In this document: piece by piece, positions 1-64,000 of the stretch
Position numbering within the stretch: the first letter of the stretch is position 1
Layout of the letters: each line of letters begins with the position of its first letter
NCBI GenBank assembly: GCA_026395215.1
Contig: JAPLZC010000005.1
Coordinates: forward strand, 8,392-72,391
Reading direction: 5' to 3'
DNA length: 64,000 nt
Source: Candidatus Staskawiczbacteria bacterium
Lineage (GTDB): Bacteria > Patescibacteriota > Minisyncoccia > Minisyncoccales > Staskawiczbacteraceae
The notes under the pieces: generated by a model
What the model saw: only the letters and a program-made list of their open reading frames with translations
Told to the model about the DNA's origin: nothing
Databases searched by the model: none
Program-made: the position numbers and the translations under genes

Positions 1-242
1 AAGACGGTCAACCTTCAGGTCGTACAATTAGGGAACAAGATTCTCAGAATATAATTTATCAGCTTACGCCCAACGGCGAAAGAGCTATTCGGGAGTTGTC
101 AGACATGCCAAAGAATCCCCTAAAGTCCTTAACGAAACGAGAGCTGAAACGAATGGGAGAAGAAGCAAGGGATGCAGAAAGTATAAGACGAAAAAATTTT
201 TCTGCATTTACGGATAAATTTCGTTTGTCAGAAAATGAATAA
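1..242 (+). CDS. 3' end of a window-truncated ORF, function unknown
   Basis: Frame is open from the window edge to TAA at 240-242 (..IYQLTPNGERAIRELSD..RLSENE*). A hairpin terminator follows. Confidence 0.4.
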   Translation, partial: DGQPSGRTIREQDSQNIIYQLTPNGERAIRELSDMPKNPLKSLTKRELKRMGEEARDAESIRRKNFSAFTDKFRLSENE

Positions 243-254
243 AAGATAATTTTA

Positions 255-286
255 AAAATCCGTAGAATAAAATTTGCGGATTTTTA
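255..286 (+). terminator. Rho-independent terminator
   Basis: AAATCCG...CGGATTT stem followed by a T-run. Confidence 0.6.
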
Positions 287-344
287 TTTGAAAATTTTGA
301 ATTGTAAATTCATAAAAGAAGTATATTTTTCCCCAAAAATTTTT

Positions 345-456
345 CCAGCTTCGGCGAGCGGGCAAAAAATGGAGGGGTTTTAGGGGAGGAAATTTTTTGC
401 CCGCGAGCCGATTTTTCGTTTCGTTTCTGCCCGCCCCCGCTTAGCGGGGGCGGGCA
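345..456 (+). repeat. GC-rich GA-hairpin repeat element, copy E1
   Basis: CGGCGAGCGGGCAAAAAAT (352-370) pairs with ATTTTTTGCCCGCGAGCCG (392-410) with a tandem G.A/A.G mismatch. A second perfect hairpin, TGCCCGCCCCCG-CTTAG-CGGGGGCGGGCA, lies at 428-456. Confidence 0.6.
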
Positions 457-557
457 ATTGTTTTTCTCACGAATTTTTGATAAAGTAAGTTCGAAGTTGT
501 AAATATACTCCAATAAAAACAGCCCAAAAAGATGGGCTGTTTTTTGATGACAAAGTA

Positions 558-586
558 TTGACAAGGGTGCCTTTTTGTGATAATAT
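558..586 (+). promoter_or_regulatory. Sigma70-type promoter
   Basis: TTGACA (558-563), 17 nt spacer, TAATAT (581-586), upstream of the 619 start. Confidence 0.6.
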
Positions 587-618
587 ACATACATACTTCC
601 GAAAGGGAGTTTTTCATT

Positions 619-1122
619 ATGAACAACATTATAAACACAATTAGGAAGACTGCTTTTGGTGAATTTAGCCACTTAATTGGCTCTATGTTTGCCGTTATTG
701 TCATAGGCGTTTGTTTGTTGGGGATATTAGTACCAAACAAAACAATTGCTGATTCTGACAGCGTGGTCAATGCTTCATACGTAGCCAAAAATACAAATGT
801 AGGAGAAAGCACACAAAAAGTAGTCAAGACAATTCAGTCTGTTATGACAGCCTATTCTAGTACTCCAGACCAAACAGATGATACCCCATTTATAACTGCG
901 TCTGGGAAAAGAGTAGCCGATGGCATAATTGCCAATAATGGACTGCCATTTGGTACAAAGGTAAGAATTCCTAAATTATTTGGAGATAAAATATTCATTG
1001 TCCAAGACAGAATGAACAGAAGAATGGGCAGCTCTAGATTTGACATTTGGATGCCAGACAGACAATCAGCCCTAAACTTTGGAGTCAAAAAAGTTGACAT
1101 AGAGGTTATAGAAGAAATTTAA
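619..1122 (+). CDS. 3D-domain (MltA/RlpA-like double-psi barrel) cell-wall protein with N-terminal TM anchor
   Basis: GGGAG Shine-Dalgarno sequence 8 nt before ATG 619. C-terminus reads TAYSSTPDQTDDTPFITASGKRV..GTKVRIP..IVQDRMNRR..FDIWM, typical of the 3D domain. Confidence 0.75.
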   Translation: MNNIINTIRKTAFGEFSHLIGSMFAVIVIGVCLLGILVPNKTIADSDSVVNASYVAKNTNVGESTQKVVKTIQSVMTAYSSTPDQTDDTPFITASGKRVADGIIANNGLPFGTKVRIPKLFGDKIFIVQDRMNRRMGSSRFDIWMPDRQSALNFGVKKVDIEVIEEI

Positions 1123-1135
1123 ACAATATTAAAAA

Positions 1136-1162
1136 ACACCGCACTTAACGCGGTGTTTTTTC
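1136..1162 (+). terminator. Rho-independent terminator
   Basis: ACACCGC-ACTTAAC-GCGGTGT stem-loop followed by TTTTTT. Confidence 0.7.
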
Positions 1163-1164
1163 TT

Positions 1165-1310
1165 GTGCCCAAGGCGGGAGTCCGCTTCGCTAGAACCCGT
1201 CGTCGCTCCGCTCCTCCTTCAAAACCCTCGGTTTTGAAAAATTCCTACACGGGAAGGAGTTCTCCTTCCCGACCCCTTCCTGGGTTCGACTCCCGTCCTA
1301 GTCATTAAAA
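1165..1310. repeat. tRNA-Leu 3'-end fragment plus inverted T-arm copy enclosing GC-rich hairpins
   Basis: GTGCCCAAGGCGGGAGTC (1165-1182) equals the 3' end of the tRNA-Leu at 1343-1362. GGGTTCGACTCCCG (about 1287-1300) is its inverted copy. An internal 9-bp hairpin reads CGGGAAGGA-GTT-CTCCTTCCCG. Confidence 0.5.
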
Positions 1311-1342
1311 AATACCCACAATAAATTGTGAGTATTTTCTAA

Positions 1343-1428
1343 TGGTGCCCAAGGCGGGAGTCGAACCCGCATGAACTTTCGCTCAAAGGATTTTAAGTCC
1401 TTCGTGTATACCATTCCACCACTTGGGC
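1343..1428 (-). tRNA. tRNA-Leu (anticodon TAA)
   Basis: Cloverleaf read by eye. Acceptor GCCCAAG/CTTGGGC, anticodon loop CTTAAAA, long variable arm, T-loop GGTTCGACTCC, CCA encoded. Confidence 0.85.
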
Positions 1429-1445
1429 ATGGCTTATTAACTTTG

Positions 1446-1517
1446 AGGCGCGGGTGAGAATCGCACTCACGTATACTTCTTTTGCAGAGAAGTGCATTAC
1501 TACTTTGCTACCGCGCC
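1446..1517 (-). tRNA. tRNA-Cys (anticodon GCA)
   Basis: Acceptor GGCGCGG/CCGCGCC, anticodon arm CTTCT-CTGCAAA-AGAAG, T-arm GTGAG-TGCGATT-CTCAC. Confidence 0.85.
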
Positions 1518-1533
1518 GTATTTTTTTATCTTA

Positions 1534-1911
1534 CTAATTTTTTTCTTCTTTTTCAATGCTCTCGACTTTATTGGTTTCTTCGTTAGCCCTGTATATAAGC
1601 TCTTCTATTTTGGCGGCTTTGGCGATTTCGGTTTCTTTAACAAACTTTATTTTGGGAATTGGACGCATTCTAAGTGTTCTGTTTATTTTATACTGTATAT
1701 CGTAAACTGATTTTTGTAAGGCGTTGATAATACCGTCAGCTTTGCTGTCCGGGAAAACAGAAATGTAACACTTTGCCTCAATTAAATTTCCGGTTGTTTC
1801 AACTCTTGTTAAAGTAACCAAGATTTCCGGTGAAAACGCAAAATCGCGAAGAAGTATCTTCCCCACTTCCTGCTGTAACAATGAATTTACTTTGTCTATT
1901 CTATCTGCCAT
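1534..1911 (-). CDS. rbfA: Ribosome-binding factor A
   Basis: 125 aa, MADRIDKVNSLLQQEVGKIL..VTLTRVETTGNL..AKCYISV. Lies directly downstream of infB. Confidence 0.9.
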   Translation of the reverse strand: MADRIDKVNSLLQQEVGKILLRDFAFSPEILVTLTRVETTGNLIEAKCYISVFPDSKADGIINALQKSVYDIQYKINRTLRMRPIPKIKFVKETEIAKAAKIEELIYRANEETNKVESIEKEEKN

Positions 1912-1915
1912 GTTT

Positions 1916-3436
1916 TTAGAGCTCGCCTTTTTTATGAGCCTCGGTGTATGCCACTAAAATATCTTTTGGTTCTATTTTTACATTACCTTCAAAAAGTATC
2001 CCCGCTTCATCACCCTTTCTGAGTAAATCAATATCTTTTTTATCTCTTTGCAAGTTAATAATTCTACCGGAACCAATCTTTTTCTCATCTCTAAAAACCT
2101 CCAATTTTAATCCTTTTTTCAGTTCGCCTTCTGTGATTTTTCCACCAACAATCTGTCTGGCTTTTTCTCCCCAAAAAACCAAAATTGTTCTCAATTTACC
2201 CACATCGGTTCTTACGGTTTCGGCCTCTAATGTTTTTTCTAATCCGGCTCTTACGTCTTGAATTAATTCGTAAATAATATCAAAAGTTTTAATTCTTATT
2301 CTTTTCTCTAAATCATTTCTCATAAACCTAACCACCGACGGACTAATTTTCACTCTAAATCCTATTATTGCAGCTTTTGACATTTCAGCCAATTTTGCAT
2401 CGGTTTCGTTTATCTCCCCCACTTCTGTTTTCAAAATTCTGATAATTGCTTTGTCTTGAGGTAAATTTTTTAACATACCCTCAATTGCTTCTAATGAGCC
2501 GAAAACATCTCCTTTTAGAATTATATTTAATGTTTTTTTAGTTGGGTCAGATTCTAAAACTGTTGAGCCCAAAGCTCTTTTAGGCTCTTCCATTTTTATT
2601 TGAGTAATTGCCTCTTCTGCTGTTTTATAGCTCTTAAATCTTTCCCCAACAGCAGGAACTTTATCAAAACCTAAAATAATAACCGGTTGTGAAGGAAAGG
2701 CCTGGTCAATTTGTTTTCCTTGAAAATCTTTTATTGATTTTACTTTTGCCATTGCCAAATCGGTTGCAATAATATCCTTGGATTTTAATATTCCTTTTGT
2801 TATTACTGCTGTAGCCACGGGACCTTGCGCCCCATCCATATATGACTCAATAATCAAACCTTCGGCGGGCACACTTATTTCAGATTTTAGTTCCTGCATA
2901 TCGGCAACCAGTAAAATAACCTCTAACAATTCCTCAATGCCTATTTTTTCTTTAGCCGAGACTTCAACACTTGGAATTGTTCCGCCATAAGACTCTACCA
3001 AAACATCCACCTTGGAAAGTTCTCCTTTTATTTTTGTAGGATTTGCAGTTGGCAGGTCAATTTTATTCAGCACAACAATCATTGGGATTTCAGCTCTTTT
3101 AATAGCCATTATTGCCTCTTTTGTCTGAGGTTGTACGCTTTGAGCCGCATCAACAACTAAAAGCGCAATATCGGCCACTTCAGCACCTCTGGCACGCATT
3201 GCAGAAAAGGCTTCGTGCCCCGGAGTATCAATAAAAGTAATTTTCTTGCCTTTTTCCTCAACCTCATAAGCTCCAATATGCTGAGTAATCCCGCCTGATT
3301 CTTTTGAAGTAATCTTAAAATCTCTAATTGCTTCCAACAGCGAACTTTTTCCATGATCAACATGCCCCAAAACCACCACCACCGGAGGACGTGTTGCCAA
3401 ATTTTGATTTGCTTGTTTCTGAACTTTCTTAGCCAT
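1916..3436 (-). CDS. infB: Translation initiation factor IF-2, short form without long N-terminal region
   Basis: G-domain motifs GHVDHGKSSLL, DTPGHEAF and NKID, followed by IF-2 domains II-IV. 506 aa. Confidence 0.95.
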   Translation of the reverse strand: MAKKVQKQANQNLATRPPVVVVLGHVDHGKSSLLEAIRDFKITSKESGGITQHIGAYEVEEKGKKITFIDTPGHEAFSAMRARGAEVADIALLVVDAAQSVQPQTKEAIMAIKRAEIPMIVVLNKIDLPTANPTKIKGELSKVDVLVESYGGTIPSVEVSAKEKIGIEELLEVILLVADMQELKSEISVPAEGLIIESYMDGAQGPVATAVITKGILKSKDIIATDLAMAKVKSIKDFQGKQIDQAFPSQPVIILGFDKVPAVGERFKSYKTAEEAITQIKMEEPKRALGSTVLESDPTKKTLNIILKGDVFGSLEAIEGMLKNLPQDKAIIRILKTEVGEINETDAKLAEMSKAAIIGFRVKISPSVVRFMRNDLEKRIRIKTFDIIYELIQDVRAGLEKTLEAETVRTDVGKLRTILVFWGEKARQIVGGKITEGELKKGLKLEVFRDEKKIGSGRIINLQRDKKDIDLLRKGDEAGILFEGNVKIEPKDILVAYTEAHKKGEL

Positions 3437-3560
3437 ACTTTAAATTATTCTAATTATTCTAATTGCTCTAATTATTCTAAATAATTTCTAATTTCTAATT
3501 CCTAAATGCAATTAGACATTTTATTTTTGGGATTTAATTAGGTTAATTAGAATAATTAGG
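3437..3560. repeat. AT-rich oligomer repeat array upstream of infB
   Basis: Multiple ATTATTCTAA / TTAGAATAAT units in inverted arrangement. An 18-nt unit AATTAGGTTAATTAGAAT occurs twice. Confidence 0.6.
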
Positions 3561-4046
3561 TTAATTAGAATAATTCGATTTCATTGCTTGATCTATTGCT
3601 TCAAGCTCTTCTTTAGACAGAGTATACTCTGATTTTCCATTTTTAACCGGCTTTGCAAAAACTCTGTTTCCTTCATTCACAAACAAACTGGAAATTACAA
3701 AACCATCATTTTTATCATCTAAAACAGCCACTGCAAAACTTTGTTTCCCCCCCGTTCCATTAACCGAGTCAAATCTAACAACCCCTATTTTCTGAACTGT
3801 TCTCTCTGAAATTTTGTCTAACTTATCTATTCTCAAAAATGCTTCTTTTAGTTGCTTTACCAAATCGTCATTTCTTTCCTTTTGATTCAAAAAAATATCT
3901 TTAAAATCCTTCACTTTCCCATTTTCCAGAAGCTTGTCTATTTTTTTATTAGCCTTTCGCGAATAAACAAACAAAAATACATTTATTACAACCAAAACCA
4001 GTCCAACAACCCCCACACATAAAAAAATAATCGCCTGATTAGACAT
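3561..4046 (-). CDS. DUF4446-family protein with N-terminal TM
   Basis: ..GVVRFDSVNGTGGKQSFAVAVLDDKNDGFVISSLFVNEGNRVFAKPV.. matches the DUF4446 pattern. ATG at 4046 is preferred over the TTG at 4064. Confidence 0.7.
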   Translation of the reverse strand: MSNQAIIFLCVGVVGLVLVVINVFLFVYSRKANKKIDKLLENGKVKDFKDIFLNQKERNDDLVKQLKEAFLRIDKLDKISERTVQKIGVVRFDSVNGTGGKQSFAVAVLDDKNDGFVISSLFVNEGNRVFAKPVKNGKSEYTLSKEELEAIDQAMKSNYSN

Positions 4047-4090
4047 ACGACTATAATACAACAAATTAGATAAATTTTCAACCTTTGCTT

Positions 4091-5128
4091 TTACTTGGCA
4101 GTTTTGCTAAGCGTGCTCCATATTTGGGGGTCTTCTACGCCTAGGACCCAGGCGGAAAAGCCTCGGAAATTATTTTGGTTTACAATATCCAATTTTCCTT
4201 CAAAAGTTTGTTTGTCTTGGTGCCAAACCTTGTATTCTTTATTTTCCCAAAAATATGAAAGCCAGGCTGATCCAAGGGCGCTGTCAAAACCTTCTTTGCA
4301 ATTGTAATTAGACTTAATATATAAAAGCCCGTCATATGTTCCGCTGGCTGTTACCTTTTTTGAAGTATCAGCGCACCAGCCCCAATTGTAAAGCGGTATT
4401 CCAAAAGACAGTTTTTCCGCCGGAATTTTATCTTTTACATAGTTAAGAACATCTGTAACAAATGGCACAGACGCAACCGGTCCGGTTGAATTTGGGTCGT
4501 CGTAAGTCATTAAACTAATAAAATCTACTGCTTTGGCCAGTCTGGCATAATCAAAAGCCCCCGACCAATTTTTATAAATATCTGTATCTTCAAAATCAAC
4601 ACTTCGCGATACTGCTGCCACGCTTAAAATTAAATTATTTTTATGAAGCAACTCTGCTGTTTTTTCAACAAACGCCGAATACAAATCTTTGTCCAAATAA
4701 TTTATATTTTCAAAATCAAACTGCCAGCCAATATAATTTTCTTTTTTGCCTTCAGCAACAAGCGCTGTTATAATTTCATTTTGGGCTTTGTTAGAAACCA
4801 GCAAATTATGCATTATATCCTGTCTAAAAGCATAGTTTGCGACCAACGGCATAACTTTAATATTTTTCTCTTTTATTATGGTTTTTAGTTTATTGTCGAG
4901 TCCACCGGTCAATTTTAATTTGGCTGAAACCCCATAAAATTGCGGAGCCAAAATATCAATTTTAGCTACATTTTCCTTCAAACTTTCAATACCCTCTTTT
5001 TCTTTTAATTCTGACATATAAAATATTTTCTCAACGCCCTGCTTATTTTCTACAGCCAAAACCGGGTATCCCAACGGATGCCCCAAAACAGCTGACAAAT
5101 AAAAAAGCGCTACCAAAATATTTAACAT
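4091..5128 (-). CDS. Glycoside hydrolase family 18-like protein, secreted
   Basis: Signal peptide. GWQFDFENI resembles the GH18 DxxDxDxE region, and ISLMTYD is a TIM-barrel strand. Confidence 0.7.
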   Translation of the reverse strand: MLNILVALFYLSAVLGHPLGYPVLAVENKQGVEKIFYMSELKEKEGIESLKENVAKIDILAPQFYGVSAKLKLTGGLDNKLKTIIKEKNIKVMPLVANYAFRQDIMHNLLVSNKAQNEIITALVAEGKKENYIGWQFDFENINYLDKDLYSAFVEKTAELLHKNNLILSVAAVSRSVDFEDTDIYKNWSGAFDYARLAKAVDFISLMTYDDPNSTGPVASVPFVTDVLNYVKDKIPAEKLSFGIPLYNWGWCADTSKKVTASGTYDGLLYIKSNYNCKEGFDSALGSAWLSYFWENKEYKVWHQDKQTFEGKLDIVNQNNFRGFSAWVLGVEDPQIWSTLSKTAK

Positions 5129-5166
5129 TTATTTATTATAACAAAAAATCGCGGTTTACGCGATTT

Positions 5167-6138
5167 TTATTTTAGGAACTTTTCTATAACAGCTTTTGTT
5201 TCTGCGGTATTTTTTACTTTCATAAGTTCATCTCTAAGTTCTTTGGCTCCCCGAAAATCTTTTGCGTAAGCATGAAAATGTTTTTTAATGCTGGCAAATT
5301 TTTTATGATAATTTTTTTCTTTCCTTTCTTCCTTGTGGCATTTATCAAATATTTTGGCGTGTTCTACAATTGCTTTTAGCTTTTCTGTAACGCTGGGAAC
5401 TTTACCGCCAAAAAACCACGGATCTCCCACAACTGCCCTGCCAACCATTATGCCATCTAATCCTTTTTCTTCTGCCAATTTTTTAGCCTCCTCTAAAGAT
5501 TTAACATCACCATTTCCCAAAAGCAAAGTTTTAGGAGAAATTTTATTTCTAAGTTCTACAATTTCTCTTGCCAGCTCCCAATGAGCTTTAGAAAAATACA
5601 ATTCATCTCTAGTTCTAAAATGCACAGTAATTACAGCCGGCTCTTCTTCTAAGATTACACCAATCCATTCTTTGACTTGAATTTTGTTATATCCAATTCT
5701 AGTTTTTACAGATACCGGCAATTTACCGGCCCCTTTTTTTGTTGCCCGAATAATTTCTTTTGCCAGCTGAAAATTTTTAATTAATGCCGCTCCCCCGCCC
5801 TTTTTTTCTATATTTATATCGGGGCATCCCATATTTATATCTATCCCATCAAAACCAAGTTCTGCCATAAGTTTTGCCGATCTTTCAAAATCAGCAAAAG
5901 TTGCCCCAAAAAGCTGAGCAACTATTGGTTTCTCTTTTGGTGAATGTTCTAAAATTTTAAGACAAAATTTTCTACCTCGTGAAAATAATCCTTCTGCAGA
6001 AACAAACTCTGTCCAAAAAACATCTGGTTGCCCGTATTTCAAAAACATGAGTCTAAACGCCTCATCCGTAACCCCCGACATTGGAGCTAAGGCCATAATT
6101 GGCTTTTTTAATTTTCCCCAAAACCCTAGTTGTATCAT
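5167..6138 (-). CDS. dus: tRNA-dihydrouridine synthase
   Basis: MALAPMSGVTDEAFR, DGIDINMGCP with catalytic Cys, and Dus-family length of 323 aa. Confidence 0.9.
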   Translation of the reverse strand: MIQLGFWGKLKKPIMALAPMSGVTDEAFRLMFLKYGQPDVFWTEFVSAEGLFSRGRKFCLKILEHSPKEKPIVAQLFGATFADFERSAKLMAELGFDGIDINMGCPDINIEKKGGGAALIKNFQLAKEIIRATKKGAGKLPVSVKTRIGYNKIQVKEWIGVILEEEPAVITVHFRTRDELYFSKAHWELAREIVELRNKISPKTLLLGNGDVKSLEEAKKLAEEKGLDGIMVGRAVVGDPWFFGGKVPSVTEKLKAIVEHAKIFDKCHKEERKEKNYHKKFASIKKHFHAYAKDFRGAKELRDELMKVKNTAETKAVIEKFLK

Positions 6139-7034
6139 ATAGAAAATTTTCCTACCTTTGTTCGTTTAATAGAAAAGGCTAGCGCTGGCACTTTTATCTT
6201 TTCTCCTAATGAATTTGCCAACCCGCGCACATACGTACCGCTTGTGCATTTTACCACAAAGTCGGCAATATAAAACACCTGAGATTTGTTTTTGCCTAAC
6301 AACTTTTCCTCCCAAATTTTTAAAATTTCTTTTTGTCTAAAATCCCCGCCTGCAGCGCTATGCGCAGCATTGCGGGCAGACCCGCTGACCAGCCCAATTC
6401 TCTTCTCAATATTTAAAAATAACTTGTCGCCTTTAATCTTTTTAATCTTCCCCAAAGTCAATCTCTTCACTAGAATATCTCTTTCTGGAATTTCCACGCT
6501 CTCCCCACTTCTTGCATAACTAAATAATGGTTTACCCTTTACCATTTTTGAAGAATAAATAGGATATTTTTGTTTTAACTTACCCCTAAAATATTTTAAA
6601 TTCTTTTTTATCATCTCCGCAATAAACTCAAAGCGAGGCAGTGTATCCGTAGCGTACCCTGCAGGCAATTTCGCATGGTCCCGCGAAGCGGGGAAATTGC
6701 CGAAGCCTGAGTGAGCCCGCGCTGGCGGGCGAACGCTAGCGAAGGATACACTGCCGAGCGAAGCATCAATGACTTTTCCTAAAATATCATACGTGTCCGT
6801 GCTAAATCCAAATAGTATGCTAAACTCGTACTCCTTATCTAGCGCCAAATACTTTTCTTTATTTTTTATTTCTGGCCCAGCCAACACAACTAAAACCCCA
6901 GATGCCATTGGATCTAATCTACCCGCATATGTCATAGGCACATTCAAATATTCAGGATTTTTTACCTTAAACCCCTCCACCGCACAAAGTGGAGTTTCCC
7001 CTTCCCTTTTATTGAGTACAATTACTTTTTTCAC
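6135..7034 (-). CDS. truB: tRNA pseudouridine synthase (TruB family) carrying two in-frame GC-rich hairpin insertions
   Basis: YAGRLDPMASGVLVV carries the catalytic Asp motif, and TDTYD and YSSKMVKGKPLFSYAR are also present. GTG at 7034 is chosen because the longer ORF would overlap tRNA-Ser. Confidence 0.8.
   Translation of the reverse strand: MKKVIVLNKREGETPLCAVEGFKVKNPEYLNVPMTYAGRLDPMASGVLVVLAGPEIKNKEKYLALDKEYEFSILFGFSTDTYDILGKVIDASLGSVSFASVRPPARAHSGFGNFPASRDHAKLPAGYATDTLPRFEFIAEMIKKNLKYFRGKLKQKYPIYSSKMVKGKPLFSYARSGESVEIPERDILVKRLTLGKIKKIKGDKLFLNIEKRIGLVSGSARNAAHSAAGGDFRQKEILKIWEEKLLGKNKSQVFYIADFVVKCTSGTYVRGLANSLGEKIKVPALAFSIKRTKVGKFSI
6632..6760 (+). repeat. GA-hairpin repeat element, copy E3, inside truB
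   Basis: AGCGAGGCAGTGTATCC...GGATACACTGCCGAGCG termini, inner stems TAGCGT/ACGCTA, GGCAATTTC/GAAATTGCC, CCCGC-GAA-GCGGG and GCCCGC-GCTG-GCGGGC. Length is 129 nt, or 43 codons. Confidence 0.75.
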
Positions 7035-7041
7035 AGATTTG

Positions 7042-7126
7042 CGGAGGAGGTGAGACTCGAACTCACGAATCCTGTAAAGGATTACGGTTTTCGAAACCGT
7101 TGCAATAGCCACTATGCGACTCCTCC
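7042..7126 (-). tRNA. tRNA-Ser (anticodon CGA)
   Basis: Acceptor GGAGGAG/CTCCTCC, anticodon arm ACGGT-TTCGAAA-ACCGT, long variable arm, T-arm GTGAG-TTCGAGT-CTCAC. Confidence 0.85.
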
Positions 7127-7204
7127 AATAAATTTATATTATCACACTTTTATACTCTTTTACTAAAAAACACCGCTTGGAGCGATGCTTTCTGAATTAT
7201 AAAA

Positions 7205-7618
7205 TTACGATTTGGCTTCGTTTTTTATTAGAATCTTGTGCCAGTCGTTGAAGTCGTAAATGTCGTGGGCAATTATTCCGCAAACTACTCCCACAAAAAA
7301 CCTTGGTAAATAAAAGAAATCTATAAACCAAACAAGCAATAACAACAATGCCCCTAAAATCCAGTGATGAAAGTGAATCTTATATTTACCGCAATCTATG
7401 AAAATACAGTCCACTTTGCCATTTTCAATCAAATATTTTGAAAATATTTTAGACCCTATATATCCAATAGCCAAACCAAGAGTCAAAAGAAAAGAGTAAT
7501 AAAAACCAACCACCAGCACGAATGCCGGCAGATATCTTCTTACTTTTGTTTTATTACTTTTTGCGAGCTCTATATCTATTAATTTGCTGTTAATGTCGTT
7601 TGGTTCTATATTTTCCAT
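7205..7618 (-). CDS. Integral membrane protein, unknown function
   Basis: 137 aa with 3-4 hydrophobic segments and AT-rich codon usage like the backbone. Confidence 0.5.
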   Translation of the reverse strand: MENIEPNDINSKLIDIELAKSNKTKVRRYLPAFVLVVGFYYSFLLTLGLAIGYIGSKIFSKYLIENGKVDCIFIDCGKYKIHFHHWILGALLLLLVWFIDFFYLPRFFVGVVCGIIAHDIYDFNDWHKILIKNEAKS

Positions 7619-7761
7619 ATTCCACTATTTTACCATCTACAGACCCCCCTGTCCAGACCTAAGCCCCATTTCCATCCCCAGCTAAAAAATGCAAAAAAAG
7701 ACCGAGAGTAGCATTGTGCCTACTCCCGGTATAACTGTCCCCTCAAGAAGGTTCAGTCCAT

Positions 7762-8748
7762 TCAGCCGCCGCCACCGACGGCTACGCTGGTACTGGCGGG
7801 TACCCATGTCTGCCGCACCTTGCCGGTCGAATCGGTGTAAACGACTCGGATGTTGCAGCTATTCTTGTCGAACCATCTATTTTGCCCCAGGGGAGCAAGG
7901 ATGGACTGTTCATCCACGTGAGTGGAATAACTGTAATATTCGACCTCGCCCAGGCTGCTATCCCAGTAGCTGAAGAAAACGACTACGCTTGTCCCGTTGG
8001 GTAGCGCGGTGTCTAGCTTGATGGAATAATTATCTTGAACTGGGTCGTATGCCCACCCGTCGAAGGTTACCGTGTCGTATGCCCAGGAGTTGTCCCCCGG
8101 ATACGACATCGCCGACATATGAGACACCGAGTTTTGGCTCGGATCCATACTGCCTGCCGGCAGGATCAACACATTCCCGAATGGAAATGAGGGATCCACG
8201 CTTACATTCCAGCCACCATGCCCATTCCAGGTAATATTCAATTCGTCCACCAACCAGGGCTGGTTGATACACACAATCCAGTAACCCGCGCTGAATTGCG
8301 CTTGGTTACCATTTACCCAGACGCCGTCAGTGGAAGCAGGTCCGTCAATTTTCAGACGTATATACCTGCTCTGGTATAAAGTTACCGGGAAGTCTTTCAT
8401 GTTCATCCCCGGTTGGAACTGAGACACTTTCCAGTCATAGGAATAAAACAATGGAAATCCGTTCCCATCGTTCCAGTACGCATACCCGCGGTACAGCCCC
8501 GGGCCAGGCGCGATGTCCATATTGAGGGACGCCACGCCGTCGGTAAAGTTAGCCGTACTGCTGTACGACCACGAACCGTCCTGGCTGTACATTTTAACCT
8601 GCAGTTTCTGAACTGCCAGGAGCGCGTTCAGCTCGTAAAGCTGTTTGCGCAAGTCGACACTAGGTGTTCCGGCCGCAAAGACCGGCTGTACCGAATTGAA
8701 GACCATCATCATCGTCGCCACCATCAGCATCATCATAATCCGTTTCAT
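7762..8748 (-). CDS. Secreted aromatic-rich protein, unknown function (GC-rich island A)
   Basis: Signal peptide MKRIMMMLMVATMMMVFNSVQPVFAAG. 328 aa, W/Y/G-rich, ends in GGGG. Hairpin plus T-run terminator at about 7694-7731. Confidence 0.6.
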   Translation of the reverse strand: MKRIMMMLMVATMMMVFNSVQPVFAAGTPSVDLRKQLYELNALLAVQKLQVKMYSQDGSWSYSSTANFTDGVASLNMDIAPGPGLYRGYAYWNDGNGFPLFYSYDWKVSQFQPGMNMKDFPVTLYQSRYIRLKIDGPASTDGVWVNGNQAQFSAGYWIVCINQPWLVDELNITWNGHGGWNVSVDPSFPFGNVLILPAGSMDPSQNSVSHMSAMSYPGDNSWAYDTVTFDGWAYDPVQDNYSIKLDTALPNGTSVVVFFSYWDSSLGEVEYYSYSTHVDEQSILAPLGQNRWFDKNSCNIRVVYTDSTGKVRQTWVPASTSVAVGGGG

Positions 8749-8780
8749 CTGAATCTCTCCTTGGTTTGTTTTTCCTACTG

Positions 8781-9182
8781 TTACTGGTTCGCCATCGCTT
8801 GCGCGATTTTCCTTCTGAGCTCCTCCTCCCGGTGCTTTTTGTTCGCAACGGTTGACATCACTGTCTTCTTCTCGTCAACTGCCTCCTTTCCTACATTGTT
8901 GGTTGTTTCAACGACATTGTTGACTGCGACCACCACATCCTGTGTGGTAACCTCGCTCGGCAACGCCATAGCACTCTCACCCGTGGTCACCACCTCTTCA
9001 GTGACAACCTCGGCTGACGGCTTCGCCGTTTTGGTAACGGCGACATCCGGCGCGAACGAATCCGCCTCCGGAGCCTTGGCAAAGTGGTCCAACCACCAGC
9101 CACCTACCACGATGAGCAATACAACAAACCCAATCATGACCAACACGGTCATTGTGTCTCTCGTCTTTTTTCCAATTTTCAT
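8781..9182 (-). CDS. Membrane-anchored V/T/E-rich protein (GC-rich island A)
   Basis: N-terminal TM segment VLVMIGFVVLLIVVGGWW. AAAGGGAC Shine-Dalgarno sequence before the ATG. Confidence 0.5.
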   Translation of the reverse strand: MKIGKKTRDTMTVLVMIGFVVLLIVVGGWWLDHFAKAPEADSFAPDVAVTKTAKPSAEVVTEEVVTTGESAMALPSEVTTQDVVVAVNNVVETTNNVGKEAVDEKKTVMSTVANKKHREEELRRKIAQAMANQ

Positions 9183-9310
9183 CTGCGTGTCCCTTTCGTT
9201 GTGTAACGTTGTGTAACCTAACTAAAACCAATTGTGAATGTACAACCCAAACCTAGACAAGGCTGGATTAAACAAAAGCGCGGTTTGCACCACACTTTTA
9301 ATTCTCGCTA

Positions 9311-9339
9311 ATTATAGCACTATTACGCCCTAGTGTCAA
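9311..9339 (-). promoter_or_regulatory. Consensus sigma70 promoter driving island A
   Basis: Minus strand reads TTGACA (9334-9339), 17 nt spacer, TATAAT (9311-9316). The leader is about 120-130 nt and contains a tandem GTTACACAAC x2. Confidence 0.6.
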
Positions 9340-9367
9340 GACTTTGTCAGCTAGACAAAGCGAAGTG

Positions 9368-9439
9368 TGCCCTCAGTAGGAATCGGACCTACATCTGCTC
9401 GTTAGGAGTGAGCTGCTCTATCCATTGAGCTATGAGGGC
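9368..9439 (-). tRNA. tRNA-Arg (anticodon CCT)
   Basis: Acceptor GCCCTCA/TGAGGGC, anticodon loop CTCCTAA, T-arm GTAGG-TCCGATT-CCTAC. Confidence 0.8.
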
Positions 9440-9497
9440 AATATATGATATAATAACATAATAATCTTAATAAATAAATATATTACTATACAAAAAC

Positions 9498-10526
9498 ATG
9501 AAATCTCCTATAATAGAAATAGCTAAAAAGGTTTGCCCGGCGGTAATTACGGTTATTGTTTCTAAGGATTTGCCAACAGCAGAAAATTTTTATGCTTTCC
9601 CATATGAAGGCAAAGAATTTATGATGCCAAAAAGTGGAAAAGGAAAAGGTAAAATAGAAAAAACTAAAATTGGCGGGGGCTCGGGATTTATTGTTTCAGA
9701 AAATGGTTATGTTTTTACTTCAAACCATGTAGTGTCTGACACAAGCGCCGATTACACTGTAGTTTTAGATCCAAAACATAAATACCCTGTTAAAGTTTTG
9801 TCCCGCAACCCAATTAACGACACTGCTGTCTTAAAAATTGAGGGCGAGAGATTCCCCTACTTAGAAATGGCAGACTCAAATAAAATAGAACTTGGAGAAG
9901 AAGTGGTTGCAGTTGGAAATGCGCTTGGAGAGTTTACAGATACTTTGTCAGCAGGAATTGTTTCTGGACTTTCAAGATTTATTACAGCTTTTGGAGGAAT
10001 AGAAAACCAAATGCAAAACTTGCGTGGGTTAATTCAAACAGATGCCGCCATTAACCCAGGAAACTCTGGTGGGCCATTAATTAACATGGAAGGAAAAGTT
10101 ATTGGAATAAACACTGCCATGATTGCAGGAGCTCAAAATATTGGTTTTGCAATTCCTATAAACTACGCCAAAAAAGATTTGGAAGAAGTCAAAAAATACG
10201 GAAAAATAATGATGCCATTTTTGGGAGTAAAATATGTTTTAGTTTCCAAAGACATGGCAAGCGCAAATAAACTACCCGTAAATGACGGCGCAATTGTTGT
10301 ACGTGAGGCGCTGGGTGAACCACCAGTTGTAAAAGGTTCAGCTGCAGATAGAGCCGGAGTTAAAGAGTGGGATATAATCACAGAATGCAACGGAGAAAAA
10401 ATTACATCCAAAAACCCTCTAGCCAACATTTTGCAAAAATGCAAAATAGGAAGTTTCACTCCCCTAACCGTCCTCCGCGACAACAAAGAAATAAAATTAG
10501 CCGTAAAACTCGAAGAAAAAATCTAA
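9498..10526 (+). CDS. HtrA/DegP-like trypsin-fold serine protease with PDZ domain
   Basis: GSGFIVSENGYVFTSNHVV (His), GNSGGPLIN (Ser) and a C-terminal PDZ-like segment. Confidence 0.85.
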   Translation: MKSPIIEIAKKVCPAVITVIVSKDLPTAENFYAFPYEGKEFMMPKSGKGKGKIEKTKIGGGSGFIVSENGYVFTSNHVVSDTSADYTVVLDPKHKYPVKVLSRNPINDTAVLKIEGERFPYLEMADSNKIELGEEVVAVGNALGEFTDTLSAGIVSGLSRFITAFGGIENQMQNLRGLIQTDAAINPGNSGGPLINMEGKVIGINTAMIAGAQNIGFAIPINYAKKDLEEVKKYGKIMMPFLGVKYVLVSKDMASANKLPVNDGAIVVREALGEPPVVKGSAADRAGVKEWDIITECNGEKITSKNPLANILQKCKIGSFTPLTVLRDNKEIKLAVKLEEKI

Positions 10527-10569
10527 AACCGCATTAAAGTAGAGAACAGCCCTAAATGGCTGTTTTTAC

Positions 10570-10598
10570 TTGACATTACATTTGTTATATGCTATAAT
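10570..10598 (+). promoter_or_regulatory. Consensus sigma70 promoter
   Basis: TTGACA (10570-10575), 17 nt spacer, TATAAT (10593-10598). Confidence 0.65.
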
Positions 10599-10656
10599 GA
10601 ATTATAATAAAGAATTAATACAAATTGGCCCTACCGGGTCGATTTGCAAATATCAC

Positions 10657-12756
10657 ATGAAAAGTTCTACTCGTGTTTTGTTAGCTGGAGCCATAATTTT
10701 AGGTGTTTTAACTGTTTTAGTTCCTTTTGCTGCCAATGCGGCCGACTTGAAAACTGCTTCCAGAAAAGCACCTGTAGCAAAAATTAACCTAACTTCCCCA
10801 AACGGAGGTGAAAAATGGCAAATTGGAACAACAGAAAAAATTAAATGGTCCACATCAAATGTTCCATCAAATGCATCAATATCAATTGGTGCTACAGGTT
10901 TTGGTAGCTTTACCGTAATTGGTGAAGATGGCTTGCCTCATATTGTAAACCAAATGGATTTTAACTTAACCGAAAACGAAGTTGCTAATAGTGGTTCAGT
11001 TAGCATTCCTGTAACTCTTAACCCAGGTATATATAAAATATTCGTAAAAACAATTGTTAACGGCACAATTATATATGATATTAGTAAAAACTATTTTACT
11101 GTTGTTGCCCCAAAATCTTGGCCTCATATTTTTTTATTGTCAGTAAACTCTGGAAAACCGGGCACTAAAGTTACTATTTATGGTAACAATCTTTACTCCC
11201 CTTCTGCTCCCTTTGTAGCAACATTTAATAATGCTACTCATGACAACGCAGTCAGTGGAGTTGCTTCTCGCAATGGCCATAGTTTTGTTTTTACAATTCC
11301 AACAGATCCTGTTTCTTCAGGAATTGGCGCTGGTAATTACACTATCACCCTTGAAAATACTTTAGGTCAACATAGCAACAGCGTTCCCTTCACCGTAATT
11401 GCACCGGCTCAACCGGTAGTGCCCGTAGTTTCGCAAAACGCGGGTTTTGCAAATCAGAATATTAGTCCGAATAGTTCTAATGTAAAAATTGGCTCATACG
11501 TTATCCAAAATCAAAGCACATCTGAATCAATTCGTTTAACATCACTAAATGTTCAAATGATTCCTGAAGTAGGAATATTTATAACAAACTTCTCATCTTT
11601 GAGAACTTCCGATACAACAGGATCAGGATCAACTCCTATCCAGCCAACTGGAAACGACAACTTCTCAGTTAACGATACATTGGCTCCAGGTGCTTCAATA
11701 ACCATTGATATCTTCGCCAACACGGGCGCAAGCACAACCGGAACGATTCAGACAGCGCTTCAAGTTACATCAATTAGCACAGCTGATAATATTACATCCA
11801 CAAGCTCAACTATCACAGGCCAAACAATGAGCATTGTGCAGATCACCCTTAATACACCAACCCGGGTTGCTTCTTTGACAACACCTTCGCAATATATTGC
11901 TTCGCCAGACGGTGCACAAAATGCAACACAAGTAACATATAACTTTACTGCAACCAATGGTGCTGCAACAATTACAGAACTTAGGTTTAATGTTACAGGC
12001 AATGATACTGTTACAGCTATTTGCGCTGGTTTAATGTGCGCTCAGCCAATTAATGGAGTTGCCTATTTAACAGGACTTAACATAACTGTTCCCGCGGGAA
12101 TGAGCGGAATTAACCAAAGAATGTTAGTTTCATATTCTCCAGTTGGTGCTGGCGGAATAGATTCAGGATTGACTTCAAATATTGCTTTAACTTATGTTAA
12201 ATACGTAGCTGGCGGAACAACATCAACTATTACACCAAACGTGACTGCTCCAACAATGGTCTTGGTTGGTTCTAAACCAACAGTCAGCGTTGCTTCAACA
12301 AATGTTGGAGGGCTTGTAATTGGTGCAGAAAACAAAATTGGAGAAGTTACAATTACAGCTACTCAGGGTGCTATAAAAATAAATACAATTACTTTTAATC
12401 TTGGAGCCAACGGGTTCTCAATTGCTCCAATGTTAACATCTATGCGTATTACCGATGGATTAGAAACTATAGCTGACAGTTCTTGCAGCCAAAAATTTGG
12501 TTCAGTTTTAACCTGTATTCTAGGGAATGGATACTCAACAGACTATCCAATTCCAGCAGGTCAATCAATAACATTCAACTTATTTGCCACAGTTGACGCC
12601 GTAGTTGCTCCAGGAATGACAGCAAGCCTTTCTACTTCAGTAACACCAGACCATTTTATCTGGGACGACACATCCGCAAATGGTTTATCTGGCACTGGAC
12701 TAAACGGTTTGTTAATTTACGGTTTCCCAACAGCCAGCTACTCAGTCCACCAATAA
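10657..12756 (+). CDS. Large secreted S/T/N-rich surface protein with IPT/TIG-like segment
   Basis: ATG 10657 gives the signal peptide MKSSTRVLLAGAIILGVLTVLVPFAANA. Repetitive beta-rich sequence. Terminator hairpin at about 12775-12812. Confidence 0.65.
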   Translation: MKSSTRVLLAGAIILGVLTVLVPFAANAADLKTASRKAPVAKINLTSPNGGEKWQIGTTEKIKWSTSNVPSNASISIGATGFGSFTVIGEDGLPHIVNQMDFNLTENEVANSGSVSIPVTLNPGIYKIFVKTIVNGTIIYDISKNYFTVVAPKSWPHIFLLSVNSGKPGTKVTIYGNNLYSPSAPFVATFNNATHDNAVSGVASRNGHSFVFTIPTDPVSSGIGAGNYTITLENTLGQHSNSVPFTVIAPAQPVVPVVSQNAGFANQNISPNSSNVKIGSYVIQNQSTSESIRLTSLNVQMIPEVGIFITNFSSLRTSDTTGSGSTPIQPTGNDNFSVNDTLAPGASITIDIFANTGASTTGTIQTALQVTSISTADNITSTSSTITGQTMSIVQITLNTPTRVASLTTPSQYIASPDGAQNATQVTYNFTATNGAATITELRFNVTGNDTVTAICAGLMCAQPINGVAYLTGLNITVPAGMSGINQRMLVSYSPVGAGGIDSGLTSNIALTYVKYVAGGTTSTITPNVTAPTMVLVGSKPTVSVASTNVGGLVIGAENKIGEVTITATQGAIKINTITFNLGANGFSIAPMLTSMRITDGLETIADSSCSQKFGSVLTCILGNGYSTDYPIPAGQSITFNLFATVDAVVAPGMTASLSTSVTPDHFIWDDTSANGLSGTGLNGLLIYGFPTASYSVHQ

Positions 12757-12885
12757 TTTAAAAGATTGTAAACAAAAACTGCCCAGATGTAATGTCGGGG
12801 CAGTTTTTTTGATTACTATACTTGGATTTTGGAAAATTTTTTTATGACTGGGCAATTGTTGAAAGATTAGATATAATAATGTTAT

Positions 12886-13554
12886 ATGCTTAATAAAAGG
12901 TCAAAATATTTGCAGATAGCTTTTAACCGCTCTCTTACTGAAGTAAGAAGTATGATTGCATTACTGCCAAGCTCAGAAAAAATTCTTATTGAAGCCGGGA
13001 CACCTTTTATTAAAAGGTACGGGCAGAACGGAGTTTCATTATTAAAAGGTTGGTGGAGTGCTAAATTAGGCAAAGAAGGATATATTGTTGCCGATTTAAA
13101 ATGCATGGATAGAGGGTCTAAAGAAGTTGAATCAATGGCCATGGCCGGCGCTTCGGCAATTACATGTTTGGGGTTGGCGCCAATTGATACAATAAATCAA
13201 TTTATTGCAGAATGCGAAAAATTTGGCATTGACTCAATGATTGATATGATGAACGTAGAATTCCCATTTGAAATTTTGCAAAAGCTAAAAAAACTTCCTG
13301 CTGTAGTTGTTCTGCATCGTGGAGTAGATGAGAATGAAAAAAATAGAGAAAAACAACTCCCCCACAATCAAATACGCAGAATAAAAGGAACATACAATAA
13401 TGTTTTAATATCTGTTGCCGGAGGGGAAAAAACACGAGATGTTATCAGAACTTATTTTAATGATGCTGACATAGCAGTTATTTGGAAATCTTTTTACGAA
13501 GCGCCAAATAACACCGCCGCTTTAGCGAAGGAATTCTTAAAGCTAGTTAAATGA
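12886..13554 (+). CDS. OMP-decarboxylase/HPS (3-hexulose-6-phosphate synthase)-like TIM-barrel protein
   Basis: LQIAFNRSL..ILIEAGTPFIKRYG..IVADLKCMDRG..AGASAITCLG..SVAGGEK fits the HUMPS/KGPDC-family pattern. Confidence 0.6.
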   Translation: MLNKRSKYLQIAFNRSLTEVRSMIALLPSSEKILIEAGTPFIKRYGQNGVSLLKGWWSAKLGKEGYIVADLKCMDRGSKEVESMAMAGASAITCLGLAPIDTINQFIAECEKFGIDSMIDMMNVEFPFEILQKLKKLPAVVVLHRGVDENEKNREKQLPHNQIRRIKGTYNNVLISVAGGEKTRDVIRTYFNDADIAVIWKSFYEAPNNTAALAKEFLKLVK

Positions 13555-14477
13555 TTACGAATAAAAAAAGCTTATATATAATAATAGGACTAATTATTAT
13601 AATTGCCTTTATAATTAACCCGGCATTTGGTTTTTTTGCCGTGTGGATTCTTATAGCTATTTTATCTAAAATAAAAAAACTAAAATCTTCACAAACACCC
13701 GCAACGCTCACTGACTTAATACAAAATTTACAAAGAACTACTAATGAAGAGGCTCAGCCTTTGCTTGATAACACAGCACAAATTGTTTTACCGCAACAAA
13801 TATTACTGGCTCCCGTTGCACAAATAAAATTAGATAAAAGAAAAAAGTATCTTCATATAGCGCTTAATAGCACCCTAGAAGAAGCACAAAATATAATATC
13901 TATTCTACCAACTTCTGATAGAATTTTAATTGAAGCCGGAACACCACTCATAAAAACATATGGAACTGATGCCGTCTCAAGTATTAGAAGTATGGCTCCC
14001 GTTGGAACATATATTGTTGCTGACAACAAATGCTGTGATTTAGCCTCACGCGAGGTGGAAATGATGGCCAATGCGGGAGCTAATGCCTCTACATGCCTTG
14101 GAGTGGCTCCCATAGAAACAATAGACAGCTTTATAGAAGAATGCTCAAAGTTTGGCATTGACTCAATAGTTGATATGATGAATGTTGCAGATGCTCTTTC
14201 GGTTTTAAAAAAACTAAAAAAAATCCCCGATGTTGTTATGTTACATAGAGGCGTTGACGAAAGTGAATTCTCTAAAGAAAAACAAATCCCCTACTACCAA
14301 ATTAAACAAATAAAAGGTAGTTATGATGTTTTGGTGGCTGTGGCCGGAGGAGACACAATTAAAGAAATACAAAGCGCCATTTTTAATGACGCTGATATTG
14401 TTGTAGTTTGGAAAAACTTCTACCAAGCCGACGAGGACACCGCCCAACTAGCCCAATCCTTCCTAAAAGAAATTTAA
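13551..14477 (+). CDS. Paralogous HPS-like protein with N-terminal TM anchor and linker
   Basis: C-terminal 220 aa is collinear with the upstream paralog (LHIALNSTL..ILIEAGTPLIKTYG..IVADNKCCDL..AVAGGDT). Overlaps the upstream stop by 4 nt. Confidence 0.6.
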   Translation: MITNKKSLYIIIGLIIIIAFIINPAFGFFAVWILIAILSKIKKLKSSQTPATLTDLIQNLQRTTNEEAQPLLDNTAQIVLPQQILLAPVAQIKLDKRKKYLHIALNSTLEEAQNIISILPTSDRILIEAGTPLIKTYGTDAVSSIRSMAPVGTYIVADNKCCDLASREVEMMANAGANASTCLGVAPIETIDSFIEECSKFGIDSIVDMMNVADALSVLKKLKKIPDVVMLHRGVDESEFSKEKQIPYYQIKQIKGSYDVLVAVAGGDTIKEIQSAIFNDADIVVVWKNFYQADEDTAQLAQSFLKEI

Positions 14478-14484
14478 TAAAAAA

Positions 14485-15240
14485 TTATTTTTTAAAGCTT
14501 TGACCCAAGGCTTTGATGCCTTCCATTACTTCTACAGGTAAGGCAAAAATAACTGTTTTAGATGGGTCTGGGTTTATTTTCTCAATTGTCTGCAAAGTTC
14601 TCATTGAAAGACCTCCAGGAATAGCGCTAAGAACACTGGCAGCTTGAGCCAACTTTTCTGATGCTTGGAATTCTCCTTCGGCTCTTATAATAATAGCTCT
14701 TCTCTCTCTTTCAGACTCGGCCTGTTTGGCCATAACTCTTTTCATGTCTGCAGGAAGCTCAATGTCTTGTATCTTAATGTCAGTTACTGAAACACCCCAA
14801 GATTGTGTGGCGCCAGCAACTATTTTTTGTATTTCTTCGGCAATTTTTTCTCTTTCTGAAAGTAACGAATCAAGCTCAACTCCTCCAATTACGTCTCTCA
14901 GTGCTGCCTGAGCATATTGAGATACGGCTGTTGTATAGTCTTTAATATTTAAAATTGCAATCTCTGCATTTTCAACTTTAAAATAAACTACGGCGTTAAT
15001 TCCTACTGGCACGTTATCTTTTGTAATAACTTCCTGTTGAGGAATATCGGTAGTTGTAATACGCATATCAATTTTTATCAATCTCTGAAACCCAATAAAA
15101 ATCCAATTTAATCCCGGCTGTTTGGTCCCGGTGTATTTACCAAGTGTTAAAACAACTGCCCTATCATATTGATCTATAACTCGCAATCCGGCAATTATAA
15201 TAAATAAAACAACGGCTAACAAAATAATAAGCAAATTCAT
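14485..15240 (-). CDS. SPFH/band-7 (stomatin-like) membrane protein
   Basis: N-terminal TM followed by RVIDQYDRAVVLTLGKY..ITKDNVPV..DIELPADMKRVMAKQAESERERRA. Confidence 0.85.
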   Translation of the reverse strand: MNLLIILLAVVLFIIIAGLRVIDQYDRAVVLTLGKYTGTKQPGLNWIFIGFQRLIKIDMRITTTDIPQQEVITKDNVPVGINAVVYFKVENAEIAILNIKDYTTAVSQYAQAALRDVIGGVELDSLLSEREKIAEEIQKIVAGATQSWGVSVTDIKIQDIELPADMKRVMAKQAESERERRAIIIRAEGEFQASEKLAQAASVLSAIPGGLSMRTLQTIEKINPDPSKTVIFALPVEVMEGIKALGQSFKK

Positions 15241-15314
15241 ATTTTTTATTAATTTAATTTATAATATATATTAATTAATCATACCACTATACTTGAATTT
15301 TGGAAAATAGATAA

Positions 15315-16487
15315 TTATTTCAGGATGGCTTCTTGGGTGTAAATATTAGATGGGTTCCACAACATAAAACCATTGTAATTATTTTTCAAGGCATCTTGTG
15401 TTGCTTGTATTTCTAATTTTACCATATCTGCGGTATAATTTGCACCCATGTTAAAATCTTGTAGCCATGGTCGAAAGCGCGCTAGAGGACTTGCAACCAA
15501 GGCGGGCACTTGCGACTTTATCAAAACAGCATTTTCCCTGGCTAAGGCTACATATAGAGAATAGTTTACAATTTCATAAGGGTGGTCGGCCGGGTTATCA
15601 AAATTCATAAAACCGTTTACATAATGCGAAGGATAAACCATTGGGCAAACATAATCAAAATTTTCAAAAGCGTTTTCAATTATCTGGCCAATACCCATGT
15701 CGTCTGTGTTGGTTGTTGTCTGACCAAATAAATCTACCGATATTTTTCCGGCCAAATTAGTTCTTAAATATTGGAAAAAACTTTTTATTACTTCTGCTTT
15801 AGGAGTCTTACCATCATAAACAGGAAAACCCGCGTCGCCTGTAGCTCCGTCAGACGGAAACCTTACATAATCAAAATTTATTTCATCAAATCCGTGCCCC
15901 AAAGCATCTCTTGCAAGAGAAACTGTCCGGTCCCAAACATCTTTAGACGCCGGGTCAAGCCAACCTAATTTATTATTATCCTCCCATAAAATGGGTTTTG
16001 AAACGTCAGTCGTCAAAGTTTTGTTATAAATAGCCAAAGCAGGATTGGCCTTAGAATAAACAGGGTCTTCAAAAACAGCTATTCTGCCAATTACATAAAT
16101 GTTTTTGTCGTGAAAGAATTTAATTAGCTCATCTATATTTTTAATTCTCCCTGGGTAAGAAACATTCCCGTCGCTTCCTTTAATATCAACTACAACTGCA
16201 TTAATTTCTGTTGTTTTGAAAAGAGTGTTTAAATAATCTAAATATTTTTTGCTTCCTGCCGAATATCCCGTCACAAAAACTGCCCTTATTATTTCTGGCG
16301 GGTTATTCAATTTGTTATGTATTGGCACCTCGGGTGTTTTTACCGTGTCTGACAAAACATTTTGCGTTGCACTTTCTTTCACACCCAAAAGCTCGTCACT
16401 GCTTTGTAAAAACATAAAAACACTTGTTGCCGCAACAACAATTGCCAGTAGAACAACTACAATGCCTGCTACGCTAGGAAATTTCAT
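15315..16487 (-). CDS. Putative glycoside hydrolase (DUF4015-like TIM barrel), membrane anchored
   Basis: N-terminal TM, then INAVVVDIKGSDGNVSY and GFDEINFDYVRFPSDG. Confidence 0.6.
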   Translation of the reverse strand: MKFPSVAGIVVVLLAIVVAATSVFMFLQSSDELLGVKESATQNVLSDTVKTPEVPIHNKLNNPPEIIRAVFVTGYSAGSKKYLDYLNTLFKTTEINAVVVDIKGSDGNVSYPGRIKNIDELIKFFHDKNIYVIGRIAVFEDPVYSKANPALAIYNKTLTTDVSKPILWEDNNKLGWLDPASKDVWDRTVSLARDALGHGFDEINFDYVRFPSDGATGDAGFPVYDGKTPKAEVIKSFFQYLRTNLAGKISVDLFGQTTTNTDDMGIGQIIENAFENFDYVCPMVYPSHYVNGFMNFDNPADHPYEIVNYSLYVALARENAVLIKSQVPALVASPLARFRPWLQDFNMGANYTADMVKLEIQATQDALKNNYNGFMLWNPSNIYTQEAILK

Positions 16488-16547
16488 GATTATCTAGTAT
16501 ATAATATTAACAAACAAAATAAAACAGCTCATTTTTGAAACTGTTTT

Positions 16548-16591
16548 ATTCGTGATTTGTGTAAATCCGTAGTCAATCTGTAAAAATCCGT
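16548..16591. repeat. AAATCCGT/AATCTGT oligomer cluster
   Basis: CGTGATTTGTGTAAATCCGTAGTCAATCTGTAAAAATCCGT. Same word family as the clusters at 51695, 53127 and 59795. Confidence 0.5.
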
Positions 16592-16990
16592 CTATTCCGT
16601 AGTCTTACCGTCAAATTCTGGGCCATCGGCTTCGGCTTCGGCTTTGGATGCTCTTTGTATACCGTCTCTGTGATGAGCAGGAGAATAAATGGTGTAAAGT
16701 TTTAAGCTCTCTGCCATTGAGACGTTAATTACGTTGTGTTGCGCTCCAGCTGGAACCAACACCGCTGAACCATCTTCAATTTCATGCTCAACTCCATCAA
16801 TTATTACTTTGCCACGCCCTTTTTCAAACCTAAAAAATTGGTCGTTATCTGCATGAACCTCCATCCCAATTTCTTCATTTGGCTTTAACGACATCAAAAC
16901 CAACTGGCAATGCTTTGCCGTGTAAACAACCTTCCTAAAGTTCTCATTCTCCAACGTATCCTTCTCAATATTAGAACAAAATCCTTTCAT
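16592..16990 (-). CDS. Cupin-domain protein
   Basis: 132 aa with GMEVHADNDQFFRFEKGRGKVIIDG..VLVPAGAQHNV cupin motifs. Confidence 0.75.
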   Translation of the reverse strand: MKGFCSNIEKDTLENENFRKVVYTAKHCQLVLMSLKPNEEIGMEVHADNDQFFRFEKGRGKVIIDGVEHEIEDGSAVLVPAGAQHNVINVSMAESLKLYTIYSPAHHRDGIQRASKAEAEADGPEFDGKTTE

Positions 16991-17085
16991 ATATTTTTTT
17001 CTATTTAATAATATACTTTATCATAACAAAAAAGCCTTGCCCTGTCGAATGACGGGGGCCCTAATTAAAAGCGCTTTTTTGAAAA

Positions 17086-17160
17086 TGGGGCGACTAACGG
17101 GACTTGCACCCGTGATAACGCTGCCACAGAGCGTTGTGTTACTGCTACACCATAGCCGCC
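17086..17160 (-). tRNA. tRNA-His (anticodon GTG) with encoded G-1 and CCA
   Basis: G-1 followed by acceptor GCGGCTA/TAGTCGC, discriminator C, anticodon arm ACGCT-CTGTGGC-AGCGT, T-arm ACGGG-TGCAAGT-CCCGT. Confidence 0.8.
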
Positions 17161-17642
17161 ATAAGTTTCTCTTTGGTTTCTTTGTCGTGATGTGCCAAAA
17201 AATGGCAATTCCAACATAACCAAATAAGATTTTTTAATTCAACGTTTTTCCTGTTTTTATCAAGATGGTGGACTGTCAATATTCTTTCGTCTTTATTTTT
17301 ACATAAAACACAATGTTTTTTCCTACCACTTTTTCCTAAAATACTCCTATAATTTCTTTCTCCATTTTTCCAATTAGGATGATTCTCCCCAATAAATACC
17401 ATTGTATTCCTCCATACGGTCTGGCAGGATTTCCCACAAAAATACTTTCCACTCTTAGAATGTTTTAGTGCCTTAGGTGCCTTCCAGACTTCTTTTTTAC
17501 ATATAAAACATTTTACTAATTTTCCTCTTAGTTGACCTTCATGCTGGCATTTTGGAGAACAATATTTCCCCCAACCTTTTTTTAACCAGTTAGGCTTTGC
17601 ATAAAATTCCTTATTACATTTTTCACAATTAACTATTGGCAT
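17145..17642 (-). CDS. HNH endonuclease with N-terminal zinc ribbons
   Basis: CEKCNKEF..CSPKC..CFICKKE..CGKSC, then VHHLDKNRKNVELKNLIWLCWNCHFLAHH as the HNH core. The 3' end overlaps tRNA-His by 16 nt. Confidence 0.8.
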   Translation of the reverse strand: MPIVNCEKCNKEFYAKPNWLKKGWGKYCSPKCQHEGQLRGKLVKCFICKKEVWKAPKALKHSKSGKYFCGKSCQTVWRNTMVFIGENHPNWKNGERNYRSILGKSGRKKHCVLCKNKDERILTVHHLDKNRKNVELKNLIWLCWNCHFLAHHDKETKEKLMAAMV

Positions 17643-17701
17643 GAGTTAATTATATCACTAAAATTTGGGAAGGGCAAGTAATCAATCTGTGGATATCAAT
17701 T

Positions 17702-17776
17702 TGGTGTCCCCGGTAGGAATCGGACCTACATCCAGAACTTAGAAGGCTCTTGTTCTATCCATTGAACTACGGGGAC
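17702..17776 (-). tRNA. tRNA-Arg (anticodon TCT)
   Basis: Acceptor GTCCCCG/CGGGGAC, anticodon loop CTTCTAA, T-arm GTAGG-TCCGATT-CCTAC, CCA encoded. Confidence 0.85.
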
Positions 17777-17811
17777 TCAATTAATTAGTATATTATCATA
17801 AAAATTACCCT

Positions 17812-17840
17812 TTGACAAGATAGATATTTTGCTATAATAT
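17812..17840 (+). promoter_or_regulatory. Promoter for the tRNA-Pro/tRNA-Gly pair
   Basis: TTGACA at 17812-17817. TATAAT/TAATAT at 17833-17840, giving a 15-17 nt spacer. Confidence 0.55.
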
Positions 17841-17856
17841 ACATATATATTAATTA

Positions 17857-17927
17857 CGGGGTGTTGTGTAATGGTAGCACGAACGCTTTGGGAGCGTTTA
17901 GTCTGGGTTCGAATCCCAGCACCCCGA
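17857..17927 (+). tRNA. tRNA-Pro (anticodon TGG)
   Basis: Acceptor CGGGGTG/CACCCCG, anticodon arm AACGC-TTTGGGA-GCGTT, T-arm CTGGG-TTCGAAT-CCCAG. Confidence 0.85.
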
Positions 17928-17972
17928 CATACCATAGAAAAAAGTTTACACTGAGCGACAAAATCGCGAAGT

Positions 17973-18043
17973 GCAGGTATCGTATATCGGTATTACCTTA
18001 GCTTTCCAAGCTAATGAGAGGGGTTCGACTCCCCTTACCTGCT
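17973..18043 (+). tRNA. tRNA-Gly (anticodon TCC)
   Basis: Acceptor GCAGGTA/TACCTGC, anticodon arm TTAGC-TTTCCAA-GCTAA, T-arm AGGGG-TTCGACT-CCCCT. Confidence 0.8.
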
Positions 18044-18086
18044 CATTCAAAACATAATCTGTCATTTTAGATTATTTTTTTATTAT

Positions 18087-19121
18087 ATGAACCATTCTAC
18101 TAAAACAAAAATTATAGCAACAATTGGGCCATCGTCAGAAAGTGAACAAATTTTAGAAAAACTAATATCTCTCGGTATTGGTTGCGTACGTCTTAATTTT
18201 TCTCATGGAAGCCACAACAAACATGGAGAAGTTATAAGATTAGTAAAAAAGATAGAAAAGAAATTAAACAAGCAAGTTTACATAATTGCCGACATACAGG
18301 GGCCAAAAATAAGAATAGGAAATTTACCAGATGAAGGATTTGAATTGAAAAATGGCCAAGAAATTTCTATAGACACCGGTACAAGAGAATTTTATGAAAA
18401 TAAAATTCCCCTTCCCTCTTTATTATTCAGAGATGGGACAAAAGAAGGGCATATTGTTTTCCTTGACGATGGAATTATACAAATTAAAATAATTAGCAAA
18501 TATGCTGGAATCTTTAAAGCCATAGTCTTAAAGGGTGGCATATTGTTCTCTAAAAAAGGTGTTAATGTGCCCTCACTAGAAATTAGCTCATCAATAATAA
18601 ATGCTAAAGACAAAGCCGATATAGAGTTTGCTGTAAAAGCCAAAGCTGATTACATTGCTTTATCTTTTTTAAGGAACGCAGAAGATGTAAAAGAAGCAAG
18701 AAGATTTTTGGGTAAATCAAAAATAAAAATAATTGCCAAAATAGAAAGACATGAGGCTTTGATAAACTTAGAAGAAATAACCGCAGAAGCTGATGCGGTT
18801 ATGATAGCCAGAGGTGACTTGGGAATTGAAACTCCGCTTTGGGAACTTCCAATAAGGCAAAAAGAAATAATTGAGCATGTGAAGAACAAATCAAAACCCG
18901 TTATTGTGGCAACACAAATGTTAGACTCCATGATTAGAAACCCAATTCCTACAAGAGCCGAGGTTTCCGATGTCGCAAACGCGGTGTTTGAAGAAGCCAA
19001 CTATGTTATGCTTTCCGGTGAAACAGCTCTTGGGAAATATCCCGTAGAGGCAGTAGAGATGATGGCTAAAATTATAGAGGCGACAGAAAAACCAGTTTGT
19101 ACTATCCGCGCCCATATCTAA
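18087..19121 (+). CDS. pyk: Pyruvate kinase, short form lacking the C-terminal regulatory domain
   Basis: TKIIATIGPSS, VRLNFSHG, DIQGPKIR, MIARGDLGIE and MLSGETA. Confidence 0.9.
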   Translation: MNHSTKTKIIATIGPSSESEQILEKLISLGIGCVRLNFSHGSHNKHGEVIRLVKKIEKKLNKQVYIIADIQGPKIRIGNLPDEGFELKNGQEISIDTGTREFYENKIPLPSLLFRDGTKEGHIVFLDDGIIQIKIISKYAGIFKAIVLKGGILFSKKGVNVPSLEISSSIINAKDKADIEFAVKAKADYIALSFLRNAEDVKEARRFLGKSKIKIIAKIERHEALINLEEITAEADAVMIARGDLGIETPLWELPIRQKEIIEHVKNKSKPVIVATQMLDSMIRNPIPTRAEVSDVANAVFEEANYVMLSGETALGKYPVEAVEMMAKIIEATEKPVCTIRAHI

Positions 19122-19209
19122 AACTGTCTTTTTATCTATCTTGCTCTTTATCTTGATTTAGATAAATATTTGCCGTACAATAAATCTACAATTATTTAAC
19201 ATAAAAAAT

Positions 19210-19758
19210 ATGCACAAATATTTAGATTTATACGACTTTATAGATTTTGCAAAAGGCAATAGAAAGTACCCGGAGAATACGGCAAATGGCTTAAAATCTG
19301 CTTTAAAAATTTTTGAAAAAGTTCTTAATTTAGACGAACTTAACTCTATAGATTTGGTTGAAGACAACATAGAAGAGATATTTATAAACGTTGTTGGCAA
19401 AAACAAAGACAAAAATATTGGCTCGCTAAACACTTATAAGGCCCGTGTACTTAAGGTAATAAAAGATTACCAAAGATATGGCGCTAACCCAAGCAAAATA
19501 CAGGGCTGGAGCATCCCCCTTCGGGGGATGTCCCGTAGGGACACAAAACCCAATAAATTTATAAGAAAAGATACACCAGATAAAGAACAAGATAAAACCC
19601 AGACAGCCTTATCTGACCATATTAACACCCCTGTGCATAAGATTGAGCTCTCGCTAAGAGACAACATGAAGTCTATGGTAGTTGTTCCCAAAGACATTAC
19701 TGCCAAAGAAATTAAAATGTTCAAAGACATCCTTGATTCTCTGTCCGTTGAGGAGTAA
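19210..19758 (+). CDS. Hypothetical protein with in-frame twin-hairpin insertion
   Basis: 182 aa with no recognisable family. Codons for ..IPLRGMSRRDT.. are supplied by the GC-rich motif at 19513-19544. Confidence 0.5.
   Translation: MHKYLDLYDFIDFAKGNRKYPENTANGLKSALKIFEKVLNLDELNSIDLVEDNIEEIFINVVGKNKDKNIGSLNTYKARVLKVIKDYQRYGANPSKIQGWSIPLRGMSRRDTKPNKFIRKDTPDKEQDKTQTALSDHINTPVHKIELSLRDNMKSMVVVPKDITAKEIKMFKDILDSLSVEE
19513..19544 (+). repeat. Twin-hairpin GC-rich motif, copy 1
   Basis: ATCCCCCTTCGGGGGAT followed by GTCCCGTAGGGAC. A near-identical inverted copy lies at 62744-62777. Confidence 0.7.
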
Positions 19759-19783
19759 AATGATATTATAATAAAAAATAAAC

Positions 19784-20515
19784 ATGCCAATAGCTATATT
19801 TTTATCAATTGCAGCTTTTCTCGCCACCATCTTGGGGGGATATTTTGCCCTAAAATTCAAAGATAAACTCCACTACATAATGGCTCTCGCAGCGGGGGTG
19901 TTGCTTGGGATAGTCGCTTTTGATATCTTTCCAGAGATAATCGAACAAGTCAAAATTTATAATTTTGATACCACGGCAATTATGGTAGCCCTGGTCTTTG
20001 GGTTTTTAATATTCCACATATTAGAAAAGAGCATCTTAATACAACACTGCCATGAAGCAGATTGCTCCCTGCACCACAAACATCCACACATTGGGGTTGC
20101 TTCAGCTTCGGCTTTAATCGGACACATTTTTTTAGATGGTGTAAGTATAGGTCTTGCCTTTCAAATAAGTAACTCTATTGGAATGCTGGTTGCTATGGCA
20201 GTAATTTCTCACGACTTTACAGACGGCATGAACATAGTCGCCTTAATGATTAGCAACAAAAACTCTGTAAAAAAATCTGCATTATTTTTGGTATTAGGTG
20301 CGGTTGCCCCAGTATTAGGAGCTGCCTCAACATTGTTATTCCAAATACCTCCCTACTTTCTAACTTTGTATCTTGGTTTTTTTGCAGGATTTTTACTCTA
20401 CATTGGAGCCTCAGACATTTTACCAGAAGCCCATTCAGAAAAAAGCTCATATAAACTCATTGGCCTCACCATCCTGGGCACCCTTTTCATCTTTTCTATC
20501 ACTAACCTTATTTAA
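19784..20515 (+). CDS. ZIP-family divalent metal transporter
   Basis: 243 aa, multi-TM, His-rich loop HCHEADCSLHHKHPH, and HDFTDG / GASDILPE motifs. Confidence 0.8.
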   Translation: MPIAIFLSIAAFLATILGGYFALKFKDKLHYIMALAAGVLLGIVAFDIFPEIIEQVKIYNFDTTAIMVALVFGFLIFHILEKSILIQHCHEADCSLHHKHPHIGVASASALIGHIFLDGVSIGLAFQISNSIGMLVAMAVISHDFTDGMNIVALMISNKNSVKKSALFLVLGAVAPVLGAASTLLFQIPPYFLTLYLGFFAGFLLYIGASDILPEAHSEKSSYKLIGLTILGTLFIFSITNLI

Positions 20516-20520
20516 AACAC

Positions 20521-20901
20521 ATGATAGATAATATAAGCTTATTGGGAGCTATTTTTATTTTAATTACTCTAGCAGGTTTTTATTTGGCTTATTTATATGG
20601 TCGAAAAACCAAAAAATTTCGCTGGAGTGAATACGTTGCCATTGTGATTTGGCCGATTTTAGCTATTATAGTTCTCTCAATTATTGTAGATATTAAAATA
20701 TTTTCTCTCTTTATTATCAGTTGCGCAGTCGGTTTCATTCTGGAATATATAGTTGGTCTTGCTTATCATAAAACCTTAAACAAACGATTATGGGAGTACA
20801 AGCGCCTCAGCGTTAACGGATATACCAGCCTGTTGACCATTCCCATTTGGGGCGTTGCCGGTTGTGTATTTTGGTTTATTGGGAAAATGGTCGGCCTATA
20901 A
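20521..20901 (+). CDS. Small integral membrane protein (possibly DUF1113 / ABC-transporter type IV-like)
   Basis: 126 aa with 4 hydrophobic segments. The family call is tentative. Confidence 0.4.
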   Translation: MIDNISLLGAIFILITLAGFYLAYLYGRKTKKFRWSEYVAIVIWPILAIIVLSIIVDIKIFSLFIISCAVGFILEYIVGLAYHKTLNKRLWEYKRLSVNGYTSLLTIPIWGVAGCVFWFIGKMVGL

Positions 20902-20913
20902 AACGAATAAAAT

Positions 20914-21525
20914 ATGATTTTTCTCGATATAGTTGGCATATTTATTTTGGGCTTAGCTGGAGGCGCAAACCCTGGTCCATTAATTGCATCAGCTTTTGCT
21001 GAATCTTTAAGGAATGGCTTTGTAAAAAGTCTTCGTATCATTTTTTATGGATTAGTCGCTGAAACTATTGTAGCGGCTTTTATTTTGTTTTTATTTTTCT
21101 CTATAAATATCCCTACAATAGTTTTTTACATAATTTCTTTTGTTGGGGCTACTGTTTTAATCTGGCTTGCTGTCCAGGTTTGGAAGATCAAAGAAATCGG
21201 TGAGGGAAAAGAAATTTTCACTTTTAAAAAAATATTCTTGCTTACAGTATTCAACGGCCCATTCTGGATTTTTTGGATAGCGGTCTGCCTGCCCCAAGCA
21301 TATTTACTAAAAGAACAAATCCCTGCAGGAAACTTTATGTTTTTGTTGATATTCGAACTAGGTTGGTTGGTTGCAACAATGTTGTTAGTCTATATATTCT
21401 CACGCTTCCGCGGATTGCTGACGAATACAAATCGCTTCCAGATGGTCATGAAAATAATCGCCGTTATACTTTTATTTTTCGCCGCCAAACTAATTTTCCA
21501 AAGCATAATGTTTCTAATATCTTAA
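20914..21525 (+). CDS. LysE-family amino-acid exporter-like membrane protein
   Basis: 203 aa, 5-6 TM, N-terminal GANPGP motif. Terminator AAAAACCG..CGGGACGGTTTTTT at 21528-21561. Confidence 0.65.
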   Translation: MIFLDIVGIFILGLAGGANPGPLIASAFAESLRNGFVKSLRIIFYGLVAETIVAAFILFLFFSINIPTIVFYIISFVGATVLIWLAVQVWKIKEIGEGKEIFTFKKIFLLTVFNGPFWIFWIAVCLPQAYLLKEQIPAGNFMFLLIFELGWLVATMLLVYIFSRFRGLLTNTNRFQMVMKIIAVILLFFAAKLIFQSIMFLIS

Positions 21526-21565
21526 CTAAAAACCGTCCACGAGAAATCGGGACGGTTTTTTAGTA

Positions 21566-21730
21566 GAGCGAGGCGGTAAGTTTCCAGCGAGGAAATAGAT
21601 TTTAAAGGCACCTTCGGAGCCCTGCCAGCATGGTTTCCGCAACAGCGGAATGGCAGGGCGAGAATGAGGCGCGTCCCGCCGCTGGGCGGGATGACGCCGG
21701 TGCCGACTAAAATTTATTTCCGAGCGAGCG
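21566..21730 (+). repeat. GA-hairpin repeat element, copy E4
   Basis: AGCGAGGAAATAGATTTT...AAAATTTATTTCCGAGCG outer stem, GGCACC/GGTGCC, CCTGCCA..TGGCAGG, TTCCGC-AACA-GCGGAA, TCCCGCC-GCTG-GGCGGGA. About 93 percent identical by eye to 54773-54953. Confidence 0.75.
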
Positions 21731-23266
21731 TTATCGGGCGTACTCAATCACTCTATTCTCTCTAATAACTACTACTTTAATTTCGCCTGGGTATTTTAGT
21801 TCTTCTTCAATTTCTGCGGCAATTGCTTTGGCAATTTTGGCAGCCTGTAAATCATCTACTCTATCAGATTTTACAAACACTCTTATTTCTCTACCTGCCT
21901 GAATGGCATAAGTTTTTTCAACGCCTTCAAATTTATTAGCAATATCTTCCAAGTCCTTCAATCTTTGTAGATAGTTTTCCATTGTATCTTTTCTAGCACC
22001 TGGGCGAGAGCTTGAAATTGCGTCAGCAACAGTAACAATAGACGCCTCCAAACTTTCTGCAGGATAATCTCCATGGTGAGACCGCATTGCTTTTATTATA
22101 GCTTCACTCTCTCCAAATTTCTCCAAAATCTTAATACCAATCTCAATGTGAGATCCTTGAATTTGTTGGTCAATTGCTTTTCCAATATCGTGCAAAAGCC
22201 CTGCTCTCTTTGCAATTTGAGTATTAACTCCCAATTCTGCTGCAATTGCTTCAGATATTAAAGCCACTTCCATTGAGTGCAATAAAACATTTTGGCCATA
22301 AGACGTTCTGTAAAACAATCTGCCCAAAATTTGAACCAATTTTTCATTTAGCCCAATAACTCCAACATCAAAAGTTGCTTTGTCTCCTGCTTCTTTTATT
22401 TTTACAGATATTTCTGCTTTGGCTTCCTCAACTTTCTCTTCAATTTTGGCTGGCTGAATTCTGCCGTCCTGAATTAATTTATCCAAGGCAACCTTAGCAA
22501 TTTGCCTTCTAATTGGGTTAAAACAAGAAATAACAACCGAGTCTGGAGTTTCATCTACAATAAGCTCAACACCAGTCAATTTCTCAAAGGTTCTTATGTT
22601 TCTGCCCTCTTTACCAATAATACGTCCCTTTAGCTCTTCATTGGCCAAAATAACGCTGGTAGTGGTCAACTCTTGCGTTTGTGGAACGGCACATTTCTGA
22701 ATTGCCAAAGCCACAATTTCTTTTGCCCTAAGTTGTAATTTATCTTGATTACCTTCTTCCAACTTCTTCATTCTTTCTAATATTTCTTTTTCTTTTTCTA
22801 CTTCAACCAAGGCCAACAATTCCTTTTTGGCATCTTCACGTGAAAGTGAAGCAACTTTTTCTAATTTACCTTCAGCCTCAAGCCTTAATTGCTCTAAGTT
22901 TTCTTTTAAAACCTTAAGTTTTTCTACCTTGTCTGTCACTTCCTTTTCTTTTTCCTCAAAAGAAGCAATTCTATCACTAAGCAATTTTTCTCTGCCCAAC
23001 AAAAGCTCTTGAGCTTTTACAAACTCTTTTCTTCTTTCATCTATATCCTTCTGAGTCCGCTCCAAAAGCTCAGAAGACTTTTTCTCCGCATTTTTTACTA
23101 AGTTTGATGTTTCTTCTTTTACATCAATAACTCTTTTTTGAAGCTTTGCTTCAAGCGACCCTGCCCTCTTTTTGGCTAAATTTTGCCGGATGTAATATCC
23201 AATAGCTATTCCCAAACCCAAAACAACCACCAAAATCACAATAAATATTATTATAGCTTGATCCAT
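21731..23266 (-). CDS. rny: Ribonuclease Y
   Basis: N-terminal TM, long coiled coil, KH domain (IIGKEGRNIRTFE) and HD domain (LLHDIGKA). 511 aa. Confidence 0.95.
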   Translation of the reverse strand: MDQAIIIFIVILVVVLGLGIAIGYYIRQNLAKKRAGSLEAKLQKRVIDVKEETSNLVKNAEKKSSELLERTQKDIDERRKEFVKAQELLLGREKLLSDRIASFEEKEKEVTDKVEKLKVLKENLEQLRLEAEGKLEKVASLSREDAKKELLALVEVEKEKEILERMKKLEEGNQDKLQLRAKEIVALAIQKCAVPQTQELTTTSVILANEELKGRIIGKEGRNIRTFEKLTGVELIVDETPDSVVISCFNPIRRQIAKVALDKLIQDGRIQPAKIEEKVEEAKAEISVKIKEAGDKATFDVGVIGLNEKLVQILGRLFYRTSYGQNVLLHSMEVALISEAIAAELGVNTQIAKRAGLLHDIGKAIDQQIQGSHIEIGIKILEKFGESEAIIKAMRSHHGDYPAESLEASIVTVADAISSSRPGARKDTMENYLQRLKDLEDIANKFEGVEKTYAIQAGREIRVFVKSDRVDDLQAAKIAKAIAAEIEEELKYPGEIKVVVIRENRVIEYAR

Positions 23267-23278
23267 TTGTTTATTTTT

Positions 23279-23444
23279 AAGCGAGGCAATTAACTGTAGT
23301 GAGGCAGTAAGTTTCCAGAGCGAGGCAATAAACTTTTTGTAGGCCCAGGTCGACTTGCCCGAAGAGGCAAAGCGAGTTCCTGCTTGCCGAAAAAAGTTTG
23401 TTGCCGAGCGGCGATTACTGCCGAACGAAATTTGTTGCCAAGCG
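23279..23444 (+). repeat. GA-hairpin repeat element, copy E5, three nested layers
   Basis: Successive left arms are AAGCGAGGCAATTAACT, GTGAGGCAGTAAGTTTCC and AGCGAGGCAATAAACTTTTT. They are matched in reverse order by AAAAAGTTTGTTGCCGAGCG, GATTACTGCCGAACG and TTTGTTGCCAAGCG. Confidence 0.65.
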
Positions 23445-23469
23445 ATTATTTATTAAAACAACTCACTTA

Positions 23470-23530
23470 CTCAGTGAGCTTGCATAAGATATATTCGTAA
23501 ATTCGTAAGAGATTCGTTATTCGCTGATAC
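23470..23530. repeat. ATTCGTAA oligomer cluster upstream of rny
   Basis: ATTCGTAAATTCGTAAGAGATTCGTTATTCGC. Confidence 0.45.
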
Positions 23531-23533
23531 TGG

Positions 23534-24115
23534 TTATTTGCCGCCTATTACTTCGTCAATAAGGCCGTACTTTAGGGCCTCTTCGGCGGTCAAATAAAAA
23601 TCTCGGTCAGTGTCGCTTGTTACCTTAGCCATGGCCTGTCCTGTATGAGAAGCTATAATTTTGTTTAACTTCTCTTTCATGTGCAAAATCTGCTTGGCAG
23701 TAATTTCAATATCTGCTGCCTGACCTTGCATGCCTCCTGCAACTTGGTGAAGCAATATTTCAGCATTAGGCAAGGCAAATCTCTTGCCTTTAGCTCCCGC
23801 TGCCAAAATAACTGCAGCCATACTGGCTGTAAGGCCTATACAAATGGTTGACACCGGACATTTTAAATACTGCATTGTGTCGTATATGGCTAACCCCGCT
23901 GTAACCGAACCTCCTGGGCTGTTTATATAAAGCTTTATATCTCTTTTTGAGTCCTTAGATGCTAAATAAAGCATCTGGGCAATAACCACGTTTGCATTCA
24001 TGTCTGTTACTGGCCCAGCCAAAAAAATTATACGCTCTTCTAAAAGCCTTGAAAATATATCGTATGCGCGCTCACCGCGCTGTGTTCTTTCTACAATAGT
24101 TGGTACTATTGGCAT
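23534..24115 (-). CDS. clpP: ATP-dependent Clp protease proteolytic subunit
   Basis: [37 protein letters not shown] (Ser) and LLHQ (His). Confidence 0.95.
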
Positions 24116-24125
24116 TTGAATTTAT

Positions 24126-24183
24126 GAGCAAAGCGAACTAAATTCATCCTGAGCCCTTCGTGGGCGAAGGATATACCTTGCTC
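24126..24183 (+). repeat. Small GA-hairpin element, copy E6
   Basis: GAGCAAAG..CCTTGCTC outer stem. The inner stem ATCCT-GAG-CCC-TTCGT-GGG-CGA-AGGAT has tandem G.A mismatches. Confidence 0.6.
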
Positions 24184-24206
24184 TCATCTATTGTTAATTT
24201 TTTAAT

Positions 24207-24413
24207 TTATTTTTCTACATTTTCACCCCTGAGGACACCCATGTCACCTTGAAAAACTTTCAAATCTGCTCTTGTTTGATTCAGCTCCCTTTCAAGTGCC
24301 TCAATTTTTCTTTTTAAATAATCTTCTTGATCTACATCTGTCTCAAAAGTTCTAGGTTCCCGCGAGAACCAATCTTCTGCTTGACCTGGGCCTTTTTCTG
24401 CTCTGTTTGCCAT
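24207..24413 (-). CDS. Small acidic coiled-coil protein, unknown function
   Basis: 68-aa ORF between hicA and clpP. Confidence 0.4.
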   Translation of the reverse strand: MANRAEKGPGQAEDWFSREPRTFETDVDQEDYLKRKIEALERELNQTRADLKVFQGDMGVLRGENVEK

Positions 24414-24438
24414 GATTTTAAAATTTAATGATTAATTT

Positions 24439-24669
24439 TTATTTTAGTAATTTTATGAATTCTTCTACGGTTAGCCCAGCTTGGTCTATGATTGATTTTA
24501 ATGTCTTTGGGCTCAAATCCTTCCTATGAAATGGAATTGTTACTCTCTTAGTTTTGTCTGAAACGTGTCGCAATTGGATATGACTACCGGAACAATGATA
24601 TTCAAAATAGCCTGCTCTTTTCAATGCTTTTATAGCTAATACAGAAGGTATTCTGGGGAGTTTTGGCAC
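24439..24669 (-). CDS. hicA: HicA-family mRNA interferase toxin
   Basis: 76 aa with ..AIKALKRAGYFEYHCSGSHIQLRH..VTIPFHRKDLSPKTLKSIIDQAGL.., the YcfA/HicA pattern. Confidence 0.85.
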   Translation of the reverse strand: MPKLPRIPSVLAIKALKRAGYFEYHCSGSHIQLRHVSDKTKRVTIPFHRKDLSPKTLKSIIDQAGLTVEEFIKLLK

Positions 24670-24673
24670 AAAA

Positions 24674-24901
24674 TTAAATTGCTACTTTTAATTTTTCTAT
24701 AGTGCATTTGCTGACCGACTTTTCTTTTAGCAAGGCTTCAATATAACAGCGGATAGCATCTTTTGCCATTTCTTTTGCTTCTTTTAAGTTATTTCCTTCG
24801 GTAACTAAACCGGGAAGTTTTGGAACTGTAACAGTATATCCCTGACCGTTTGGGTCAAAAACAGCCTCAAAATCATAAATTGTATCTTTTATTTTTGCCA
24901 T
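24674..24901 (-). CDS. hicB: HicB-family antitoxin
   Basis: 75 aa with ..GYTVTVPKLPGLVTEGNNLKEAKEMAKDAIRCYIEAL... Lies 4 nt upstream of hicA. Confidence 0.8.
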   Translation of the reverse strand: MAKIKDTIYDFEAVFDPNGQGYTVTVPKLPGLVTEGNNLKEAKEMAKDAIRCYIEALLKEKSVSKCTIEKLKVAI

Positions 24902-24905
24902 ATTT

Positions 24906-26177
24906 TTATTGTGATAATTTCTCCAAAATTTGGAAGATTTTCTCGTTGTGAACTACACCCTTAGTATACTCTCGAAATTGATTAATGTCAATTTCGCCCT
25001 GAGCGGAGTCGAAGGGTTTACCCTTTAACGCTTTTGTCACTTCTGCTTCAACCTCCTCATCAGAAACTTCTATCTTTTCTAATTTGCCCAATTCTCTAAG
25101 TACCAAGAACCCTTTCAGCCTCTTTTCGGCCTCTTTTCTGTAGGTTTCCTTTATTTCTGCCTCTGTTTTCTTCACCGAAGCCAGATATTCCTCAAAACTA
25201 ATTCCGGCAGTTTGCTTAATTTTGTTCTGCAGATCTTCCATTAACCTTTCTTGCTCATATTCTACCATTGCCTCGGGCATCTCAAATTTTGCTTTCTCAG
25301 CAATTTTCTGTAAAATTTCTCCGCGCACCTTCTGCTTTTCGGCTTCTTTTTTCTCGGCTGTCATCCCCTCTTTCATACCCTTCTTCAAAGACACCAAACC
25401 GTCAAAAGCTCCCAGTTGTTTTGCAAACTCATCATTTATTTCCGGCAACTCCATTTTCTGCACAGAAATCATTTTAATTTTGAAAACACTTTCTTTTCCG
25501 GCCAAATCCTTTCTTGGCAAATCCGCTGGAAATGTAACAGTAATTTCTTTTTCCTCGCCAGCCTTCATTTTTATAATGCCGTCTTCAAAACCTTTCATAA
25601 ATCCGGCCTCACCCAAAATAAACCGGTCATCTATCTCTTTTTCATTTTCTATATCCTTGCTTGAATATTTTATCTCTACAAAATCCCCCTTCTCTGCAAC
25701 ATCATTTTTCAAAGTCATTTTTGCGCGAGACTTTTGCAAATAATTCAAAGTATCCTGAACCTCTTCTTCAGTCACCTCAACATCTTTGCCCTTCACGGCC
25801 TTTGCAATCTCCTTATAATCTGGCAACTCAACTTCCGGTAATACTGTAATAACTGCCGTAAAAGCAAACTCGCCCCCTTGAGATACCTTCAAAATCTTTA
25901 CCTCCGGGTTTCCAACCGGTTCTAATTTAGATTCTTTTATGTAATCTACATAAGTGTGCTGAACTGCATGGTCACCAGCCTCCATTAACAAAGCTTCCGG
26001 TTTTATTTTATCCTCCACCATTGAGGCAGGCGCCTTTCCGGGTCTGAAACCATCCACCTTAACGTGATGTTTCATATGTTCTAAAGCATGTTTGGTATGC
26101 TCTTTAAACTCCTCCTCCGTCAACTCAAACGTTATTTCTAGCTGACTCTTGGGTAACTTTTTAATCTCTGTTTTCAC
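24906..26177 (-). CDS. tig: Trigger factor
   Basis: N-terminal ribosome-binding region VDGFRPGKAP, FKBP-like middle and C-terminal arms. GTG start. In-frame GC-rich insert at 24997-25016. Confidence 0.9.
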   Translation of the reverse strand: MKTEIKKLPKSQLEITFELTEEEFKEHTKHALEHMKHHVKVDGFRPGKAPASMVEDKIKPEALLMEAGDHAVQHTYVDYIKESKLEPVGNPEVKILKVSQGGEFAFTAVITVLPEVELPDYKEIAKAVKGKDVEVTEEEVQDTLNYLQKSRAKMTLKNDVAEKGDFVEIKYSSKDIENEKEIDDRFILGEAGFMKGFEDGIIKMKAGEEKEITVTFPADLPRKDLAGKESVFKIKMISVQKMELPEINDEFAKQLGAFDGLVSLKKGMKEGMTAEKKEAEKQKVRGEILQKIAEKAKFEMPEAMVEYEQERLMEDLQNKIKQTAGISFEEYLASVKKTEAEIKETYRKEAEKRLKGFLVLRELGKLEKIEVSDEEVEAEVTKALKGKPFDSAQGEIDINQFREYTKGVVHNEKIFQILEKLSQ

Positions 26178-26185
26178 TGTTTTGT

Positions 26186-26331
26186 AAGCGAGGCGATAGA
26201 TTAATAGCGAGGTAGTAAGTTTTCAGCGTATTTCAGGACACAAAGTGCCTGACCTAGTGAGTTTTCCCGCGAAGCGGGACAACGAACGTTAGCAGAAAAC
26301 TTACTGCCGAGCGATATCTGATTGCCGAGCG
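26186..26331 (+). repeat. GA-hairpin repeat element, copy E7, two nested layers
   Basis: Outer stem AAGCGAGGCGATAGAT / ATCTGATTGCCGAGCG. Inner stem AGCGAGGTAGTAAGTTTTC / GAAAACTTACTGCCGAGCG. Core contains TCCCGC-GAA-GCGGGA. Confidence 0.7.
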
Positions 26332-26460
26332 TTAAATTACTATAAATATTATTTATAATTATATAATTTACCATTTTTTTTCTAATAAATCAAGTAAAAA
26401 AAATCACCCGCAAGCTCAAAGCTTTTGGGTGTTATAGAAAAAACGAATTGCTCTTTGCGG

Positions 26461-27000
26461 TTACGGGCGTACCCACAACCCAAGATTCAATTTCCTGACG
26501 TGGCAGTCTTTCCGGTAGGTCTCCGGAGGCAGAAGAATCATAACGTAGATTGGCCAGTTATTATCTGGAGCCATCGAAACCGGCGCCCAGTGCCACATTC
26601 CCTTGGGAAGAGAAACAAAAGTACCGTAGGGCACGCGAAATGCCAGCACGTCTTCCCGTTTGGGCGGATCCTGCGTACCGGCCTTGGCCAACAGCAGAAC
26701 AATATCGTCACTCGCGTTGAAATTGAAGACACCTTCGCCGGTGGCTTCATGAAACTCGAGAGGGTCGTGTGTTGTATTGCGAGGCAACACCCGGCAGACG
26801 CTGATTGAAGCCACGTTGTTAGGCGTGCCGTCTGGGGCGCTACCCAAGTTGACCCCAACCAAGTCTGCGTAAAAACGCACACCGCGCCGCCGGCTTTTGC
26901 CTGTTGGTTTCCGATGAGGCCAACACAAATTGGCGTAAGTTCCGCCCATTGCGGCAAACGCCGGGTCACTCAAACTTCTCACTTTCAAACGCTGATCCAT
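26461..27000 (-). CDS. Cupin-fold ureidoglycolate-lyase-like protein (GC-rich island B)
   Basis: 179 aa with ..FHEATGEGVF..LAFRVPYGTFVSLPKGMWHWAP... Own TTGACT-17-TAAAAT promoter (about 27070-27100) and hairpin plus T-run terminator (about 26408-26445). Confidence 0.5.
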   Translation of the reverse strand: MDQRLKVRSLSDPAFAAMGGTYANLCWPHRKPTGKSRRRGVRFYADLVGVNLGSAPDGTPNNVASISVCRVLPRNTTHDPLEFHEATGEGVFNFNASDDIVLLLAKAGTQDPPKREDVLAFRVPYGTFVSLPKGMWHWAPVSMAPDNNWPIYVMILLPPETYRKDCHVRKLNLGLWVRP

Positions 27001-27117
27001 TGGTCACGTCCCTTCTGTCTTTTACTGCTCCCTGAACCATTCAAGGTGCTGAGATATTTTTACTACAAAAGTATATTTTAGTCAACCAAAAAGCCCCGTG
27101 AGGGGCTTAAATAGTTT

Positions 27118-27501
27118 TTACTTTTTTGTTTTAAAATATCCTACAAGTAATGGGAGTACAAAAGTTGTAGCGTAATAAATATATATATCTAACTTATAAT
27201 ATCCTGCGCCTATATCAAAAAGCAAAACATTGAATAAATAATCACATACCACGGCAATTATAGTCCAAGCAATTGCTATTTTCAAATAATAATTTAAATT
27301 TTCCCCTTTTATCACTTTAATCAACACCCAAAGCGTTATCAAAATACCAATTGGTGAAACCACCCACCCAATCATATTTGGGGCAACTACCATAAACGCA
27401 ATAATCCCCAACACCCACCCCACAAACCACAACCCCGCTCCCCACCCAATTGTATCTTTAAAAAATTGTTTTTTGTTTTCCATTTTTTTTGATATATCCA
27501 T
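27118..27501 (-). CDS. Integral membrane protein, unknown function
   Basis: 127 aa with 4 hydrophobic segments. Confidence 0.5.
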   Translation of the reverse strand: MDISKKMENKKQFFKDTIGWGAGLWFVGWVLGIIAFMVVAPNMIGWVVSPIGILITLWVLIKVIKGENLNYYLKIAIAWTIIAVVCDYLFNVLLFDIGAGYYKLDIYIYYATTFVLPLLVGYFKTKK

Positions 27502-27508
27502 AAGAATT

Positions 27509-27949
27509 TTATTTAATAATTGGGATTTCGTTAATATGTAAAATAATCTGTGCTTTTTGACCTATACTAATTTCTTTGTCTAACCTTGGATAAAGATTTA
27601 ACTCTTCAATTTTACGATGGCTTTCTAACAGGTTGTGGAAATTCTCCAAACTTATTATATTTACAGCCTCAAAATTATTTTCAAATGATTCCAATTCTTC
27701 AAGCATAGTGTCATGTTCGGCTTTAAGCTGGGTTACAACAGTTAAAAGTCCCATAGCTTTTATTTGTGGAAGATCAAATATTGAACTTTCTTCAGCAAAA
27801 AAATGCTTTTTTACCTCCCACCTAAGGTTAACAAGAATGGCCAATGCATCTGCATTTTTGCTATCTACCTTCTCTTTAAAGGTTGCAAACAAGGCCTCTA
27901 AAAATTTATGATGAGCCACCATTAACCCCAATATATTATCTGTTTCCAT
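27509..27949 (-). CDS. Hemerythrin-like (HHE cation-binding) domain protein
   Basis: MVAHHKFLEALF...VKKHFFAEE...LESHRKIEE, with His/Glu spacing typical of hemerythrin-like domains. Confidence 0.6.
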   Translation of the reverse strand: METDNILGLMVAHHKFLEALFATFKEKVDSKNADALAILVNLRWEVKKHFFAEESSIFDLPQIKAMGLLTVVTQLKAEHDTMLEELESFENNFEAVNIISLENFHNLLESHRKIEELNLYPRLDKEISIGQKAQIILHINEIPIIK

Positions 27950-27973
27950 AAGTTTATTCTATTAAATTATTTT

Positions 27974-28612
27974 TTAGTTGCACTTGTTTTCACAGTCGAA
28001 CAATTTTATGTTGTCGTTTTTATTGGCATCTATACATGATTGAACGCATGACTTACAATTTGTAAATTGAGAATTTTCTATTTGCTGACACTTACCGTTT
28101 TCAATGCCACATTTAGCATATTTTAAGCACTTGTCTCCAATCATATAAATTTCTGTGCATACCTCCGGAGGGTTAGGCCCACATTTTATATCCAAACTAT
28201 GACAATTTTCTATCGCACAAGTTGAGCTTACGTTATTTTCAACCAATGTGCAGTCTTTTGCAGAAAACTCACCGACAAAAATATCGTCTCGTTGAATATA
28301 TTCTTTCTGAAATAGTTTTCCATTGTCTTTTACCCAGTAACATTGTGCATCAATAACAATCACGCCCGAACCTTCCTGCACAAAAGCCAAATACCATCCG
28401 TTGTCAGCCTTTTCCGCCTTAATGGATTTTGGAGGCAAATTATCGCTTGGGTAGTCTCTCAATTCAGGAAATCTATTTTTTACTATTTCAATTGCTTTAA
28501 CCTGGCTAATTGCTCCCGCTTTAAGGTTTGCATATTCCCCAAAATACCAATACCCAACCCCCAAACAAACCAGAACAATAATAACCCCCAAAATTATCAA
28601 TTTTTTTGTCAT
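27974..28612 (-). CDS. Membrane-anchored Cys-rich extracytoplasmic protein
   Basis: N-terminal TM. The C-terminal half carries at least 14 Cys (CAIENCHSLDIKCGP..CTEIY..CLKYAKCG..CQQ..CKSCVQSCID..CENKC). Confidence 0.5.
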   Translation of the reverse strand: MTKKLIILGVIIVLVCLGVGYWYFGEYANLKAGAISQVKAIEIVKNRFPELRDYPSDNLPPKSIKAEKADNGWYLAFVQEGSGVIVIDAQCYWVKDNGKLFQKEYIQRDDIFVGEFSAKDCTLVENNVSSTCAIENCHSLDIKCGPNPPEVCTEIYMIGDKCLKYAKCGIENGKCQQIENSQFTNCKSCVQSCIDANKNDNIKLFDCENKCN

Positions 28613-28621
28613 AAACTTTTA

Positions 28622-28918
28622 TTATTTAATTGGACAGGCGCCGGCTTTTATATTTCCCAGACTGTCCCAACTACCTCCATTATATACCTTTTCAAAATTA
28701 TTTTCTTTCAAAACAGTTACAGCAGCCGCACTCCTTGTCCCCGAAGCGCAAACCAAAACAGTAGGCACATCTTTCTGCAACCACTCTACCGCCTTGCCAA
28801 TTTCATTTAAAGGAATATTCAGTGACCCTTCAATATGCCCCTCTTCATATTCCCCCTTGGTCCGCACATCCACAATCAACGCCCCCTTCTCAATTATCTC
28901 TTTTATTTCCTCATTCAT
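28622..28918 (-). CDS. Rhodanese-domain protein
   Basis: ATG 28918 gives MNEEIKEII..VDVRTKGEYEEGHIEGSLNIP..VLVCASGTRS, with the active-site loop CxxGxR. Confidence 0.8.
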   Translation of the reverse strand: MNEEIKEIIEKGALIVDVRTKGEYEEGHIEGSLNIPLNEIGKAVEWLQKDVPTVLVCASGTRSAAAVTVLKENNFEKVYNGGSWDSLGNIKAGACPIK

Positions 28919-28923
28919 AATAT

Positions 28924-30369
28924 TTATTTTTTGTTTATAGTCTCGTTGAGTATTCTGAAGATTTCGACCATTACGAAGGTGTCTTGTTTGCAGTAGGCTA
29001 AAAGTAACTGCAGTTTTTTGGCCCGCTCGGCTGGGTCTTTTCCCTGGTTCACAATATCCTGCCACCAGACATAGCCTACGGCGTTTCCGGTATAAGGCAT
29101 GTCGTCGTAACTCATTTCTGGCAACAACACATTCATTACTTTTTCAATAGAGGCTTTTCCTCTGAAATCTTTGTGAACATAATGCTGTTTAGAGAAAATA
29201 TCCATCAAGTCCTGCATTTGCCCGCAAATTCTGGTTAAAACCGATGCATACTGAGGCAACCTATCACCAATTTCTTTTGTAACGCCTTTTTCAAATTTAT
29301 CATTCCAGGCAATAACCGTTCCGGCCGGGTCAATATACTCTTCCAGCTTCTTGGCAACAGTTTCAGACGGGTCGGAGTTTTCCTGGTGCAGGTATTCTAA
29401 ATGCCTTAATTCCCCACCCTTTTTATCTATAACGTGCAAAGAAAATTGTATTGGAATTTTTTCATATGGTTTGTACCCTTTGTATATTGGTACCGCAGGA
29501 GCAAAAGTTTCATAATCAAAAAAGTATAACGGATATGTATAACCATCCAAAATTTTGGCAATCTCTTTTACGTCAATTATTGTCTCATTGGTTTTGTGCG
29601 TATGAATTTGGTTTTGCTGTGTAGGTGTAAGGTCTGAGGTGTCATCAATCTCATGCAATAAATAAGTTTTCTTTTTTACCAACGCAGTAAGTATATTTGG
29701 GCTTAACCCAATGCGCGACAAATCGTGCACAGAATACTCGGGTATCTCAGGGTGTGAGTGCCTAAACGTTTTGCAGTGCCTGCTCCTCCCAAAAAAATGG
29801 CACCTGCATCCATCTTCCGGCTCTTCTTCCTGATTTAGATACTCCTTAGCCTTCTCCATTTTGTCGGCAGTAATTTCTTTTTTGGCGGCCACTTGGTCTG
29901 TAACATCTTCAACAACAAACAACTTTTCAATATCAAGCTCTTCGCCCCTGACATATTCACTATTCAAATGAACAACATATTTATTCCCAACCTCAACTCC
30001 ACTTTTCTCCAACACAATTGTTTGAAAAGCCAAATCAGAAATATGGTCATGCGGCCTGTCTTTATCCTTCAAAGAATTTGTGGCTTTTACCTCATACAAA
30101 TCATACTTATCATTCTCTGTATTAAAAACCAAAAAATCACACCTGATTATAAACCCATCGGCCGTAAACGTCTCCTGATATTTAACATTAGGCCCTGAGA
30201 ATATTTTCAGTTTTGTCGCATACCCTTCCACAATATTCCCTTGCTCCATCATTTCCCCCGTCGCAAAATCCACCTTAAACTCCTCCATCCCCGGCCTATG
30301 CAACCTAAACCACCCATCCTTCGGACACACAAGATATTCAAGAAACCTAGATTTAGATATTAACGCCAT
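28924..30369 (-). CDS. DUF2779-family protein (RecB/Cas4-like PD-(D/E)XK N-terminus plus C-terminal DUF2779)
   Basis: ISKSRFLEYLVCPKDGWF.., DLYEVKAT (ExK), Cys cluster CRCHFFGRSRHC and YPLYFFDYETF. Confidence 0.65.
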   Translation of the reverse strand: MALISKSRFLEYLVCPKDGWFRLHRPGMEEFKVDFATGEMMEQGNIVEGYATKLKIFSGPNVKYQETFTADGFIIRCDFLVFNTENDKYDLYEVKATNSLKDKDRPHDHISDLAFQTIVLEKSGVEVGNKYVVHLNSEYVRGEELDIEKLFVVEDVTDQVAAKKEITADKMEKAKEYLNQEEEPEDGCRCHFFGRSRHCKTFRHSHPEIPEYSVHDLSRIGLSPNILTALVKKKTYLLHEIDDTSDLTPTQQNQIHTHKTNETIIDVKEIAKILDGYTYPLYFFDYETFAPAVPIYKGYKPYEKIPIQFSLHVIDKKGGELRHLEYLHQENSDPSETVAKKLEEYIDPAGTVIAWNDKFEKGVTKEIGDRLPQYASVLTRICGQMQDLMDIFSKQHYVHKDFRGKASIEKVMNVLLPEMSYDDMPYTGNAVGYVWWQDIVNQGKDPAERAKKLQLLLAYCKQDTFVMVEIFRILNETINKK

Positions 30370-30416
30370 AAAATTACTTGCCCGTCAAAATAGGTTTTAC
30401 CTTTTTGTCGGGTTAT

Positions 30417-30779
30417 TTATTTTAAAAACTCTTCCCAATGGTCCCATTTTTCTTCGCGCTCTAAGCAAAATATCTCCCAAACGGTTTCAGCGGGAAGAAA
30501 AACAAAAACATCACCATCTTTATCTTTAGGGCCATACTTCCTCATAATGGCAATAACTTTATCGTGTTCATATCTAGTCATTTCCCTGCCAAGCAAACCT
30601 TCAAAATCTTCGAGTATTCCCATAAGCTCTTCATCGGCCTCCTCGCACTCTTCTTTATATCCAGGATTATTCTTAAACTCAATAAATTCTTCTATAACAT
30701 CCTTCGGCAAAAAATCAGCAAGCGTGTGCTGGCATTTTTTATTATTCTTTGTAATTTTCCGCTTACTTTTCTTCTCCAT
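30417..30779 (-). CDS. Small acidic hypothetical protein
   Basis: 120-aa ORF with no recognisable family. Confidence 0.4.
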   Translation of the reverse strand: MEKKSKRKITKNNKKCQHTLADFLPKDVIEEFIEFKNNPGYKEECEEADEELMGILEDFEGLLGREMTRYEHDKVIAIMRKYGPKDKDGDVFVFLPAETVWEIFCLEREEKWDHWEEFLK

Positions 30780-30847
30780 AAATTTATTTTTTTTAATACT
30801 AAGGGATTATATTTCAGCATATTCCTAAAAAAGAACATTTTCAAGTT

Positions 30848-31450
30848 TTATTTAATAACTATTTCAAACTTCTCGGCATTCGGAACAGGGTTTGCCTTAA
30901 AATACTTCTTAAAATCCCTCATTACTTCAGAAGTGATTTTTCTAGGCTTTTTCTCTAAAATATATTTTACCGCAGCAATTGTATAGCCATGGCTAAATAA
31001 TACAATAAAGTTTTCTTTTTTCCTCTTTATTTTTTCTATCGCCTTACGAACCCTATCCATAAAATCAATAAAACTCTCCGCTCCTTCGCCATCATTATGC
31101 TTAGGATTGCTGTTACTCCAATATTCGGCCTTCCAAGGATCTCTCTCTATAAATGTAGTATTAAAGCACCTTTTGCCCGAAAGATAGGTAAACTCGTGAA
31201 TGGGCCACTCTTCGTGCTTAGTGTGCGGATGTTTATTCAGTAAGGGCTTTGCGGTTTCTTTTGTCCGCACATAAGGCGAAGTGATAATCAAATCCGGTGC
31301 ATTCTCAAAATGCTTTAACAATTCCTCGGCCTGTTTTTTGCCTTTCTCTGAAAGCGGGATAGACCATCCGCAAAAATCGTCAGATTTTACGCTTTCATCA
31401 GCATTCGCTGCGCTTTCCGCATGCCTTATAAACCAAATTTTCTTTTTCAT
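30848..31450 (-). CDS. Histidine phosphatase (phosphoglycerate-mutase-like) family protein
   Basis: IWFIRHAESAAN (RHG-type motif) and LFSHGYTI (second His). Confidence 0.75.
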   Translation of the reverse strand: MKKKIWFIRHAESAANADESVKSDDFCGWSIPLSEKGKKQAEELLKHFENAPDLIITSPYVRTKETAKPLLNKHPHTKHEEWPIHEFTYLSGKRCFNTTFIERDPWKAEYWSNSNPKHNDGEGAESFIDFMDRVRKAIEKIKRKKENFIVLFSHGYTIAAVKYILEKKPRKITSEVMRDFKKYFKANPVPNAEKFEIVIK

Positions 31451-31471
31451 AATGTTGTTATTTTAATAATA

Positions 31472-31780
31472 TTACTTTTCTGGCAATTTTTCATGCGCCG
31501 CATAAACACAGGCCATATTAGCATCATAAACCCTTACATCGTATCCCGAATCCCATTTTATCCAATCTTCTTGAGTTTTGGCAGACGGGTTAAACGCCCA
31601 GAACAATCTATCGGCCAACTTAATCAGTGTATCGCATTCTGCATATTTTGCATATTTTTGCCAACCAATCCAGGCATATCTTTCTTGGTCAAAAACATCC
31701 GCGTAGTGATAGACATCAATTAAGTCTATAATTGCTAATACAAATGGCGATTGTGCTTTTTCTTTTTCTATTTTTTGCAT
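31472..31780 (-). CDS. Hypothetical protein (102 aa) behind a long structured leader
   Basis: ATG at 31780 (MQKIEKEKAQSPF..). The longer track ORF would read through GC-rich leader hairpins. Confidence 0.45.
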   Translation of the reverse strand: MQKIEKEKAQSPFVLAIIDLIDVYHYADVFDQERYAWIGWQKYAKYAECDTLIKLADRLFWAFNPSAKTQEDWIKWDSGYDVRVYDANMACVYAAHEKLPEK

Positions 31781-32052
31781 ATTTTTTTCTTTTTTACTCC
31801 CAGCTGTAATTCTGTGCCGACCAACGAAAAAGCGGCTAAGAGAATTAATCCAGTTCGACAACTGAATGAAATCTCCCAACCGCCTTGGCGATCAGTCGCT
31901 TATTTCTTGTGGCTCCCCGCAGATTTCCCAGGTCGCCTACCCTCTAAAAAGAGGGAGAAACAAACGGTTTGTTTAAAACAAACAACTTTATATTTTCAAT
32001 CTACATCTTTATTATAGCATAGAAAACAGAAGTAAGCAAATCTCCTCTAAAT

Positions 32053-32658
32053 TTATTTCTTATTCTTGATTTTTCCCAATGACCAAATAATAAAATCTAA
32101 TACTTTCGTGTCTGACATCTCGTTCTTATCTTCTACATTAAAATCAGATCTAAATTTCAATATTATTTTTTTTATTTTTTCATCCTGCAATAAATCCGAA
32201 TATGCGCTCTTTAAAAATTCATAAATGCTCACGCAGGATTTAATTTTTTCGTCTTTAGTTTTTCCTTGTCTAGATTTATGAAAAACCCTTGAAACTTCTG
32301 CATCGAAAATCGGCTTACTGTTATCTAAAGTATGCAACAATTTAGTAGCAAAACTAAATTGAATCGTTTTTTGATTCTTGCTGTTTTTAAATTCATATAA
32401 TTCTAAAAGAATATCCTCTAAATTATTTTTGCCTTCTGCCATTAACTCAAAATAGTGATTCTTTATTTCGTCACTTAAGCCAGCATTATCCAATCTATAA
32501 AAAGACCTAAAAACAAACTGAAATAAAGTATTATTTTTGATATTGCCTTTTTTGTATTCGTTTTTTAAGAACAAATAAACATCAACGCTTTCCTGTGTTA
32601 TCTTTAATAAAATTTCATCCTGCTTTTTAATAATTTCTTGAATTATCTGATCTCTCAT
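32053..32658 (-). CDS. Hypothetical protein (201 aa), island-associated
   Basis: ORF 25 nt downstream of the 402-aa nuclease gene. No family recognised. Confidence 0.45.
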   Translation of the reverse strand: MRDQIIQEIIKKQDEILLKITQESVDVYLFLKNEYKKGNIKNNTLFQFVFRSFYRLDNAGLSDEIKNHYFELMAEGKNNLEDILLELYEFKNSKNQKTIQFSFATKLLHTLDNSKPIFDAEVSRVFHKSRQGKTKDEKIKSCVSIYEFLKSAYSDLLQDEKIKKIILKFRSDFNVEDKNEMSDTKVLDFIIWSLGKIKNKK

Positions 32659-32683
32659 AAATTTATTTTTAAATTATAGAACC

Positions 32684-33892
32684 CTACAACTCTGTCATTT
32701 CTATTTTTAATTTATACAACATTATAGAAACAGGAAAACGTAAGGCCTTAGCTGAAAGAGAAAGCGAGTTTTTCGCGCTATGTGCAATAATAATACCTCG
32801 AACTGTCTTGCCCATTTTTTGTGCAAGATTTCCTTCTACCCACTGCATATATCTTCCTAATTGGCCCGCGACAGCATCCGCTGCTGAATTTCTTTTTAAC
32901 TCAATAACAACAAAGTTGCCCTCTTTATCTATGGCTAAAATATCAATTGTTCCCACATCCTTAATATTATAATACTGTCCAGATCTACCATCCGAGTCAT
33001 TATACAACTCTAGCTCGCCGCCAAGTGATATTTTACCCATATTTTCAAATATAAAATTTTGAAGATCCTCCTCGTAAGTAAATCTCTCACCAGTTGTAAG
33101 GCTTTCCTTCTCACCAGAATCATCTACCCCTTCCGGCGCCGTAGTATCAGAATCTATTGCTTCAACATCAACTCCTACGACATCTTCTTTCTGCATAATC
33201 TGTGCTACAACATAAATAACATCTTGAGTTATCCATCTAAATTCATCGTCCTGAAAGGTAAGCCCACTCGTTAATGCATCCTTGATAGCTGAAATTTCAT
33301 TATTTTGCTTCAAATACTCTCTCATATCTTCAATTTTTGGTAAATATGCTTCGTATCTTTCTCCATCGGAAGTGTGGCCTGGAATTGAGAAATCGTTGTC
33401 TAGGAACTTACAGAAAATATTCCATTCCCGTGGCTTCAAGGCATTATGTAACATCGGATATCGATAACTCAGCAAAAGACTAAGGAATCTAATTCCAATA
33501 AAACTATGAGAGCTTTCGCCCAATCGTTTATTTCGTAACAACATAAGCTCATCAAATGATTTTTTTGTTTCGTTTATTCTCTTAGAAACTTTTTTATTAT
33601 CGTCAAATAGATTTCTTAGGATTTGGCGCGTTTCATCAGGGTTTTCTGTGGCAAAAATCAATAACATTTTTCTAGGAAAATACCAGCTACCAGCCACAAG
33701 ATTATTATTAACTATGGATGACTCAAGCATTGATACCAAATCATCAGCTTCTATGTTGAAGTTACGCATAAAAGTATCCACGGCCTTAAATTTATAACCC
33801 TCCTGATTTTTTACGTGCTCTTCAACTCCAATATCGGAAACATGTTTAAGAAATATCTTTACCCATTCTTGAATTTTTTCTTGATTAATCAT
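32684..33892 (-). CDS. NucS-C/DUF91-type PD-(D/E)XK nuclease with variable N-terminal domain (paralog 1)
   Basis: C-terminus reads VGTIDILAIDKEGNFVVIELKRNSAADAVAGQLGRYMQWV (D..ExK plus the QxxxY helix as in NucS). The N-terminus resembles the module seen on McrB-like restriction ATPases (..NLVAGSWYFPRKMLLIF..PDETRQILRNLFDD..). Confidence 0.65.
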   Translation of the reverse strand: MINQEKIQEWVKIFLKHVSDIGVEEHVKNQEGYKFKAVDTFMRNFNIEADDLVSMLESSIVNNNLVAGSWYFPRKMLLIFATENPDETRQILRNLFDDNKKVSKRINETKKSFDELMLLRNKRLGESSHSFIGIRFLSLLLSYRYPMLHNALKPREWNIFCKFLDNDFSIPGHTSDGERYEAYLPKIEDMREYLKQNNEISAIKDALTSGLTFQDDEFRWITQDVIYVVAQIMQKEDVVGVDVEAIDSDTTAPEGVDDSGEKESLTTGERFTYEEDLQNFIFENMGKISLGGELELYNDSDGRSGQYYNIKDVGTIDILAIDKEGNFVVIELKRNSAADAVAGQLGRYMQWVEGNLAQKMGKTVRGIIIAHSAKNSLSLSAKALRFPVSIMLYKLKIEMTEL

Positions 33893-33922
33893 ATATTTTT
33901 ATTTCTCGATTAATTTTTTTAT

Positions 33923-34090
33923 TTAATTTTTAAAATCGCTTTCGTCGGGCGTTAAAACATCCAAAAAAATTATCGCTAGAATAGAGAATACAATCCCCAT
34001 TGGCAAAAAACCATACTTTTTCAGCACAAACGCGCAAGCCACCGCCCCCACTATTTCTATTATAATCCTAAACCTAAAAGCTATCTCCAT
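33923..34090 (-). CDS. Possible 55-aa two-TM micro-protein
   Basis: By-eye translation gives MEIAFRFRIIIEIVGAVACAFVLKKYGFLPMGIVFSILAIIFLDVLTPDESDFKN*. No clear Shine-Dalgarno sequence. Below the ORF-track length cutoff. Confidence 0.3.
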   Translation of the reverse strand: MEIAFRFRIIIEIVGAVACAFVLKKYGFLPMGIVFSILAIIFLDVLTPDESDFKN

Positions 34091-34102
34091 TTTTACAATC
34101 AA

Positions 34103-34597
34103 TTAATTTTTATCTTTATGAGTCGGAATAAAGGTTACCTCGCACTCTACTTTTTGGTCTTCCTTATCTGCGGTATCATCTTCATCAACATCATCCTCGC
34201 AATAGTGACCAGCAAACTTTTTGCCCCATTCCCAACGGCATTTTTTGCAATGCCATTCAGGGTCTTCACCCGTAATACAACACCCACCCCAATAAATATC
34301 TATTCTTTCATTAAGCTCTACGCTATGTTCACCATACTCAATTTTTAAAACTTCGGCCGATCCACACTTTGGACACTTTTTAGGATTTAATTTTAAAATT
34401 TCAATTTTTTTCATCCAATTATCCAGCTCCTCTTTCATAAGAACTATTTCATCATACTCATATTCATCAACCCCCTCTAAAAAATCCGTAAATTTTTCAA
34501 ATACAATATCCGTAAGATCTTCACTAATATACTTATCTATTTCTTCCCGCGTTACCTCATTTTTTGTTTCCATAATTTTATTTTTCATATTTATCAA
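34103..34597 (-). CDS. Acidic protein with C-terminal zinc ribbon
   Basis: CPKCGSAEV...CCITGEDPEWHCKKCRWEW. Overlaps the upstream HNH gene by 20 nt. Confidence 0.55.
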   Translation of the reverse strand: MINMKNKIMETKNEVTREEIDKYISEDLTDIVFEKFTDFLEGVDEYEYDEIVLMKEELDNWMKKIEILKLNPKKCPKCGSAEVLKIEYGEHSVELNERIDIYWGGCCITGEDPEWHCKKCRWEWGKKFAGHYCEDDVDEDDTADKEDQKVECEVTFIPTHKDKN

Positions 34598-34952
34598 TAT
34601 AATTTTTTACGACCTTAGCGACGGCAGAATAATTTATATTTTTTTCTTTACAATAATCTTTTTTAAACCAATCCCGTAAGCTTTGGTCTTTTCTATTTGT
34701 ATTGCAATCCCAACAACAAATCGCAGTAATTTCACAGACCGGTTTGCCCTTGTTAACATAATCCCTTATGCTAACCCAATTTTTTTTATGATTAAGATGT
34801 TCAAATGTAGCACAATTCCTTATATTATTTGGGTCCCAGGAAAAAAGCATTTTTTTATGACAATATACACAATTAGTGTCTCTCTTTTTAATTTCTTCAA
34901 AATCATTTACTGGAATCCCATATTTATTTTTATAATACTGGCTATTCTGCAT
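34578..34952 (-). CDS. HNH-type nuclease-like protein
   Basis: TNCVYCHKKM..ATFEHLNHK..CCWDCNTNRKDQSLRDWF, with CxxC..H..N..CxxC-N spacing. Confidence 0.6.
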   Translation of the reverse strand: MQNSQYYKNKYGIPVNDFEEIKKRDTNCVYCHKKMLFSWDPNNIRNCATFEHLNHKKNWVSIRDYVNKGKPVCEITAICCWDCNTNRKDQSLRDWFKKDYCKEKNINYSAVAKVVKNYIDKYEK

Positions 34953-34954
34953 TT

Positions 34955-36139
34955 TTATTTCTCAATTAATTTTTGTTTTTTAAACTCTTGTAAACTAAAA
35001 TTTACTTTATACAAATAAACTTCTGTATCTTTTATTTTCTTCAAAGCATAATACAACCTCTCATCATACTTAGCCGAAATTATAATTCCCTTTACCTGCT
35101 CACCATCAGCTTTATTTTCTTCTATCCAACCCATATAACGCGCCAGTTGCCCAACAGTGTCATCACTTGTTTGGTTCTTTTTTAACTCGATTACTACATA
35201 CTGTTTAGTTTTCTTATCTTTAACAAGAATGTCTATTCTACCAACATTGGTTTGATATTGTTGGCTAACTAATTCTCCGCCCTCTTCAATTAAATCATAT
35301 TTTTTTCCTAATTCTGTTTTATCCCAATTCTCAATCAGAAAATCCTCTAATTGGCTCTCCATATAAAACAAACTTGGGTCAGAAGATTCTTCCACCTCTA
35401 ATGTCCCGATACTTTCATTTCCTATATCTTGCTTTTTTAAACCACCCCAAGGAGCTGGATCATCTTCCGCTTGAACCTTCCAAGATGAAACAATTAGATA
35501 AGAGTATAGAAAACAAGATAAGGTTCGTGGAGAGCACTTTAAACCAGCGTTTCTAAATCCGTTTATTATGGCTTCATTACTTTTAATTATTTTTTGTCCT
35601 ATTAATTCCCCCTCAAAAAGATTTTCAGAAGGAATATTAAAATATTCAATAACTTTCTTGCGGTCATTCAGAGATATCACACTTATAAATGATTTCGGAT
35701 CCCAAGCAAAGAGCATGGCATTAATTGCATTCCCACTTTGTCCAGTTAAATTATTGTGCCTCCCCTGATTTAATTTATATAAATCATCGATTAGCGCAGC
35801 AATTTCTTCTTTTGAAAAATTGAATATCTGATTAAGTTTCTCTTTTAATTTTGGCTCCCTCTTTATCTCATTAAACATTCTCCTCCACGCTCCTTGTGGT
35901 ATCATTGCCTTTGCAACAGCCTCACTATTCTTATTGTTTCCCTTGCCATTTCTGTCTAATATTCTAACCACTTCATCTATTTCCGCATCATCTAACTCTT
36001 TATCGTTATCTACCAATATTTTATTGTTCCAAAAATTACGAAATAGAGCACTCTGTTTTGCCCATATAGCATCCTTCTCCTCCGTATTATAATCTGCTAT
36101 AAATTTATTGAATAAAGATAAAATTTCTTCTTTTTCCAT
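34955..36139 (-). CDS. NucS-C/DUF91-type PD-(D/E)XK nuclease with a different N-terminal domain (paralog 2)
   Basis: C-terminus reads VGRIDILVKDKKTKQYVVIELKKNQTSDDTVGQLARYMGWI. ATG 36139 lies 4 nt after the upstream stop. Confidence 0.65.
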   Translation of the reverse strand: MEKEEILSLFNKFIADYNTEEKDAIWAKQSALFRNFWNNKILVDNDKELDDAEIDEVVRILDRNGKGNNKNSEAVAKAMIPQGAWRRMFNEIKREPKLKEKLNQIFNFSKEEIAALIDDLYKLNQGRHNNLTGQSGNAINAMLFAWDPKSFISVISLNDRKKVIEYFNIPSENLFEGELIGQKIIKSNEAIINGFRNAGLKCSPRTLSCFLYSYLIVSSWKVQAEDDPAPWGGLKKQDIGNESIGTLEVEESSDPSLFYMESQLEDFLIENWDKTELGKKYDLIEEGGELVSQQYQTNVGRIDILVKDKKTKQYVVIELKKNQTSDDTVGQLARYMGWIEENKADGEQVKGIIISAKYDERLYYALKKIKDTEVYLYKVNFSLQEFKKQKLIEK

Positions 36140-36143
36140 ATTT

Positions 36144-37088
36144 TTATTTCTCAATTAATTTATTATTTATAAGTTCCACAAACATTATAACTTTATTCTT
36201 GTTCCAATCCATAATTTTGACATACTTTCCATTGTGCTTATTCGGTCGGTTATATTTACAACCCTCACACTCATATTTCTCAACAGTGTCTGGTGTCTCT
36301 CCGAAGAGTGTTAACTTACCAGGAATAACCTTATTTTCATGATGGCAACTCATAGGAACAACATACTTTAGACCATCCATTTGAAAAATATTCCAGCTTA
36401 TGATTTCGGCAAATTCTTCTTGTACTCTGAGGTCTGGTGATCGCTTAAACTTATCCTTGTAATAATCAATAAGCGTGTATAGCAAATTCTCGCGTGCAAG
36501 TAACACATTATCACCCTGCCACTCATAGCCGTAACTTGCCATAAATGCAACTTTTGCCCAGAATAACCACCCACCCTTTTTATGACAATGTTTAGATACT
36601 ATTTTCAATTTTTTATCTAAAAAACCAACCCGACTATCTAATTTGATAAGTTTGCCAGTATGCGCAGTTGGATTATAACGACTCGCAATGAATGGTGCTT
36701 CACCACATGTAATCTCTAGCTTCAACTCGCGCACATACTCTTGCCAATTGTTTTTATCAGACATGAAATTTTTCCCCGACATATCTGTCTCTTTGTTGAT
36801 CTGGTCAATAATTTTCAGTGGTGTAAAAACTTCAGCCTTGTCTTTAGTCCGTTTCTTCTGCTCCTCTAAGCTTTTGGATGCCCGCGGCTGTATGAGTAAT
36901 CCGTATTTACCGGTCACTAAATTTGGTGTGATACACAATTCAGGCAAAAACCCCTGACCGTATTTTTCATATGAATCAGTCGCCCAGATAATATTCTTTT
37001 TTGTTGTGCGATCAATAAGTAAAATATCGAGCAAATTACCAATTCGTCGCAATGTATTTTCTAGTATGTCGATATTTAGCTTAGACAT
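36144..37088 (-). CDS. Methyltransferase-fold-like partner protein lacking NPPY; C-terminal Cys cluster
   Basis: KAEVFTPLKIIDQIN and EITCGEAPFIASRY resemble the pre-motif-I and motif-I region of gamma-class MTases. No (N/D/S)PP(Y/F/W) motif is present. C-terminus carries SCHHEN..CEGCKYN. Confidence 0.5.
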   Translation of the reverse strand: MSKLNIDILENTLRRIGNLLDILLIDRTTKKNIIWATDSYEKYGQGFLPELCITPNLVTGKYGLLIQPRASKSLEEQKKRTKDKAEVFTPLKIIDQINKETDMSGKNFMSDKNNWQEYVRELKLEITCGEAPFIASRYNPTAHTGKLIKLDSRVGFLDKKLKIVSKHCHKKGGWLFWAKVAFMASYGYEWQGDNVLLARENLLYTLIDYYKDKFKRSPDLRVQEEFAEIISWNIFQMDGLKYVVPMSCHHENKVIPGKLTLFGETPDTVEKYECEGCKYNRPNKHNGKYVKIMDWNKNKVIMFVELINNKLIEK

Positions 37089-37093
37089 AAGAA

Positions 37094-40000
37094 TTATTCA
37101 AAACAACCAATGATATTTTTTTCAGATTTTTCCTGAATATTCGCCATTACAAAATTATTTATTTTTTCAGGTATTTTATATTTTTCCATTAACTTGATAT
37201 CAATTTCCTTAACTGATTTTTTCCACCATGCTTCAGAATAATTCTGAATGGGAACTGCTCCCCAAGCTGTGGTTGAATGTTGGGAGTGCTTATTAAAATA
37301 CAAAAGTGCTCGAGCAAATTTTGTCATTAAAAATTTTGCATGTTTTTTTGCCTCAGTAATATTACTAAAAGGCCCTTGCTCTTGGTAAGTTTCTGTAACT
37401 ATTTCATATGGTTTAGCTATGATGATATCAGAATATGCACCACCAAGACCCGCCTGCTCTGACATGTTTCCCCAAGCATAGGGAACAAATACTTTAAATT
37501 TATCAAACGCTTTGGTTTTTCTTGGTATTGGATATTCTTTTCCTAGATAATAAACTTTACCAGAGAGAGCATATAATTTAACATCGTCTGCATTCCGTTG
37601 TTTTGTGTGTATTGGTGGCAAACCATATTTAGCTGGATCCTTGATCACGTCAGTACGTAGACCATATGGTTTAAGAACTGACGTAATAGATTGCATAGGA
37701 ACAAAATCTTCGAATGCTGTAACTATTTTTGCCATTTCCCGAATTTCTTTAGGTTTTCTATCATGATTTTGTTCAGTTGGTAGCAGTATTATTTGTGGAT
37801 CTTTTCCGTTAGTAAATATTTTTTGACTACCGTTTAAACCATTATTATATCCGTGTTTCCATAAAACTATATTTGTCCACTCTGCTCCGGCGATACCAGG
37901 AAAGACATTTTGCCGGTTGTCTACAAAGACTACCTGAGGATCTTCTTTGATGTCTTTATTGTTAAGTAGTCTTAAATTATTGCCATTCTTAGGGTCCTGC
38001 CATCCAATTGGAAAAATGAGTGAAACAAATTCACCAAGCTCACGACTCGCTAAATAAAAATAGGGATAAATCTGTTGATGATTTTCTCCTTGATATGGCG
38101 GATTTCCTACGATGGCTGTAAATTTCATATTTTTTCCAAAATTAATTTTAATTTTATCAGATAAGGCATTGCGATTTTCAACCATTTGTGTATCCTCGTC
38201 CTCAAAATATACAAAATTCTTTTCTACTTTATACTTAACTTTTTTTAATTCTGGTCGTCTATGCATAAAGCCAAAAATAGTATCGCTAGATATTAAGTGT
38301 AAAATCTTACTCGGTGCAAAGCCGTATACTTGGTGCGTTAATATATGTTCTAGGCGTTTATTCTTATCGGGTATTTGGCGCTGTAAGTTATTATACAACC
38401 TTTTAACTATTTCAGTTATAAACAACCCCGATTTCATATATGGGTCAAGAAATGTATTCTCTTTTGATTTGAATATACCAGGATTCTGCTTTTCGAGGGT
38501 ATCGATTATCATTTTAACAACAGCTTTAGGGGTATATATCTGATTAGTTTGCTGTGGAGGAATGTAGTCAAATATATCTGAATCGCTGTCATTTTCATAA
38601 TAGTCCGCCAACTTCTCCTTACGGCTTAAAAATTCGACAATTGAGGCATTAAAAACTTCTTCATTGAATAATTTATACTTATCACGCAATTCCTGGAATT
38701 GTTCTTTAGTAATACCGACAAGCTCTTGAAAGGTTATAGAGTCTATATACTTTTCAAAATTATCGAGTCTAGTGTCTGGTTTACCATATGCCATCAAAAT
38801 CATTGGAACAGCACGAGCAAAGTAACGTAAGTGATCATGAATTGCATTTTCTTGTTCAGCCTCTTCCTTTTCAGCCTGTTTTTCCAGCTTGGTTTTTATA
38901 TCAGAAGGAGGCAAGTCATCAACGGTTGGTGGCTGATCTGTTGGCAAGTCTGGGTTGTCTTGTATCAATTCTTCGTATTTTTTCTTACCAAGGTTTGATT
39001 TATTGAGTATCAGATTGCCATCATTATCGTACTCAAGTTGAGGCTCGGAAATAGGGTTTTTGTTTTTGTCATGCTCTATGCGCCCTTTTTTTATAGTACC
39101 CATTTCATTCAATATATCTCGTGCGCTGGCAGGCAGGTGAAAGATGTTACCAATGTTGAAAAGCTTATTTGAGGTAATAAATTTACCGTCAACGATCTCC
39201 TGCGTCATGAGTTTGAGGGGCATAGTAACGACTTCATTGGCATCAAGCTCTTTCATCTCGCCGTATTCATCTTCAGCAACTACAGTCAAAAAGTTAAGTA
39301 ATTTTTTTACCTTATCTTTGGCTCCCTCCCCGCCCCCAATAACACTCTTGGCATAATCTTGAAATATAAGCAACAATCTATCGGGCGCAAAATCAAACAC
39401 ATAACAGTTTTCTTTTACCATGTCGTTGCCACTTTTGTCCGTATAGCGCCATGGATTCTGTCCTCGAAAAGCAGCCTGAAGATATTTGGTAGCGGAGGTC
39501 TTGCCACCTTCAGCCCCGTAAAGCATCAACACCGCAGTCCATGGTTTTACAGTTACACCAGTTGTTAATTGCCCACATGAAAGGGTAATAGTCTTAGTTG
39601 TAAGTGGTTTATTGTCTTCACCAATAATATTCTTAACTTTCTCTAGTGCAGTTTTTCCTTCGTGCTCAGTGTCACCTTTAGCAGCAGCATCAATAATTTC
39701 ATAATCAGCAAAAATCTTCCGAGAAGGAGAGTTTCTCGCCTGCTCTTGCATAAGTTTCTTTAGTGCTTTGACGGCAGATACACCTGGCAGTAGCCAAAAT
39801 GTATGCTTAAGTTCATCACGAATCTCTTTGTCCGCGAATGGAAATGGTCGAGCATTTTGGTCATTTTTGCTATTAATACCGAACATATTATCTAGAAACT
39901 TCAGCACCATCTCTTCATATACAAACTTGGCTTGTGTGGTCTTAAATAGCTCGTTAAGATCAAAAGCGTATTCACCATCTGCGACAGTAGCATTAAGAGT

Positions 40001-41122
40001 GTTAGAAAGTCTGTATGCAAACATATTCAGACGGGGCAGTTCATAATAAGGATTTTCGCCGTCGGTCGGGTCCCAGTTTTCCTTAGCAGATTGCTCATCC
40101 TCGTAAGTCCAGTTAAAGATTTGTTTAATATTAAATTTTTTGCTTGTTAGTGCCTTGAATGGTGTCCCCGAGAGATGAAGGGTAAAGTTAGTCCGTAGAT
40201 TTTTAAAAAGTTTGTAAGCATTCTCAGTTTCGGTCGCTTCATGACTTTCGTCTATTATAAAAAGATCCCATGATTCATTGAAAATCCATTGATTCTTTTG
40301 CTTAAAAGACTCTAGATTATTCGTATCTCTACCTTTAATATCCTGCAATGATATAAAAAAGATCGTTGACTCTCCATTCTTAATGGCGGTCTTAGTTTCA
40401 CTAACGGTTAGCGCACGACCCTGTAAATGACCTGCGGTGGTAATATGTTTGTTGTCTTTTGTAGAACCAAATTTAAAGATTCCTTTAGGTTGAATAAACT
40501 GCCGGTAATCAGTATACCAAGAATCAGAAATAGCCGGACGATTTGTAACAATAAGTACTTTTTTAGCCTTAATTTTTTCTATGAACCAGTAACTGGTCAA
40601 AGTTTTGCCGAAGCGAGGTTTGGCGTTCCATAGAAATTCACGCTTTCCCTGTTGTGAGTTATTCCAATATGCATAGGTTTGATCAATGGCATACTGCTGT
40701 TCATCACGAAGTGTAATGCCTAGATTAATTTTTTTAAGAATATCCGTGTCAAAACCGCTCAGATTTTTGCGTGCTTCTATGGCTGCAATGGCCTCGTTTT
40801 TGGTCATTTTATACCATTCTGCAAAACGACCACTTTTAGAATTTTTCTTTTTCTCACGCTCATACTTTCCAGTAGCGTCAATAATTGCATGAACTTCAAA
40901 ATCACGGAATGGCTTGCCATTCTTATCAATAGCATCGGTCATATAGAGCGTTTCTGCCTTAATATTATCGGCTTCATTTTGCTCTTTGATACGACCGGAG
41001 TTAAAACCAGTCTGATCACCAATTTTTAGCCAACCTAAATGTTCTTGGCTCTCGGGGTGATGATAGACATAAATTACCTTTTTTTCTTTGCCTGTTGCTT
41101 TGATATTATTCATAATAACCAT
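37094..41122 (-). CDS. T5orf172/GIY-YIG-like + SF2 helicase + gamma-class N6-adenine DNA methyltransferase fusion (Type ISP-like)
   Basis: GGAG lies 6 nt before ATG 41122. N-terminus reads VIYVYHH..LKIGDQT..RIKEQN..HAII..FAEWYK. Helicase motifs are AKPRFGKT, FIIDESHE, LSGTPF and QAAFRGQNP. MTase motifs are FLDPYMKSGLF and AIVGNPPYQ. Confidence 0.75.
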   Translation of the reverse strand: MVIMNNIKATGKEKKVIYVYHHPESQEHLGWLKIGDQTGFNSGRIKEQNEADNIKAETLYMTDAIDKNGKPFRDFEVHAIIDATGKYEREKKKNSKSGRFAEWYKMTKNEAIAAIEARKNLSGFDTDILKKINLGITLRDEQQYAIDQTYAYWNNSQQGKREFLWNAKPRFGKTLTSYWFIEKIKAKKVLIVTNRPAISDSWYTDYRQFIQPKGIFKFGSTKDNKHITTAGHLQGRALTVSETKTAIKNGESTIFFISLQDIKGRDTNNLESFKQKNQWIFNESWDLFIIDESHEATETENAYKLFKNLRTNFTLHLSGTPFKALTSKKFNIKQIFNWTYEDEQSAKENWDPTDGENPYYELPRLNMFAYRLSNTLNATVADGEYAFDLNELFKTTQAKFVYEEMVLKFLDNMFGINSKNDQNARPFPFADKEIRDELKHTFWLLPGVSAVKALKKLMQEQARNSPSRKIFADYEIIDAAAKGDTEHEGKTALEKVKNIIGEDNKPLTTKTITLSCGQLTTGVTVKPWTAVLMLYGAEGGKTSATKYLQAAFRGQNPWRYTDKSGNDMVKENCYVFDFAPDRLLLIFQDYAKSVIGGGEGAKDKVKKLLNFLTVVAEDEYGEMKELDANEVVTMPLKLMTQEIVDGKFITSNKLFNIGNIFHLPASARDILNEMGTIKKGRIEHDKNKNPISEPQLEYDNDGNLILNKSNLGKKKYEELIQDNPDLPTDQPPTVDDLPPSDIKTKLEKQAEKEEAEQENAIHDHLRYFARAVPMILMAYGKPDTRLDNFEKYIDSITFQELVGITKEQFQELRDKYKLFNEEVFNASIVEFLSRKEKLADYYENDSDSDIFDYIPPQQTNQIYTPKAVVKMIIDTLEKQNPGIFKSKENTFLDPYMKSGLFITEIVKRLYNNLQRQIPDKNKRLEHILTHQVYGFAPSKILHLISSDTIFGFMHRRPELKKVKYKVEKNFVYFEDEDTQMVENRNALSDKIKINFGKNMKFTAIVGNPPYQGENHQQIYPYFYLASRELGEFVSLIFPIGWQDPKNGNNLRLLNNKDIKEDPQVVFVDNRQNVFPGIAGAEWTNIVLWKHGYNNGLNGSQKIFTNGKDPQIILLPTEQNHDRKPKEIREMAKIVTAFEDFVPMQSITSVLKPYGLRTDVIKDPAKYGLPPIHTKQRNADDVKLYALSGKVYYLGKEYPIPRKTKAFDKFKVFVPYAWGNMSEQAGLGGAYSDIIIAKPYEIVTETYQEQGPFSNITEAKKHAKFLMTKFARALLYFNKHSQHSTTAWGAVPIQNYSEAWWKKSVKEIDIKLMEKYKIPEKINNFVMANIQEKSEKNIIGCFE

Positions 41123-41161
41123 TATTATCTCCAGTTTAGTCCTAAATCGGGTTGGGTTCAA
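41123..41161 (-). repeat. Upstream box (U-box), copy 1
   Basis: Minus strand reads TTGAACCCAACCCGATTTAGGACTAAACTGGAGATAATA. Near-identical to 42494-42533. Readable as TTGAAC-17-TAAACT. Confidence 0.6.
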
Positions 41162-41261
41162 TACTTCGACTCGTTTTCACTCGCTCACCACAGTGCCACA
41201 AAATAAAAAAAGCCCCACGAGTTATCGCGGGGTTGAATGCATTATGAAACAGTTTTGATTC

Positions 41262-41696
41262 TCATTGCCTGGGGAATACCCGACGCTCCAACCATAATTC
41301 GTTTGGGTTGATGGGGCGACCTATTGGACCTTGAGAAACGCAAACCCATATAAATATCGCCACCGCTATGGCCAACATTATCTTAGCTATAGTTTCTGAT
41401 ATTACCATCAAAAGAAACAGGAAAAGGCCGGCACCTATAAATCCTAAACTACCCATAATCGCCCTCACCCACCACGGCCAAAGTTTCATTACCAGTGTAA
41501 TGTAGGGAATGAAAAGCGTGAATGCGCACAGGGCAAAGACGCTAGCCCAAAACAAAGACAACCACAACCATTTCTTTTCAGTCAGTTTGTTGTCCCTGTC
41601 TGATTCGTGAAAACAAAACGCTATGAAAAATGCAGCTCCCAGTATTATCTCAACAACTGCAACGAAGCAGTAACCACCCAAAGATAAAATGCTCAT
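41262..41696 (-). CDS. Integral membrane protein (moderately GC-rich cassette)
   Basis: ATG 41696 (MSILSLGGYCFVAVVE..) follows the leader hairpin, the GCTCTTTGACA box and AGAAAGGA. Terminator CCCCGCGATAACTCGTGGGG plus T-run at about 41208-41240. Confidence 0.55.
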   Translation of the reverse strand: MSILSLGGYCFVAVVEIILGAAFFIAFCFHESDRDNKLTEKKWLWLSLFWASVFALCAFTLFIPYITLVMKLWPWWVRAIMGSLGFIGAGLFLFLLMVISETIAKIMLAIAVAIFIWVCVSQGPIGRPINPNELWLERRVFPRQ

Positions 41697-41904
41697 TTGA
41701 TATTCCTTTCTTGTCAAAGAGCAACCCATTTGCTCCTTTATTCTCCTTAATTTAAGCTTACTACTAACCATGGGTTTGTCAATCCTTCGACTCCCTTCGA
41801 CTACGCTCAGGGCAGGCGCTCAGGACAGGTAATTTCTCTGGCAAACAAAATCGGCTCAGCGCACCCAAGGGGTACCCGGCCGATGAGCCGATTGGGGAGA
41901 TTAA

Positions 41905-42486
41905 TTAATTTGATAATTTTAATAAGGCCAAAAGGGCTTCGGGGAATTTGGTTATGCCGGAAGAACCGCTGAAGTGATCGCGGTTTTCTAAAATAATTAT
42001 TTCTGAACCAAGTTTATCTTTGTAGTCTTCGGCGTTATCTAAAGAAACATATTTGTCGTTGGTAGAAAAAATGGCAACGCTTTTGTTTATGTGCTTTTTT
42101 ACTTTGGCAAAATCAATTGGTGTTTTATTCCATTCCCTATCAACATCAATAGCGTCTGGCTCTCGCTCTAAATTGGTGATTGGTCTAAAAAATCCGGCAA
42201 CAAAAACCGCACCTCCAATTTTTACATTTTCGGGCAAACTCTCAAGATATCTTACTATTGTTTGGCATCCCATGCTGTGACCTACAAAATAAGTTTCGGA
42301 GTCCGGGACTCCGACAACCTTTGATAAAGCAGGCACCCATTTATTTATCCGCGGAACATCGGCGTCTGGCAATTGCGGAACAAAAACTGCAAAGCCATTT
42401 TTTTCTAATTCTTCTTTAATCCAAGGAAACCATCCCTCTTCAGGATTTCCACTCCATCCGTGTATAATGTAAACTTTCTTCGCCAT
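41905..42486 (-). CDS. Alpha/beta serine hydrolase (YdeN/RBBP9-like)
   Basis: VYIIHGW, nucleophile elbow VGHSMG, C-terminal D and H. The 10-bp stem AATCGGCTCA/TGAGCCGATT terminator lies at about 41852-41898. Confidence 0.7.
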   Translation of the reverse strand: MAKKVYIIHGWSGNPEEGWFPWIKEELEKNGFAVFVPQLPDADVPRINKWVPALSKVVGVPDSETYFVGHSMGCQTIVRYLESLPENVKIGGAVFVAGFFRPITNLEREPDAIDVDREWNKTPIDFAKVKKHINKSVAIFSTNDKYVSLDNAEDYKDKLGSEIIILENRDHFSGSSGITKFPEALLALLKLSN

Positions 42487-42493
42487 AATTTTT

Positions 42494-42533
42494 TTATTAC
42501 CTTTAGTTTATTCCTAAATCGGGTTGGGTTCAA
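42494..42533 (-). repeat. Upstream box (U-box), copy 2
   Basis: Minus strand reads TTGAACCCAACCCGATTTAGGAATAAACTAAAGGTAATAA. Confidence 0.6.
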
Positions 42534-42646
42534 GGGTGGTGGGGTGTAATTTTTTTGGGGACGGGGGTTTCGGGGCTGCGGACGAGAGAGCAGATTTGCG
42601 CTGAACTCATTGTCCAATAATCTTTTAAACACCACCTCAACTCCCT

Positions 42647-42669
42647 CAAGTTAACATTATGTTAACTTG
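42647..42669. promoter_or_regulatory. Perfect 23-bp palindrome (candidate operator)
   Basis: CAAGTTAACAT-T-ATGTTAACTTG, with 11-bp arms. Confidence 0.4.
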
Positions 42670-42788
42670 CGCATTTTTGGGTCATTAAAAAATAAAACCT
42701 TGCTCTTGACAAGGGGGTATAATCTGCTAATATTATAGTATAACTACAAAAAAGACCCTAATGAGGTTCGTCCTCGTCGGGGGCTTTT

Positions 42789-43283
42789 TTATTTATACGA
42801 CAGAATTGAACGCTGATCATTTATGTAAGATATTTTAGCACCAGTTCTCTTCAGCAATATAGAACATTTCTCTTTATCGCTTGGAGATAACACCGAAATA
42901 AGTTTTTTCCTTTCTGACAAAAACTTTACTAAACTAGCATAATCTCCATCGCTAGTTATAATAATCGCATTATCAAATTTTTTTTCGTAGAAATCGCTAG
43001 TGACTTGAAAAACTAAATCGGCATCACAATTACCTTTCGCTTTGCCTTCGCCATCATAAACCACCTCTTTAAAAACGAGCATAAAACCAGCTTCCTGGAG
43101 ATATCTATAAATTTCTTTATGCTTTGGAATCAGACCGATAAATAGATAAGCAGTTTTTACGCTATATTTTTCAGAAAGCCAAACTCTAAATCTTTTGTAA
43201 TCCAAACTCCACCCCAAACTCTTAATGCCTCTGTGCAAATTTGCTCCATCAATATACGCGTAATTATTTTCTTTTTTATCCAT
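42789..43283 (-). CDS. NYN/LabA-like domain protein
   Basis: AYIDGANLHRG..YLFIG..KGNCDADLV..IIITSDGDYASLVKFL. Bidirectional hairpin terminator at about 42745-42786. Confidence 0.75.
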   Translation of the reverse strand: MDKKENNYAYIDGANLHRGIKSLGWSLDYKRFRVWLSEKYSVKTAYLFIGLIPKHKEIYRYLQEAGFMLVFKEVVYDGEGKAKGNCDADLVFQVTSDFYEKKFDNAIIITSDGDYASLVKFLSERKKLISVLSPSDKEKCSILLKRTGAKISYINDQRSILSYK

Positions 43284-43437
43284 ATTCTATATATCCATTT
43301 TATCCCTAAACCAACTCATTTTCAAGGTTCAACTGTAATCTCCCCCGCCCCAGGTTAATGAGTATTGACCTGGCCATTCCACTTTCACCAAGCCATAAAG
43401 GAATCCAAATAATCTTTTATGCACGTAAAAATCAAAC

Positions 43438-43467
43438 AAAAAAAAGACGCTTATTTGATTCAGCGTC
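43438..43467 (-). terminator. Shared cassette terminator, copy R1
   Basis: Minus strand reads GACGCTGAATCAAATAAGCGTC followed by T8. Confidence 0.7.
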
Positions 43468-43497
43468 ATGCTTGCAGAACAAGCAATTGCGCCTGAT

Positions 43498-44238
43498 CTA
43501 CCTTGTCCGTCTATAAGCCCAACGAATGAAGCTTCTCCATGATTGGCTGTTCTTGTCTCTTCCCGCTTTTAGCCACTCGTTGTAGTAAGTGTACTCACCC
43601 GCTGTCAGCTGGACTTTGTACTTTTCAATGAGAGGCGCAAGGGTATTTTCGCACGTAAGCGCCCATACGTTAGCCTCCTCGTTAACCAGCTGGTCAAGGG
43701 GTTCAGGCTTATCGCCCTCCTTTGCTATGGTACCAAAAGCAAGATGGTCGAGTTCGTGCATAAAACCTATCACCAGCACAAATCTCATCCGCTCTCGCCA
43801 GCCCGAGGGATTCTTCCGCTGTTCGTCCTTACAGATGTCCAGCAGTTTGGGAATTATTATATCAACCGTTGGATGACCATTAGTGAAATAATTCCCACAC
43901 AGCACCTCCGTGCTCGCCCTACAATATGCAGTAACCATGTTTATTGCCAAGGTCGAACCGTAGCGCTGATAAATCAATTGTAAAGTTGAGTTGTACCTAT
44001 CCTGTATCTCAAAGATAGGATACTTGTTTAGAAGCAACTCTTGGTCAAACACTTGCTGAAAGTCGTTCGACCATGCGCACTGCATTTCTAAAACAGAATA
44101 TGCATGACGCGTAGACCTCCCCAGCGCAACGGCCGCGATCACAATAAAAATTGCAACCAACAAAGCCGTCCATCTCCACCGCCTTGCCGGCTTTACTGGG
44201 GTTGCAATCACCTTGCGTCTCCGGTCTCTCTTTTTCAT
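43498..44238 (-). CDS. Membrane-anchored HExxH protein (putative metallopeptidase-like), GC-rich
   Basis: N-terminal Arg-rich segment plus TM (WTALLVAIFIVIAAVAL). GFMHELDHLAF contains HExxH. TTGACA-17-TATTAA promoter at about 44300-44330. Confidence 0.5.
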   Translation of the reverse strand: MKKRDRRRKVIATPVKPARRWRWTALLVAIFIVIAAVALGRSTRHAYSVLEMQCAWSNDFQQVFDQELLLNKYPIFEIQDRYNSTLQLIYQRYGSTLAINMVTAYCRASTEVLCGNYFTNGHPTVDIIIPKLLDICKDEQRKNPSGWRERMRFVLVIGFMHELDHLAFGTIAKEGDKPEPLDQLVNEEANVWALTCENTLAPLIEKYKVQLTAGEYTYYNEWLKAGRDKNSQSWRSFIRWAYRRTR

Positions 44239-44435
44239 TGTCTTTCTCCTGTTGGAAAATTAAATACACTAAAGCCTAGTTTGGAAAGAGCATATCATTA
44301 ATACCATATTTACGCACCAATGTCAACACCAATCACAACCCCACTGAATTGACAAGATTGGGGTTTTATTGTAGGTTGATTAGTGTAGCATGGGGCTACT
44401 GATCATTCACAAACAACCAACAAAGGGACAAAGCA

Positions 44436-45059
44436 ATGAATAGGCTGTCATATCTTTGCGCTACTGCAATCATCGCCATTTCAATGGTGGGCTGCAGAAA
44501 TAAGGAAGAAATTATCACGGTAAATTGCACCGGTAAGTACTCTAGCGCAGATGTTCAAAGAGCGCTGCGTGTAGCATACAGGGTAAAATCAATGCCCATT
44601 AGCAAAGTCCAAGTAGGTGTAGTCAACACCCATATTGGCGCGTTAAAACAACCCTACTTCCCCGGCGCAGTTGGAACCGAAGGCGCGATTGTGACTTTTG
44701 ACGAAAAGGACAACCCTATCGTCGGAATTACAACGCGCGTTTTCATCCGTGAAACCGGCGAGCACTGCCAAGTACGGGAACTCACTTCTGCTGAATTGGC
44801 GGAGGCGTCAAAAGAGCTGAAGAAATTCTACCACACTACTTTAGATGGCAAAAGTCGACAAAGAATCAAGACAGTCGTCATCTTTAGCGATAACTTCAGG
44901 ACAGCAGCCTGCGAATCACTGCTAAACCTTCGAGAAGATTGTGACTATTATATGCAAGCGAGTTTAAAAACCAAAAACGCGAGCATCTTTAAGGAGCACG
45001 CGGGAGGGCAAACCCTTATTGCCGAAGAAAAGATTTACTACTCGGGATATTCACGTTAA
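44436..45059 (+). CDS. Lipoprotein, unknown function, GC-rich
   Basis: Lipobox AISMVGC. Terminator CCCGG..CCGGG plus T-run at about 45083-45118. Confidence 0.55.
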   Translation: MNRLSYLCATAIIAISMVGCRNKEEIITVNCTGKYSSADVQRALRVAYRVKSMPISKVQVGVVNTHIGALKQPYFPGAVGTEGAIVTFDEKDNPIVGITTRVFIRETGEHCQVRELTSAELAEASKELKKFYHTTLDGKSRQRIKTVVIFSDNFRTAACESLLNLREDCDYYMQASLKTKNASIFKEHAGGQTLIAEEKIYYSGYSR

Positions 45060-45120
45060 AACAAATTGCAAAAGCAACACCAACCCGGAAGTATAAATAT
45101 ACAACCGGGCTTTTTTTTAC

Positions 45121-45150
45121 AAAAAAAAGACGCTTATTTGATTCAGCGTC
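45121..45150 (-). terminator. Shared cassette terminator, copy R2
   Basis: Hairpin identical to R1 (GACGCTTATTTGATTCAGCGTC on plus), flanked by an A/T run. Confidence 0.7.
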
Positions 45151-45176
45151 ATGTTTGTTTCTTCTTTCTCGATAAA

Positions 45177-45608
45177 CTATCGAGAGATTCTGTCACTGGA
45201 GGCGGTGAACACGCCGTTTGTTTTTGCGTAGCCATCAATGGCCACAATGGCGTTGCGGGCTTCATCGAGGGAAACCAGCTTGTCCCACATAATTATTGCT
45301 CGGGCAAGCGTCTTAAAAAGAATCATCCCTTGAGGAGCAGCAAATATGCTGGGTATGCTGGGATATTCTCTGCAGATGAAAATCCCAACATTACTTGGCC
45401 CCAACTTCCACGAGTGGGCAGCAATTATCATCTTGCCCTTCCCGTCAGTGAAAGTACAGCCAATCATACACCCTTTATCTACGAGTGTGCCCCATTTGAC
45501 TGCGATGTCAAAAAGATCGAACAGATCCTTTGGGGTCAGCCCTACAAGCTCAAGTGGAACTTCCACTGGCTTAAAACTGAAAGAACTTACCGTTAAGTCG
45601 TGATTCAT
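45177..45608 (-). CDS. Hypothetical protein (143 aa), GC-rich
   Basis: AAAAGGAGGAC Shine-Dalgarno sequence before the ATG. No family recognised. Confidence 0.5.
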   Translation of the reverse strand: MNHDLTVSSFSFKPVEVPLELVGLTPKDLFDLFDIAVKWGTLVDKGCMIGCTFTDGKGKMIIAAHSWKLGPSNVGIFICREYPSIPSIFAAPQGMILFKTLARAIIMWDKLVSLDEARNAIVAIDGYAKTNGVFTASSDRISR

Positions 45609-45694
45609 ACAGTCCTCCTTTTCGAGTTACCACACATGCAATCAGGTTTATTTACACATTATAACTTTAACAATTTTTAGTCAATTAGTTTTGC

Positions 45695-45724
45695 AAAAAA
45701 AAGACGCTTATTTAATTCAGCGTC
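45695..45724 (-). terminator. Shared cassette terminator, copy R3
   Basis: GACGCTTATTTAATTCAGCGTC on plus, one loop substitution relative to R1/R2, followed by TTTTTTTTGCAAAA on minus. Confidence 0.7.
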
Positions 45725-45727
45725 ATA

Positions 45728-46429
45728 TCAAACTAGATTAAAAATTGCTTGAAGGTTGTTTACTACGTGCGTCGGCTTTTGTTGGTCATTTGTTGGCTCT
45801 ACTAAACCAAATTTCCCTTGCTTTACCCATATGGTAACAGTTCCGGCAAGATTCCCCGCAAGTATTTCTTCTTCCACCCTGTCGCCAACCACCGCAACTT
45901 CATGAGCTTCAAGTTGCATTCGTTTAAGGCAATGCTGAATGTGAAGTGTTTGCTTGTTGCCCTCAATCAGCAGAATGTGTGGAAATAATTTATCCAAGCC
46001 CAATGAATTCACCAGTTCAATTCTGTCGGAAGCTGACTTTTTGCACAAAAGCGTCAGCTTATATCCCGATGACTTTAACGCCTCCAACAATCCCAACGCG
46101 CCAGGAATCAATTTCCCGCTGTCTGGATCATAAAGAGTTCTGTTAAAGTCAAAAATTACGCCTTTCAACTTCACACGTCTTAATTCTTCTGCAAAGAATT
46201 CCTTGAAGGCTTCCACAATTTCTGAGGGTTCTTTTTCAAGATCTTGAGAGACCTTGATCCCTGTCTCGCGTTCATAAATTATGGCCAGTTTTGGTAAAAA
46301 CCAAGCATAGTAATCTCTGATTTCAGATGGGCGGAATTTCAACGTGCGCATAATTCTACGCTTGATTTCGAGATCATCCAGCCCACTATTCACCCGTTGC
46401 ACTATCCAAGTTTTGAAGTTTTGGTCCAT
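45728..46429 (-). CDS. HAD-superfamily hydrolase with N-terminal helical extension, GC-rich
   Basis: ATG 46429 comes after the AAAGGGGGAC Shine-Dalgarno sequence. VIFDFNRTLYD (motif I), LCKKS, and VVGDRVEEEI (motif IV-like). Confidence 0.6.
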   Translation of the reverse strand: MDQNFKTWIVQRVNSGLDDLEIKRRIMRTLKFRPSEIRDYYAWFLPKLAIIYERETGIKVSQDLEKEPSEIVEAFKEFFAEELRRVKLKGVIFDFNRTLYDPDSGKLIPGALGLLEALKSSGYKLTLLCKKSASDRIELVNSLGLDKLFPHILLIEGNKQTLHIQHCLKRMQLEAHEVAVVGDRVEEEILAGNLAGTVTIWVKQGKFGLVEPTNDQQKPTHVVNNLQAIFNLV

Positions 46430-46531
46430 TGCTAGTCCCCCTTTGTAAATGAGCGTTTTGTTCAAGAAAACGGTTTGTTCACTCACTGTTTATATTACTA
46501 ATAACTACGCTTTTGTCAATCAAAATTTTGC

Positions 46532-46561
46532 AAAAAAAAGACGCTTACTTTATTCAGCGCC
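46532..46561 (-). terminator. Shared cassette terminator, copy R4
   Basis: Minus strand reads GGCGCTGAATAAAGTAAGCGTC followed by T8 and GCAAAATTTTG. A G.U wobble in the minus sense supports minus-strand function. Confidence 0.65.
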
Positions 46562-46593
46562 ATACTTGTGCAAAAAAACTTTGTGTTTACAGG

Positions 46594-46809
46594 CTACTGC
46601 TTGTCCACCCAGACTTTGTTGACCCACGAGCCACAACGGTCTTGGGGATTTGCATGTCCCGGACAGTCGTGCGCTTGGCAATGGTAAATGCGCTTTACCT
46701 TGGGCCGAGCAGGCGCTGGCTGAGTTGAGCCTTTGTCGCCAGTGCCGGCGCATCCGGCAACCACAACTGCCACGCAACCCGCCATCAAAAAGACCACTAG
46801 CCTTTTCAT
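46594..46809 (-). CDS. Small lipoprotein (71 aa), GC-rich
   Basis: ATG 46809 gives MKRLVVFLMAGCVAVVVAGCAG (lipobox). C-terminus reads HCQAHDCPGH. Confidence 0.5.
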   Translation of the reverse strand: MKRLVVFLMAGCVAVVVAGCAGTGDKGSTQPAPARPKVKRIYHCQAHDCPGHANPQDRCGSWVNKVWVDKQ

Positions 46810-46831
46810 TGTTTTTTCCCTTTCTTGTTTG

Positions 46832-46996
46832 TCAAAGAGCAAGTGTTTGTTCCTTGCCCACATCTTGTGGATTAATTTCTCCAACAAAAGCCAGATTATC
46901 GCACTTCGGGCAAATTGCTAAGCACCCGTCACCAAAGGGTTCTAGTTTCACCACAACGGTTTTGTGACAAATCAGACATTCCACTTCCTTCATCAT
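46832..46996 (-). CDS. 54-aa zinc-ribbon micro-protein
   Basis: AAGGAGG Shine-Dalgarno sequence. By-eye translation gives MMKEVECLICHKTVVVKLEPFGDGCLAICPKCDNLAFVGEINPQDVGKEQTLAL*. The stop lies inside the GCTCTTTGACA box. Confidence 0.45.
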   Translation of the reverse strand: MMKEVECLICHKTVVVKLEPFGDGCLAICPKCDNLAFVGEINPQDVGKEQTLAL

Positions 46997-47169
46997 CTCA
47001 ATTCTCCTCCTTACCTGCCAAATCCCTACCCGTCAAAGAACACCGTGCTCTCTGTAATTTAAGCCTACTCCTAACTAGCACTTTGTCAACTCTGCCGGCA
47101 GACAGGCCAAAACCGCCACACTCCTAAACCACAGGGTTTCCAAGGAAGGGGTTTGGGGGATAAAAAAAT

Positions 47170-47373
47170 ATGAAAATAACTTCAATAGACTGGGTCGCGC
47201 TTGTACTGACAATTATCGGCGGACTCAACTGGGGCTTGGTAGGATTGTTCAATTACAATTTGGTTGATGGAATTTTTGGCGTTGCGTCTGTAATTTCAAA
47301 CATAATTTACATACTGGTTGGACTTTCTGCAATCTGGCTTATTTACGTGGTAACAAAAATGTCCAAACAATAA
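47170..47373 (+). CDS. DUF378-family small membrane protein
   Basis: IDWVALVLTIIGGLNWGLVGLF..VISNIIYILVGLSAIW. Confidence 0.75.
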   Translation: MKITSIDWVALVLTIIGGLNWGLVGLFNYNLVDGIFGVASVISNIIYILVGLSAIWLIYVVTKMSKQ

Positions 47374-47394
47374 TCTGCGACATATTTTGTCCCC

Positions 47395-47431
47395 AAAAAA
47401 CCGCCTCCAGCCTAGCTCGGGACGGTTTTTT
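47395..47431 (+). terminator. 37-nt terminator-like direct repeat, copy 1
   Basis: AAAAAACCGCCTCCAGCCTAGCTCGGGACGGTTTTTT, identical to 48060-48096. Confidence 0.7.
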
Positions 47432-47470
47432 GTATTTGACATTAGCGTTTGTTATTGATAAAGTAGAAAT

Positions 47471-47806
47471 ATGAATTACAAAAATACATTAAAAAGCGGA
47501 AGGGTAAGACATATAATTTTTAAAGATGGCGATACCTGGTATGGCGTGGCTTTAGAATTTAATATTGTGGAAGAGGGAGATAGTCCGCAAGAAGTAATTA
47601 ATTTATTATTTGAGGCAATACAAGGATATGTAGAAACCGCCCAAAAATTGAAGATGCGACCAATGCCATTGAACCAAAAACCCGATAAAGAATACCAGGA
47701 ATTATGGGATAAAATAGAAAAATCAGAGAGAGAAAAAACTGAAGCTCCAAAAAACGTATTTAATTTCGGATATACCCCAATTAAGCCCTGCGCTATGGCT
47801 TACTAA
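47471..47806 (+). CDS. hicB: HicB-like antitoxin
   Basis: ..DGDTWYGVALEFNIVEEGDSPQEVINLLFEAIQGYVETA... Lies 2 nt upstream of the hicA-like gene. Confidence 0.65.
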   Translation: MNYKNTLKSGRVRHIIFKDGDTWYGVALEFNIVEEGDSPQEVINLLFEAIQGYVETAQKLKMRPMPLNQKPDKEYQELWDKIEKSEREKTEAPKNVFNFGYTPIKPCAMAY

Positions 47807-47808
47807 AT

Positions 47809-48039
47809 ATGGCAAAAAGTGTATTTAATTGGACATTCAGTGATGTAGAAAAATTATTAAGAGAAAACCACTTCTCTCTTTCTAATATCAAAGGAAGCCA
47901 TTATTATTACACTGGAAATTATGGTCATCAGCCAAGAATCGTACAAGTTCCACGCCATAGTTCAAAATCGTTAAAACCAAGAACATTCAAGGCAATAGTG
48001 AAACAATCAGGAATACCCCTCAAAATCTGGTTGGAGTAA
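47809..48039 (+). CDS. hicA: HicA-like toxin
   Basis: ..LLRENHFSLSNIKGSHYYYTG..VQVPRHSSKSLKPRTFKAIVKQSGI... Confidence 0.7.
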   Translation: MAKSVFNWTFSDVEKLLRENHFSLSNIKGSHYYYTGNYGHQPRIVQVPRHSSKSLKPRTFKAIVKQSGIPLKIWLE

Positions 48040-48059
48040 CATAAAACTTAACTCAAACA

Positions 48060-48096
48060 AAAAAACCGCCTCCAGCCTAGCTCGGGACGGTTTTTT
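48060..48096 (+). terminator. 37-nt terminator-like direct repeat, copy 2
   Basis: Identical to 47395-47431. Confidence 0.7.
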
Positions 48097-48118
48097 AGTT
48101 TACCAACAAAAATTTTGC

Positions 48119-48158
48119 AAAAAAAATCCGCCGGGAGAAGTACACTTCTAACGGCGGT
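48119..48158 (-). terminator. Cassette terminator variant R5
   Basis: Minus strand reads CCGCCG..AGAAGT-GTA-CTTCT..CGGCGG followed by T8 and GCAAAATTTTTG. Confidence 0.6.
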
Positions 48159-48186
48159 CTATGAAATTAGTTTAGAACAACTGTGT

Positions 48187-49542
48187 CTATTCGACCAATT
48201 CCTTATTCGGGAACATTGCCAGCGCTTCTGCTGTTGTGCTGGCCATACCGGCTCGGCGCAAGGCTTCGGCAGCTGCGCCAGCCTGTGTAGCCAGTCCGGC
48301 AAAAGGCGGTACAACCGCAGTAATGCCGTGCATTTTCAGCGCCTTCAAGATGGCTATATTTTCCGCAAATCCGCCGACAATAGCCACCTCGCTCGGCATA
48401 GGCACACCAAGCGCCGTCGCCGCCTTAGTTAAACCATCTTTGCATTTAGTTGCGATGGTGTTGACCATACCAGCTAATGCCTGAGTTTCTAATCCTTTGG
48501 CCATCCCCAATGCCGATTTAGCGAAAAGCTCAGGTTCCAGCTTCAACATTTCATCATCAAAAACAAGCCTGGTTTCCACAATTTCGCTAATACTGGTAAG
48601 TGCTAACCTTGCCGCCCGCTCGTAGCTAATCTCGCCGTTGGCGTTCATTAACGCTTTGTACAGCGGCCCGTGCCTACCAATGTTAGAAATGGCCGACAGT
48701 CCATTGTTGGGCATGGCCTCAAAGACCAACCCGGCGTTAAAAGTTTTCTCGCCCGGTACAATTCCGTCGCCAGCTGTCACCTTGCGAAAAACTCCATACC
48801 AGCTTCCAGTCCACAAACCCCACGTGGCAAAATCTCGCGCCAGCGGAGAGTCGTGAGTGCAGGGAACAACATATGCGCCATTCCCAATTTCCAAAAGCTG
48901 GTCATGACCAAACAACGGCCAAATCGGCGCGAACTGACCATGATGGCCACAGTCAAAATAAAGGTTCACCAACTTAGAAGTTGGAGCTTTTGCACCCTGG
49001 TCATGCAACATTGCTTGGTCGTGACCCTGTTGGCCACTCAATTGCAAAGTAATCCAATCGGCCAAAGGAACTACTGCCAACGGGTACCTATTACAAGTAC
49101 TATTTCGCCAAAAATGGCTACTAAATATCATCTGATAAAACTCCGGATGAACATGGCCCATTAACCGCGACCATTCATGAGCGGGAATTCCAGATTCTTG
49201 GATTAACCTCTTGGCAAAATCATCCGGTACCGACCGATAGTGCGCCACCGGACCAATAATTCTACCCGCCCACAAATGCACTACGTCGGCGCCCCACATT
49301 GCTGGAGCAATAACCGTTCCGGGTGTTGCCATTGCTTTGACCTCGGCCAAAAGGTTCTTGAGCCAATCCATTGGCCACACATATTTAGCCCAACCGTTTT
49401 TTTCCCACGGAACATCCTTATTCCAGATGAGCCGATATCCATTTCCCACCACAAACTCATAAAGTGCAACACCCCCCTTACCGAGTGGACCACCACTGGC
49501 ACCAAACACTAGCACCAAAACTCGCACAACTTGTACTGACAT
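48187..49542 (-). CDS. FGGY-family (rhamnulokinase-like) sugar kinase homolog, GC-rich
   Basis: VLVFGASGGPLG N-terminal phosphate loop, MWGADVVH, and C-terminal AIVGGFAENIAILK (the GG..N motif of FGGY_C). Confidence 0.55.
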   Translation of the reverse strand: MSVQVVRVLVLVFGASGGPLGKGGVALYEFVVGNGYRLIWNKDVPWEKNGWAKYVWPMDWLKNLLAEVKAMATPGTVIAPAMWGADVVHLWAGRIIGPVAHYRSVPDDFAKRLIQESGIPAHEWSRLMGHVHPEFYQMIFSSHFWRNSTCNRYPLAVVPLADWITLQLSGQQGHDQAMLHDQGAKAPTSKLVNLYFDCGHHGQFAPIWPLFGHDQLLEIGNGAYVVPCTHDSPLARDFATWGLWTGSWYGVFRKVTAGDGIVPGEKTFNAGLVFEAMPNNGLSAISNIGRHGPLYKALMNANGEISYERAARLALTSISEIVETRLVFDDEMLKLEPELFAKSALGMAKGLETQALAGMVNTIATKCKDGLTKAATALGVPMPSEVAIVGGFAENIAILKALKMHGITAVVPPFAGLATQAGAAAEALRRAGMASTTAEALAMFPNKELVE

Positions 49543-49597
49543 GACTGTTCCCCTTTTCTTTTTCTTATGTCAAAGAGCACCTTACTCTTTGTAATTG

Positions 49598-49626
49598 TAT
49601 ATTACTAATAATCGCAGTTTTGTCAA
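49598..49626 (-). promoter_or_regulatory. Cassette promoter
   Basis: Minus strand reads TTGACA (49621-49626), 17 nt spacer, AATATA. It is followed by the leader hairpin CAAAGAG-TAAGGTG-CTCTTTG (49571-49591) and the GCTCTTTGACA box (49568-49578). Confidence 0.6.
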
Positions 49627-49707
49627 CTCTGCCTACGGCAGACAGGCAAAAACCCCGCGAGAGCGAGGTCTTTGATTACGAAAATATTTTAGTTCTGTTT
49701 CCGAACG

Positions 49708-51687
49708 TTAGATTAAGAATGCCACGATTAAAAGTGCAACAATATTAAGCACTTTGATCATTGGGTTAATGGCTGGGCCGGCGGTGTCTTTGTAAGGGTC
49801 GCCAACGGTGTCACCGGTGACGGCGGCGGCGTGGGCAAAACTGCCTTTACCTCCAAAGGCACCACCCTCAATATATTTCTTAGCGTTGTCCCAAGCGGCT
49901 CCTCCGGTTGTCATAGAAATTCCAACAAATATTCCTGTAACAATTGCTCCAATTAACATTCCACCCAAAGCTTCCACTCCCAAAATTTTACCAACCAAGA
50001 TTGGAGCCAAAACTGGGATAAGGGCAGGCAATAACATTTCTTTAATTGCAGCCGCTGTTACTATATCTACGCATTTTCCATATTCTGGTTTGGCGGTTCC
50101 TTCCATTAAACCTGCAATATTTTTAAATTGTCTTCTTACTTCTTCAACAACCTTTCCGGCTGTTTTCCCAACTGCTCCCATTAAGAATGAGGCAAACAAA
50201 TAAGGAAGCAAACCTCCAATTAACAAACCAGCAATAACATAAGAGTTTGTTAATGAAAAGTTGATTGCTCCGTTTACGCTGACCTCTTCAACATATGCAG
50301 AGAACAAAACCAAAGCGGCCAATCCTGCAGAAGCAATGGCATATCCTTTGGTAACTGCTTTTGTTGTATTTCCAACGGCGTCCAAGGCGTCTGTAATTTT
50401 TCTGACGTCTTCTGGCATTCCAGACATTTCGGCAATTCCACCGGCGTTGTCTGTAATTGGGCCATAAGCATCAACTCCCACAACAATTCCGGCAATTGAA
50501 AGCATTGCCACAACAGCTAAGGCTACTCCATAAATTCCTGCCAACCAAAAGCTTAAAATTGTTCCCAAGGCAATTAACAAAACCGGGTAAGCGGTAGATT
50601 GCATTCCAATCCCCAACCCCCTAATAATGTTTGTAGCATGTCCTGTTTCTGAAGCCTTGGCAATTGATTTTACTGGAGAAAAATCTTTTGATGTGTACCA
50701 CTCTGTAATAACAAACATTCCAACGGCAATTACCAATCCAACCAATGTTGCAAAGTACAGTCTGACTGCCGGAATTGCTTGTCCTGCCATTAATTTTATA
50801 ATAACAGGGTAGAAAGCAATTGCCGACAAAATTACTGTAGCCGCCAATCCTTTATACATAGAACCCATTATATTTTGCTTCTTTCCAAGTCTTACAAAGA
50901 AGCTTCCAACAATAGATGTTAAAACCGAAATGCTTCCCAAAATTAATGGCAATAATACAAACTGAATAGAGGTTGGAAATAGCAAAGCTCCCAAAATCAT
51001 AGCTGCCACTGTTGAAACTGCGTATGTCTCAAAAATGTCAGCTGCCATACCGGCGCAATCCCCCACGTTGTCTCCAACTTGGTCTGCAATAACTGCCGGA
51101 TTTCTTGGGTCGTCCTCAGGAATACCTTTTTCAACTTTACCAACAAGGTCAGCTCCCACGTCTGCTGCCTTTGTGTAAATTCCTCCACCAATTCTGGCAA
51201 ATACAGAAATTAAGCTAGCTCCAAATCCAAGAGCTACCAAGCCTTCAATTCCTGTTAATAAATAATATCCTGAGACTGCCAATAGTCCCAAAGAAACTAC
51301 CATTAAACCTGTAATTAATCCACCTTTAAATGAAATATCCAATGCTTTTGCCAAACCTTTTTTTGCGGCTTCAGCCACTCTTGTGTTTGCTTGTGTAGAA
51401 ACAATCATTCCAATAAATCCCGACACTCCGCTCAAAATTGCTCCAATGGCAAAACCAATGGCAATTTTCCAGCCCATAATAAATAACAAAAGAAAAATAA
51501 CAACTCCAACCATGGCAATTGTCTTATACTGTCTTTTTAAGTAAGACATTGCTCCTTCTTGTACTGCTGCTGTAATTGCCAAAGCTTTGTCCCCGGCAAC
51601 TGGCGCCTTTTTAATTTGCGAAACCATATACCACACAAACGCTATCGCAAACAACGACACTATTATCGGATAATATATTAACTGCAT
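49708..51687 (-). CDS. hppA: Membrane-bound proton/sodium-translocating pyrophosphatase
   Basis: 659 aa, multi-TM, with [33 protein letters not shown] and [14 protein letters not shown]. Confidence 0.95.
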
Positions 51688-51694
51688 TTTTGCT

Positions 51695-51790
51695 GATTTT
51701 CACGGATTTCATAACGGATTTTCACGGATCACAGATTTTATTTATCCGTGATATTGTGTAAATCCATAATTAATCTGTGTAAATCTGTTA
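51695..51790. repeat. ACGGATTT/ACAGATTT oligomer cluster in inverted halves
   Basis: Left half carries CACGGATTT, AACGGATTT and CACGGATCACAGATTT. Right half carries ATCCGTGAT, AAATCC, AATCTGTGTAAATCTGT. Confidence 0.6.
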
Positions 51791-51802
51791 ATTAACTATT
51801 AA

Positions 51803-53119
51803 TTATTTAATTTCTATGGGTTTTTCTTCGGCTTCGGCATCTACTTGGGTTGGAGTTTCTTCTACTGCTTCGCCGTCTGTGCCAACTTTTTCTTTCTTAC
51901 TTTTCTTTGTTTTCTTTTCTTTTTTTGGCTTTGAATCCGCAGATTCATCCGCCGATGAGGCGGGCTCCCCTTCAACTGGTTCTGCCACAACTTCTGTTGG
52001 TTTAATATCAATTTTCCAGCCGGTTAATTGAGCGGCAAGTCTTACATTTCTACCATCTTTTCCAATAGCCAAGCTAAGCTGATCTTCTGGCACAAAAACA
52101 GTTGCTGTATTTTTATCTTCAACTTTTACACTAACAATTTTGGCAGGAGACAAAGCGTTGGCAATAAATTTCTCCGGTTTTTCCTCCCAAGAAATAACGT
52201 CAATTTTTTCTCCTCCCAATTCATTTATAACTGCCATAATTCTGGTACCCCTTTGTCCAACGCAAGCTCCAATTGGGTCAACTCCCTGCTCATTTGAGAC
52301 AACTGCAATTTTTGTGCGGAAACCCGGCTCTCTGGCAATGGCCTTTACCACAACTGTTCCCGAAGCAACCTCCGGCACTTCCAATTCAAATAATTTAGAA
52401 ACCAATTTTGGATAAGCGCGTGACAGCAAAATAACACTCCCCTTTGGAGAATCTTCCACCTTCAATATATAAAGCTTTAATCTTTGACTTGGTCTATAAA
52501 ACTCTCCCGGAATTTGCTCTTCCCTATTCAAAAGCCCAAGAGTTTTTCCAATGTCCACAAAAACCGTATGGCCCTCAACTCTCTGTACAATTCCCGAAAC
52601 AATTTCCCCTTCTTTAGATTTATATTCTATTGAAATTGTCTCTTTTTCGGCTTCCCTGATTTTTTGCAAAATAACCTGTTTGGCAGTTTGAGCTGCAATT
52701 CTTCCGTAGTCTTGCTTTGAAACCAAAGGAATTTCAATTTCTTCCCCAGCTTTAATTTTAGGATAATCTTTTTTAGCATCGGCCACCATAATATGTTTTT
52801 CCTCGTTGAAAACATATTTTTTGGGTGCTTCCTCTCCAGCCCTTACCTCGTCCTGCGGAATTATTTTGTTTTCCTGCATTTCTTCAATTTCCTCGTCAGT
52901 ATAAAGCATACTTTGGTCTACAACCAATTTTATCTGCCAAAACTGAACATCACCCGATATTGGGTTAAATTTGGCCTTAATCTTTTGCCCCTTCTCGCCA
53001 TAATCTTTTTTGTACGCAGTAGCAATAGCGGCTTCTATAGTCTCTATTACCCTTTCTGGGCTTATTCCCCTCTCCTCCGCAATTTGAGCCAATGCTCCCT
53101 TAAAATTTTTAATATCCAT
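51803..53119 (-). CDS. nusA: Transcription termination/antitermination factor NusA with K/E-rich C-terminal tail
   Basis: N-terminal domain, S1 (GEIVSGIVQRVEG), and KH1/KH2 (GACVGQRGTRI, AIGKDGRNVRLA). Confidence 0.95.
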   Translation of the reverse strand: MDIKNFKGALAQIAEERGISPERVIETIEAAIATAYKKDYGEKGQKIKAKFNPISGDVQFWQIKLVVDQSMLYTDEEIEEMQENKIIPQDEVRAGEEAPKKYVFNEEKHIMVADAKKDYPKIKAGEEIEIPLVSKQDYGRIAAQTAKQVILQKIREAEKETISIEYKSKEGEIVSGIVQRVEGHTVFVDIGKTLGLLNREEQIPGEFYRPSQRLKLYILKVEDSPKGSVILLSRAYPKLVSKLFELEVPEVASGTVVVKAIAREPGFRTKIAVVSNEQGVDPIGACVGQRGTRIMAVINELGGEKIDVISWEEKPEKFIANALSPAKIVSVKVEDKNTATVFVPEDQLSLAIGKDGRNVRLAAQLTGWKIDIKPTEVVAEPVEGEPASSADESADSKPKKEKKTKKSKKEKVGTDGEAVEETPTQVDAEAEEKPIEIK

Positions 53120-53126
53120 AATTATG

Positions 53127-53235
53127 TACGGATTTTCACTGATAAATTACGGATTTCCACTAATCACGAATTTATAATATCTGTGATCTGTGCAAATCTG
53201 TTTTTAATCTGTGCAAATTTGTTTAATATTTTTTG
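53127..53235. repeat. ACGGATTT/ACAGATTT oligomer cluster upstream of nusA
   Basis: TACGGATTTTCAC, TACGGATTTCCAC, ATCTGTGATCTGTGCAAATCTGT, AATCTGTGCAAATTTGT. Confidence 0.6.
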
Positions 53236-53377
53236 AAAAAAAATATCCGTGGTCAGACGGACAAATAATCTTTCTTATCTTACTTCCAGTTTAGCAAACC
53301 CAAGTGTTGTTGTCAACTGTTGCAAAATTCAATACTGCATGTTAATTTATACCTAACAACACAAAAGGAGTTTTCTT

Positions 53378-53581
53378 ATGGCTGCGCTCAAAAGTTGCAT
53401 TTACGAATTAAAATGCAAATGTGGCGAAACTATAGTACTTGAGGTACCGGTCGATCCAAATATTGGTTCGCAAGAACGCCTCCGCGCCATGGCTCTTACT
53501 CAGGGCTGGGATGCGGGCCTTGACCCGTGCGGCAGTGAGCCAACCGATATTTGCCCCAAATGCATTGGCGCAAGTGACTAG
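53378..53581 (+). CDS. 67-aa Cys-rich (zinc-ribbon-like) protein, GC-rich island D
   Basis: AAAAGGAG Shine-Dalgarno sequence. CKCGE...CPKC pairs. Terminator GGGGTTTCGCATCGCGAACCCC plus T9 at 53602-53640. Confidence 0.5.
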   Translation: MAALKSCIYELKCKCGETIVLEVPVDPNIGSQERLRAMALTQGWDAGLDPCGSEPTDICPKCIGASD

Positions 53582-53635
53582 GAAGCAATTTTTTGTGGAG
53601 AGGGGTTTCGCATCGCGAACCCCATTTTTTTTTAC

Positions 53636-53762
53636 AAAAAAAGAAGCACTCGTGAGAGTGCCTGGGCGAAGATGGTTTGAGTGGGTTGTGTTGTTGGGGG
53701 GGGATGACAGCAATGCTGTCGGTGTTGGGGTCGTTTGGTGATCGAACTCTCAATGTTCTGGT
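53636..53762 (-). ncRNA. Candidate C/A-rich small RNA
   Basis: Minus-strand TTGACA (53792-53797), 17 nt spacer, TATACT (53769-53774). About 125 nt with no ATG, containing the GACAGC-ATT-GCTGTC hairpin, a CCCCCCC run and the terminator GCACTC-TCAC-GAGTGC plus T-run. Confidence 0.3.
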
Positions 53763-53855
53763 GAGTTAAGTATATTTTAATTAAAGAACCTTGTCAATGA
53801 GCCCAACTGTGGATAACTTTTCTGCACTAAGCATGGCAGAAAATAAAGAAGAAGG

Positions 53856-53884
53856 TTGACATTGGTTCTTGGCGTTGATAGAAT
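53856..53884 (+). promoter_or_regulatory. Promoter of the HTH gene
   Basis: TTGACA (53856-53861), 17 nt spacer, TAGAAT (53879-53884). The palindrome array starts about 12 nt downstream. Confidence 0.55.
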
Positions 53885-53895
53885 TAAGTAATAAA

Positions 53896-53977
53896 ACCGC
53901 TTAAGCGCTACCGCTTAAGCGCCCCCCCACCGCTTAAGCGGTACAGCTTAAGCGGTACCCCAAACCGCTTAAGCGGT
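53896..53977. promoter_or_regulatory. Array of five 14-bp ACCGCTTAAGCGGT palindromes (operator/iteron-like)
   Basis: Copies at 53896, 53910, 53929, 53943 and 53964. Those at 53929 and 53964 are perfect. Two pairs are directly abutted. Confidence 0.7.
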
Positions 53978-53999
53978 ATACTAGCTAAAACCAAAAAAA

Positions 54000-54680
54000 A
54001 TGACTACAAATGAGTTTCTAACAATCCAAGAATTTATCCAAAAATATGATGTTGCTGACATCAGAATTAGAAGAAGAATCAGAAAGTATAGATTAGTTGA
54101 TCCCCAGAAATTAGAGGGGAATTTGAGTGAAAGGCATGATAAGGGGGTTGGAAATATTATTCTTTTAAAAGAAGATTTTTGGGTAAAAGAATTGGAGATA
54201 TCGGCTCAAGAAACCGCCTATGCGGTACCGCTTAAGCGGTCGGACGAAAATGACCAAAACCGCTTAAGCGGTACCCCCGAACCGCTTAAGCGGTCCGAGG
54301 AAATTGAGCCAAACCGCTTAAGCGCTACCGCCTATGCGCCCGCTCCAGGACAGGTGACTGTTGACCAAGAATTCCTAGAAATACTAAAAGAAGACCGGGC
54401 TGAAAAAAAGGACTGGATTAAAAAATACGAGTCCCTACTTGTTGACTACAAAGATAAAGATAAAGAATTAGTAGAAAGAGAAAAGTTCATGCACGGTTTA
54501 ATTGAAAAAATAATAACCGATGCAAGAAACACAAAACAACTATTAGCTTCACAAATCAACCATCTCCAAAAACAACTCCATGCCCCCAAAAAAAACCCGC
54601 CTTTCAGCGAAGCAGGGGAGGAGTCTGAACCCGAAGATGGCAATTTTACAGAAACCGAAAAATCCGACAAAAGCGCTTAG
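54000..54680 (+). CDS. HTH (excisionase/MerR-like N-terminus) + coiled-coil protein
   Basis: N-terminus reads LTIQEFIQKYDVADIRIRRRIRK. The central region is encoded by palindrome copies (PLKRS / NRLSG). C-terminal coiled coil. Terminator at 54735-54768. Confidence 0.55.
   Translation: MTTNEFLTIQEFIQKYDVADIRIRRRIRKYRLVDPQKLEGNLSERHDKGVGNIILLKEDFWVKELEISAQETAYAVPLKRSDENDQNRLSGTPEPLKRSEEIEPNRLSATAYAPAPGQVTVDQEFLEILKEDRAEKKDWIKKYESLLVDYKDKDKELVEREKFMHGLIEKIITDARNTKQLLASQINHLQKQLHAPKKNPPFSEAGEESEPEDGNFTETEKSDKSA
54213..54340. repeat. Intragenic array of the same palindrome (4 copies + 2 CCGCCTATGCG variants)
   Basis: Copies at 54227, 54259 and 54281 are perfect; the copy at 54313 ends in GCGCT. 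Variants lie at 54213 and 54327. Confidence 0.7.
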
Positions 54681-54772
54681 CGCATTTTGACGGACCCGTC
54701 ACAATTCCCGCAAAGCGGGATTTGGTCGGGGACAAAAAACCCGCTTAATGCGGGTTTTTTTAGTGAGACAAT

Positions 54773-54953
54773 AAGCTTTCCAAGAGCGAGGAAATGAATT
54801 TTAAAGGCACCTTCGGAGCATCGCCAGCATGGTTTTCGCAACAGCGAAATGGCGAGGCGAGAATGAGGCGCGTCCCGCCGCTGGGCGGGACGACGCCGGT
54901 GCCGACTAAAATTTATTTCCGAGCGATGTTAGCTGGAAATTTACTGCCGAGCG
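54773..54953 (+). repeat. GA-hairpin repeat element, copy E8
   Basis: Core is collinear with E4. An additional right half-layer GGAAATTTACTGCCGAGCG pairs with a degenerate left partner GTGAGACAATAAGCTTTCC. Confidence 0.75.
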
Positions 54954-54957
54954 TCAG

Positions 54958-55350
54958 CTAAGAGACTATATTCTCGTGGTGGGTGAGGCGAGAGACAGAG
55001 AAATCAGGTTCAAGTACAATGCAGATGGCATCTATTCTCTGTGGACCCTCCCACTTTTTAAAGCCTGCGTAGCTTTTGGCGTTTTGCAAAACCTTCCAAA
55101 GCTTGGCCCTATTTATTGTGTCCTCGGGCGTACCCCATTGTTCACCCACTTTTGTCCTCACCTCAACAAACACCAACGTTTCTTTGCCAAAAACCCTACC
55201 CAGTTTACCCTGAGCCGGGCGAAGGGCCACCAAATCAATCTCCGCATACTTAGTCTTATAATTCTGTTCCAAAATCTTCCACCCTTCTTTCTCTAAGTAT
55301 TTGCGCGCCAAATCCTCCCCAATTTTCCCCACATAATTATGCTCCGCCAT
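54958..55350 (-). CDS. yraN: YraN-family (UPF0102) endonuclease-like protein with GC-rich in-frame insert
   Basis: GKIGEDLARKYLEKEGWKILEQNY..EIDLVA..LVFVEVRT. Insert ..RPAQGKLG.. comes from 55208-55226. Confidence 0.8.
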   Translation of the reverse strand: MAEHNYVGKIGEDLARKYLEKEGWKILEQNYKTKYAEIDLVALRPAQGKLGRVFGKETLVFVEVRTKVGEQWGTPEDTINRAKLWKVLQNAKSYAGFKKWEGPQRIDAICIVLEPDFSVSRLTHHENIVS

Positions 55351-55432
55351 AAATTTAATTATTATTTTATTCTATTATAACAAAAAGACCCGTTAGTTAG
55401 CAGGTCTTCGTTACGGGATCATTATTTTCCTT

Positions 55433-55762
55433 TTAGTGGATGTTAGGATAGTAAACTTTCTCAATCATGAACAAACCAATAAGAGACAGAACAATTAAGA
55501 TAAAAACAATCGTAAGTATAATCCCTATAATTTTTCCTACCCTCGATGACTGTTTAATATCAAAAAAACTCCAAATAATATAGATTGGAATAAAAAAACA
55601 AAAAAATCCGACAATAATTCCAGTTATCAAACTTTGCGTGGCAATATCCGAGGAACAGTCAAAACACATCCACCAGCCAGCGCTTGAAGACAAAATAATC
55701 CCACCAATTACACTGATAATAAGTGTGGCCATCCCCTTTATTTTCGTGATACCAAAATTCAT
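55433..55762 (-). CDS. Small integral membrane protein
   Basis: 109 aa with 3 hydrophobic segments. Confidence 0.45.
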   Translation of the reverse strand: MNFGITKIKGMATLIISVIGGIILSSSAGWWMCFDCSSDIATQSLITGIIVGFFCFFIPIYIIWSFFDIKQSSRVGKIIGIILTIVFILIVLSLIGLFMIEKVYYPNIH

Positions 55763-55823
55763 ATTTTTTTTAACTTAATTATATTATTAAATTTTATATT
55801 ATTCTCACAGAATGGCGAAGTCA

Positions 55824-55837
55824 ACCGCTTAAGCGGT
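55824..55837. promoter_or_regulatory. Isolated perfect ACCGCTTAAGCGGT palindrome
   Basis: Lies 5 nt downstream of the comM stop and about 60 nt upstream of the 55762 start. Confidence 0.6.
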
Positions 55838-55842
55838 GGCGA

Positions 55843-57378
55843 CTAGGCGGTTTCGAAGTTGCGGGGGGAGTACTGTAGGGCTTCGGCCATGTGGGGGACT
55901 GTGATTTCTTCGGAGCCGGCTAGGTCGGCAATGGTGCGGGAAACTTTAATCATTTTCATATAACTTCTGGCCGACAAGTTGAATTTCAAACTTGCCTGTC
56001 TTAAAATTTCCTCAACATCTTTTGCCAGTTTGCAATACTTTTTAATATGACTGTTTTTCATTTGGCTGTTGGCGCAAATTATTTCGTCTGCAAAGCGGAC
56101 TTCTTGTTTTTCCCTTGCCTGCATAACTCTCTGCCGTATTTTTTCCGATGACTCCAAAAACTCAGAACCTGCTTGATTGTCCTTAAAATCTGAAGCATCA
56201 ACTGGCATAATAGAAATATGCAAATCTATTCTATCTAAAATTGGGCCAGAAATTCTTTTTTGATATTTTGCAATTTGGTTTGGTCCACAAGTGCAACTTT
56301 TTTTAGGATGCATTGCATAACCGCAAGGGCAGGGGTTGGCACTAGCAACAAGCATAAAATCAGCAGGATAAGTAATACGTTGTTTACTTCTTGAAATTGT
56401 TAAATAACCATCTTCTAATGGTTGGCGAAGTGCCTCCATAATTGCTCGTGGAAATTCATTAAATTCATCTAAAAATAATACACCTCTGTGAGCCAAACTT
56501 ATTTCACCGGGCTGTGGCTTGCTTCCTCCGCCAACCAATCCTGCCAAACTGGCTGTGTGGTGGGGAGCTCTAAATTGTCTGGCTGTAATTAAACTTCCAC
56601 CCGGTGGAATTCCACCAGAAGCAGAAAATATTTTTGTAACTTCCAAAGATTCCGGTTCATTTAAAGGTGGTAAAATTCCTGGCAATGCGCGAGCCAACAT
56701 TGTTTTACCAGACCCTGGACTGCCTACCATAATTATATTGTGGCCACCGGCTGCCGCAATTTCCATGGCTCTTTTGGCTTGCTCTTGGCCCAAAACTTCT
56801 TTCATATCAAACTCAACATGCGTTGTTTTTTCTTCTTTACCCTGTTTGTAAACAATTGGAATAATTTCTTCTTGCCCCAAAAAGTGTCTGCAAAGTTGGC
56901 CAATATCTGTAACAGGAAAAACTTTTATTCCTTTTATGGCGGCGGCCTCATTGGCTGAATCTTTTGGCACATACAAATTTGTATATCCTGACTCTTTCGC
57001 AAAAAGCGCCATTAGAAAAGCTCCTTTAGTGTGACGCAAACTTCCATCAAATGACAGCTCTCCCAAAAACAAAGACTTCTCAGGAATTTTAAATTCAAGC
57101 ACACTACTCAAAATTCCCAAAGCAATTGGCAAGTCATACATAGACCCTTCTTTTGGCACATCGGCCGGCGCCATGTTTACAGTAATTTTTTTCTGTGGAA
57201 AATCCACATCCGAACTTTGTATTGCGGTCCTCACTCTTTCTTTACTTTCATCCACCGCCTTCCCAGCCAGCCCCACAATCTCAAACCCCGGCAACCCCTT
57301 ATTAGCCAAATTAATTTCAATATCAACCTTTATTGTTTCCAACCCCAAATTAACCACACTCGGCACTTTAATTAACAT
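55843..57378 (-). CDS. comM: YifB/ComM-family Mg-chelatase-like AAA+ ATPase
   Basis: N-terminal Lon-like domain, Walker A GSPGSGKT, LFLDEFNEF, and a C-terminal zinc-ribbon-like ANPCPCG. 511 aa. Confidence 0.9.
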   Translation of the reverse strand: MLIKVPSVVNLGLETIKVDIEINLANKGLPGFEIVGLAGKAVDESKERVRTAIQSSDVDFPQKKITVNMAPADVPKEGSMYDLPIALGILSSVLEFKIPEKSLFLGELSFDGSLRHTKGAFLMALFAKESGYTNLYVPKDSANEAAAIKGIKVFPVTDIGQLCRHFLGQEEIIPIVYKQGKEEKTTHVEFDMKEVLGQEQAKRAMEIAAAGGHNIIMVGSPGSGKTMLARALPGILPPLNEPESLEVTKIFSASGGIPPGGSLITARQFRAPHHTASLAGLVGGGSKPQPGEISLAHRGVLFLDEFNEFPRAIMEALRQPLEDGYLTISRSKQRITYPADFMLVASANPCPCGYAMHPKKSCTCGPNQIAKYQKRISGPILDRIDLHISIMPVDASDFKDNQAGSEFLESSEKIRQRVMQAREKQEVRFADEIICANSQMKNSHIKKYCKLAKDVEEILRQASLKFNLSARSYMKMIKVSRTIADLAGSEEITVPHMAEALQYSPRNFETA

Positions 57379-57421
57379 ATTATTTATTTCTTAGATTTAA
57401 TTTTAAAAAAACACTCAAATT

Positions 57422-57841
57422 TTAGGAATGAGCTTCTTTTGTAAAAAATCCTTTAATTAAATTGAACCAGGCGACAAGAACACAAATAAACCAAATAAAA
57501 ATCGGGACAGCCATCACAATAAGTGGAGCTATGCTGGGTGAATTATTATCTGATAAACTCCCTTCTACAAGAATGGCCCATACAATGCCAAATAATGAGA
57601 CATAAGAAAATATAAAACTATTTTTATATTCTTTTTTATTAAATTCTTTTCCTGCTATTAAAATCAATACCTGCGATAGAAACAGAATAACAAAGCAAAT
57701 AGTAAAAACCATTGCCGGCACATTGAGGTTGAAAATCAAAAGATCGTAAATATAGCTATTGAACACTAGCACTCCAAAACCAATATTAACTAGAAAAATT
57801 ATTATAGAATTAAGCAAAAAATTTATTCTAGAAATTTTCAT
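57422..57841 (-). CDS. Small integral membrane protein
   Basis: 139 aa with 4 hydrophobic segments. Confidence 0.45.
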   Translation of the reverse strand: MKISRINFLLNSIIIFLVNIGFGVLVFNSYIYDLLIFNLNVPAMVFTICFVILFLSQVLILIAGKEFNKKEYKNSFIFSYVSLFGIVWAILVEGSLSDNNSPSIAPLIVMAVPIFIWFICVLVAWFNLIKGFFTKEAHS

Positions 57842-57862
57842 TTTGTTTTAACGCCTTGAGAT

Positions 57863-57890
57863 ACCGCTTAAGCGGTCCCGCATAAGCGCT
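57863..57890. promoter_or_regulatory. Perfect ACCGCTTAAGCGGT palindrome abutted by the CCCGCATAAGCGCT variant
   Basis: Lies 29 nt downstream of the dprA stop and 21 nt upstream of the 57841 start. Confidence 0.6.
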
Positions 57891-57919
57891 TATTAATTTT
57901 ATTTATTATTTAATTTTAA

Positions 57920-58828
57920 CTAATTAATATAATATTTACCACCTTCTAAATTTATAAAACCCTTCAACTGCATTAGCGATAGGGAAGTGCCCAGCTGGGC
58001 GACGGGGACAGCAAAGAGACGCGCCATTTCATCGGCTTTGAGTGGTTCGCGCCTTAACTGATTAATTATTTTTTCTTCGAGAGTGCCAGTCGGTGGGATG
58101 TCCGACATCCCACCATTTGATGCTGACGGTTTTTTTGCTGACGGCAAAATTTTGAAAAAATCTAAAATTTGTTTGGCTTCGGTGATTGGCTCGGCGCCCT
58201 CTTTGATTAGTTTTATTGTGCCTTTGGAAAGTTCACTGGTTATGGGGCCGGGGATAGCAAAAATTTTTCTGCCAAATTTTTTGGCATAACTGGCGGTAAT
58301 TAGACTTCCAGACTCTAGGGCGGCTTCTGTAACTAAAACAGCTTTGCATAATCCGGCTACAATTCTATCGCGTTGAACATAAGTCCACTGTTGCGGTTGG
58401 TCTAAGTCTGGGTATTCTGAAATAATTAAACCACCTTTTTCTAAAATTTCTTGATAAAGTTTTTTTTGGGTTTCAGGATGTATTCTGTCTATTCCACAAG
58501 GCATAACTGCAATTGTTTTGCCTGCCCGGCCAGGGCCCCCGCATTTTACAGCAGCTGAGTGGGCTGCTTCATCACCTCCATACATAAACCCAGAAACAAT
58601 TGTAATACCGGCAGCCGCACATTCTGTTACCAATTGCTCAGTAGCTTTTCTGCCGTAATAAGTTAAGTGCCGTGATCCCACCACCGCTAAGCAATTTTCA
58701 AAAATCTCGGGGCTCCAATTTCCCTTATAATACAATTTTTTTGGACCCAAACTTCCAGTAAGATTTTTGAGAGCCTCTTTTAACCGCTGAGGATATTTTT
58801 TATCGTCAATTTCTACAGTTTCTGCCAT
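57920..58828 (-). CDS. dprA: DNA-processing protein DprA
   Basis: AVVGSRHLTYYG, GITIVSGFMYGGDEAAH, TIAVMPCGID and a C-terminal winged-helix-like tail. Confidence 0.9.
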   Translation of the reverse strand: MAETVEIDDKKYPQRLKEALKNLTGSLGPKKLYYKGNWSPEIFENCLAVVGSRHLTYYGRKATEQLVTECAAAGITIVSGFMYGGDEAAHSAAVKCGGPGRAGKTIAVMPCGIDRIHPETQKKLYQEILEKGGLIISEYPDLDQPQQWTYVQRDRIVAGLCKAVLVTEAALESGSLITASYAKKFGRKIFAIPGPITSELSKGTIKLIKEGAEPITEAKQILDFFKILPSAKKPSASNGGMSDIPPTGTLEEKIINQLRREPLKADEMARLFAVPVAQLGTSLSLMQLKGFINLEGGKYYIN

Positions 58829-58852
58829 CTTTATTTACAGGGTTATACACAC

Positions 58853-59788
58853 TTACTTCACAGTATTTAGCGGTCGATAAATCTGTTTGTCTATTGTGCG
58901 TTCAAAACAAGTCCTGCCAACCTGGTGGTCCCAGTTTTGACTTATATCTGAACCTACAGGATATGGATATGCCATTTTGGGATTATTTGCTTGGCTTGGT
59001 TTGTTAAACACGGCGCACAATTCAAAAGATAAAGTTGTGGCATTTAATATGTTGTATTCATAAGCAACGTTAGTTTGTGGGTCATTTGGAACGGTATAGC
59101 CAGAAATTTTATCATTTAAGTCTGTTAAGTTTGTCGGCAATTTTTCTTTACCCTGCCAATACTTAACAACTTCCCATTGTACTCCAGTTAAATCACTTAT
59201 TTTTTGCTGGTCAAACTGTACAAGCCTTGCTGTGGCAGGCGATCCAATTATAAAGAATGACCCAACTATGGCAATTAAAACTAACGCACTGGTTGCCCAC
59301 GCAAATGGCTTGGCTAACTTTGTAGGAGTATCTTTTCTGACGTCATCTAAATAATATCCAAAAATAATTCCTGCTACCAAAATTATAGACAAAGCTTTTA
59401 AAATAAACCTTATTGTTATCTCACCGGTCAAAAGTGTGTTTATGGTACTAACCAAATCTCCAATAATTACCAATGACGCAATAAACAAAGTTAAATAAAT
59501 TAACCATTTTCTTATTTTAGATTCTCTGACCACTGCCTCTCTACTATATAGTTTATTTAAATACCATGAGACACAAATAAATACCGGGAAAACAATTACC
59601 AAAGAAGAAACTGCCATTCTTATTGTTCCGTTAAAACCTTCGTAATAAAAATTAAGCGCGTCCGGGAAAAAATAATTTATAAACTGCCACATCAACATTA
59701 TAAAAGTCACTGCCGACCAGTACAACGTCACCACCGCCAAAAGATGTAAAAACAAATCTCTCGGAATATTTCTTTTAATTTCTTCCAT
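58853..59788 (-). CDS. DUF5671-family membrane protein
   Basis: ATG 59788 (MEEIKRNIPRDLFLHLLAVVTLYWSAVTFIMLMWQFINYFFPD). Six TM segments and a C-terminal extracellular domain. Confidence 0.65.
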   Translation of the reverse strand: MEEIKRNIPRDLFLHLLAVVTLYWSAVTFIMLMWQFINYFFPDALNFYYEGFNGTIRMAVSSLVIVFPVFICVSWYLNKLYSREAVVRESKIRKWLIYLTLFIASLVIIGDLVSTINTLLTGEITIRFILKALSIILVAGIIFGYYLDDVRKDTPTKLAKPFAWATSALVLIAIVGSFFIIGSPATARLVQFDQQKISDLTGVQWEVVKYWQGKEKLPTNLTDLNDKISGYTVPNDPQTNVAYEYNILNATTLSFELCAVFNKPSQANNPKMAYPYPVGSDISQNWDHQVGRTCFERTIDKQIYRPLNTVK

Positions 59789-59794
59789 TTTACG

Positions 59795-59890
59795 GATTAC
59801 AACAAATTTCAAAACGGATTTTCGCGAATCACAGATTTTTCATATCCGTGATCTGTGTGAATCCGTTATTTATCTGTGTAAATCTGTTTT
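59795..59890. repeat. ACGGATT/ACAGATT oligomer cluster
   Basis: TACGGATTAC, AACGGATTTTCGCGAATCACAGATTT, ATCCGTGATCTGTGTGAATCCGT, ATCTGTGTAAATCTGT. Confidence 0.6.
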
Positions 59891-60330
59891 AATAAATAAT
59901 TCTTTATCATTTTGGCGCTGGGCAAAAACATGTTGTGGGGGAGACTGTCTAAATTATACCATTTCCATTCACTTATTTCCTCGGGCTCCATTGCCTTTAG
60001 CTCACCGGTAAAATCTTTGCACAAAAATCCAGCTGTCACATAATGTGTGTCTGGTCTTATTTCATCTGTGATGCTCAACAAAATTGTTTTACTTTTGTCT
60101 GCTGTTAAATTGGTTTCTTCTTTTAGCTCTCTTATAGCTCCGTCTATTATAGTTTCTCCAAACTCCAATTTTCCTCCGGGAAAAGTCCAACAACCCTCGC
60201 CATGCAAATCACTGCTAGCTTTAATGGGGTCGTCAATCCTGTGCCCAAGCAAAACCTCCCCCTTATTATTAAGAACCATCATACCTACTCCAACTTTAGC
60301 CTGCCCGGCCAGGGGTTTTAGATTTTCCAT
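59866..60330 (-). CDS. NUDIX hydrolase
   Basis: Nudix box GGKLEFGETIIDGAIRELKEETNL. Confidence 0.9.
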   Translation of the reverse strand: MENLKPLAGQAKVGVGMMVLNNKGEVLLGHRIDDPIKASSDLHGEGCWTFPGGKLEFGETIIDGAIRELKEETNLTADKSKTILLSITDEIRPDTHYVTAGFLCKDFTGELKAMEPEEISEWKWYNLDSLPHNMFLPSAKMIKNYLLKQIYTDK

Positions 60331-60338
60331 ATATTTTA

Positions 60339-61139
60339 TTATACAGCTTCTGAGGAAAAGCGCGAGATAGCGCCGGTTTTTAGGTTTTTTTTGTAAACTC
60401 CCAAAAAGAAAAGATAAGTTATAAAAAGATAAATTATTGCCAAAATAAATCCATATAAAAGGTTAGCGCCAACGTTAAAGTTGCCAGATAAAATCATTCT
60501 TATAGAATCAAAAACATAAGTTGGTGGCAACATCCATGAAACAACTTGTAGATAACTTGGCAACATAGAAACGGGATAAAAAACTCCAACAAAAATAGAC
60601 ATTAAAGCCGGAATTGGCCAACCAAGCCATTCTGCCATGGGACCCAATTTAAAAACAATAGCAGTAATAAAGATTCCCATTGCCACTCCAAAAATAAAAA
60701 GTACTAACAAAAAAGGTAAAATATATAACCCAATAATAAAAAAACTATATCCAAAAATTAAGCCTGCAACTAATACCATAATAATTATGCCTGTAACGCT
60801 TATGGCCAAGCTTGTCAAAATAAGGCCCAATAAATATTCTTTAACTTTTAATGGGGAGGCAAAAAAATTAATAAAATTACTTGTCCATATATCTTCTAAA
60901 AAAGAAACCATTATGCCAGTTTGTATTCTACCCATAAACTGCCACAAAATTATAGCTCCCAATATAAAAGTAGTAAAACTAAATACAGCTCCGCCAAAAT
61001 GTCCTAAATATTTTGTGATAAATCCCCACTGAAAAATTTCAATTATTTGCCACATAAAAAGGCTTAACAATCTTATGGGATTAGATTTTACTAAATACAG
61101 TTGTCTTAAAAATATTGCGTAAATTCTGCTAAATTTCAT
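60339..61139 (-). CDS. ABC-2 type transporter permease
   Basis: 266 aa with 6 TM. Overlaps the upstream ATPase gene by 11 nt. Confidence 0.8.
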   Translation of the reverse strand: MKFSRIYAIFLRQLYLVKSNPIRLLSLFMWQIIEIFQWGFITKYLGHFGGAVFSFTTFILGAIILWQFMGRIQTGIMVSFLEDIWTSNFINFFASPLKVKEYLLGLILTSLAISVTGIIIMVLVAGLIFGYSFFIIGLYILPFLLVLFIFGVAMGIFITAIVFKLGPMAEWLGWPIPALMSIFVGVFYPVSMLPSYLQVVSWMLPPTYVFDSIRMILSGNFNVGANLLYGFILAIIYLFITYLFFLGVYKKNLKTGAISRFSSEAV

Positions 61140-61872
61140 TGTTTAAAGATAATGGCTCTCTGGCCACAGTTATAAATAATTCTTCTAAATCTTTTTTGCC
61201 GTATTCTTTGGCTAAGGTTTTTGGATTACCTTGCAAAATTATTTTTCCGTGTACCAAAAACATAACCCTATCACATACTTCTTCTATCTCTTTCATGTTG
61301 TGCGAAGTCCAAAGTACAGAAGATTTTGTTGTATTAACATAATTTTTAATTTTATCTCTTATATGTTTTGAAACGCTAGGATCCAAAGAAGCCGTTGGTT
61401 CATCCAATAAAACGAGCTTTGGTTTGTTTATTAAGGCTTTTGCTAGGTTGACCCTGCTTAGTTCTCCAGAGGACAGAGAACCTGTTTTATGATTTTTAAA
61501 TTTTTCTAAATCAAATTCTTTTAAAAGTTCCTTGACTCTGTTATTTAAGTCTTTTACTCCATACAAGTGCCCAAAAACTTTTAAATTATGTTCAACTTTC
61601 AGGTTAGCGGGGAGGTGGGCATAGACTGCTGCAAAATTGGCTTGTTCTAATATTTCTGTTTTATGATATTTTAAGTCTTTGCCAAAAATATTTATTTGCC
61701 CAGAAGTTGGTTCTAACACTCCAAGTATCATATTTATAGTAGTTGTTTTGCCCGCGCCATTTGGACCCAAAAGCCCCACAATCTCTCCTTCTTGTATTTC
61801 AAAAGAAATATTGTCTACAGCAACAAATTTATCATACTTTTTTACCAAATTTTTTACTTCAATTACCGCCAT
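61129..61872 (-). CDS. ABC transporter ATP-binding protein
   Basis: Walker A GPNGAGKTT, signature LSSGE, Walker B LVLLDEPT. Confidence 0.95.
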   Translation of the reverse strand: MAVIEVKNLVKKYDKFVAVDNISFEIQEGEIVGLLGPNGAGKTTTINMILGVLEPTSGQINIFGKDLKYHKTEILEQANFAAVYAHLPANLKVEHNLKVFGHLYGVKDLNNRVKELLKEFDLEKFKNHKTGSLSSGELSRVNLAKALINKPKLVLLDEPTASLDPSVSKHIRDKIKNYVNTTKSSVLWTSHNMKEIEEVCDRVMFLVHGKIILQGNPKTLAKEYGKKDLEELFITVAREPLSLNNEI

Positions 61873-61873
61873 T

Positions 61874-62143
61874 TTATTTTGAACTGATTTTAAATTTCAT
61901 TGCTAGGTATGTTCCTGTAGCAACTCCCAAACAATATATAATAATTGCCGGAATTCCGTTTGCTGGATCTAGTTGTGTGACAATATTATAAAGCGCCAAC
62001 ATGCTTACTACCACAGTCAAAAAAGAAGTAAACACGGACAAAAATATTTTGTCCTTTGAAACATACCTAAGATTTATAGTAAACAAAAAATCCTGCAAAA
62101 CCCCCGCAAAAAAATAAACCACAAAAAGTAAAATAATATTCAT
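61874..62143 (-). CDS. Small membrane protein (DUF5698/UPF0316 N-terminal-like)
   Basis: 89 aa with 3 TM. The family call is tentative. Confidence 0.4.
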   Translation of the reverse strand: MNIILLFVVYFFAGVLQDFLFTINLRYVSKDKIFLSVFTSFLTVVVSMLALYNIVTQLDPANGIPAIIIYCLGVATGTYLAMKFKISSK

Positions 62144-62157
62144 AAATTTTTGTTTTG

Positions 62158-62228
62158 TGGACTTAGCGAGAGTCGAACTCGCGTCTCCGCAATGCGAATG
62201 CGGCGTACTACCACTGTACTATAAGCCC
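62158..62228 (-). tRNA. tRNA-Ala (anticodon CGC)
   Basis: Acceptor GGGCTTA/TAAGTCC with G3:U70, anticodon arm CCGCA-TTCGCAT-TGCGG, T-arm GCGAG-TTCGACT-CTCGC. Confidence 0.85.
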
Positions 62229-62256
62229 GAAGCCCTGTGTTTATCACGGGGCAAAA

Positions 62257-62700
62257 CTATTTTTTGAACATGAAGAAAATTTTCATAATACGCGTGGCTA
62301 CAAAAACTCCAAGCACCTGCAATGTTACAAAAGCAGCATCTGCCACAGTACTTATCTCATTTCCCTCCTTTGAGTGGTCAAAGTAACCATTGCTGAAAAA
62401 ACTGACCATATATAAAATAGTTGTTAAAACTACCCAAGCATATACAAAATACTCTCCATTTTTATTTTCATTTTTCTGTCCAAGCCATCTGAGAAATTCT
62501 TTATGAAAAGAGTATATAAGAACAACTGCCAAATAGAAAAACCCAATTCGTGTTGGTAAAAATCCACCCCTAGCGAAAAAGTTTGCAACCATTAATGTCA
62601 TAGTCGCCAAAGTAACAATTGCACACAAAATAAAAAGATTTTCATTAATAGCCTTTTCAATTTTTCTGGCCTCTTTTATTTTATTATTGTCGGTATCCAT
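62257..62700 (-). CDS. Integral membrane protein, unknown function
   Basis: ATG 62700 (MDTDNNKIKEARK..). The longer track ORF reads through the repeat and tRNA-Pro. Confidence 0.5.
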   Translation of the reverse strand: MDTDNNKIKEARKIEKAINENLFILCAIVTLATMTLMVANFFARGGFLPTRIGFFYLAVVLIYSFHKEFLRWLGQKNENKNGEYFVYAWVVLTTILYMVSFFSNGYFDHSKEGNEISTVADAAFVTLQVLGVFVATRIMKIFFMFKK

Positions 62701-62743
62701 TTTTTTATTTTTAATATTTTTACTTGTCGGGGCGCCGAGATTT

Positions 62744-62777
62744 GTGTCCCTACGGGACATCTCCCGAAGGGAGACAC
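62744..62777 (-). repeat. Twin-hairpin GC-rich motif, copy 2
   Basis: Minus strand reads GTGTCTCCCTTCGGGAGATGTCCCGTAGGGACAC, in the tRNA-Pro trailer. Confidence 0.7.
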
Positions 62778-62798
62778 TCAACGCTCTTAACAACTCTG

Positions 62799-62869
62799 TC
62801 GGGCTATTGGGATTTGAACCCAAGCTAAATCGTCCCGAACGACTCGTGCTACCACTACACTATAGCCCG
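62799..62869 (-). tRNA. tRNA-Pro (anticodon CGG)
   Basis: Acceptor CGGGCTA/TAGCCCG, anticodon arm AGTCG-TTCGGGA-CGATT, T-arm TTGGG-TTCAAAT-CCCAA. Confidence 0.8.
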
Positions 62870-62874
62870 TCTTC

Positions 62875-64000
62875 CTATTTTACCCAATATTTTTGTTTAA
62901 CAACTTGGTCTTCTTGGCTTTGCATTTCTGATTTGTCTTCTTTAGATTTTTCTGACAAGGCCTGCAATTCTTTGTCCGGTAATTTACCCAATTTCTTAGC
63001 CTCTTTTCCCAAAAATTCTTTTGTATTTTTCTTTGGGTCATCTAAAACCACTCCTAAAAGCGCATCCAAAATTTGCCCAATTTTTGGGCCGGGTTTTATA
63101 GATAGAGTTTGCATTAAATCATTCCCATTTATTTTTAACATCTTAACAGAAATTGGGTCTTTGGAAACTTTATCAACCAAATACTTAAAGTGTCGCAATT
63201 TATATGGCTCGGCTTTTGGTACGCCACTTCCAATTCTATCAGCCATTCTTACCTGCAAAAGTTCTTCTATACTTTCAGGACCAACATTTTTAATAAGACG
63301 TCTTACAGAAGACTCTTTTACCTCATCAACATTATAATAAAACTGATGATACCTTACTAACTTAGTAATTTTTTCAATTTCATTATTAGAAAATTTTAGA
63401 CGATTTAAAATTTGGAAAACCATTTTGGCTCCAATCATTTCGTGGTTATAAAAAGTTGCCTCATTTCCTGCGCCAACTTTTGACTTAGCCTTTCCAACAT
63501 CGTGGAGTAGGGAAGCGACTCTAACATACATATTAAATTTTTTCTTCGCTGCGTATTCCAATGACTTCACGTTGTGCCAATAACAGTCATATATATGATG
63601 CTTGTTTTGTGCTACTCCATAATTTTCCACCAATTCTGGTAAAATATATTTTAACAGTCCCAGCTCGCGCAACAACTCAATACCGTCTGCAGCCTTATCT
63701 GCCATAATTATTTTTACAAATTCATCTCTTATTCTTTCTTTAGAAATTGCTTCCAACCAAATACTATTTTTCTTAATTGCTTCCGCTGTTTTTTCTTCAA
63801 TGTCAAAACCCAAGGTTGTTGCAAACCTCACCGCTCTTAACATTCTAAGCGCATCTTCATTAAATCTTTCCTCGGGGTTTCCAACTGTTCTAATTATTTT
63901 CTTATCTAAATCTTTCTGCCCATCATATAAATCAATTACTTCTTTTTTGGCCTGCCCTGAGCGAAGTCGAAGGGCCATAGCATTTACAGTAAAATCCCTA
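62875..64000 (-). CDS. cca: CCA-adding enzyme / poly(A) polymerase-family tRNA nucleotidyltransferase with HD domain; 5' end outside the window
   Basis: RDFTVNAMA motif at the window edge, ERIRDEF, and HD domain LLHDVGK. In-frame GC-rich insert LRLRSGQA at 63955-63974. Confidence 0.85.
   Translation of the reverse strand, partial: RDFTVNAMALRLRSGQAKKEVIDLYDGQKDLDKKIIRTVGNPEERFNEDALRMLRAVRFATTLGFDIEEKTAEAIKKNSIWLEAISKERIRDEFVKIIMADKAADGIELLRELGLLKYILPELVENYGVAQNKHHIYDCYWHNVKSLEYAAKKKFNMYVRVASLLHDVGKAKSKVGAGNEATFYNHEMIGAKMVFQILNRLKFSNNEIEKITKLVRYHQFYYNVDEVKESSVRRLIKNVGPESIEELLQVRMADRIGSGVPKAEPYKLRHFKYLVDKVSKDPISVKMLKINGNDLMQTLSIKPGPKIGQILDALLGVVLDDPKKNTKEFLGKEAKKLGKLPDKELQALSEKSKEDKSEMQSQEDQVVKQKYWVK

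Follow-up and report, generated by a model that had tools for sequence, protein, structure and literature searches.

An in-frame hairpin element in the truB gene of a Candidatus Staskawiczbacteria genome and the structure-defined repeat family to which it belongs

Two in-frame inserts in truB

The window analyzed here, a stretch of 64,000 nucleotides, comes from a metagenome-assembled genome of Candidatus Staskawiczbacteria. Its truB gene (Table 1) has its true start at the GTG at 7037, just after a tRNA-Ser gene at 7041-7126, and an ORF scan found a single long ORF across 6632-6760, the minus-strand frame 6135..7112. The product matched Pfam TruB_N (E=1.9e-28) and TIGR00431 (E=2.5e-35), and its residues 5-92, 137-193, and 260-299 aligned to residues 14-98, 102-158, and 170-209 of E. 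coli TruB (1r3f/1k8w), respectively. Residues 93-136 are extra, since they fall in a gap of this alignment, and the insertion point lies between E. coli residues 98 and 102. A first-pass annotation, made from the letters alone, had proposed for this place a 129-nt element, inserted in frame within truB and antisense to its mRNA, in what it took to be a CPR-like genome. The coordinates, the termini, and the minus-strand ORF agree with that proposal, the strand carrying the G.A foot described below is the plus strand, and the host is a Candidatus Staskawiczbacteria. The 43 codons without a stop that had been placed between TDTYD and YSSKMVKGKP are likewise seen in the truB translation, which holds ASLGSVSFASVRPPARAHSGFGNFPASRDHAKLPAGYATDTLPRFEF from the element between TDTYDILGK and YSSKMVKGKP.

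Table 1. Coordinates of the truB locus and of the hairpin elements in the window
Feature	Position	Strand	Remarks
truB CDS (host gene)	6135..7037	-	300 codons, GTG start at 7037
Second in-frame insert of truB, GC-rich hairpin (CCCGC...GCGGG)	6345..6380	+	36 nt; adds SARNAAHSAAGG; boundaries +/-3 nt
Degenerate 5′ arm of older outer shell, ATCTCCGCAATAAACTCAA	6613..6631	+	orthologous to AGCTCGGCAATAAACTCAG in L084 and to the canonical arm AGCGAGACAATAAACTCAG in L004
E1, one shell and type-A core	6632..6760	+ (G.A-foot strand)	129 nt; minus strand read as 43 TruB codons
E1 5′ shell arm	6632..6648	+	foot AGCGAGG, stem CAGTGTATCC
E1 type-A core, AGCGTACCCTGCAGG...CGAACGCTAGCG	6651..6741	+	several hairpins
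E1 3′ shell arm	6744..6760	+	stem GGATACACTG, foot CCGAGCG
E2, two shells	21567..21740	+	inner unit 21586-21726 (type C); between LysE-type gene (+) and RNase Y gene (-)
E3, three nested shells	23280..23444	+	inner unit 23319-23410 (type B, 92 nt); between RNase Y and ClpP genes, both minus strand
E4, two shells	26187..26331	+	inner unit 26206-26313 (type D); upstream of trigger factor gene
E5, two shells	54763..54953	+	inner unit 54785-54925; 4 nt from stop of UPF0102 (YraN-like) gene (-)

The two 17-nt arms of this element, E1 (AGCGAGGCAGTGTATCC at 6632-6648 and GGATACACTGCCGAGCG at 6744-6760), pair with each other except at a tandem G.A/A.G. Inside the type-A core lies a second tandem-G.A helix, GUGAG-[CCCGCGCUGGCGGG]-CGAAC, and the core as a whole is ~90% identical to copies at five other loci. 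Fold z-scores for E1 were -4.1 with RNA parameters and -5.2 with DNA parameters; E1 is a GC-rich, highly stable hairpin in an AT-rich gene. The degenerate arm that adjoins E1 encodes FEFIAEM, which today forms the beginning of a TruB helix. Element-derived sequence thus reaches past 6632-6760, into 6613-6631, and the truB insertion site bears layered insertions.

A second, smaller hairpin had also been noted in truB. Where orthologues empty at this site read AAG GGT GAT (K G D), the window has 36 additional bases (~6345-6380). This GC hairpin is a real, lineage-specific in-frame insert, and it is outside the G.A-foot family to which E1 belongs.

In an AlphaFold2 model of the window TruB the core is predicted with confidence (pLDDT 83-94), and both inserts are placed on it as disordered loops with pLDDT <50 and without secondary structure. 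One reading of the longer insert is that it constitutes an ancestral or lineage-specific TruB domain, selected as protein; at site 2, the TruB of this clade does natively exceed that of E. coli by ~55 residues. However, among the best 111 TruB orthologues the site-1 loop is short in 99 and long in 12, and the closest relatives with empty truB sites (L085, L086, and L005) have no trace of the element, so that the insert is not ancestral. The absence of predicted structure, the use of another frame for the same DNA in L002, and the presence of the same DNA in mnmA and in intergenic spacers speak against selection as protein as well. Such a domain is vanishingly unlikely and, given the frame switch, the copies elsewhere, and the short loop, may be regarded as refuted. 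Palindromes can cause misassembly, and the metagenome-assembled source lends some weight to an assembly artifact, or to truB being a pseudogene. Both are extremely unlikely: independent JGI, ENA, and NCBI assemblies have family elements at the identical truB codon position, the frame of the window gene is open, and an alignment of orthologues finds its catalytic RLDP motif and all invariant TruB columns kept.

Architecture of the hairpin family

E1 belongs to a family defined by structure, not by sequence. Its members are small, GC-rich, non-coding hairpin repeats of 48-170 nt. The foot, 5′-AGCGAGG...CCGAGCG-3′, consists of two Watson-Crick pairs, a tandem G.A/A.G, and two G-C pairs; the stem, of 8-15 bp, varies in sequence among copies with its complementarity kept; and a conserved multi-hairpin core is usually present within the shell. 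Only the 7-nt feet, which are not perfect mutual complements, are conserved in the arms, and the remaining arm positions covary. When 22 shells were compared, 95.2% of cells were paired and 9/10 pairs had double-sided changes, values that 0/500 shuffles equaled. Of 21 distinct shells, 19 retain the tandem G.A/A.G, and none has Watson-Crick pairs in its place. Compensatory changes and compensatory deletions are also found in the core of the type-A copies, of which 44 nt are nearly invariant among six copies of different genomes, the shells having diverged with compensation. Judged by these comparisons, the structure is under selection. Four unrelated core types (A-D) have only the shell in common.

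The feet are over-represented in the window, with 12 occurrences of AGCGAGG (3.3 expected) and 10 of CCGAGCG (1.8 expected), and a foot-plus-stem scan of the 64 kb returned five loci, compared to 0.1 in shuffles. Nested shells are seen in E2-E5 and at truB loci of relatives. In E2 the outer 3′ arm has degenerated and overlaps with the stop codon of the RNase Y gene. The inner unit of E5 is 93% identical to that of E2. The type D core of E4 was observed to be related to type A.

No Rfam family matches these elements. Rfam reported only tRNAs for the whole window at the gathering threshold and nothing meaningful for the element at E<=10. A hammerhead was rejected as an identity for the core. The hammerhead core reads CUGANGA...GAAA with an A15.1-U16.1 pair, while the element's CUGAGUGAG-[stem]-CGAAC has one extra base and a C-G instead of that pair, and there was no Rfam match.

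Distribution and insertion hotspots

Family copies also occur at more than 10 loci outside the window, and in the Candidatus Staskawiczbacteria subclade the density is about one copy per 10 kb. The truB loci L001-L004 carry copies, while essentially none were found among 79 more distant truB loci (1.2 Mb). Type-A cores are found in truB (window and L002), in mnmA (L091, L092, and L096), in the atpD-atpC spacer (L087), and in another spacer (L088). Type B is intergenic in the window, yet lies inside truB in L001, L003, and L004. Moreover, one and the same shell (GATAATGAATTC) holds core A in L002 and a type-B unit in L003. The mnmA site of L094 is occupied by a solo shell whose loop is GCTAGC; in other genomes the shell at this site encloses a core. 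Presence and absence vary at orthologous sites, and decayed remnants remain at L084 and L095.

Aligned to 9hln, the MnmA insert lies between its residues 142 and 144. Among the closest MnmA orthologues the loop is elongated in 73/114, with family footprints in at least 32 of the 73. The same TruB loop and one MnmA loop are insertion hotspots across the clade. In a neighbor-joining TruB tree with the inserts masked, the insert bearers were monophyletic in 0/100 bootstraps; this tree is poorly resolved, so that gains, losses, and insertion events cannot be counted from it.

Searches beyond these genomes returned little. Viral contigs scanned for the family held no real copy, the single viral match being a chance one (a contig of 56% GC, with no hairpin), and the metagenome match L089 was likewise due to chance. 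A word-index protein search with the 44-residue insert peptide gave no candidates, and an exhaustive HMMER search with the peptide of the other frame gave six weak matches to long repetitive proteins; both are uninformative.

Probable translation, constraint, and orientation

Two reading frames serve for one and the same core, the frame in truB of L002 being other than that of the window truB. Between the mnmA copies L091 and L092, third-position identity is 0.83 inside the insert and 0.47 outside it. For truB in the window and in L002 it is 0.57, compared to ~90% identity of the core. Since the core changes far more slowly than host synonymous sites and is read in different frames, the constraint is on the nucleic acid and not on the peptide.

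Nucleotide conservation that is independent of the reading frame, together with the great stability of a GC-rich hairpin in an AT-rich gene, could conceivably indicate that intron-like excision or ribosomal bypassing takes the insert out, before or in the course of translation, and leaves a TruB without the 43 residues. Several observations make this very unlikely. The single-shell coding copies are 129, 126, and 129 nt long, all multiples of three. Coding copies use only the two stop-free antisense frames, and the frame that bears a TAG was never seen. One open frame is kept in every one of dozens of insert-bearing TruB and MnmA genes, although these orthologues were drawn from called proteins and the sample is therefore biased to intact frames; two mnmA copies were detected solely through their DNA pattern, which frees them of that bias, and both are in frame. 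Rfam gave no match to a ribozyme or intron model. The frame and stop statistics of the coding copies thus argue for read-through translation rather than bypass, and E1 is, on sequence grounds, most likely translated as a disordered 43-residue TruB loop that leaves the pseudouridine synthase core intact. A peptide such as SVSFASVRPPAR is the product expected if 6632-6760 is read through from the minus strand.

The orientation of the family is strict. In 18/18 copies with decidable orientation the G.A strand is antisense to local genes, and several intergenic copies lie 3-7 nt past a stop codon. Fold energy favors the G.A strand over its complement in 8/8 elements, with RNA and DNA parameters alike. 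Wobble pairs are balanced between strands when type-A copies alone are considered, and number 16 G.T vs. 5 A.C in all shells, a sample of non-independent copies. The mRNA never corresponds to the better-folding strand, a bias that no simple mobility model predicts.

Some of these features are those of resident functional structured nucleic acids of the host, such as antisense small RNAs, DNA or RNA protein-binding sites, or mRNA-structure elements, whose presence in coding loops would be secondary. A function of this kind would be consistent with the 44-nt core that hardly varies in six copies while their shells diverge with compensation, with the third-position identity of 0.83 inside vs. 0.47 outside at the same mnmA site, with the gene-relative orientation of all 18 decidable copies and the intergenic copies 3-7 nt after stop codons, and with the lack of a mobilizing enzyme in 70/74 window ORFs. 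Conversely, the cores of types A-D are unrelated and share the shell alone, different cores occupy one site in different genomes, orthologous sites differ in whether they have an element, decayed remnants being left in L084 and L095, no Rfam family matches even at E<=10, and transcription of the host genes does not yield the better-folding strand. We consider host function an unlikely primary explanation. High conservation at one site in diverged genomes could reflect resident function or repeated re-invasion.

Proposed mobility and possible mechanisms

The reading that we favor, with a probability of roughly 0.75, is that E1 is a copy of a dispersed hairpin-repeat family of the Staskawiczbacteria subclade, mobile in trans, that sits in a permissive TruB loop. 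The elements would be mobilized in trans, now or recently, by a putative enzyme that reads the single strand in its folded form and takes the tandem-G.A foot as the mark of strand and ends; recognition in REP/RAYT systems, at IS200/IS605 ends, and at integron attC sites is of this type. New units would enter preferentially at the apex of resident shells, and both the nested shells and the hotspots may be attributable to such apex insertion. Coding copies would persist only in tolerant loops, and in stop-free orientation and frames.

Within the window, a Pfam search of 70/74 ORFs found no transposase, HUH nuclease, integrase, or reverse transcriptase, and no parent IS with matching ends. Nor was there a convincing target-site duplication: the flanks of 10 copies showed A/T matches of 0-2 nt, like the AT-rich background. 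The elements may not be selfish DNA, given that their covarying stems differ from the conserved terminal repeats of classical MITEs.

A more speculative possibility, which we hold only tentatively, is a two-part hairpin system specified by structure and strand, and distinct from ordinary MITEs. Shell hairpins with the tandem-G.A foot would act as landing pads that receive insertions, and the shell apex, GCTAGC in the empty shell, would be the place where a conserved core or a whole unit is inserted or exchanged. A putative enzyme would read folded single-stranded nucleic acid, and the mobile intermediate could be single-stranded cDNA from host read-through transcripts. Such an intermediate is proposed because local genes always have the better-folding G.A strand as their template, and it would yield strict orientation in elements with no promoter of their own. 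Alternatively, the host may employ the conserved cores as structured DNA or RNA signals.

Relation to known elements

Ogata et al. reportedly described, in 2000, Rickettsia palindromic elements (RPEs) inserted in frame in Rickettsia protein genes, and we know of no transposase for them. To our knowledge, RPEs have not been described as having nested or empty shells, a strictly antisense orientation, or a conserved tandem-G.A foot combined with covarying stems. The first-pass annotation had drawn the analogy with RPEs, and it is apt in that both are dispersed palindromic repeats that lie in frame in surface loops (review PMC10969869). Both are non-autonomous, ~100-150 nt long, and found in small AT-rich genomes, with many copies in frame at fold-compatible positions of unrelated housekeeping genes. 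According to the same review, each of the RPE families (RPE-1 to RPE-10) encodes a conserved peptide, in a single frame (PMC10969869). By that description the staskawiczbacterial core differs, being read in two frames and conserved at the level of nucleotides and structure, as does the host, which is of another phylum (Patescibacteria/CPR) and not of the genus Rickettsia. What sets the family apart from RPEs as described is its structural definition together with its nesting, strictness of orientation, and insertion hotspots.

Bacterial MITEs (Correia, ERIC, BOX, RUP, and Nezha, among others) are similarly small, non-coding, dispersed, and bounded by terminal inverted repeats. Their terminal repeats are conserved in sequence because the transposase binds them, and MITEs have target-site duplications. 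The present family, in contrast, conserves 7 nt per end while the rest of the arms covaries, has no consistent duplication, and has no parent IS among 70/74 window ORFs. Some bacterial MITEs do occasionally lie within genes as in-frame fusions (PMC10969869).

REP/BIME-RAYT (TnpA-REP) systems, IS200/IS605 ends, and PATEs resemble the family in being strand-specific, with a short conserved motif at the foot of an imperfect palindrome. An HUH Y1 enzyme recognizes these hairpins as single-stranded DNA in its folded form, and we consider this mechanism the most similar to the one proposed for the family. REPs, however, are 20-40 nt long with a 5′ GTAG and are extragenic, while the family elements reach 48-170 nt, have the foot AGCGAGG/CCGAGCG, are nested, and often lie in coding regions; no RAYT or TnpA was found among 70/74 window ORFs (Pfam). 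Integron attC sites are also defined by structure, with short conserved terminal boxes, covarying stems, and non-canonical or extrahelical bases that mark the recombining strand. They vary in length (57-141 nt) and carry R″/R′ boxes (RYYYAAC / GTTRRRY). The family is without these boxes, and its members are solitary or nested and inside genes rather than in cassette arrays; no integrase (intI) was found among 70/74 window ORFs (Pfam). Work in eukaryotes offers a further parallel. The mobile GC clusters and "byp" elements of yeast mitochondria are GC-rich hairpins that invade the coding genes of an AT-rich genome, as here, sometimes in frame (var1), and byp elements, like T4 gene 60, are bypassed by ribosomes. 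They belong to another genetic system and have other sequences, and the frame and stop statistics of the present family indicate read-through.

Implications for CPR biology

No description of such elements in CPR/Patescibacteria was found in the literature searched, which was mainly the freely accessible one; this is not proof of absence, and within that literature the hairpin family is previously undescribed. In-frame palindromic invasion of housekeeping proteins, known mainly from Rickettsia, would also act on a large scale in CPR/Patescibacteria. For CPR annotation and phylogenomics this would mean that proteins contain unrecognized, non-homologous inserts in differing frames. The TruB and MnmA sites are natural markers of insertion-tolerant loops. 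Furthermore, the conserved non-canonical foot, the covarying stems, the nesting, the empty shell, and the absolute orientation together offer a tractable way into a putative mechanism of structure-specific recombination or mobility among bacteria that are refractory to culture.

The truB gene and its inserts

The sole long open reading frame spanning 6632-6760 lies on the minus strand at 6135..7112, and because its upstream part overlaps tRNA-Ser (7041-7126), the start codon of truB is most likely GTG 7037. The product matches TruB_N (Pfam, E=1.9e-28) and TIGR00431 (E=2.5e-35). Aligned with E. coli TruB structures, it falls into three blocks (query residues 5-92, 137-193, and 260-299, equivalent to E. 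coli 14-98, 102-158, and 170-209), so that residues 93-136 are extra; these are exactly the 129-nt element E1, which is 43 codons long and stop-free, as the first-pass annotation had stated. The source, described there as CPR-like, is a Candidatus Staskawiczbacteria MAG, and an identical protein has the NCBI tag NTW11_00645. E1 folds far better than its shuffles both as RNA (z = -4.1) and as DNA (z = -5.2).

The alternative that this segment is an ancestral region of TruB fails on orthologue alignment. TruB orthologues are usually 245-256 residues long without the E1 segment, the loop holding it (site 1) is short in 99 of the top 111, and in near relatives (loci L085, L086, and L005) this position is cleanly empty. 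All invariant TruB columns are kept in the window protein, including the catalytic RLDP motif. In an AlphaFold2 model the core block has a pLDDT of 83-94, while residues 83-131 and 220-231, where the inserts lie, are segments with pLDDT <50 and no secondary structure. E1 is a copy of a dispersed hairpin repeat under structural constraint, inserted in frame into a tolerant loop of an intact truB. This confirms the original observation and supports its interpretation as a palindromic-element insertion; the insert is presumably translated as part of TruB.

The second, smaller GC-rich hairpin reported in truB is also a real insert. Empty orthologues read K-G-D (AAG GGT GAT) at this position (site 2), and GC hairpins of 21-39 nt, each different, sit at exactly that point in the window, L003, L008, and L052. 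The rest of the site-2 excess over E. coli, ~55 residues, is native to the clade according to the orthologue alignment.

Structure of the hairpin family

AGCGAGG and CCGAGCG occur 12 and 10 times in the window (3.3 and 1.8 expected), and a scan for this foot plus a complementary stem found five loci, E1-E5, vs. 0.1 in shuffles; E1 and its kin exceed chance expectation. Each locus is built of shells, arm pairs that consist of foot and stem and enclose an interior or core, and every shell has AGCGAGG at its start and CCGAGCG at its end.

Loci of the hairpin family in the window, and the arms of E1 as read from the window
Feature	Position	Strand	Shells	Sequence
E1	6632-6760	+	1	
E1 5' arm	6632-6648	+		AGCGAGGCAGTGTATCC
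E1 3' arm	6744-6760	+		GGATACACTGCCGAGCG
E2	21567-21740	+	2	
E3	23280-23444	+	3	
E4	26187-26331	+	2	
E5	54763-54953	+	2	

In the foot, positions 2-3 and 6-7 are Watson-Crick paired; between them, at positions 4-5, stands a tandem G.A/A.G in the context 5'-CGAG-3', a stable sheared motif in RNA and DNA alike. Across 22 shells from ten loci, 95.2% of stem cells are paired and 9/10 pairs show double-sided changes, values reached by 0/500 shuffles, with slid registers only 24-51% paired. In two shells the foot pair C3-G has become U-A. Of 21 distinct shells, 19 preserve the tandem G.A/A.G, and none has Watson-Crick pairs in its place. Interiors are of at least four types (A-D) with only sub-hairpins in common. 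In E2 the outer 3' arm (21727-21740) is degenerate and runs into the end of the minus-strand RNase Y gene (21731-23266), overlapping its stop and final codons.

Constraint on the type-A core

E1 consists of one shell around a type-A core. Further type-A copies were sought in a metagenome collection with a 20-mer from the E1 core, that of L096 being added via its MnmA protein. Two spacers have such copies, that between atpD and atpC (L087) and that preceding a GatB/YqeY-like gene (L088, with L090 identical to it). Within genes, in-frame copies lie in mnmA of L091, L092, and L096, where residues 142 and 144 of the solved MnmA structure 9hln flank the insert, and in truB of L002, whose copy occupies the window's insertion site. 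When six copies are aligned, the core shows ~90% identity, hardly any variation along a 44-nt stretch, substitutions that compensate each other, and a paired deletion that is likewise compensatory (GGCAATTTT/AAAATTGCC vs. GGCATTTT/AAAATGCC); the shell stem is different in each copy, yet internally complementary. Single-shell copies measure 129, 126, and 129 nt in coding and 127 and 129 nt in intergenic positions.

The host genes are far more diverged than the core they carry. Nucleotide, third-position, and amino-acid identities are 0.71, 0.57, and 0.68 for truB of the window vs. L002, and 0.69, 0.47, and 0.69 for mnmA of L091 vs. L092 outside the insert, vs. 0.83, 0.83, and 0.69 inside it. 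Moreover, two frames are used: the core reads FASVRPPARAHSGFG in window truB and L096 mnmA, and LAFARQRGLTQASA in L002 truB and both L091 and L092 mnmA. Given this conservation against diverged hosts and translation in two frames, the constraint acts on nucleic acid rather than peptide. Since the third antisense frame contains TAG and all three G.A-strand frames contain stops, type-A copies can survive within genes only in antisense orientation and in two frames.

Orientation

E1 had been described as antisense to the mRNA, and this holds for every decidable copy of the family: the strand bearing the G.A foot is antisense to local genes in 18/18 (all truB and mnmA copies, E3, E4, L001:411-506, both L087 copies, L088, and L092:5253-5392), with three further copies, in convergent spacers, outside the count. 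For type-A copies inside genes this bias is trivial because of the stops, which does not apply to the seven intergenic copies. Two copies in L001 lie on opposite DNA strands and each follows local gene direction, so that the bias appears tied to transcription, not to replichore. In 8/8 elements the G.A strand folds better than its complement, whether RNA or DNA parameters are used, and it has more G.T than A.C wobbles (16 vs. 5, in related and hence non-independent copies). Because this strand folds better and lies antisense, the best-folding strand is never in host mRNA. Possibly the G.A hairpin is selected against in transcripts or exposed single-stranded DNA; a strand-specific mechanism of insertion, or an intermediate of single-stranded DNA made on read-through transcripts as template, could also produce the bias.

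Distribution and comparison with known elements

By the foot-plus-stem scan the family is present in L001-L004 and metagenome loci; it was essentially absent from 1.2 Mb of sequence comprising 79 truB loci from less closely related Paceibacteria, and three scans of viral contigs gave no real copy. Pfam, run on 70 of the 74 window ORFs, identified housekeeping genes, a restriction/nuclease island, and two genes for HicA toxins (one with HicB, 24439-24901); transposases, HUH nucleases, integrases, and reverse transcriptases were all absent from this set. Besides a Cas4-like/DUF2779 protein and two NucS_C/PD-(D/E)xK proteins, that island (28924-41161) encodes a ResIII and Eco57I-type restriction-modification fusion of 1355 residues, with short direct repeats (ATTTTTATTTCTCAATTAATTT, families D7 and D12) upstream of several of its genes. 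Rfam had no family matching the elements, which may be mobile in trans via a structure-specific enzyme.

The closest described phenomenon is the Rickettsia palindromic elements (RPE), which the first-pass annotation had named as an analogue: dispersed palindromes likewise inserted in frame within housekeeping genes (PMC10969869). Unlike RPE and MITEs, the present family conserves only 7 nt per end with covarying arms, keeps a non-canonical tandem G.A, forms nested units and empty shells, uses two reading frames, has an absolute orientation, and shows no clear target duplication. REP/RAYT, IS200/IS605 ends, and integron attC are most alike in logic, their sites being read as folded single strands, but their defining sequence features are absent here. 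Such elements are not described from CPR bacteria in the literature searched, though its incomplete coverage leaves this short of proof of absence.

Other repeats and regions of the window

A 39-nt double-hairpin repeat (GAGCATCCCCCTTCGGGGGATGTCCCGTAGGGACACAAA) forms an inverted pair (19498-19545 and 62726-62779, 90% identity) within separate ORFs (19210-19758, plus; 62257-62823, minus) in the same orientation relative to the ORF, and the copies are possibly further in-frame inserts. A palindromic unit built on ACCGCTTAAGCGGT has at least seven copies (53894-54341, 55822-55852, and 57861-57891), several forming an array within ORF 54000-54680, for which Pfam gives no match. Short GC-rich hairpins (genome GC 37%) lie within or beside conserved genes at 58085-58114 (dprA), 51936-51988 (nusA), 55198-55237 (UPF0102), 63947-63978, and 41788-41830; CCCTTCGACTACGCTCAGGGCAGGC occurs as an inverted pair, 41793-41817 and 63950-63974. 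Over-long Pfam matches (NusA_N, 155 vs. 118 residues; UPF0102, 101 vs. 80) hint at more inserts. A ~47-nt unit (AAAAAAAAGACGCTTATTTGATTCAGCGTC; 43428, 45111, 45685, and 46522) and two identical 37-nt terminator-like hairpins (47395 and 48060) flank small ORFs (43428-48131), including the second HicA gene (47809-48039). An adjacent OMP-decarboxylase/HUMPS-family gene pair (12886-14477) shares a 177-nt segment at 70% identity. Region 7700-9200 (GC 0.52 vs. ~0.37 for the window), whose ORFs 7762-8748 and 8781-9182 lack Pfam matches, is possibly foreign DNA.

Layering and insertion hotspots in TruB and MnmA loops

Family members occupy the site-1 TruB loop in the window, L001-L004, and orthologues P0005, P0006, P0008, and P0012, with differing contents: core A in the window and L002, and a 92-nt type-B unit in L001, L003, and L004. 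The type-B unit is intergenic in the window (inner part of E3) but within truB in those three, and shell GATAATGAATTC surrounds core A in L002 and an entire type-B unit in L003. At the truB site of L084, the closest relative (78% identity), two 5' arms are all that remains. While 6632-6760 stands as the extent of the element proper, it is not the limit of element-derived sequence, because 6613-6631 (the FEFIAEM codons, the start of a helix in the AlphaFold2 model) is a degenerate counterpart of an outer arm still canonical in L004. Insert bearers are interspersed with empty-site orthologues (monophyly in 0/100 bootstraps, inserts masked), in a tree too weak for insertion events to be counted.

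The MnmA GHY...KDQSYF loop is a stronger hotspot than the TruB loop, elongated by 9-64 residues in 73/114 close orthologues, with SLG.../...LPR foot footprints in at least 32 of the 73. L094 mnmA holds an empty 48-nt shell (AGCGAGGCAATAAATTTTTT-GCTAGC-AAAAAAATTTGATTGCCGAGCG), and L095 mnmA a decayed remnant. New units may have inserted repeatedly at the apex of resident hairpins or shells, since nested shells, empty shells, and exchanged interiors are the products that such insertion predicts. A different peptide in the MnmA loop of P0155, P0164, P0224, and P0162 (...SLRGRS.ATDEAI.SYRLPRR...APRND...) resembles what a further GC-rich palindromic repeat family would give on translation.

Among distant Paceibacteria, the TruB loop at site 1 also has long palindromes, which belong to other families (L065, L069, L074, L077, and L079; L056, L007, and L009), one being TTTGAAAGGTCCTCGG...CCGAGGACCTTTCAAA (peptide F[EK]RSS...); L069 has two palindrome copies in a 121-residue loop, and L056 an AT-rich palindrome. 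Hence, in-frame palindrome insertion at the site-1 TruB loop recurs across the class.

Follow-up and report, generated by a model that had tools for sequence, protein, structure and literature searches.

The 64 kb of Candidatus Staskawiczbacteria DNA analyzed here (the window) contains two GC-rich elements, designated E4 and E8, that raise the question of whether they represent a structured RNA gene or hairpin DNA that spreads. The preliminary description of the locus allowed for either possibility, namely a functional structured RNA or a single-stranded DNA (ssDNA) hairpin mobile element akin to REPINs and RPEs. Taken in combination, the features described below match those of REPs and Rickettsia palindromic elements (RPEs), and E4 and E8 are therefore read as members of a new REP/RPE-like family. 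They are probably recent copies of one subtype of this non-autonomous palindromic repeat family of Ca. Staskawiczbacteria. The family is most likely selfish hairpin DNA rather than a new RNA gene, since its copies lie right after stop codons, are nested within one another, and occur in frame in truB.

E4 (21586-21727, plus strand) was delineated with a repeat finder, by folding, and by an analysis of the substitutions that separate it from E8 (54785-54926, plus strand). As the preliminary description stated, the two are collinear and nearly identical; the repeat finder gave 93% identity across 142 nt. They are separated by 33 kb and their neighboring genes are unrelated. E4 has the termini AGCGAGG...CCGAGCGA and is predicted to fold into a 14-bp stem (P1), a 6-bp stem (P2, GGCACC/GGTGCC), a hairpin with a 7-nt GCATGGT (GCAUGGU) bulge and an AACA loop (P3), and, by way of a CGAGAATGAG junction, a hairpin with a GCTG (GCUG) loop (P4). 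P1 is closed by GCGAGG (21587-21592, plus strand) and its partner CCGAGC (21720-21725), which pair in the order G-C, C-G, G.A, A.G, G-C and G-C. The tandem mismatch is formed by G21589 with A21723 and A21590 with G21722, exactly as had been proposed for these segments at the outset. The fold of E8 is the same with respect to the closing GCGAGG/CCGAGC pairs of P1, P2, the bulged P3, and P4.

Each copy is accompanied by outer arms. Before E4, an orphan outer 5' half-arm of the D-type, AGCGAGGCGGTAAGTTTCC (21567-21585, plus strand), was read from the sequence; it is preceded by GTAG and its 3' partner is missing. In the case of E8, a degenerate outer 5' arm, GTGAGACAATAAGCTTTCCAAG (54763-54784, plus strand), could be read directly, and an outer 3' arm, ...CTGGAAATTTACTGCCGAGCG (54927-54953, plus strand), ends 4 nt from the stop codon of yraN (UPF0102). 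A bidirectional terminator hairpin composed of an A-run, a stem, and a T-run (21525-21561, active in both directions) was identified from the sequence and the repeat finder. It ends a plus-strand gene of the LysE family and, in the opposite direction, the rny transcript past E4. Both E4 and E8 lie behind the bidirectional terminator of a plus-strand gene and 3-5 nt from a minus-strand stop codon (rny and yraN, respectively), which bears out the earlier observation that the copies follow a plus-strand terminator and abut the stop of a minus-strand gene. With a minus-strand stop codon on one side and a bidirectional terminator on the other, E4 and E8 thus belong, in antisense, to the rny and yraN 3' UTRs. 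Upstream of either copy, the plus strand showed no promoter-like site, and for this reason an independent plus-strand sRNA gene was rejected.

The E4 and E8 copies differ at ten positions within the element and all ten are paired in the predicted fold. Three pairs carry compensated double changes from E4 to E8 (21622/21656 CG to UA, 21623/21655 UA to CG, and 21637/21648 CG to UA), three switch between G.U and Watson-Crick pairing (21597/21715, 21598/21714, and 21673/21692), and one is broken (21621/21657, CG to AG). The compensatory changes noted in the preliminary description are therefore present, and a simulation gave a probability of 2.5e-5 that ten random substitutions would produce three or more compensated double changes. 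When folded as RNA, E4 and E8 have energies of -86 and -78 kcal/mol with a z-score of -8.8 against dinucleotide shuffles; when folded as DNA, the energy is -47.5 kcal/mol with a z-score of -8. The minus strand of E4 and E8 folds less well as RNA by 8-11 kcal/mol, though the antisense strand is still a strong folder (z = -5 to -7). Across the family, the plus sense is the better-folding strand in 24 of 25 copies, and two alignments contain 18 G.U against 9 A.C cells and 10 against 1, respectively. As the plus sense was used to build these alignments and folds, the excess of G.U and the better plus fold are suggestive only. It had been proposed that the outer-stem differences become G.U pairs only in the plus sense; this is true for E4 and E8, while for the family as a whole it is a tendency. 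A C-GAA-G loop (GCGAAGC) is frequent among the copies. This motif is known to form a very stable mini-hairpin in DNA, and a tandem G.A in the CGAG context is stable in DNA and RNA alike; the two decide neither for DNA nor for RNA.

Three B-type sequences are known in total: E4, E8, and a core in a distant CPR contig (L077:11846-11988) with an RNase Y identity of only 51%. The P2, P4, and junction sequences of the L077 core are those of the B-type, whereas P1 and P3 are fully covarying with 17 pairs changed on both sides. The core is without the GCGAGG termini; it is oriented in sense and lies behind an HU gene, at a distance of 8 nt, and ahead of a terminator. A covariance model trained on E4, E8, and L077 recovered the A-type copies with E-values from about 1e-9 to 1e-5. 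For the copy in truB (6632-6761), the E-value was 8e-10 and both the GCATGGT bulge and the GCTG-loop hairpin are present, as had been claimed for it. In the covariance-model alignment, 91.9% of the cells are paired (70% in shuffles) and both partners have changed in 32 of 52 pairs. Covariation scored 0.515, compared to 0.08-0.13 for controls in which the pairing partners were slid, a margin that is large even though an alignment fitted to the model favors the structure. The covariation is real. Two weak matches to the model were set aside: L084 (E = 0.014), a long perfect palindrome of a different kind that follows rny in another CPR lineage, and L085, which was unconvincing as a family member. 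The E-type elements have a conserved fold of their own. A search of the whole window against Rfam 15 at the gathering threshold returned tRNAs only, and with the elements searched at E <= 10, the best overlap with E4, the truB copy, or L077 was no better than E = 0.7. The opinion that this is not a recognized RNA family is upheld.

E4 and E8 may be considered in terms of a family with the termini (GT)AGCGAGG...CCGAGCGA and a closing stem bearing the conserved tandem G.A/A.G mismatch. Each unit consists of a helix closed by 5'-(GT)AG[C/T]GAG...CGA[G/A]CG-3', with the mismatch located two pairs from the helix base in every copy and every layer. The arms beside the termini differ among copies yet are complementary (GGCAGT..., GGAAAT..., GGCAAT...). 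An inner unit is approximately 28 nt, the outer arms are about 17-21 nt, and the composites range from 90 to 190 nt. Units sit at the apex of one another, and solo arms are left. In the A and D types, the inner P4 hairpin is set within a UGAG...CGAA frame, which is the tandem G.A unit again. With P4 framed in the same manner as the outer layers, the element is recursively built from one kind of unit. Subtypes differ by the core at the apex, which is a three-way junction in the A and B types; the D and E types, among others, have different cores and these two are without the junction. Short A-type copies also occur without the P3 extension and the bulge. The nucleotides of the junction and the bulge are conserved. 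A GTAG lies before or overlaps AGCGAGG at about 8 of the 25 true 5' termini, mostly those of outermost layers, and TAA, CAG, or similar sequences are found at the others.

Within the 64 kb of the window there are five loci of the family comprising nine layers, together with one related short hairpin, TCGGCGAGCGGGCAAAAAAT / ATTTTTTGCCCGCGAGCCGA (349-412, plus strand), that has a CGAG/CGAG tandem G.A. In addition to E4, E8, and the A-type copy in truB, the termini and hairpin scan identified a locus of three nested layers (23280-23444, plus strand) located after the clpP stop and before the rny start. Three 5' arms, at 23280, 23298, and 23319, are followed by an E-type core (23319-23410, plus strand) and three 3' arms, with arm ends at 23427 and 23444. 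The same scan combined with folding revealed two nested layers at 26187-26331 (plus strand), consisting of outer arms and a D-type element at 26206-26314, situated 11 nt before the start of trigger factor. The arms of this intact D-type are also those of the outer layers of E4 and E8 and of the middle layer at 23298. The preliminary description counted six large copies, all in the plus orientation. The orientation was correct and the count becomes five loci with family termini and the related hairpin at 349-412. Units of the form YGAG-stem-CGAR occur 13 times on the plus strand of the window and once on the minus strand.

The family is found only in Ca. Staskawiczbacteria genomes and in metagenomes. 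A scan for the termini pattern in one genome per species (185,579 species) gave 8 matches in two Ca. Staskawiczbacteria genomes. The 6 further matches lie in unrelated GC-rich DNA with no hairpin, and their number equals the chance expectation. A second scan requiring the hairpin as well as the termini was made over 1.02 Mb, composed of the window, two Staskawiczbacteria genomes, and 80 metagenome loci around RNase Y orthologues; it returned 30 matches compared to 0 in the reversed sequence. The window itself is consistent with this distribution, in that the nearest named homologues of its proteins are from Ca. Staskawiczbacteria and a Staskawiczbacteria MAG encodes a protein 100% identical to its TruB. 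Three pattern scans of viral contigs produced chance matches in GC-rich phage DNA only, and a BLAST search of E4 against phage and plasmid collections produced nothing. Within the searchable papers, no description of such repeats in CPR bacteria was found.

The truB gene contains an element within its coding sequence. The A-type copy (6632-6761, plus strand) lies inside the truB ORF (6135-7112, minus strand), as established from pairing, the covariance model, and an alignment with E. coli TruB. It runs antisense to the gene, keeps the reading frame, and contains no stop codons; its reverse complement encodes a protein insert of approximately 45 residues, with GKVID on one side and EFIAEM on the other. 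In the alignment with E. coli TruB, the matched residues of the window protein are 27-116 and 162-218, which flank the insert, and the Pfam TruB_N match is split. In a set of 13 TruB orthologues, an insert is present at the same position in seven, absent in five, and reduced to fused termini (SLLPR) in the remaining one. The seven inserts vary in length and sequence. With respect to subtype, the site holds an A-type in the window, an A-type inside an additional layer in JBAZUH, and an E-type in L110 that is almost identical to 23319-23411 of the window. The A-type core in truB is about 90% identical across two genomes whereas their TruB proteins are about 64% identical, from which it follows that the elements are either much younger than the genes or homogenized among copies. 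In the source MAG, truB carries the annotation 'hypothetical'.

The family spreads within genomes and is gained and lost between close relatives. Five near-identical A-type copies are present at five loci of one genome, and a short-read contig of the same organism ends exactly at two elements. At the rny site, most relatives with an 80-88% identical RNase Y have no element; others have an E-type, a D-type, or, in the space from the stop codon to the terminator, just a solo arm (CGCTCGGCAAY or ATTGCCTCGCT). The site at the yraN stop holds the B-type E8 in the window, an A-type in L104, an A-variant with extra arms in L105 and L106, a further type in L107, a D-type with remnants in L108, and only a decayed arm in L102 and L103. 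This site is filled in almost every relative, right before the nusA promoter and with no other terminator. Thus, different subtypes re-occupy the same sites, namely those after the rny stop, after the yraN stop, and in one loop of TruB. Repeated occupancy of this kind could equally mean that the elements are old, vertically inherited, and functional.

The orientation of the elements is nearly invariant. Approximately 26 of 27 copies run antisense to the gene beside them, with the CCGAGCG end mostly 2-7 nt from its stop codon, and some copies are located between the genes of an operon, 11-15 nt ahead of the next start. The sole exception (L003) is in the sense orientation and the GTAG that precedes it supplies the TAG stop codon of the upstream gene. 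In the window, 78% of the ORFs are on the minus strand and the GC skew is negative on the plus strand. If the minus strand is the leading strand here, the better-folding plus sense would be on the leading-strand template. The strand arrangement of IS200/IS605-type elements is the opposite of this placement. Since the GC skew is confounded by gene orientation, a coupling of element orientation to replication is inseparable from a coupling to transcription.

From these observations, the two halves of the proposal in the preliminary description have different outcomes. The REPIN/RPE-like half is supported by the multiple copies, their presence and absence among relatives, the nesting, the solo arms, the in-frame copy in truB, the positions near stop codons, the mismatch, and the GTAG at part of the 5' ends. 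The new RNA gene is disfavored as there is no upstream promoter, the copies lie behind terminators and are antisense in the units of their hosts, and one is intragenic. By analogy with REPs and RAYT-type HUH nucleases, the element may be recognized as a folded single strand on which the mismatch and a GTAG-like tag would mark the strand. The anatomy and the same analogy suggest that new copies would enter existing units at the apex or the termini, and that the conserved termini may allow copies to exchange cores through recombination or gene conversion. As part of the host transcript, an inserted hairpin probably doubles as the 3'-end hairpin of the mRNA in a REP-like manner, which would be a secondary effect.

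The preliminary description also pointed toward RAYT and IS200-IS605 TnpA genes as possible partners. Neither was found in the six-frame ORFs of approximately 1.1 Mb of the window and related loci (no phmmer match at E <= 10 for E. coli RayT and IS200 TnpA); the TnpA query was an approximate sequence, making its result a lead only. The 67 window ORFs include no transposase, reverse transcriptase, integrase, Nop-domain protein, or Y1_Tnp domain. No target-site duplication was found in the flanks of approximately 25 copies, and no direct repeat was found outside the termini. Taken against a REP/RPE-like reading are the lack of a transposase in the DNA searched and of a target-site duplication, the GTAG at only about 8 of 25 termini, and, if the minus strand is the leading one, the plus sense on the leading-strand template.

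A different explanation is that the elements are cis-acting RNAs of the host mRNA, in which case the functional strand is the reverse complement of the plus sense, the role is 3'-end protection, insulation, or the tuning of translation termination, and the spread is incidental. The copies are inside transcription units, either from stop codon to terminator or between operon genes, and at 2-7 nt from stop codons are well placed for such a role; the filled yraN-stop site before the nusA promoter, with no terminator other than the element, and the strong folding of the antisense strand agree with it. It is also established that REPs stabilize mRNA and, near stop codons, affect translation (PMC3733652). 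Yet the mRNA would carry the worse-folding strand in 24 of 25 copies, and in the mRNA sense the conserved mismatch becomes C.U/U.C and the G.U pairs become A.C. The element is absent from the same sites in many close relatives, and one copy is within the truB coding sequence. Subtypes with unrelated cores replace one another at the same sites, so no particular core appears to be needed. As the primary explanation, a cis-acting RNA is considered unlikely; as for REPs, a cis-acting hairpin role in host mRNAs is plausible and compatible with selfish spread.

Several observations are counterpoints to a simple mobile hairpin. The conserved nucleotides of the junction and the bulge, the ten of ten differences at paired positions, and the L077 core suggest a constraint beyond the maintenance of a hairpin. 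One tentative model, to which only a low probability is assigned, accommodates both aspects: a self-nesting hairpin would home to its own apex or termini and swap cores, being moved by an enzyme other than RAYT or IS200 TnpA or by host recombination alone, and at least one core, the three-way junction of the B and A types, would be a functional RNA or ssDNA module. If true, a self-nesting element would carry such a module around reduced CPR genomes.

Alternatively, the A/B three-way junction may be a trans-acting or autonomous structured RNA or ssDNA module for which the hairpin termini are a mere vehicle. The parts that would define the module are the GCAUGGU bulge, a GARUGAG junction, and the GCUG loop, and the P2, P4, and junction sequences are kept in L077, where P1 and P3 covary and the termini are missing. 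This core and the conserved unpaired nucleotides, which are spared by all of the E4/E8 differences, keep the possibility of a functional module alive. The A-type core in truB, so much better conserved than the TruB proteins around it, is in accord with a module, and one with no Rfam match would be new. However, recent spread or gene conversion explains the conservation of the core equally well. Only the three B-type sequences are available for comparison and their orientation to transcription differs, L077 being sense and the window copies antisense. The absence of a promoter-like site before E4 and E8, the terminators in front of both, the short A-type copies that lack the P3 extension and bulge, and the D and E types that lack the junction are also unfavorable. 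An autonomous module is regarded as quite improbable.

The guides of TIGR-Tas systems were considered as well, since palindromic stems and box C/D motifs containing G.A occur in their stem-loop forms. In the Ca. Staskawiczbacteria lineage, stem-loop TIGR arrays whose stems are extended have been described (bioRxiv 10.64898/2026.09.09.750476), and a tandem G.A is present in the terminal stem of the element analyzed here. RUGAUGA/CUGA boxes, an asymmetric k-turn bulge, and paired hypervariable spacers of approximately 10 nt are all absent; copies of the same subtype are near-identical throughout, the units are dispersed and nested with no array, and a Nop-domain or Tas protein is absent among the 67 window ORFs. 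With every defining feature missing, a stem-loop tigRNA or snoRNA-like guide is extremely improbable and was rejected. An integron attC site was rejected because the termini are AGCGAGG / CCGAGCG and not R''/R' (RYYYAAC / GTTRRRY), the neighbors are housekeeping genes, and one copy is intragenic. A hammerhead-like CUGAGUGAG...CGAAC in the A-type has an extra core base and no A15.1, is absent in the B-type, and has no Rfam ribozyme match; it too was rejected.

The family was also compared with known systems. REPs have a GTAG tag and conserved stem mismatches that are needed by the RAYT nuclease acting on the folded single strand (PMC8266576). They sit less than 20 bp from ORF 3' ends, in gaps that separate convergent or co-directional genes, and the GTAG often supplies stop codons; intragenic REPs are recurrent in truB, and RPE-1 interrupts the truB gene of R. 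conorii (PMC3733652). The Staskawiczbacteria elements resemble REPs, BIMEs, and REPINs as imperfect palindromes with a conserved two-base stem mismatch, present in many single or clustered copies; a 5' GTAG is seen at about a third of the termini. They likewise lie less than 20 nt after stop codons, occasionally provide a GTAG stop codon, have intragenic copies in truB, and occur as solo units and doublets. In contrast, the units are nested in the apex of one another and not side by side as in REPs, element length is 90-190 nt, the cores are structured and include a three-way junction, the G.A/A.G mismatch is two pairs from the base, and the orientation to genes is almost invariant. No RAYT gene was found in the DNA sampled here and the host is a CPR bacterium.

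RPE-1 and its relatives are palindromes of 100-150 bp that form long hairpins, are found both in frame and between genes, have no known transposase, and reside in a host with a reduced genome, all of which are points of likeness. The truB insert corresponds to the RPE feature of an in-frame 100-150-bp palindrome in a conserved protein gene. RPEs belong to another phylum and, in a comparison made by description, have not been described as nested, strictly oriented, or bearing a tandem G.A. With a CPR bacterium as the host, membership among the RPEs is not claimed.

The family also has features of MITEs, being small and non-autonomous with complementary ends and a variable interior, but it is without a target-site duplication and no parent IS with the same ends was identified. 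Beyond the first 6-10 nt, the arms are variable yet complementary and contain a mismatch, which points to recognition of a folded single strand and not of double-stranded TIRs. Single-strand logic, a strand or orientation bias, and the lack of a target-site duplication are shared with PATEs, which are derived from IS200/IS605. PATEs differ in having a separate subterminal hairpin at each end where there is one global hairpin here, and in their link to TnpA/TnpB, of which the searches here turned up neither.

The kind of element is known, but the family is new and its host unexpected; recursive nesting and a near-invariant orientation are its unusual traits. CPR bacteria (Patescibacteria) have very small genomes that are generally thought to be poor in repeats, and yet one 64-kb stretch of CPR DNA contains a structured palindromic family at five to six loci. 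Short-read assemblies break at its copies, the conserved enzyme TruB is lengthened by about 30-45 residues, and spurious ORFs and 'hypothetical proteins' arise; recognizing the family improves the annotation and binning of CPR genomes. Since no known single-strand transposase was seen, the family may serve as a place to look for the mobilizing agent. With this family, REP/RPE-like biology, including the recurrent targeting of truB, is extended to a distant phylum.

The truB reading frame (minus strand, 6135-7112), which carries a copy of the palindromic family in frame at 6632-6761, holds a second, small GC-rich insert at 6328-6411 that is likewise in frame (VSGSARNAAHSAAGGDF). This segment was found in 3 of 14 TruB orthologues and is missing from the others; it is probably another inserted element, smaller than the first. 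In nusA (51803-53119), the NusA_N Pfam match covers 155 residues for a profile of 119 positions. Given this excess, a further insertion is possible, and the N-terminal domain of NusA may hold one.

The window contains several other repeats and GC-rich stretches. A second repeat, CCCTTCGGGRGATGTCCCGTAGGGACACAAA, consists of two adjacent hairpins and occurs at 19475-19552 (plus strand) and 62720-62789 (minus strand). Its copies lie within ORFs 19210-19758 and 62257-62823, neither of which has a Pfam match, and have the same orientation relative to the ORF in both cases; the repeat represents either a segment of paralogous proteins or a further inserted element. A GC-rich island at 41767-41905, with repeats of the kind CCTTCGACTMCSCTCAGGRCAGG, lies between ORFs 41262-41771 and 41905-42486. 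Terminator-like hairpins occur in families of near-identical copies at 43428-48131, among them four copies of AAAAAAGACGCTTATTTGATTCAGCGTC and two identical copies of AAAAAACCGCCTCCAGCCTAGCTCGGGACGGTTTTTT (at 47395 and 48060). The G+C content of this region is raised (42-44%) and several of its ORFs have no family match. In the case of the 177 nt direct repeat of 70% identity (13080-13256 and 14009-14185), the likeness arises because two adjacent paralogues of the OMP-decarboxylase family are encoded there (12886-13554 and 13551-14477).

The stretch at 32684-41161 is probably a defence island. It encodes two proteins with NucS/PD-(D/E)XK nuclease domains and a 1355-residue protein in which a ResIII helicase is fused to an Eco57I-type methylase, and repeat families D7 and D12 are represented in it by AT-rich upstream sequences. 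Adjoining tRNA-Leu (1343-1428), a GC-rich stretch at 1139-1307 yielded no tRNA or Rfam calls and contains partial copies of the 3' part of that tRNA, direct at about 1165-1182 and inverted at 1282-1304. It may be a scar left by an integrated element.

Clusters of a 12-nt palindrome, CCGCTTAAGCGG, were located at 53857-54341, 55822-55852 and 57861-57891. One cluster lies downstream of a promoter-like site (TTGACA-N17-TAGAAT) that precedes ORF 54000-54680, which has no match in Pfam; another lies within this ORF with a period of 54 nt. The palindromes look like operator sites of an HTH-type protein. In relatives, an HTH_17 gene is located nearby.

In the yraN-nusA spacers of relatives (loci L102, L104, L107 and L108), the nusA promoter (CCTCGCTTGACA...TAAACT) has a -35 box that directly adjoins, or is overlapped by, the 5' terminus of the family element. 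Between this box and the -10 box there is a decayed arm. Family elements may have contributed to this promoter or been constrained by it. Immediately 3' of the rny stop in a different CPR lineage (51% G+C), there is a near-perfect palindrome of about 125 nt (L084:3432-3556) with no sequence relationship to the AGCGAGG...CCGAGCG family. Thus, long palindromes at the rny-stop position are not limited to one lineage.

Follow-up and report, generated by a model that had tools for sequence, protein, structure and literature searches.

The repeat in the tig leader

In the window, which denotes the whole 64-kb stretch of DNA that was analysed, the gene for trigger factor, tig, occupies positions 24906–26177 of the minus strand; its product carries the Pfam domains Trigger_N, FKBP_C and Trigger_C, and tig is 67–77% identical to its counterparts in Candidatus Staskawiczbacteria MAGs. 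Nine nucleotides from the GTG start codon (26175–26177, minus strand) lies a two-layered palindromic repeat, E7 (26187–26331, plus strand), and past the far end of E7 stands the tig promoter (26365–26393, minus strand), composed of TTGATT at 26388–26393, a 14-nt spacer and TGGTAAATT at 26365–26373. This promoter (TTGATT-N14-TGnTAAATT) is kept in about eight related genomes, with or without an element (L003, L004, L005, L006, L007, L011 and L014 among them). E7, being downstream of it, falls inside the 5′ UTR of tig and appears in the transcript as its reverse complement.

A preliminary description of the region 26186–26331 had drawn it as nested stems, with an outer arm pair enclosing a second, complete arm pair and a core containing TCCCGC-GAA-GCGGGA, and all three parts are present in the predicted fold, which consists of an outer stem around a complete 108-nt element (26206–26313). 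The plus strand pairs better, the RNA fold reaching −63.4 kcal/mol (z = −7.2, matched by none of 200 shuffles) as against −48.0 kcal/mol (z = −4.5) for the minus strand; with DNA parameters the values are −29.3 (z = −5.1) and −24.2 (z = −3.4), respectively. E7 is not due to chance. The 5′ arm of the outer layer (26187–26201, AGCGAGGCGATAGAT), made up of the end module AGCGAGG and the stem GGCGATAGAT, pairs in both the RNA and the DNA fold with the 3′ arm at 26316–26331 (ATCTGATTGCCGAGCG), in which ATCTGATTGCC is followed by CCGAGCG and which has one bulged G and one G.T pair. All parts of E7 are given on the plus strand.

The inner element comprises arms, a three-way junction and two hairpins, A and B. 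Its 5′ arm (26206–26224, AGCGAGGTAGTAAGTTTTC) is AGCGAGG plus a 14-nt stem, GGTAGTAAGTTTTC, and its 3′ arm (26295–26313, GAAAACTTACTGCCGAGCG) is GAAAACTTACTGCC plus the end module CCGAGCG; the two covary when compared with the copies in L004, against which 9 of the 36 pairs of the inner element are compensatory. The 5′ junction strand of this class 2 core (26225–26233, AGCGTATTT) is conserved in L004 at 3128–3233 and 13499–13612 and in the window copy at 6632–6760, and the 3′ junction strand (26289–26294, TTAGCA) is conserved as GTTAGCAG in class 2 copies. Hairpin A (26234–26251) is predicted to fold as CAGG-A-CAC-AAA-GTG-CCTG, a shape that is common, with compensatory changes, to 51 class 1 elements. 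Hairpin B (26256–26288) ends in the TCCCGC-GAA-GCGGGA mini-hairpin (26265–26279) and is closed by a third GA module of its own (GTGAG...CGAAC), which reads GCGAG/CGAGC in L004 and GUGAG/CGAAC in E7, i.e., a compensatory change from C-G to U-A beside the G.A pairs.

As had been noted, every layer of E7 starts and ends with the same mismatch module, 5′-GCGAGG/5′-CCGAGC, which forms a symmetric 2×2 tandem G.A/A.G loop between G-C pairs, and wobble pairing is confined to the plus sense, with two G.U pairs when the plus strand is folded and none when the minus strand is. The proposed punctuation every ~19 bp describes the stacked arms well, the 5′ modules being 19 nt and the 3′ modules 18 nt apart, but does not extend beyond them, as the next GA module lies 50 nt deeper. 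Across the window, AGCGAGG occurs 12 times (3.3 expected) and CCGAGCG 10 times (1.8 expected), with no shuffle as high in either case; both 7-mers are enriched 4–5 fold, with nearly all occurrences in plus-strand orientation. That the GA module is invariant suggests recognition by some factor.

Sister copies and the wider family

E7 belongs to a family of GA-clamped repeats with five loci in the window, all on the plus strand, where 13 hairpin layers were counted as against 0 on the minus strand. A one-layered copy with a class 2 core interrupts truB at 6632–6760 (see below). The second locus, 21567–21726, is bounded by a bidirectional terminator on one side and the stop codon of rny on the other, and it consists of an orphan outer 5′ arm (21567–21585) followed by a complete 141-nt class 3 element (21586–21726). 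Three layers are stacked in the clpP–rny spacer at 23280–23444, with arms at 23280–23297/23428–23444, 23298–23318/23411–23427 and 23319–23338/23391–23410. The remaining copy, 54762–54953, is two-layered, a degenerate outer pair (AGTGAGAC.../...GTTAGCTGGAAATTTACTGCCGAGCG) surrounding a class 3 element at 54785–54925, and it adjoins the stop codon of a UPF0102 gene (54958–55350) on the 3′ side of that gene. The class 3 elements at ~21586–21726 and ~54785–54925 are 93% identical at unlinked loci, and their differences include three compensatory double changes; judged by this similarity the pair would represent a recent duplication, which is counted for the best explanation given below.

At least three types of core share the GA clamp, namely class 1 (74–95 nt), class 2 (106–129 nt, including the inner element of E7) and class 3 (141 nt), and most family members are single-layered. 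The 20-nt arms AGCGAGGCAATAAACTTTTT and AAAAAGTTTGTTGCCGAGCG match as an inverted repeat at about 15 of 20 positions, so that terminal inverted repeats are present. The family occurs in related MAGs and yielded at least 120 metagenome contig matches in a scan with one arm subtype; among the matches listed, 97 were genuine (94 of them distinct) and 23 were chance hits in GC-rich DNA without the AT-rich arms. An association with phages was dropped, since the four matches on viral contigs were all chance and without hairpins. In the relatives L003–L014 every convincing match lies on the strand opposite to tig. No Rfam family matched any copy at the gathering threshold or the whole window at E ≤ 5, and at E ≤ 10 E7 alone gave no match other than a chance one, to the Plasmodium RUF6 model (16 bits). 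The literature searched contained no description of such a family. The GA-clamped family is widespread in related Parcubacteria and multicopy in this genome of the Candidate Phyla Radiation (CPR), and it is apparently a large CPR repeat family that has not been described.

Independence and nesting of the layers

Two readings of the layering had been put forward: elements have repeatedly inserted into one another, or the whole is one long rod-like hairpin whose periodic G.A motifs could bind proteins, such as those of the L7Ae/YbxF type. When layers are compared among copies, they are found to occur independently rather than as one fixed, co-inherited unit. The innermost layer of the three-layer copy (23319–23410) exists as a single-layer element in L003, L006, L010, L012 and L014 and is also single-layered in dozens of metagenome contigs. 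The number of layers in the clpP–rny spacer is three in the window, two in L037 and in L051, one in L012 and zero in L004. In the tig leader, where the flanks are homologous, the window has a class 2 element plus an outer layer, L006 a single class 1 element and L007 a class 4 element, and eight other species have none.

The layers also differ in their state of preservation. The end motifs of outer layers are degenerate (AGTGAGG, CCGAACG, CCAAGCG) and surround an intact innermost layer, orphan 5′ or 3′ arms are found in the window (21567–21585), in L004 and in L031, and about 16% of the metagenome copies listed have degenerate outer layers or orphan arms. A remnant of the class 2 junction (GTTAGC...) is retained beside nested inner elements at 54926–54953 of the window, in L031 and in L065, which indicates that the resident elements were gutted and not built as rods. 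The single-layer cores, the degenerate outer layers and the orphan arms, together with the variation among sites, thus favour nested insertion over one designed rod, and E7 itself is best explained as a complete 108-nt element (26206–26313) between the surviving arms (26187–26201 and 26316–26331) of an older, gutted one.

The rod had in its favour the invariant GA modules, spaced 18–20 nt apart in stacked layers. The K-turn shares with these modules tandem G.A/A.G pairs between G-C pairs. Every module here is, however, a symmetric 2×2 loop (5′-GC GA GG/5′-CC GA GC) that lacks the defining 3-nt bulge and hence the kink-forming asymmetry, and the K-turn geometry was rejected. The layers are separable and of different ages, most members have one layer, and no ORF scanned in the 64-kb window matched Ribosomal_L7Ae. 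The antisense placement of E7 in the tig leader also makes a transcript with the rod's polarity unexpected. A single designed RNA rod with K-turn-like modules bound by L7Ae/YbxF-type proteins is accordingly regarded as very improbable, being largely refuted by the single-layer copies and orphan arms.

Position relative to genes

Among the 94 distinct metagenome copies listed, 84 have a start codon on the opposite strand within 80 nt of their 5′ end, mostly at 3–23 nt, and in about 55 the gene that precedes in the same direction has its stop codon 0–7 nt from the 3′ end; the elements thus fill short, AT-rich operon spacers. Their orientation is about 15:1 antisense to the flanking genes, with about six sense-oriented copies. 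The neighbours, as judged from the top families listed, are assorted housekeeping genes (S12/S7, L10/L12, nusA, frr, trmD and EF-G), and the intergenic copies showed no association with a specific gene family. The flanks are 85–95% A/T; positions −1 and +1 tend to be A, and no target tetranucleotide is conserved. Target-site duplications (TSDs) were not found, flanking direct repeats of 2–8 nt occurring at chance frequency in 92 copies and the insertion in truB adding exactly 129 nt.

This layout would suit an element of benefit to the host that acts in cis within mRNA, the transcribed CGCUCGG...CCUCGCU stem-loop serving as stabiliser, processing site or translation insulator. The fixed orientation next to start codons and the abutting of preceding stop codons speak for such a role, as do copies within classic operons (S12–S7, L10–L7/L12) and upstream of nusA, the location of E7 in the tig leader downstream of a conserved promoter, the occupation of the same sites across species, a conservation above that of the host genes and the fact that even in the minus sense the E7 hairpin retains −48 kcal/mol. 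The same reading does not accommodate the roughly six sense-oriented copies and the many orthologous sites that are empty, nor the copies that lie inside ORFs, where a function in the UTR would be meaningless.

The best example of the latter is the copy at 6632–6760 (plus strand), antisense within truB (6135–7034, minus strand): it is exactly 129 nt, or 43 codons, long, in frame and free of stop codons. The Pfam domain TruB_N is interrupted at this insert, and E. coli TruB aligns on either side of a 44-residue insert; the TruB of the window is itself a protein of a Staskawiczbacteria MAG at NCBI. Inserts are found at the same truB codon in many CPR homologues and in none of the close relatives, and the insert peptides start with SLGNKLF and end with KSLLPR, i.e., the translation of the arms. 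The DNA of three insert-bearing genomes has the same family at this codon, antisense, in frame and with 2–3 nested layers. Between L141 and the window the truB cores are about 93% identical and the TruB proteins about 66%, and the arms differ yet are still complementary. Other in-frame copies were found in Tgt, MnmA and a MiaB-like enzyme. A bulge-helix-bulge intron at the truB junctions was considered and rejected, no such pairing being seen by eye. The four host proteins of the in-ORF copies are all tRNA-modification enzymes.

The folding strand

Strand polarity was followed across the family. In 34 class 1b/c elements, 97.3% of the cells are paired, and the covariation score is 0.185, as against 0.096 in shuffles (0 of 500 as high) and at most 0.073 in slid controls. 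Taken over 101 unique elements, the element strand has 148 G.U pairs versus 15 single (1×1) A.C mismatches; it folds more stably than its complement in 94 of these 101, and does so in 13 of 13 copies from the window and the MAGs. The stems evolve by compensatory change, and pairing is kept only on the element strand. The known mutational asymmetries, C-to-T changes on the coding or the leading strand, ought to give the reverse of the observed G.U/A.C pattern, and pairing of the element strand is therefore taken to be under selection.

This polarity counts against a cis-acting mRNA element, because the pairing is preserved on the other strand: in the mRNA sense the G.U pairs become C.A and the G.A modules become tandem U.C mismatches, and selection in the mRNA sense should have tolerated G.U at least as well as C.A. 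With the copies in ORFs added, such a role is considered unlikely.

The polarity would at first sight fit small structured RNAs, or cis-antisense RNAs, made from the element strand itself. The strong covariation, the tolerance of G.U on that strand and a three-way junction with conserved junction strands are all in keeping with RNA; AGCGAGG is often preceded by a purine (A), and there could be −10-like boxes within the AT-rich spacer. A consensus scan and the upstream contexts nevertheless revealed no consistent promoter, what lies upstream being unrelated coding sequence read in antisense. A terminator signature is likewise missing: in neither sense were U-tracts enriched, and five or more T occur in the first 8 nt in 19 of 92 copies. 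Rfam gave no match even at E ≤ 10, the apical loops are C-GNA-G triloops and not the GNRA or UNCG tetraloops typical of RNA, and nesting, orphan arms and in-frame insertions into ORFs are the behaviour of repeat DNA. RNA from the element strand is thus held to be rather improbable.

Several features point to DNA instead. Triloops make up 48 of 106 apical loops; C-GAA-G accounts for 34 of them and GCA is the next most frequent. The C-GNA-G triloop and the tandem sheared G.A clamp, which sits between a pyrimidine and a purine (Py-GA-Pu), both characterise DNA hairpins of unusual stability. Tandem 5′-CGAG-3′ is stable in RNA too, being the classic context for sheared tandem G.A pairs in both RNA and DNA. 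Transcripts of the folding polarity are not to be expected, E7 lying antisense inside the tig leader, and this, with the triloops and the sheared G.A clamp, favours folded single-stranded DNA (ssDNA); a role of the element strand as folded ssDNA is proposed with moderate confidence.

In the window, which has a GC content of about 38%, the plus strand shows negative GC skew throughout and about 80% of the genes are on the minus strand, from which it follows that the plus strand is the lagging strand, i.e., the template of the leading strand. In a GC-skew decomposition of 23 loci of mixed orientation, 16 fit both the antisense rule and the replication rule, 4 the antisense rule only and 3 the replication rule only.

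Comparison with known systems

No transposase, HUH/Y1 enzyme, recombinase or integrase was detected with Pfam among the ~75 ORFs of the window, and RAYT, the Y1 (HUH) transposase that mobilises REP/REPIN elements and whose gene is usually flanked by REPs, was found neither among these ORFs nor among the top gene families next to the 94 elements. A parent IS or autonomous element was not found in ~1 Mb of related DNA, where no ORF lies between matching arms 300–4000 nt apart, and the long-range pairs of matching arms are neighbouring separate elements. Among the fetched loci no strain-level pair of filled and empty sites was found, the similar pairs being duplicates. Two RNA motifs were tried and rejected: a hammerhead core (CUGAGUGAG...CGAAC) has the wrong spacing, is not conserved in other copies and has no Rfam match, and the conserved motifs of SRP RNA domain IV are absent by eye.

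In behaviour, the family is closest to RPE, REPIN and ERIC, and it is set apart from them by a GA clamp that does not vary, by layers nested concentrically and by a folding constraint on the non-transcribed strand. Rickettsia palindromic elements (RPEs) are repeats, many of which lie in frame in conserved protein genes and are translated as extra segments, and which also occur in intergenic DNA (PMC10969869). They resemble the present elements in being palindromes of ~100–150 bp in a reduced genome, with in-frame copies in ORFs and no known transposase in either system; a stop-free, in-frame palindrome where homologues lack one, as in RPEs, is found in TruB, Tgt, MnmA and MiaB. They differ in belonging to Rickettsia and not to CPR, and the elements here are mostly intergenic, nest within one another and have an invariant GA clamp and a strong strand polarity relative to genes. 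From lineage and composition, sequence homology to the Rickettsia RPE families is unlikely.

REP hairpins are abundant extragenic repeats that are thought to be recognised as ssDNA and are known targets of further insertions (PMC3116915, PMC3333891, PMC1525189). The REP/REPIN–RAYT system shares with this family extragenic hairpin repeats, no TSD and clustering into composite structures (BIMEs). It is distinguished by a GTAG/CGTC tag in place of the AGCGAGG/CCGAGCG ends, by hairpins of 20–40 nt as against units of 74–141 nt with structured cores, and by a side-by-side arrangement in alternating orientation as against concentric nesting. ERIC/IRU and MITEs of the Correia/NEMIS type are likewise imperfect palindromes of ~100–150 bp in transcribed operon spacers, with size variants that arise through internal insertions. 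Correia and other DDE-type MITEs make TSDs, unlike the elements described here, and ERIC occurs in both orientations, in contrast to the ~15:1 bias and the pairing selected on the non-transcribed polarity.

The attC sites of integrons offer another parallel, and the elements could by analogy be folded single-strand recombination sites that mark cassette-like gene boundaries. Like attC sites, the elements would be strand-specific and fold as ssDNA; there is no TSD, the 7-nt ends are conserved, the inverted arms are imperfect and the terminal structure varies. Both kinds of site lie between a stop and the next start codon (here stop codon, 0–7 nt, element, 3–23 nt, start codon) with the folding strand antisense to the ORFs. 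In sedentary chromosomal integrons the folding strand of attC has been reported on the leading-strand template, where that of the present elements also lies. The ends, however, do not fit the R boxes: in the gene sense, CGCTCGG...CCTCGCT does not match R″ RYYYAAC/R′ GTTRRRY (which have extrahelical bases), and inside the arms there is no more than a partial likeness (...CAAC/GTT...). Neither an integrase nor a tyrosine recombinase was found in the window, the flanks are syntenic housekeeping genes (ribosomal proteins, nusA, tig and rny) and not cassettes, and some copies are within ORFs, so that attC-like sites appear quite improbable.

A probable palindromic element proposed to act as a folded single strand

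On balance it is somewhat probable that the GA-clamped repeats, which have no TSD, are non-autonomous palindromic elements of a mobile or selfish kind whose DNA works as a folded single strand, comparable with RPE, REPIN or ERIC. The family, its nesting, its genomic context, the covariation and the strand asymmetry are directly shown, and mobility is suggested by the similarity of copies, the cross-species polymorphism of sites and the insertions into ORFs. Propagation or maintenance would need the folded single strand, most likely as ssDNA, and the GA-clamped hairpin might be recognised by an enzyme, possibly of the HUH/Y1 or recombinase type. Resident hairpins would be the preferred landing sites, so that newcomers would end up between the arms of older copies and give rise to the concentric nesting. 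The outer layers would then decay, and an arm could be lost through slippage between the 7-nt repeats that stacked arms carry in direct orientation, leaving the other as an orphan.

Several observations stand against a mobile element. No transposase or recombinase and no strain-level empty site was found, so that transposition has not been caught in the act. Minimal solo hairpins shorter than 66 nt, which were looked for as landing pads, were not found, and the clean replacement of cores is left unexplained. Across species, the conservation of arms and cores exceeds that of the host genes, and copies persist at the same sites, both of which would fit a benefit to the host equally well. The ssDNA transposition of IS200/IS605 has the polarity opposite to the leading-strand template, and the folding strand of the GA-clamped elements, placed by GC skew, lies on that template.

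More tentatively, and with some doubt, the elements could be substrates of an unrecognised ssDNA system common to the Parcubacteria, either a new mobilisation or homing system of the HUH or recombinase type or a host function that operates on the leading-strand template. If true, this would explain the retention of pairing in the polarity that is not transcribed, a conservation of ends and cores above that of the host genes, the repeated occupation of one truB codon in different lineages and the landing of newcomers within resident elements. Accounting for a folding constraint on a strand for which no transcription is expected could reveal a new ssDNA-acting enzyme or a new kind of polar signal of the chromosome.

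Consequences for CPR genomes

The genomes of CPR bacteria (Patescibacteria) are tiny and are assumed to hold little repetitive or selfish DNA, and about 1 kb of structured repeats in the 64-kb window is unexpected for genomes of this size. The family is common in metagenomes from groundwater and sediment, where it is apparently unannotated. Its members reshape leader regions and the junctions within operons for core genes (tig, rny and the ribosomal operons) and, as predicted from the reading frames, lengthen tRNA-modification enzymes by extra peptide segments. Assemblies are broken by them as well: two contigs of Logan terminate within E7.

Insertions into genes for tRNA-modification enzymes

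All four verified in-frame insertions of the GA-clamped palindromic family into open reading frames have a tRNA-modification enzyme as host, namely TruB, Tgt, MnmA and a MiaB-like protein. The copies that lie within reading frames were located at 6632-6760 in the window, at 5278-5355, 239-324 and 4045-4118 in loci L027, L057 and L135, respectively, and in the truB genes of three other genomes (L139-L141). The arms of the elements are translated, and the peptides that are thereby added to the hosts read SLGNKLF... or ARQQ... ...KNLLPR. The truB gene of the window also carries a further small GC-rich hairpin insert, CCCCGCCTGCAGCGCTATGCGCAGCATTGCGGG, at ~6343-6377, which lengthens the protein by about 13 residues; inserts are likewise present at this site in the TruB proteins of other CPR bacteria (P0002, P0037 and P0043).

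Leaders of tig, rny and nusA

In related genomes, a leader of another type (class 4), AGCGAGGCGAACAAGAYTGCTTCGG...GCTGAAC...CGCT, was observed upstream of tig, rny and nusA, in L007 ~2230-2328, L009 ~12750-12852 and ~2600-2699, and L004 ~7050-7154 (minus strand). Its AGCGAGG is either Watson-Crick paired or placed in the loop of a hairpin that is formed with the 9 nt preceding the start codon. When the window was compared with the related loci L003-L014, tig was found to start with GTG in the three genomes that have an element in its leader (the window, at 26175-26177, L006 and L007) and with ATG in those that have none. The leaders of nusA and of other genes in the window are taken by the repeat family CGGATTTTCAC... 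/ CTGTGTAAATCCGT... (16557-16596, 51688-51793, 53130-53227 and 59788-59892), which stands upstream of nusA where the relatives have GA-clamped elements.

The nested copy in the 5′ UTR of tig (E7) breaks assemblies: two independent short-read Logan contigs (L001 and L002), both 100% identical to the window, end at the same point in the middle of the element, position 26280. The interval that separates tig from clpP holds one hicAB toxin-antitoxin pair (24439-24901).

Other repeats and a probable defence island

A separate type of GA-clamped hairpin, whose arms GGCGAGCGGGCAAAAAAT...ATTTTTTGCCCGCGAGCC are rich in GC and which has a GC hairpin after it, was found in the window (346-410 and 431-457), in L007 (7352-7411) and in L106 (37-93 and 2495-2551), where it is carried on both strands and the two copies checked are sense to the adjoining genes. 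In the spacer that separates the H+-PPase gene from its neighbour, an AGCGAGG...CCGAACG fragment (49662-49707), whose arms pair poorly, is probably a decayed GA-clamped copy.

The low-GC island at 32000-41200 (0.32-0.36) encodes two PD-(D/E)XK paralogues (NucS_C/YhcG-like) and a ResIII helicase/Eco57I-type methylase protein of 1355 aa, and is probably a defence island. The AAAAAAAAGACGCTTATTTGATTCAGCGTCAT motif recurs in the intergenic regions of a 3-kb stretch (43418-43474, 45111-45157, 45685-45731 and 46512-46568). Two identical copies of a 37-nt terminator-like hairpin, AAAAAACCGCCTCCAGCCTAGCTCGGGACGGTTTTTT, spaced by 665 nt (47395-47431 and 48060-48096), flank small ORFs including a HicA-toxin gene (47809-48039) that is separate from the hicAB pair. 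Family D1, a palindromic repeat built on CCGCTTAAGCGG, has seven copies in the window, at 53894-54341, 55822 and 57861.
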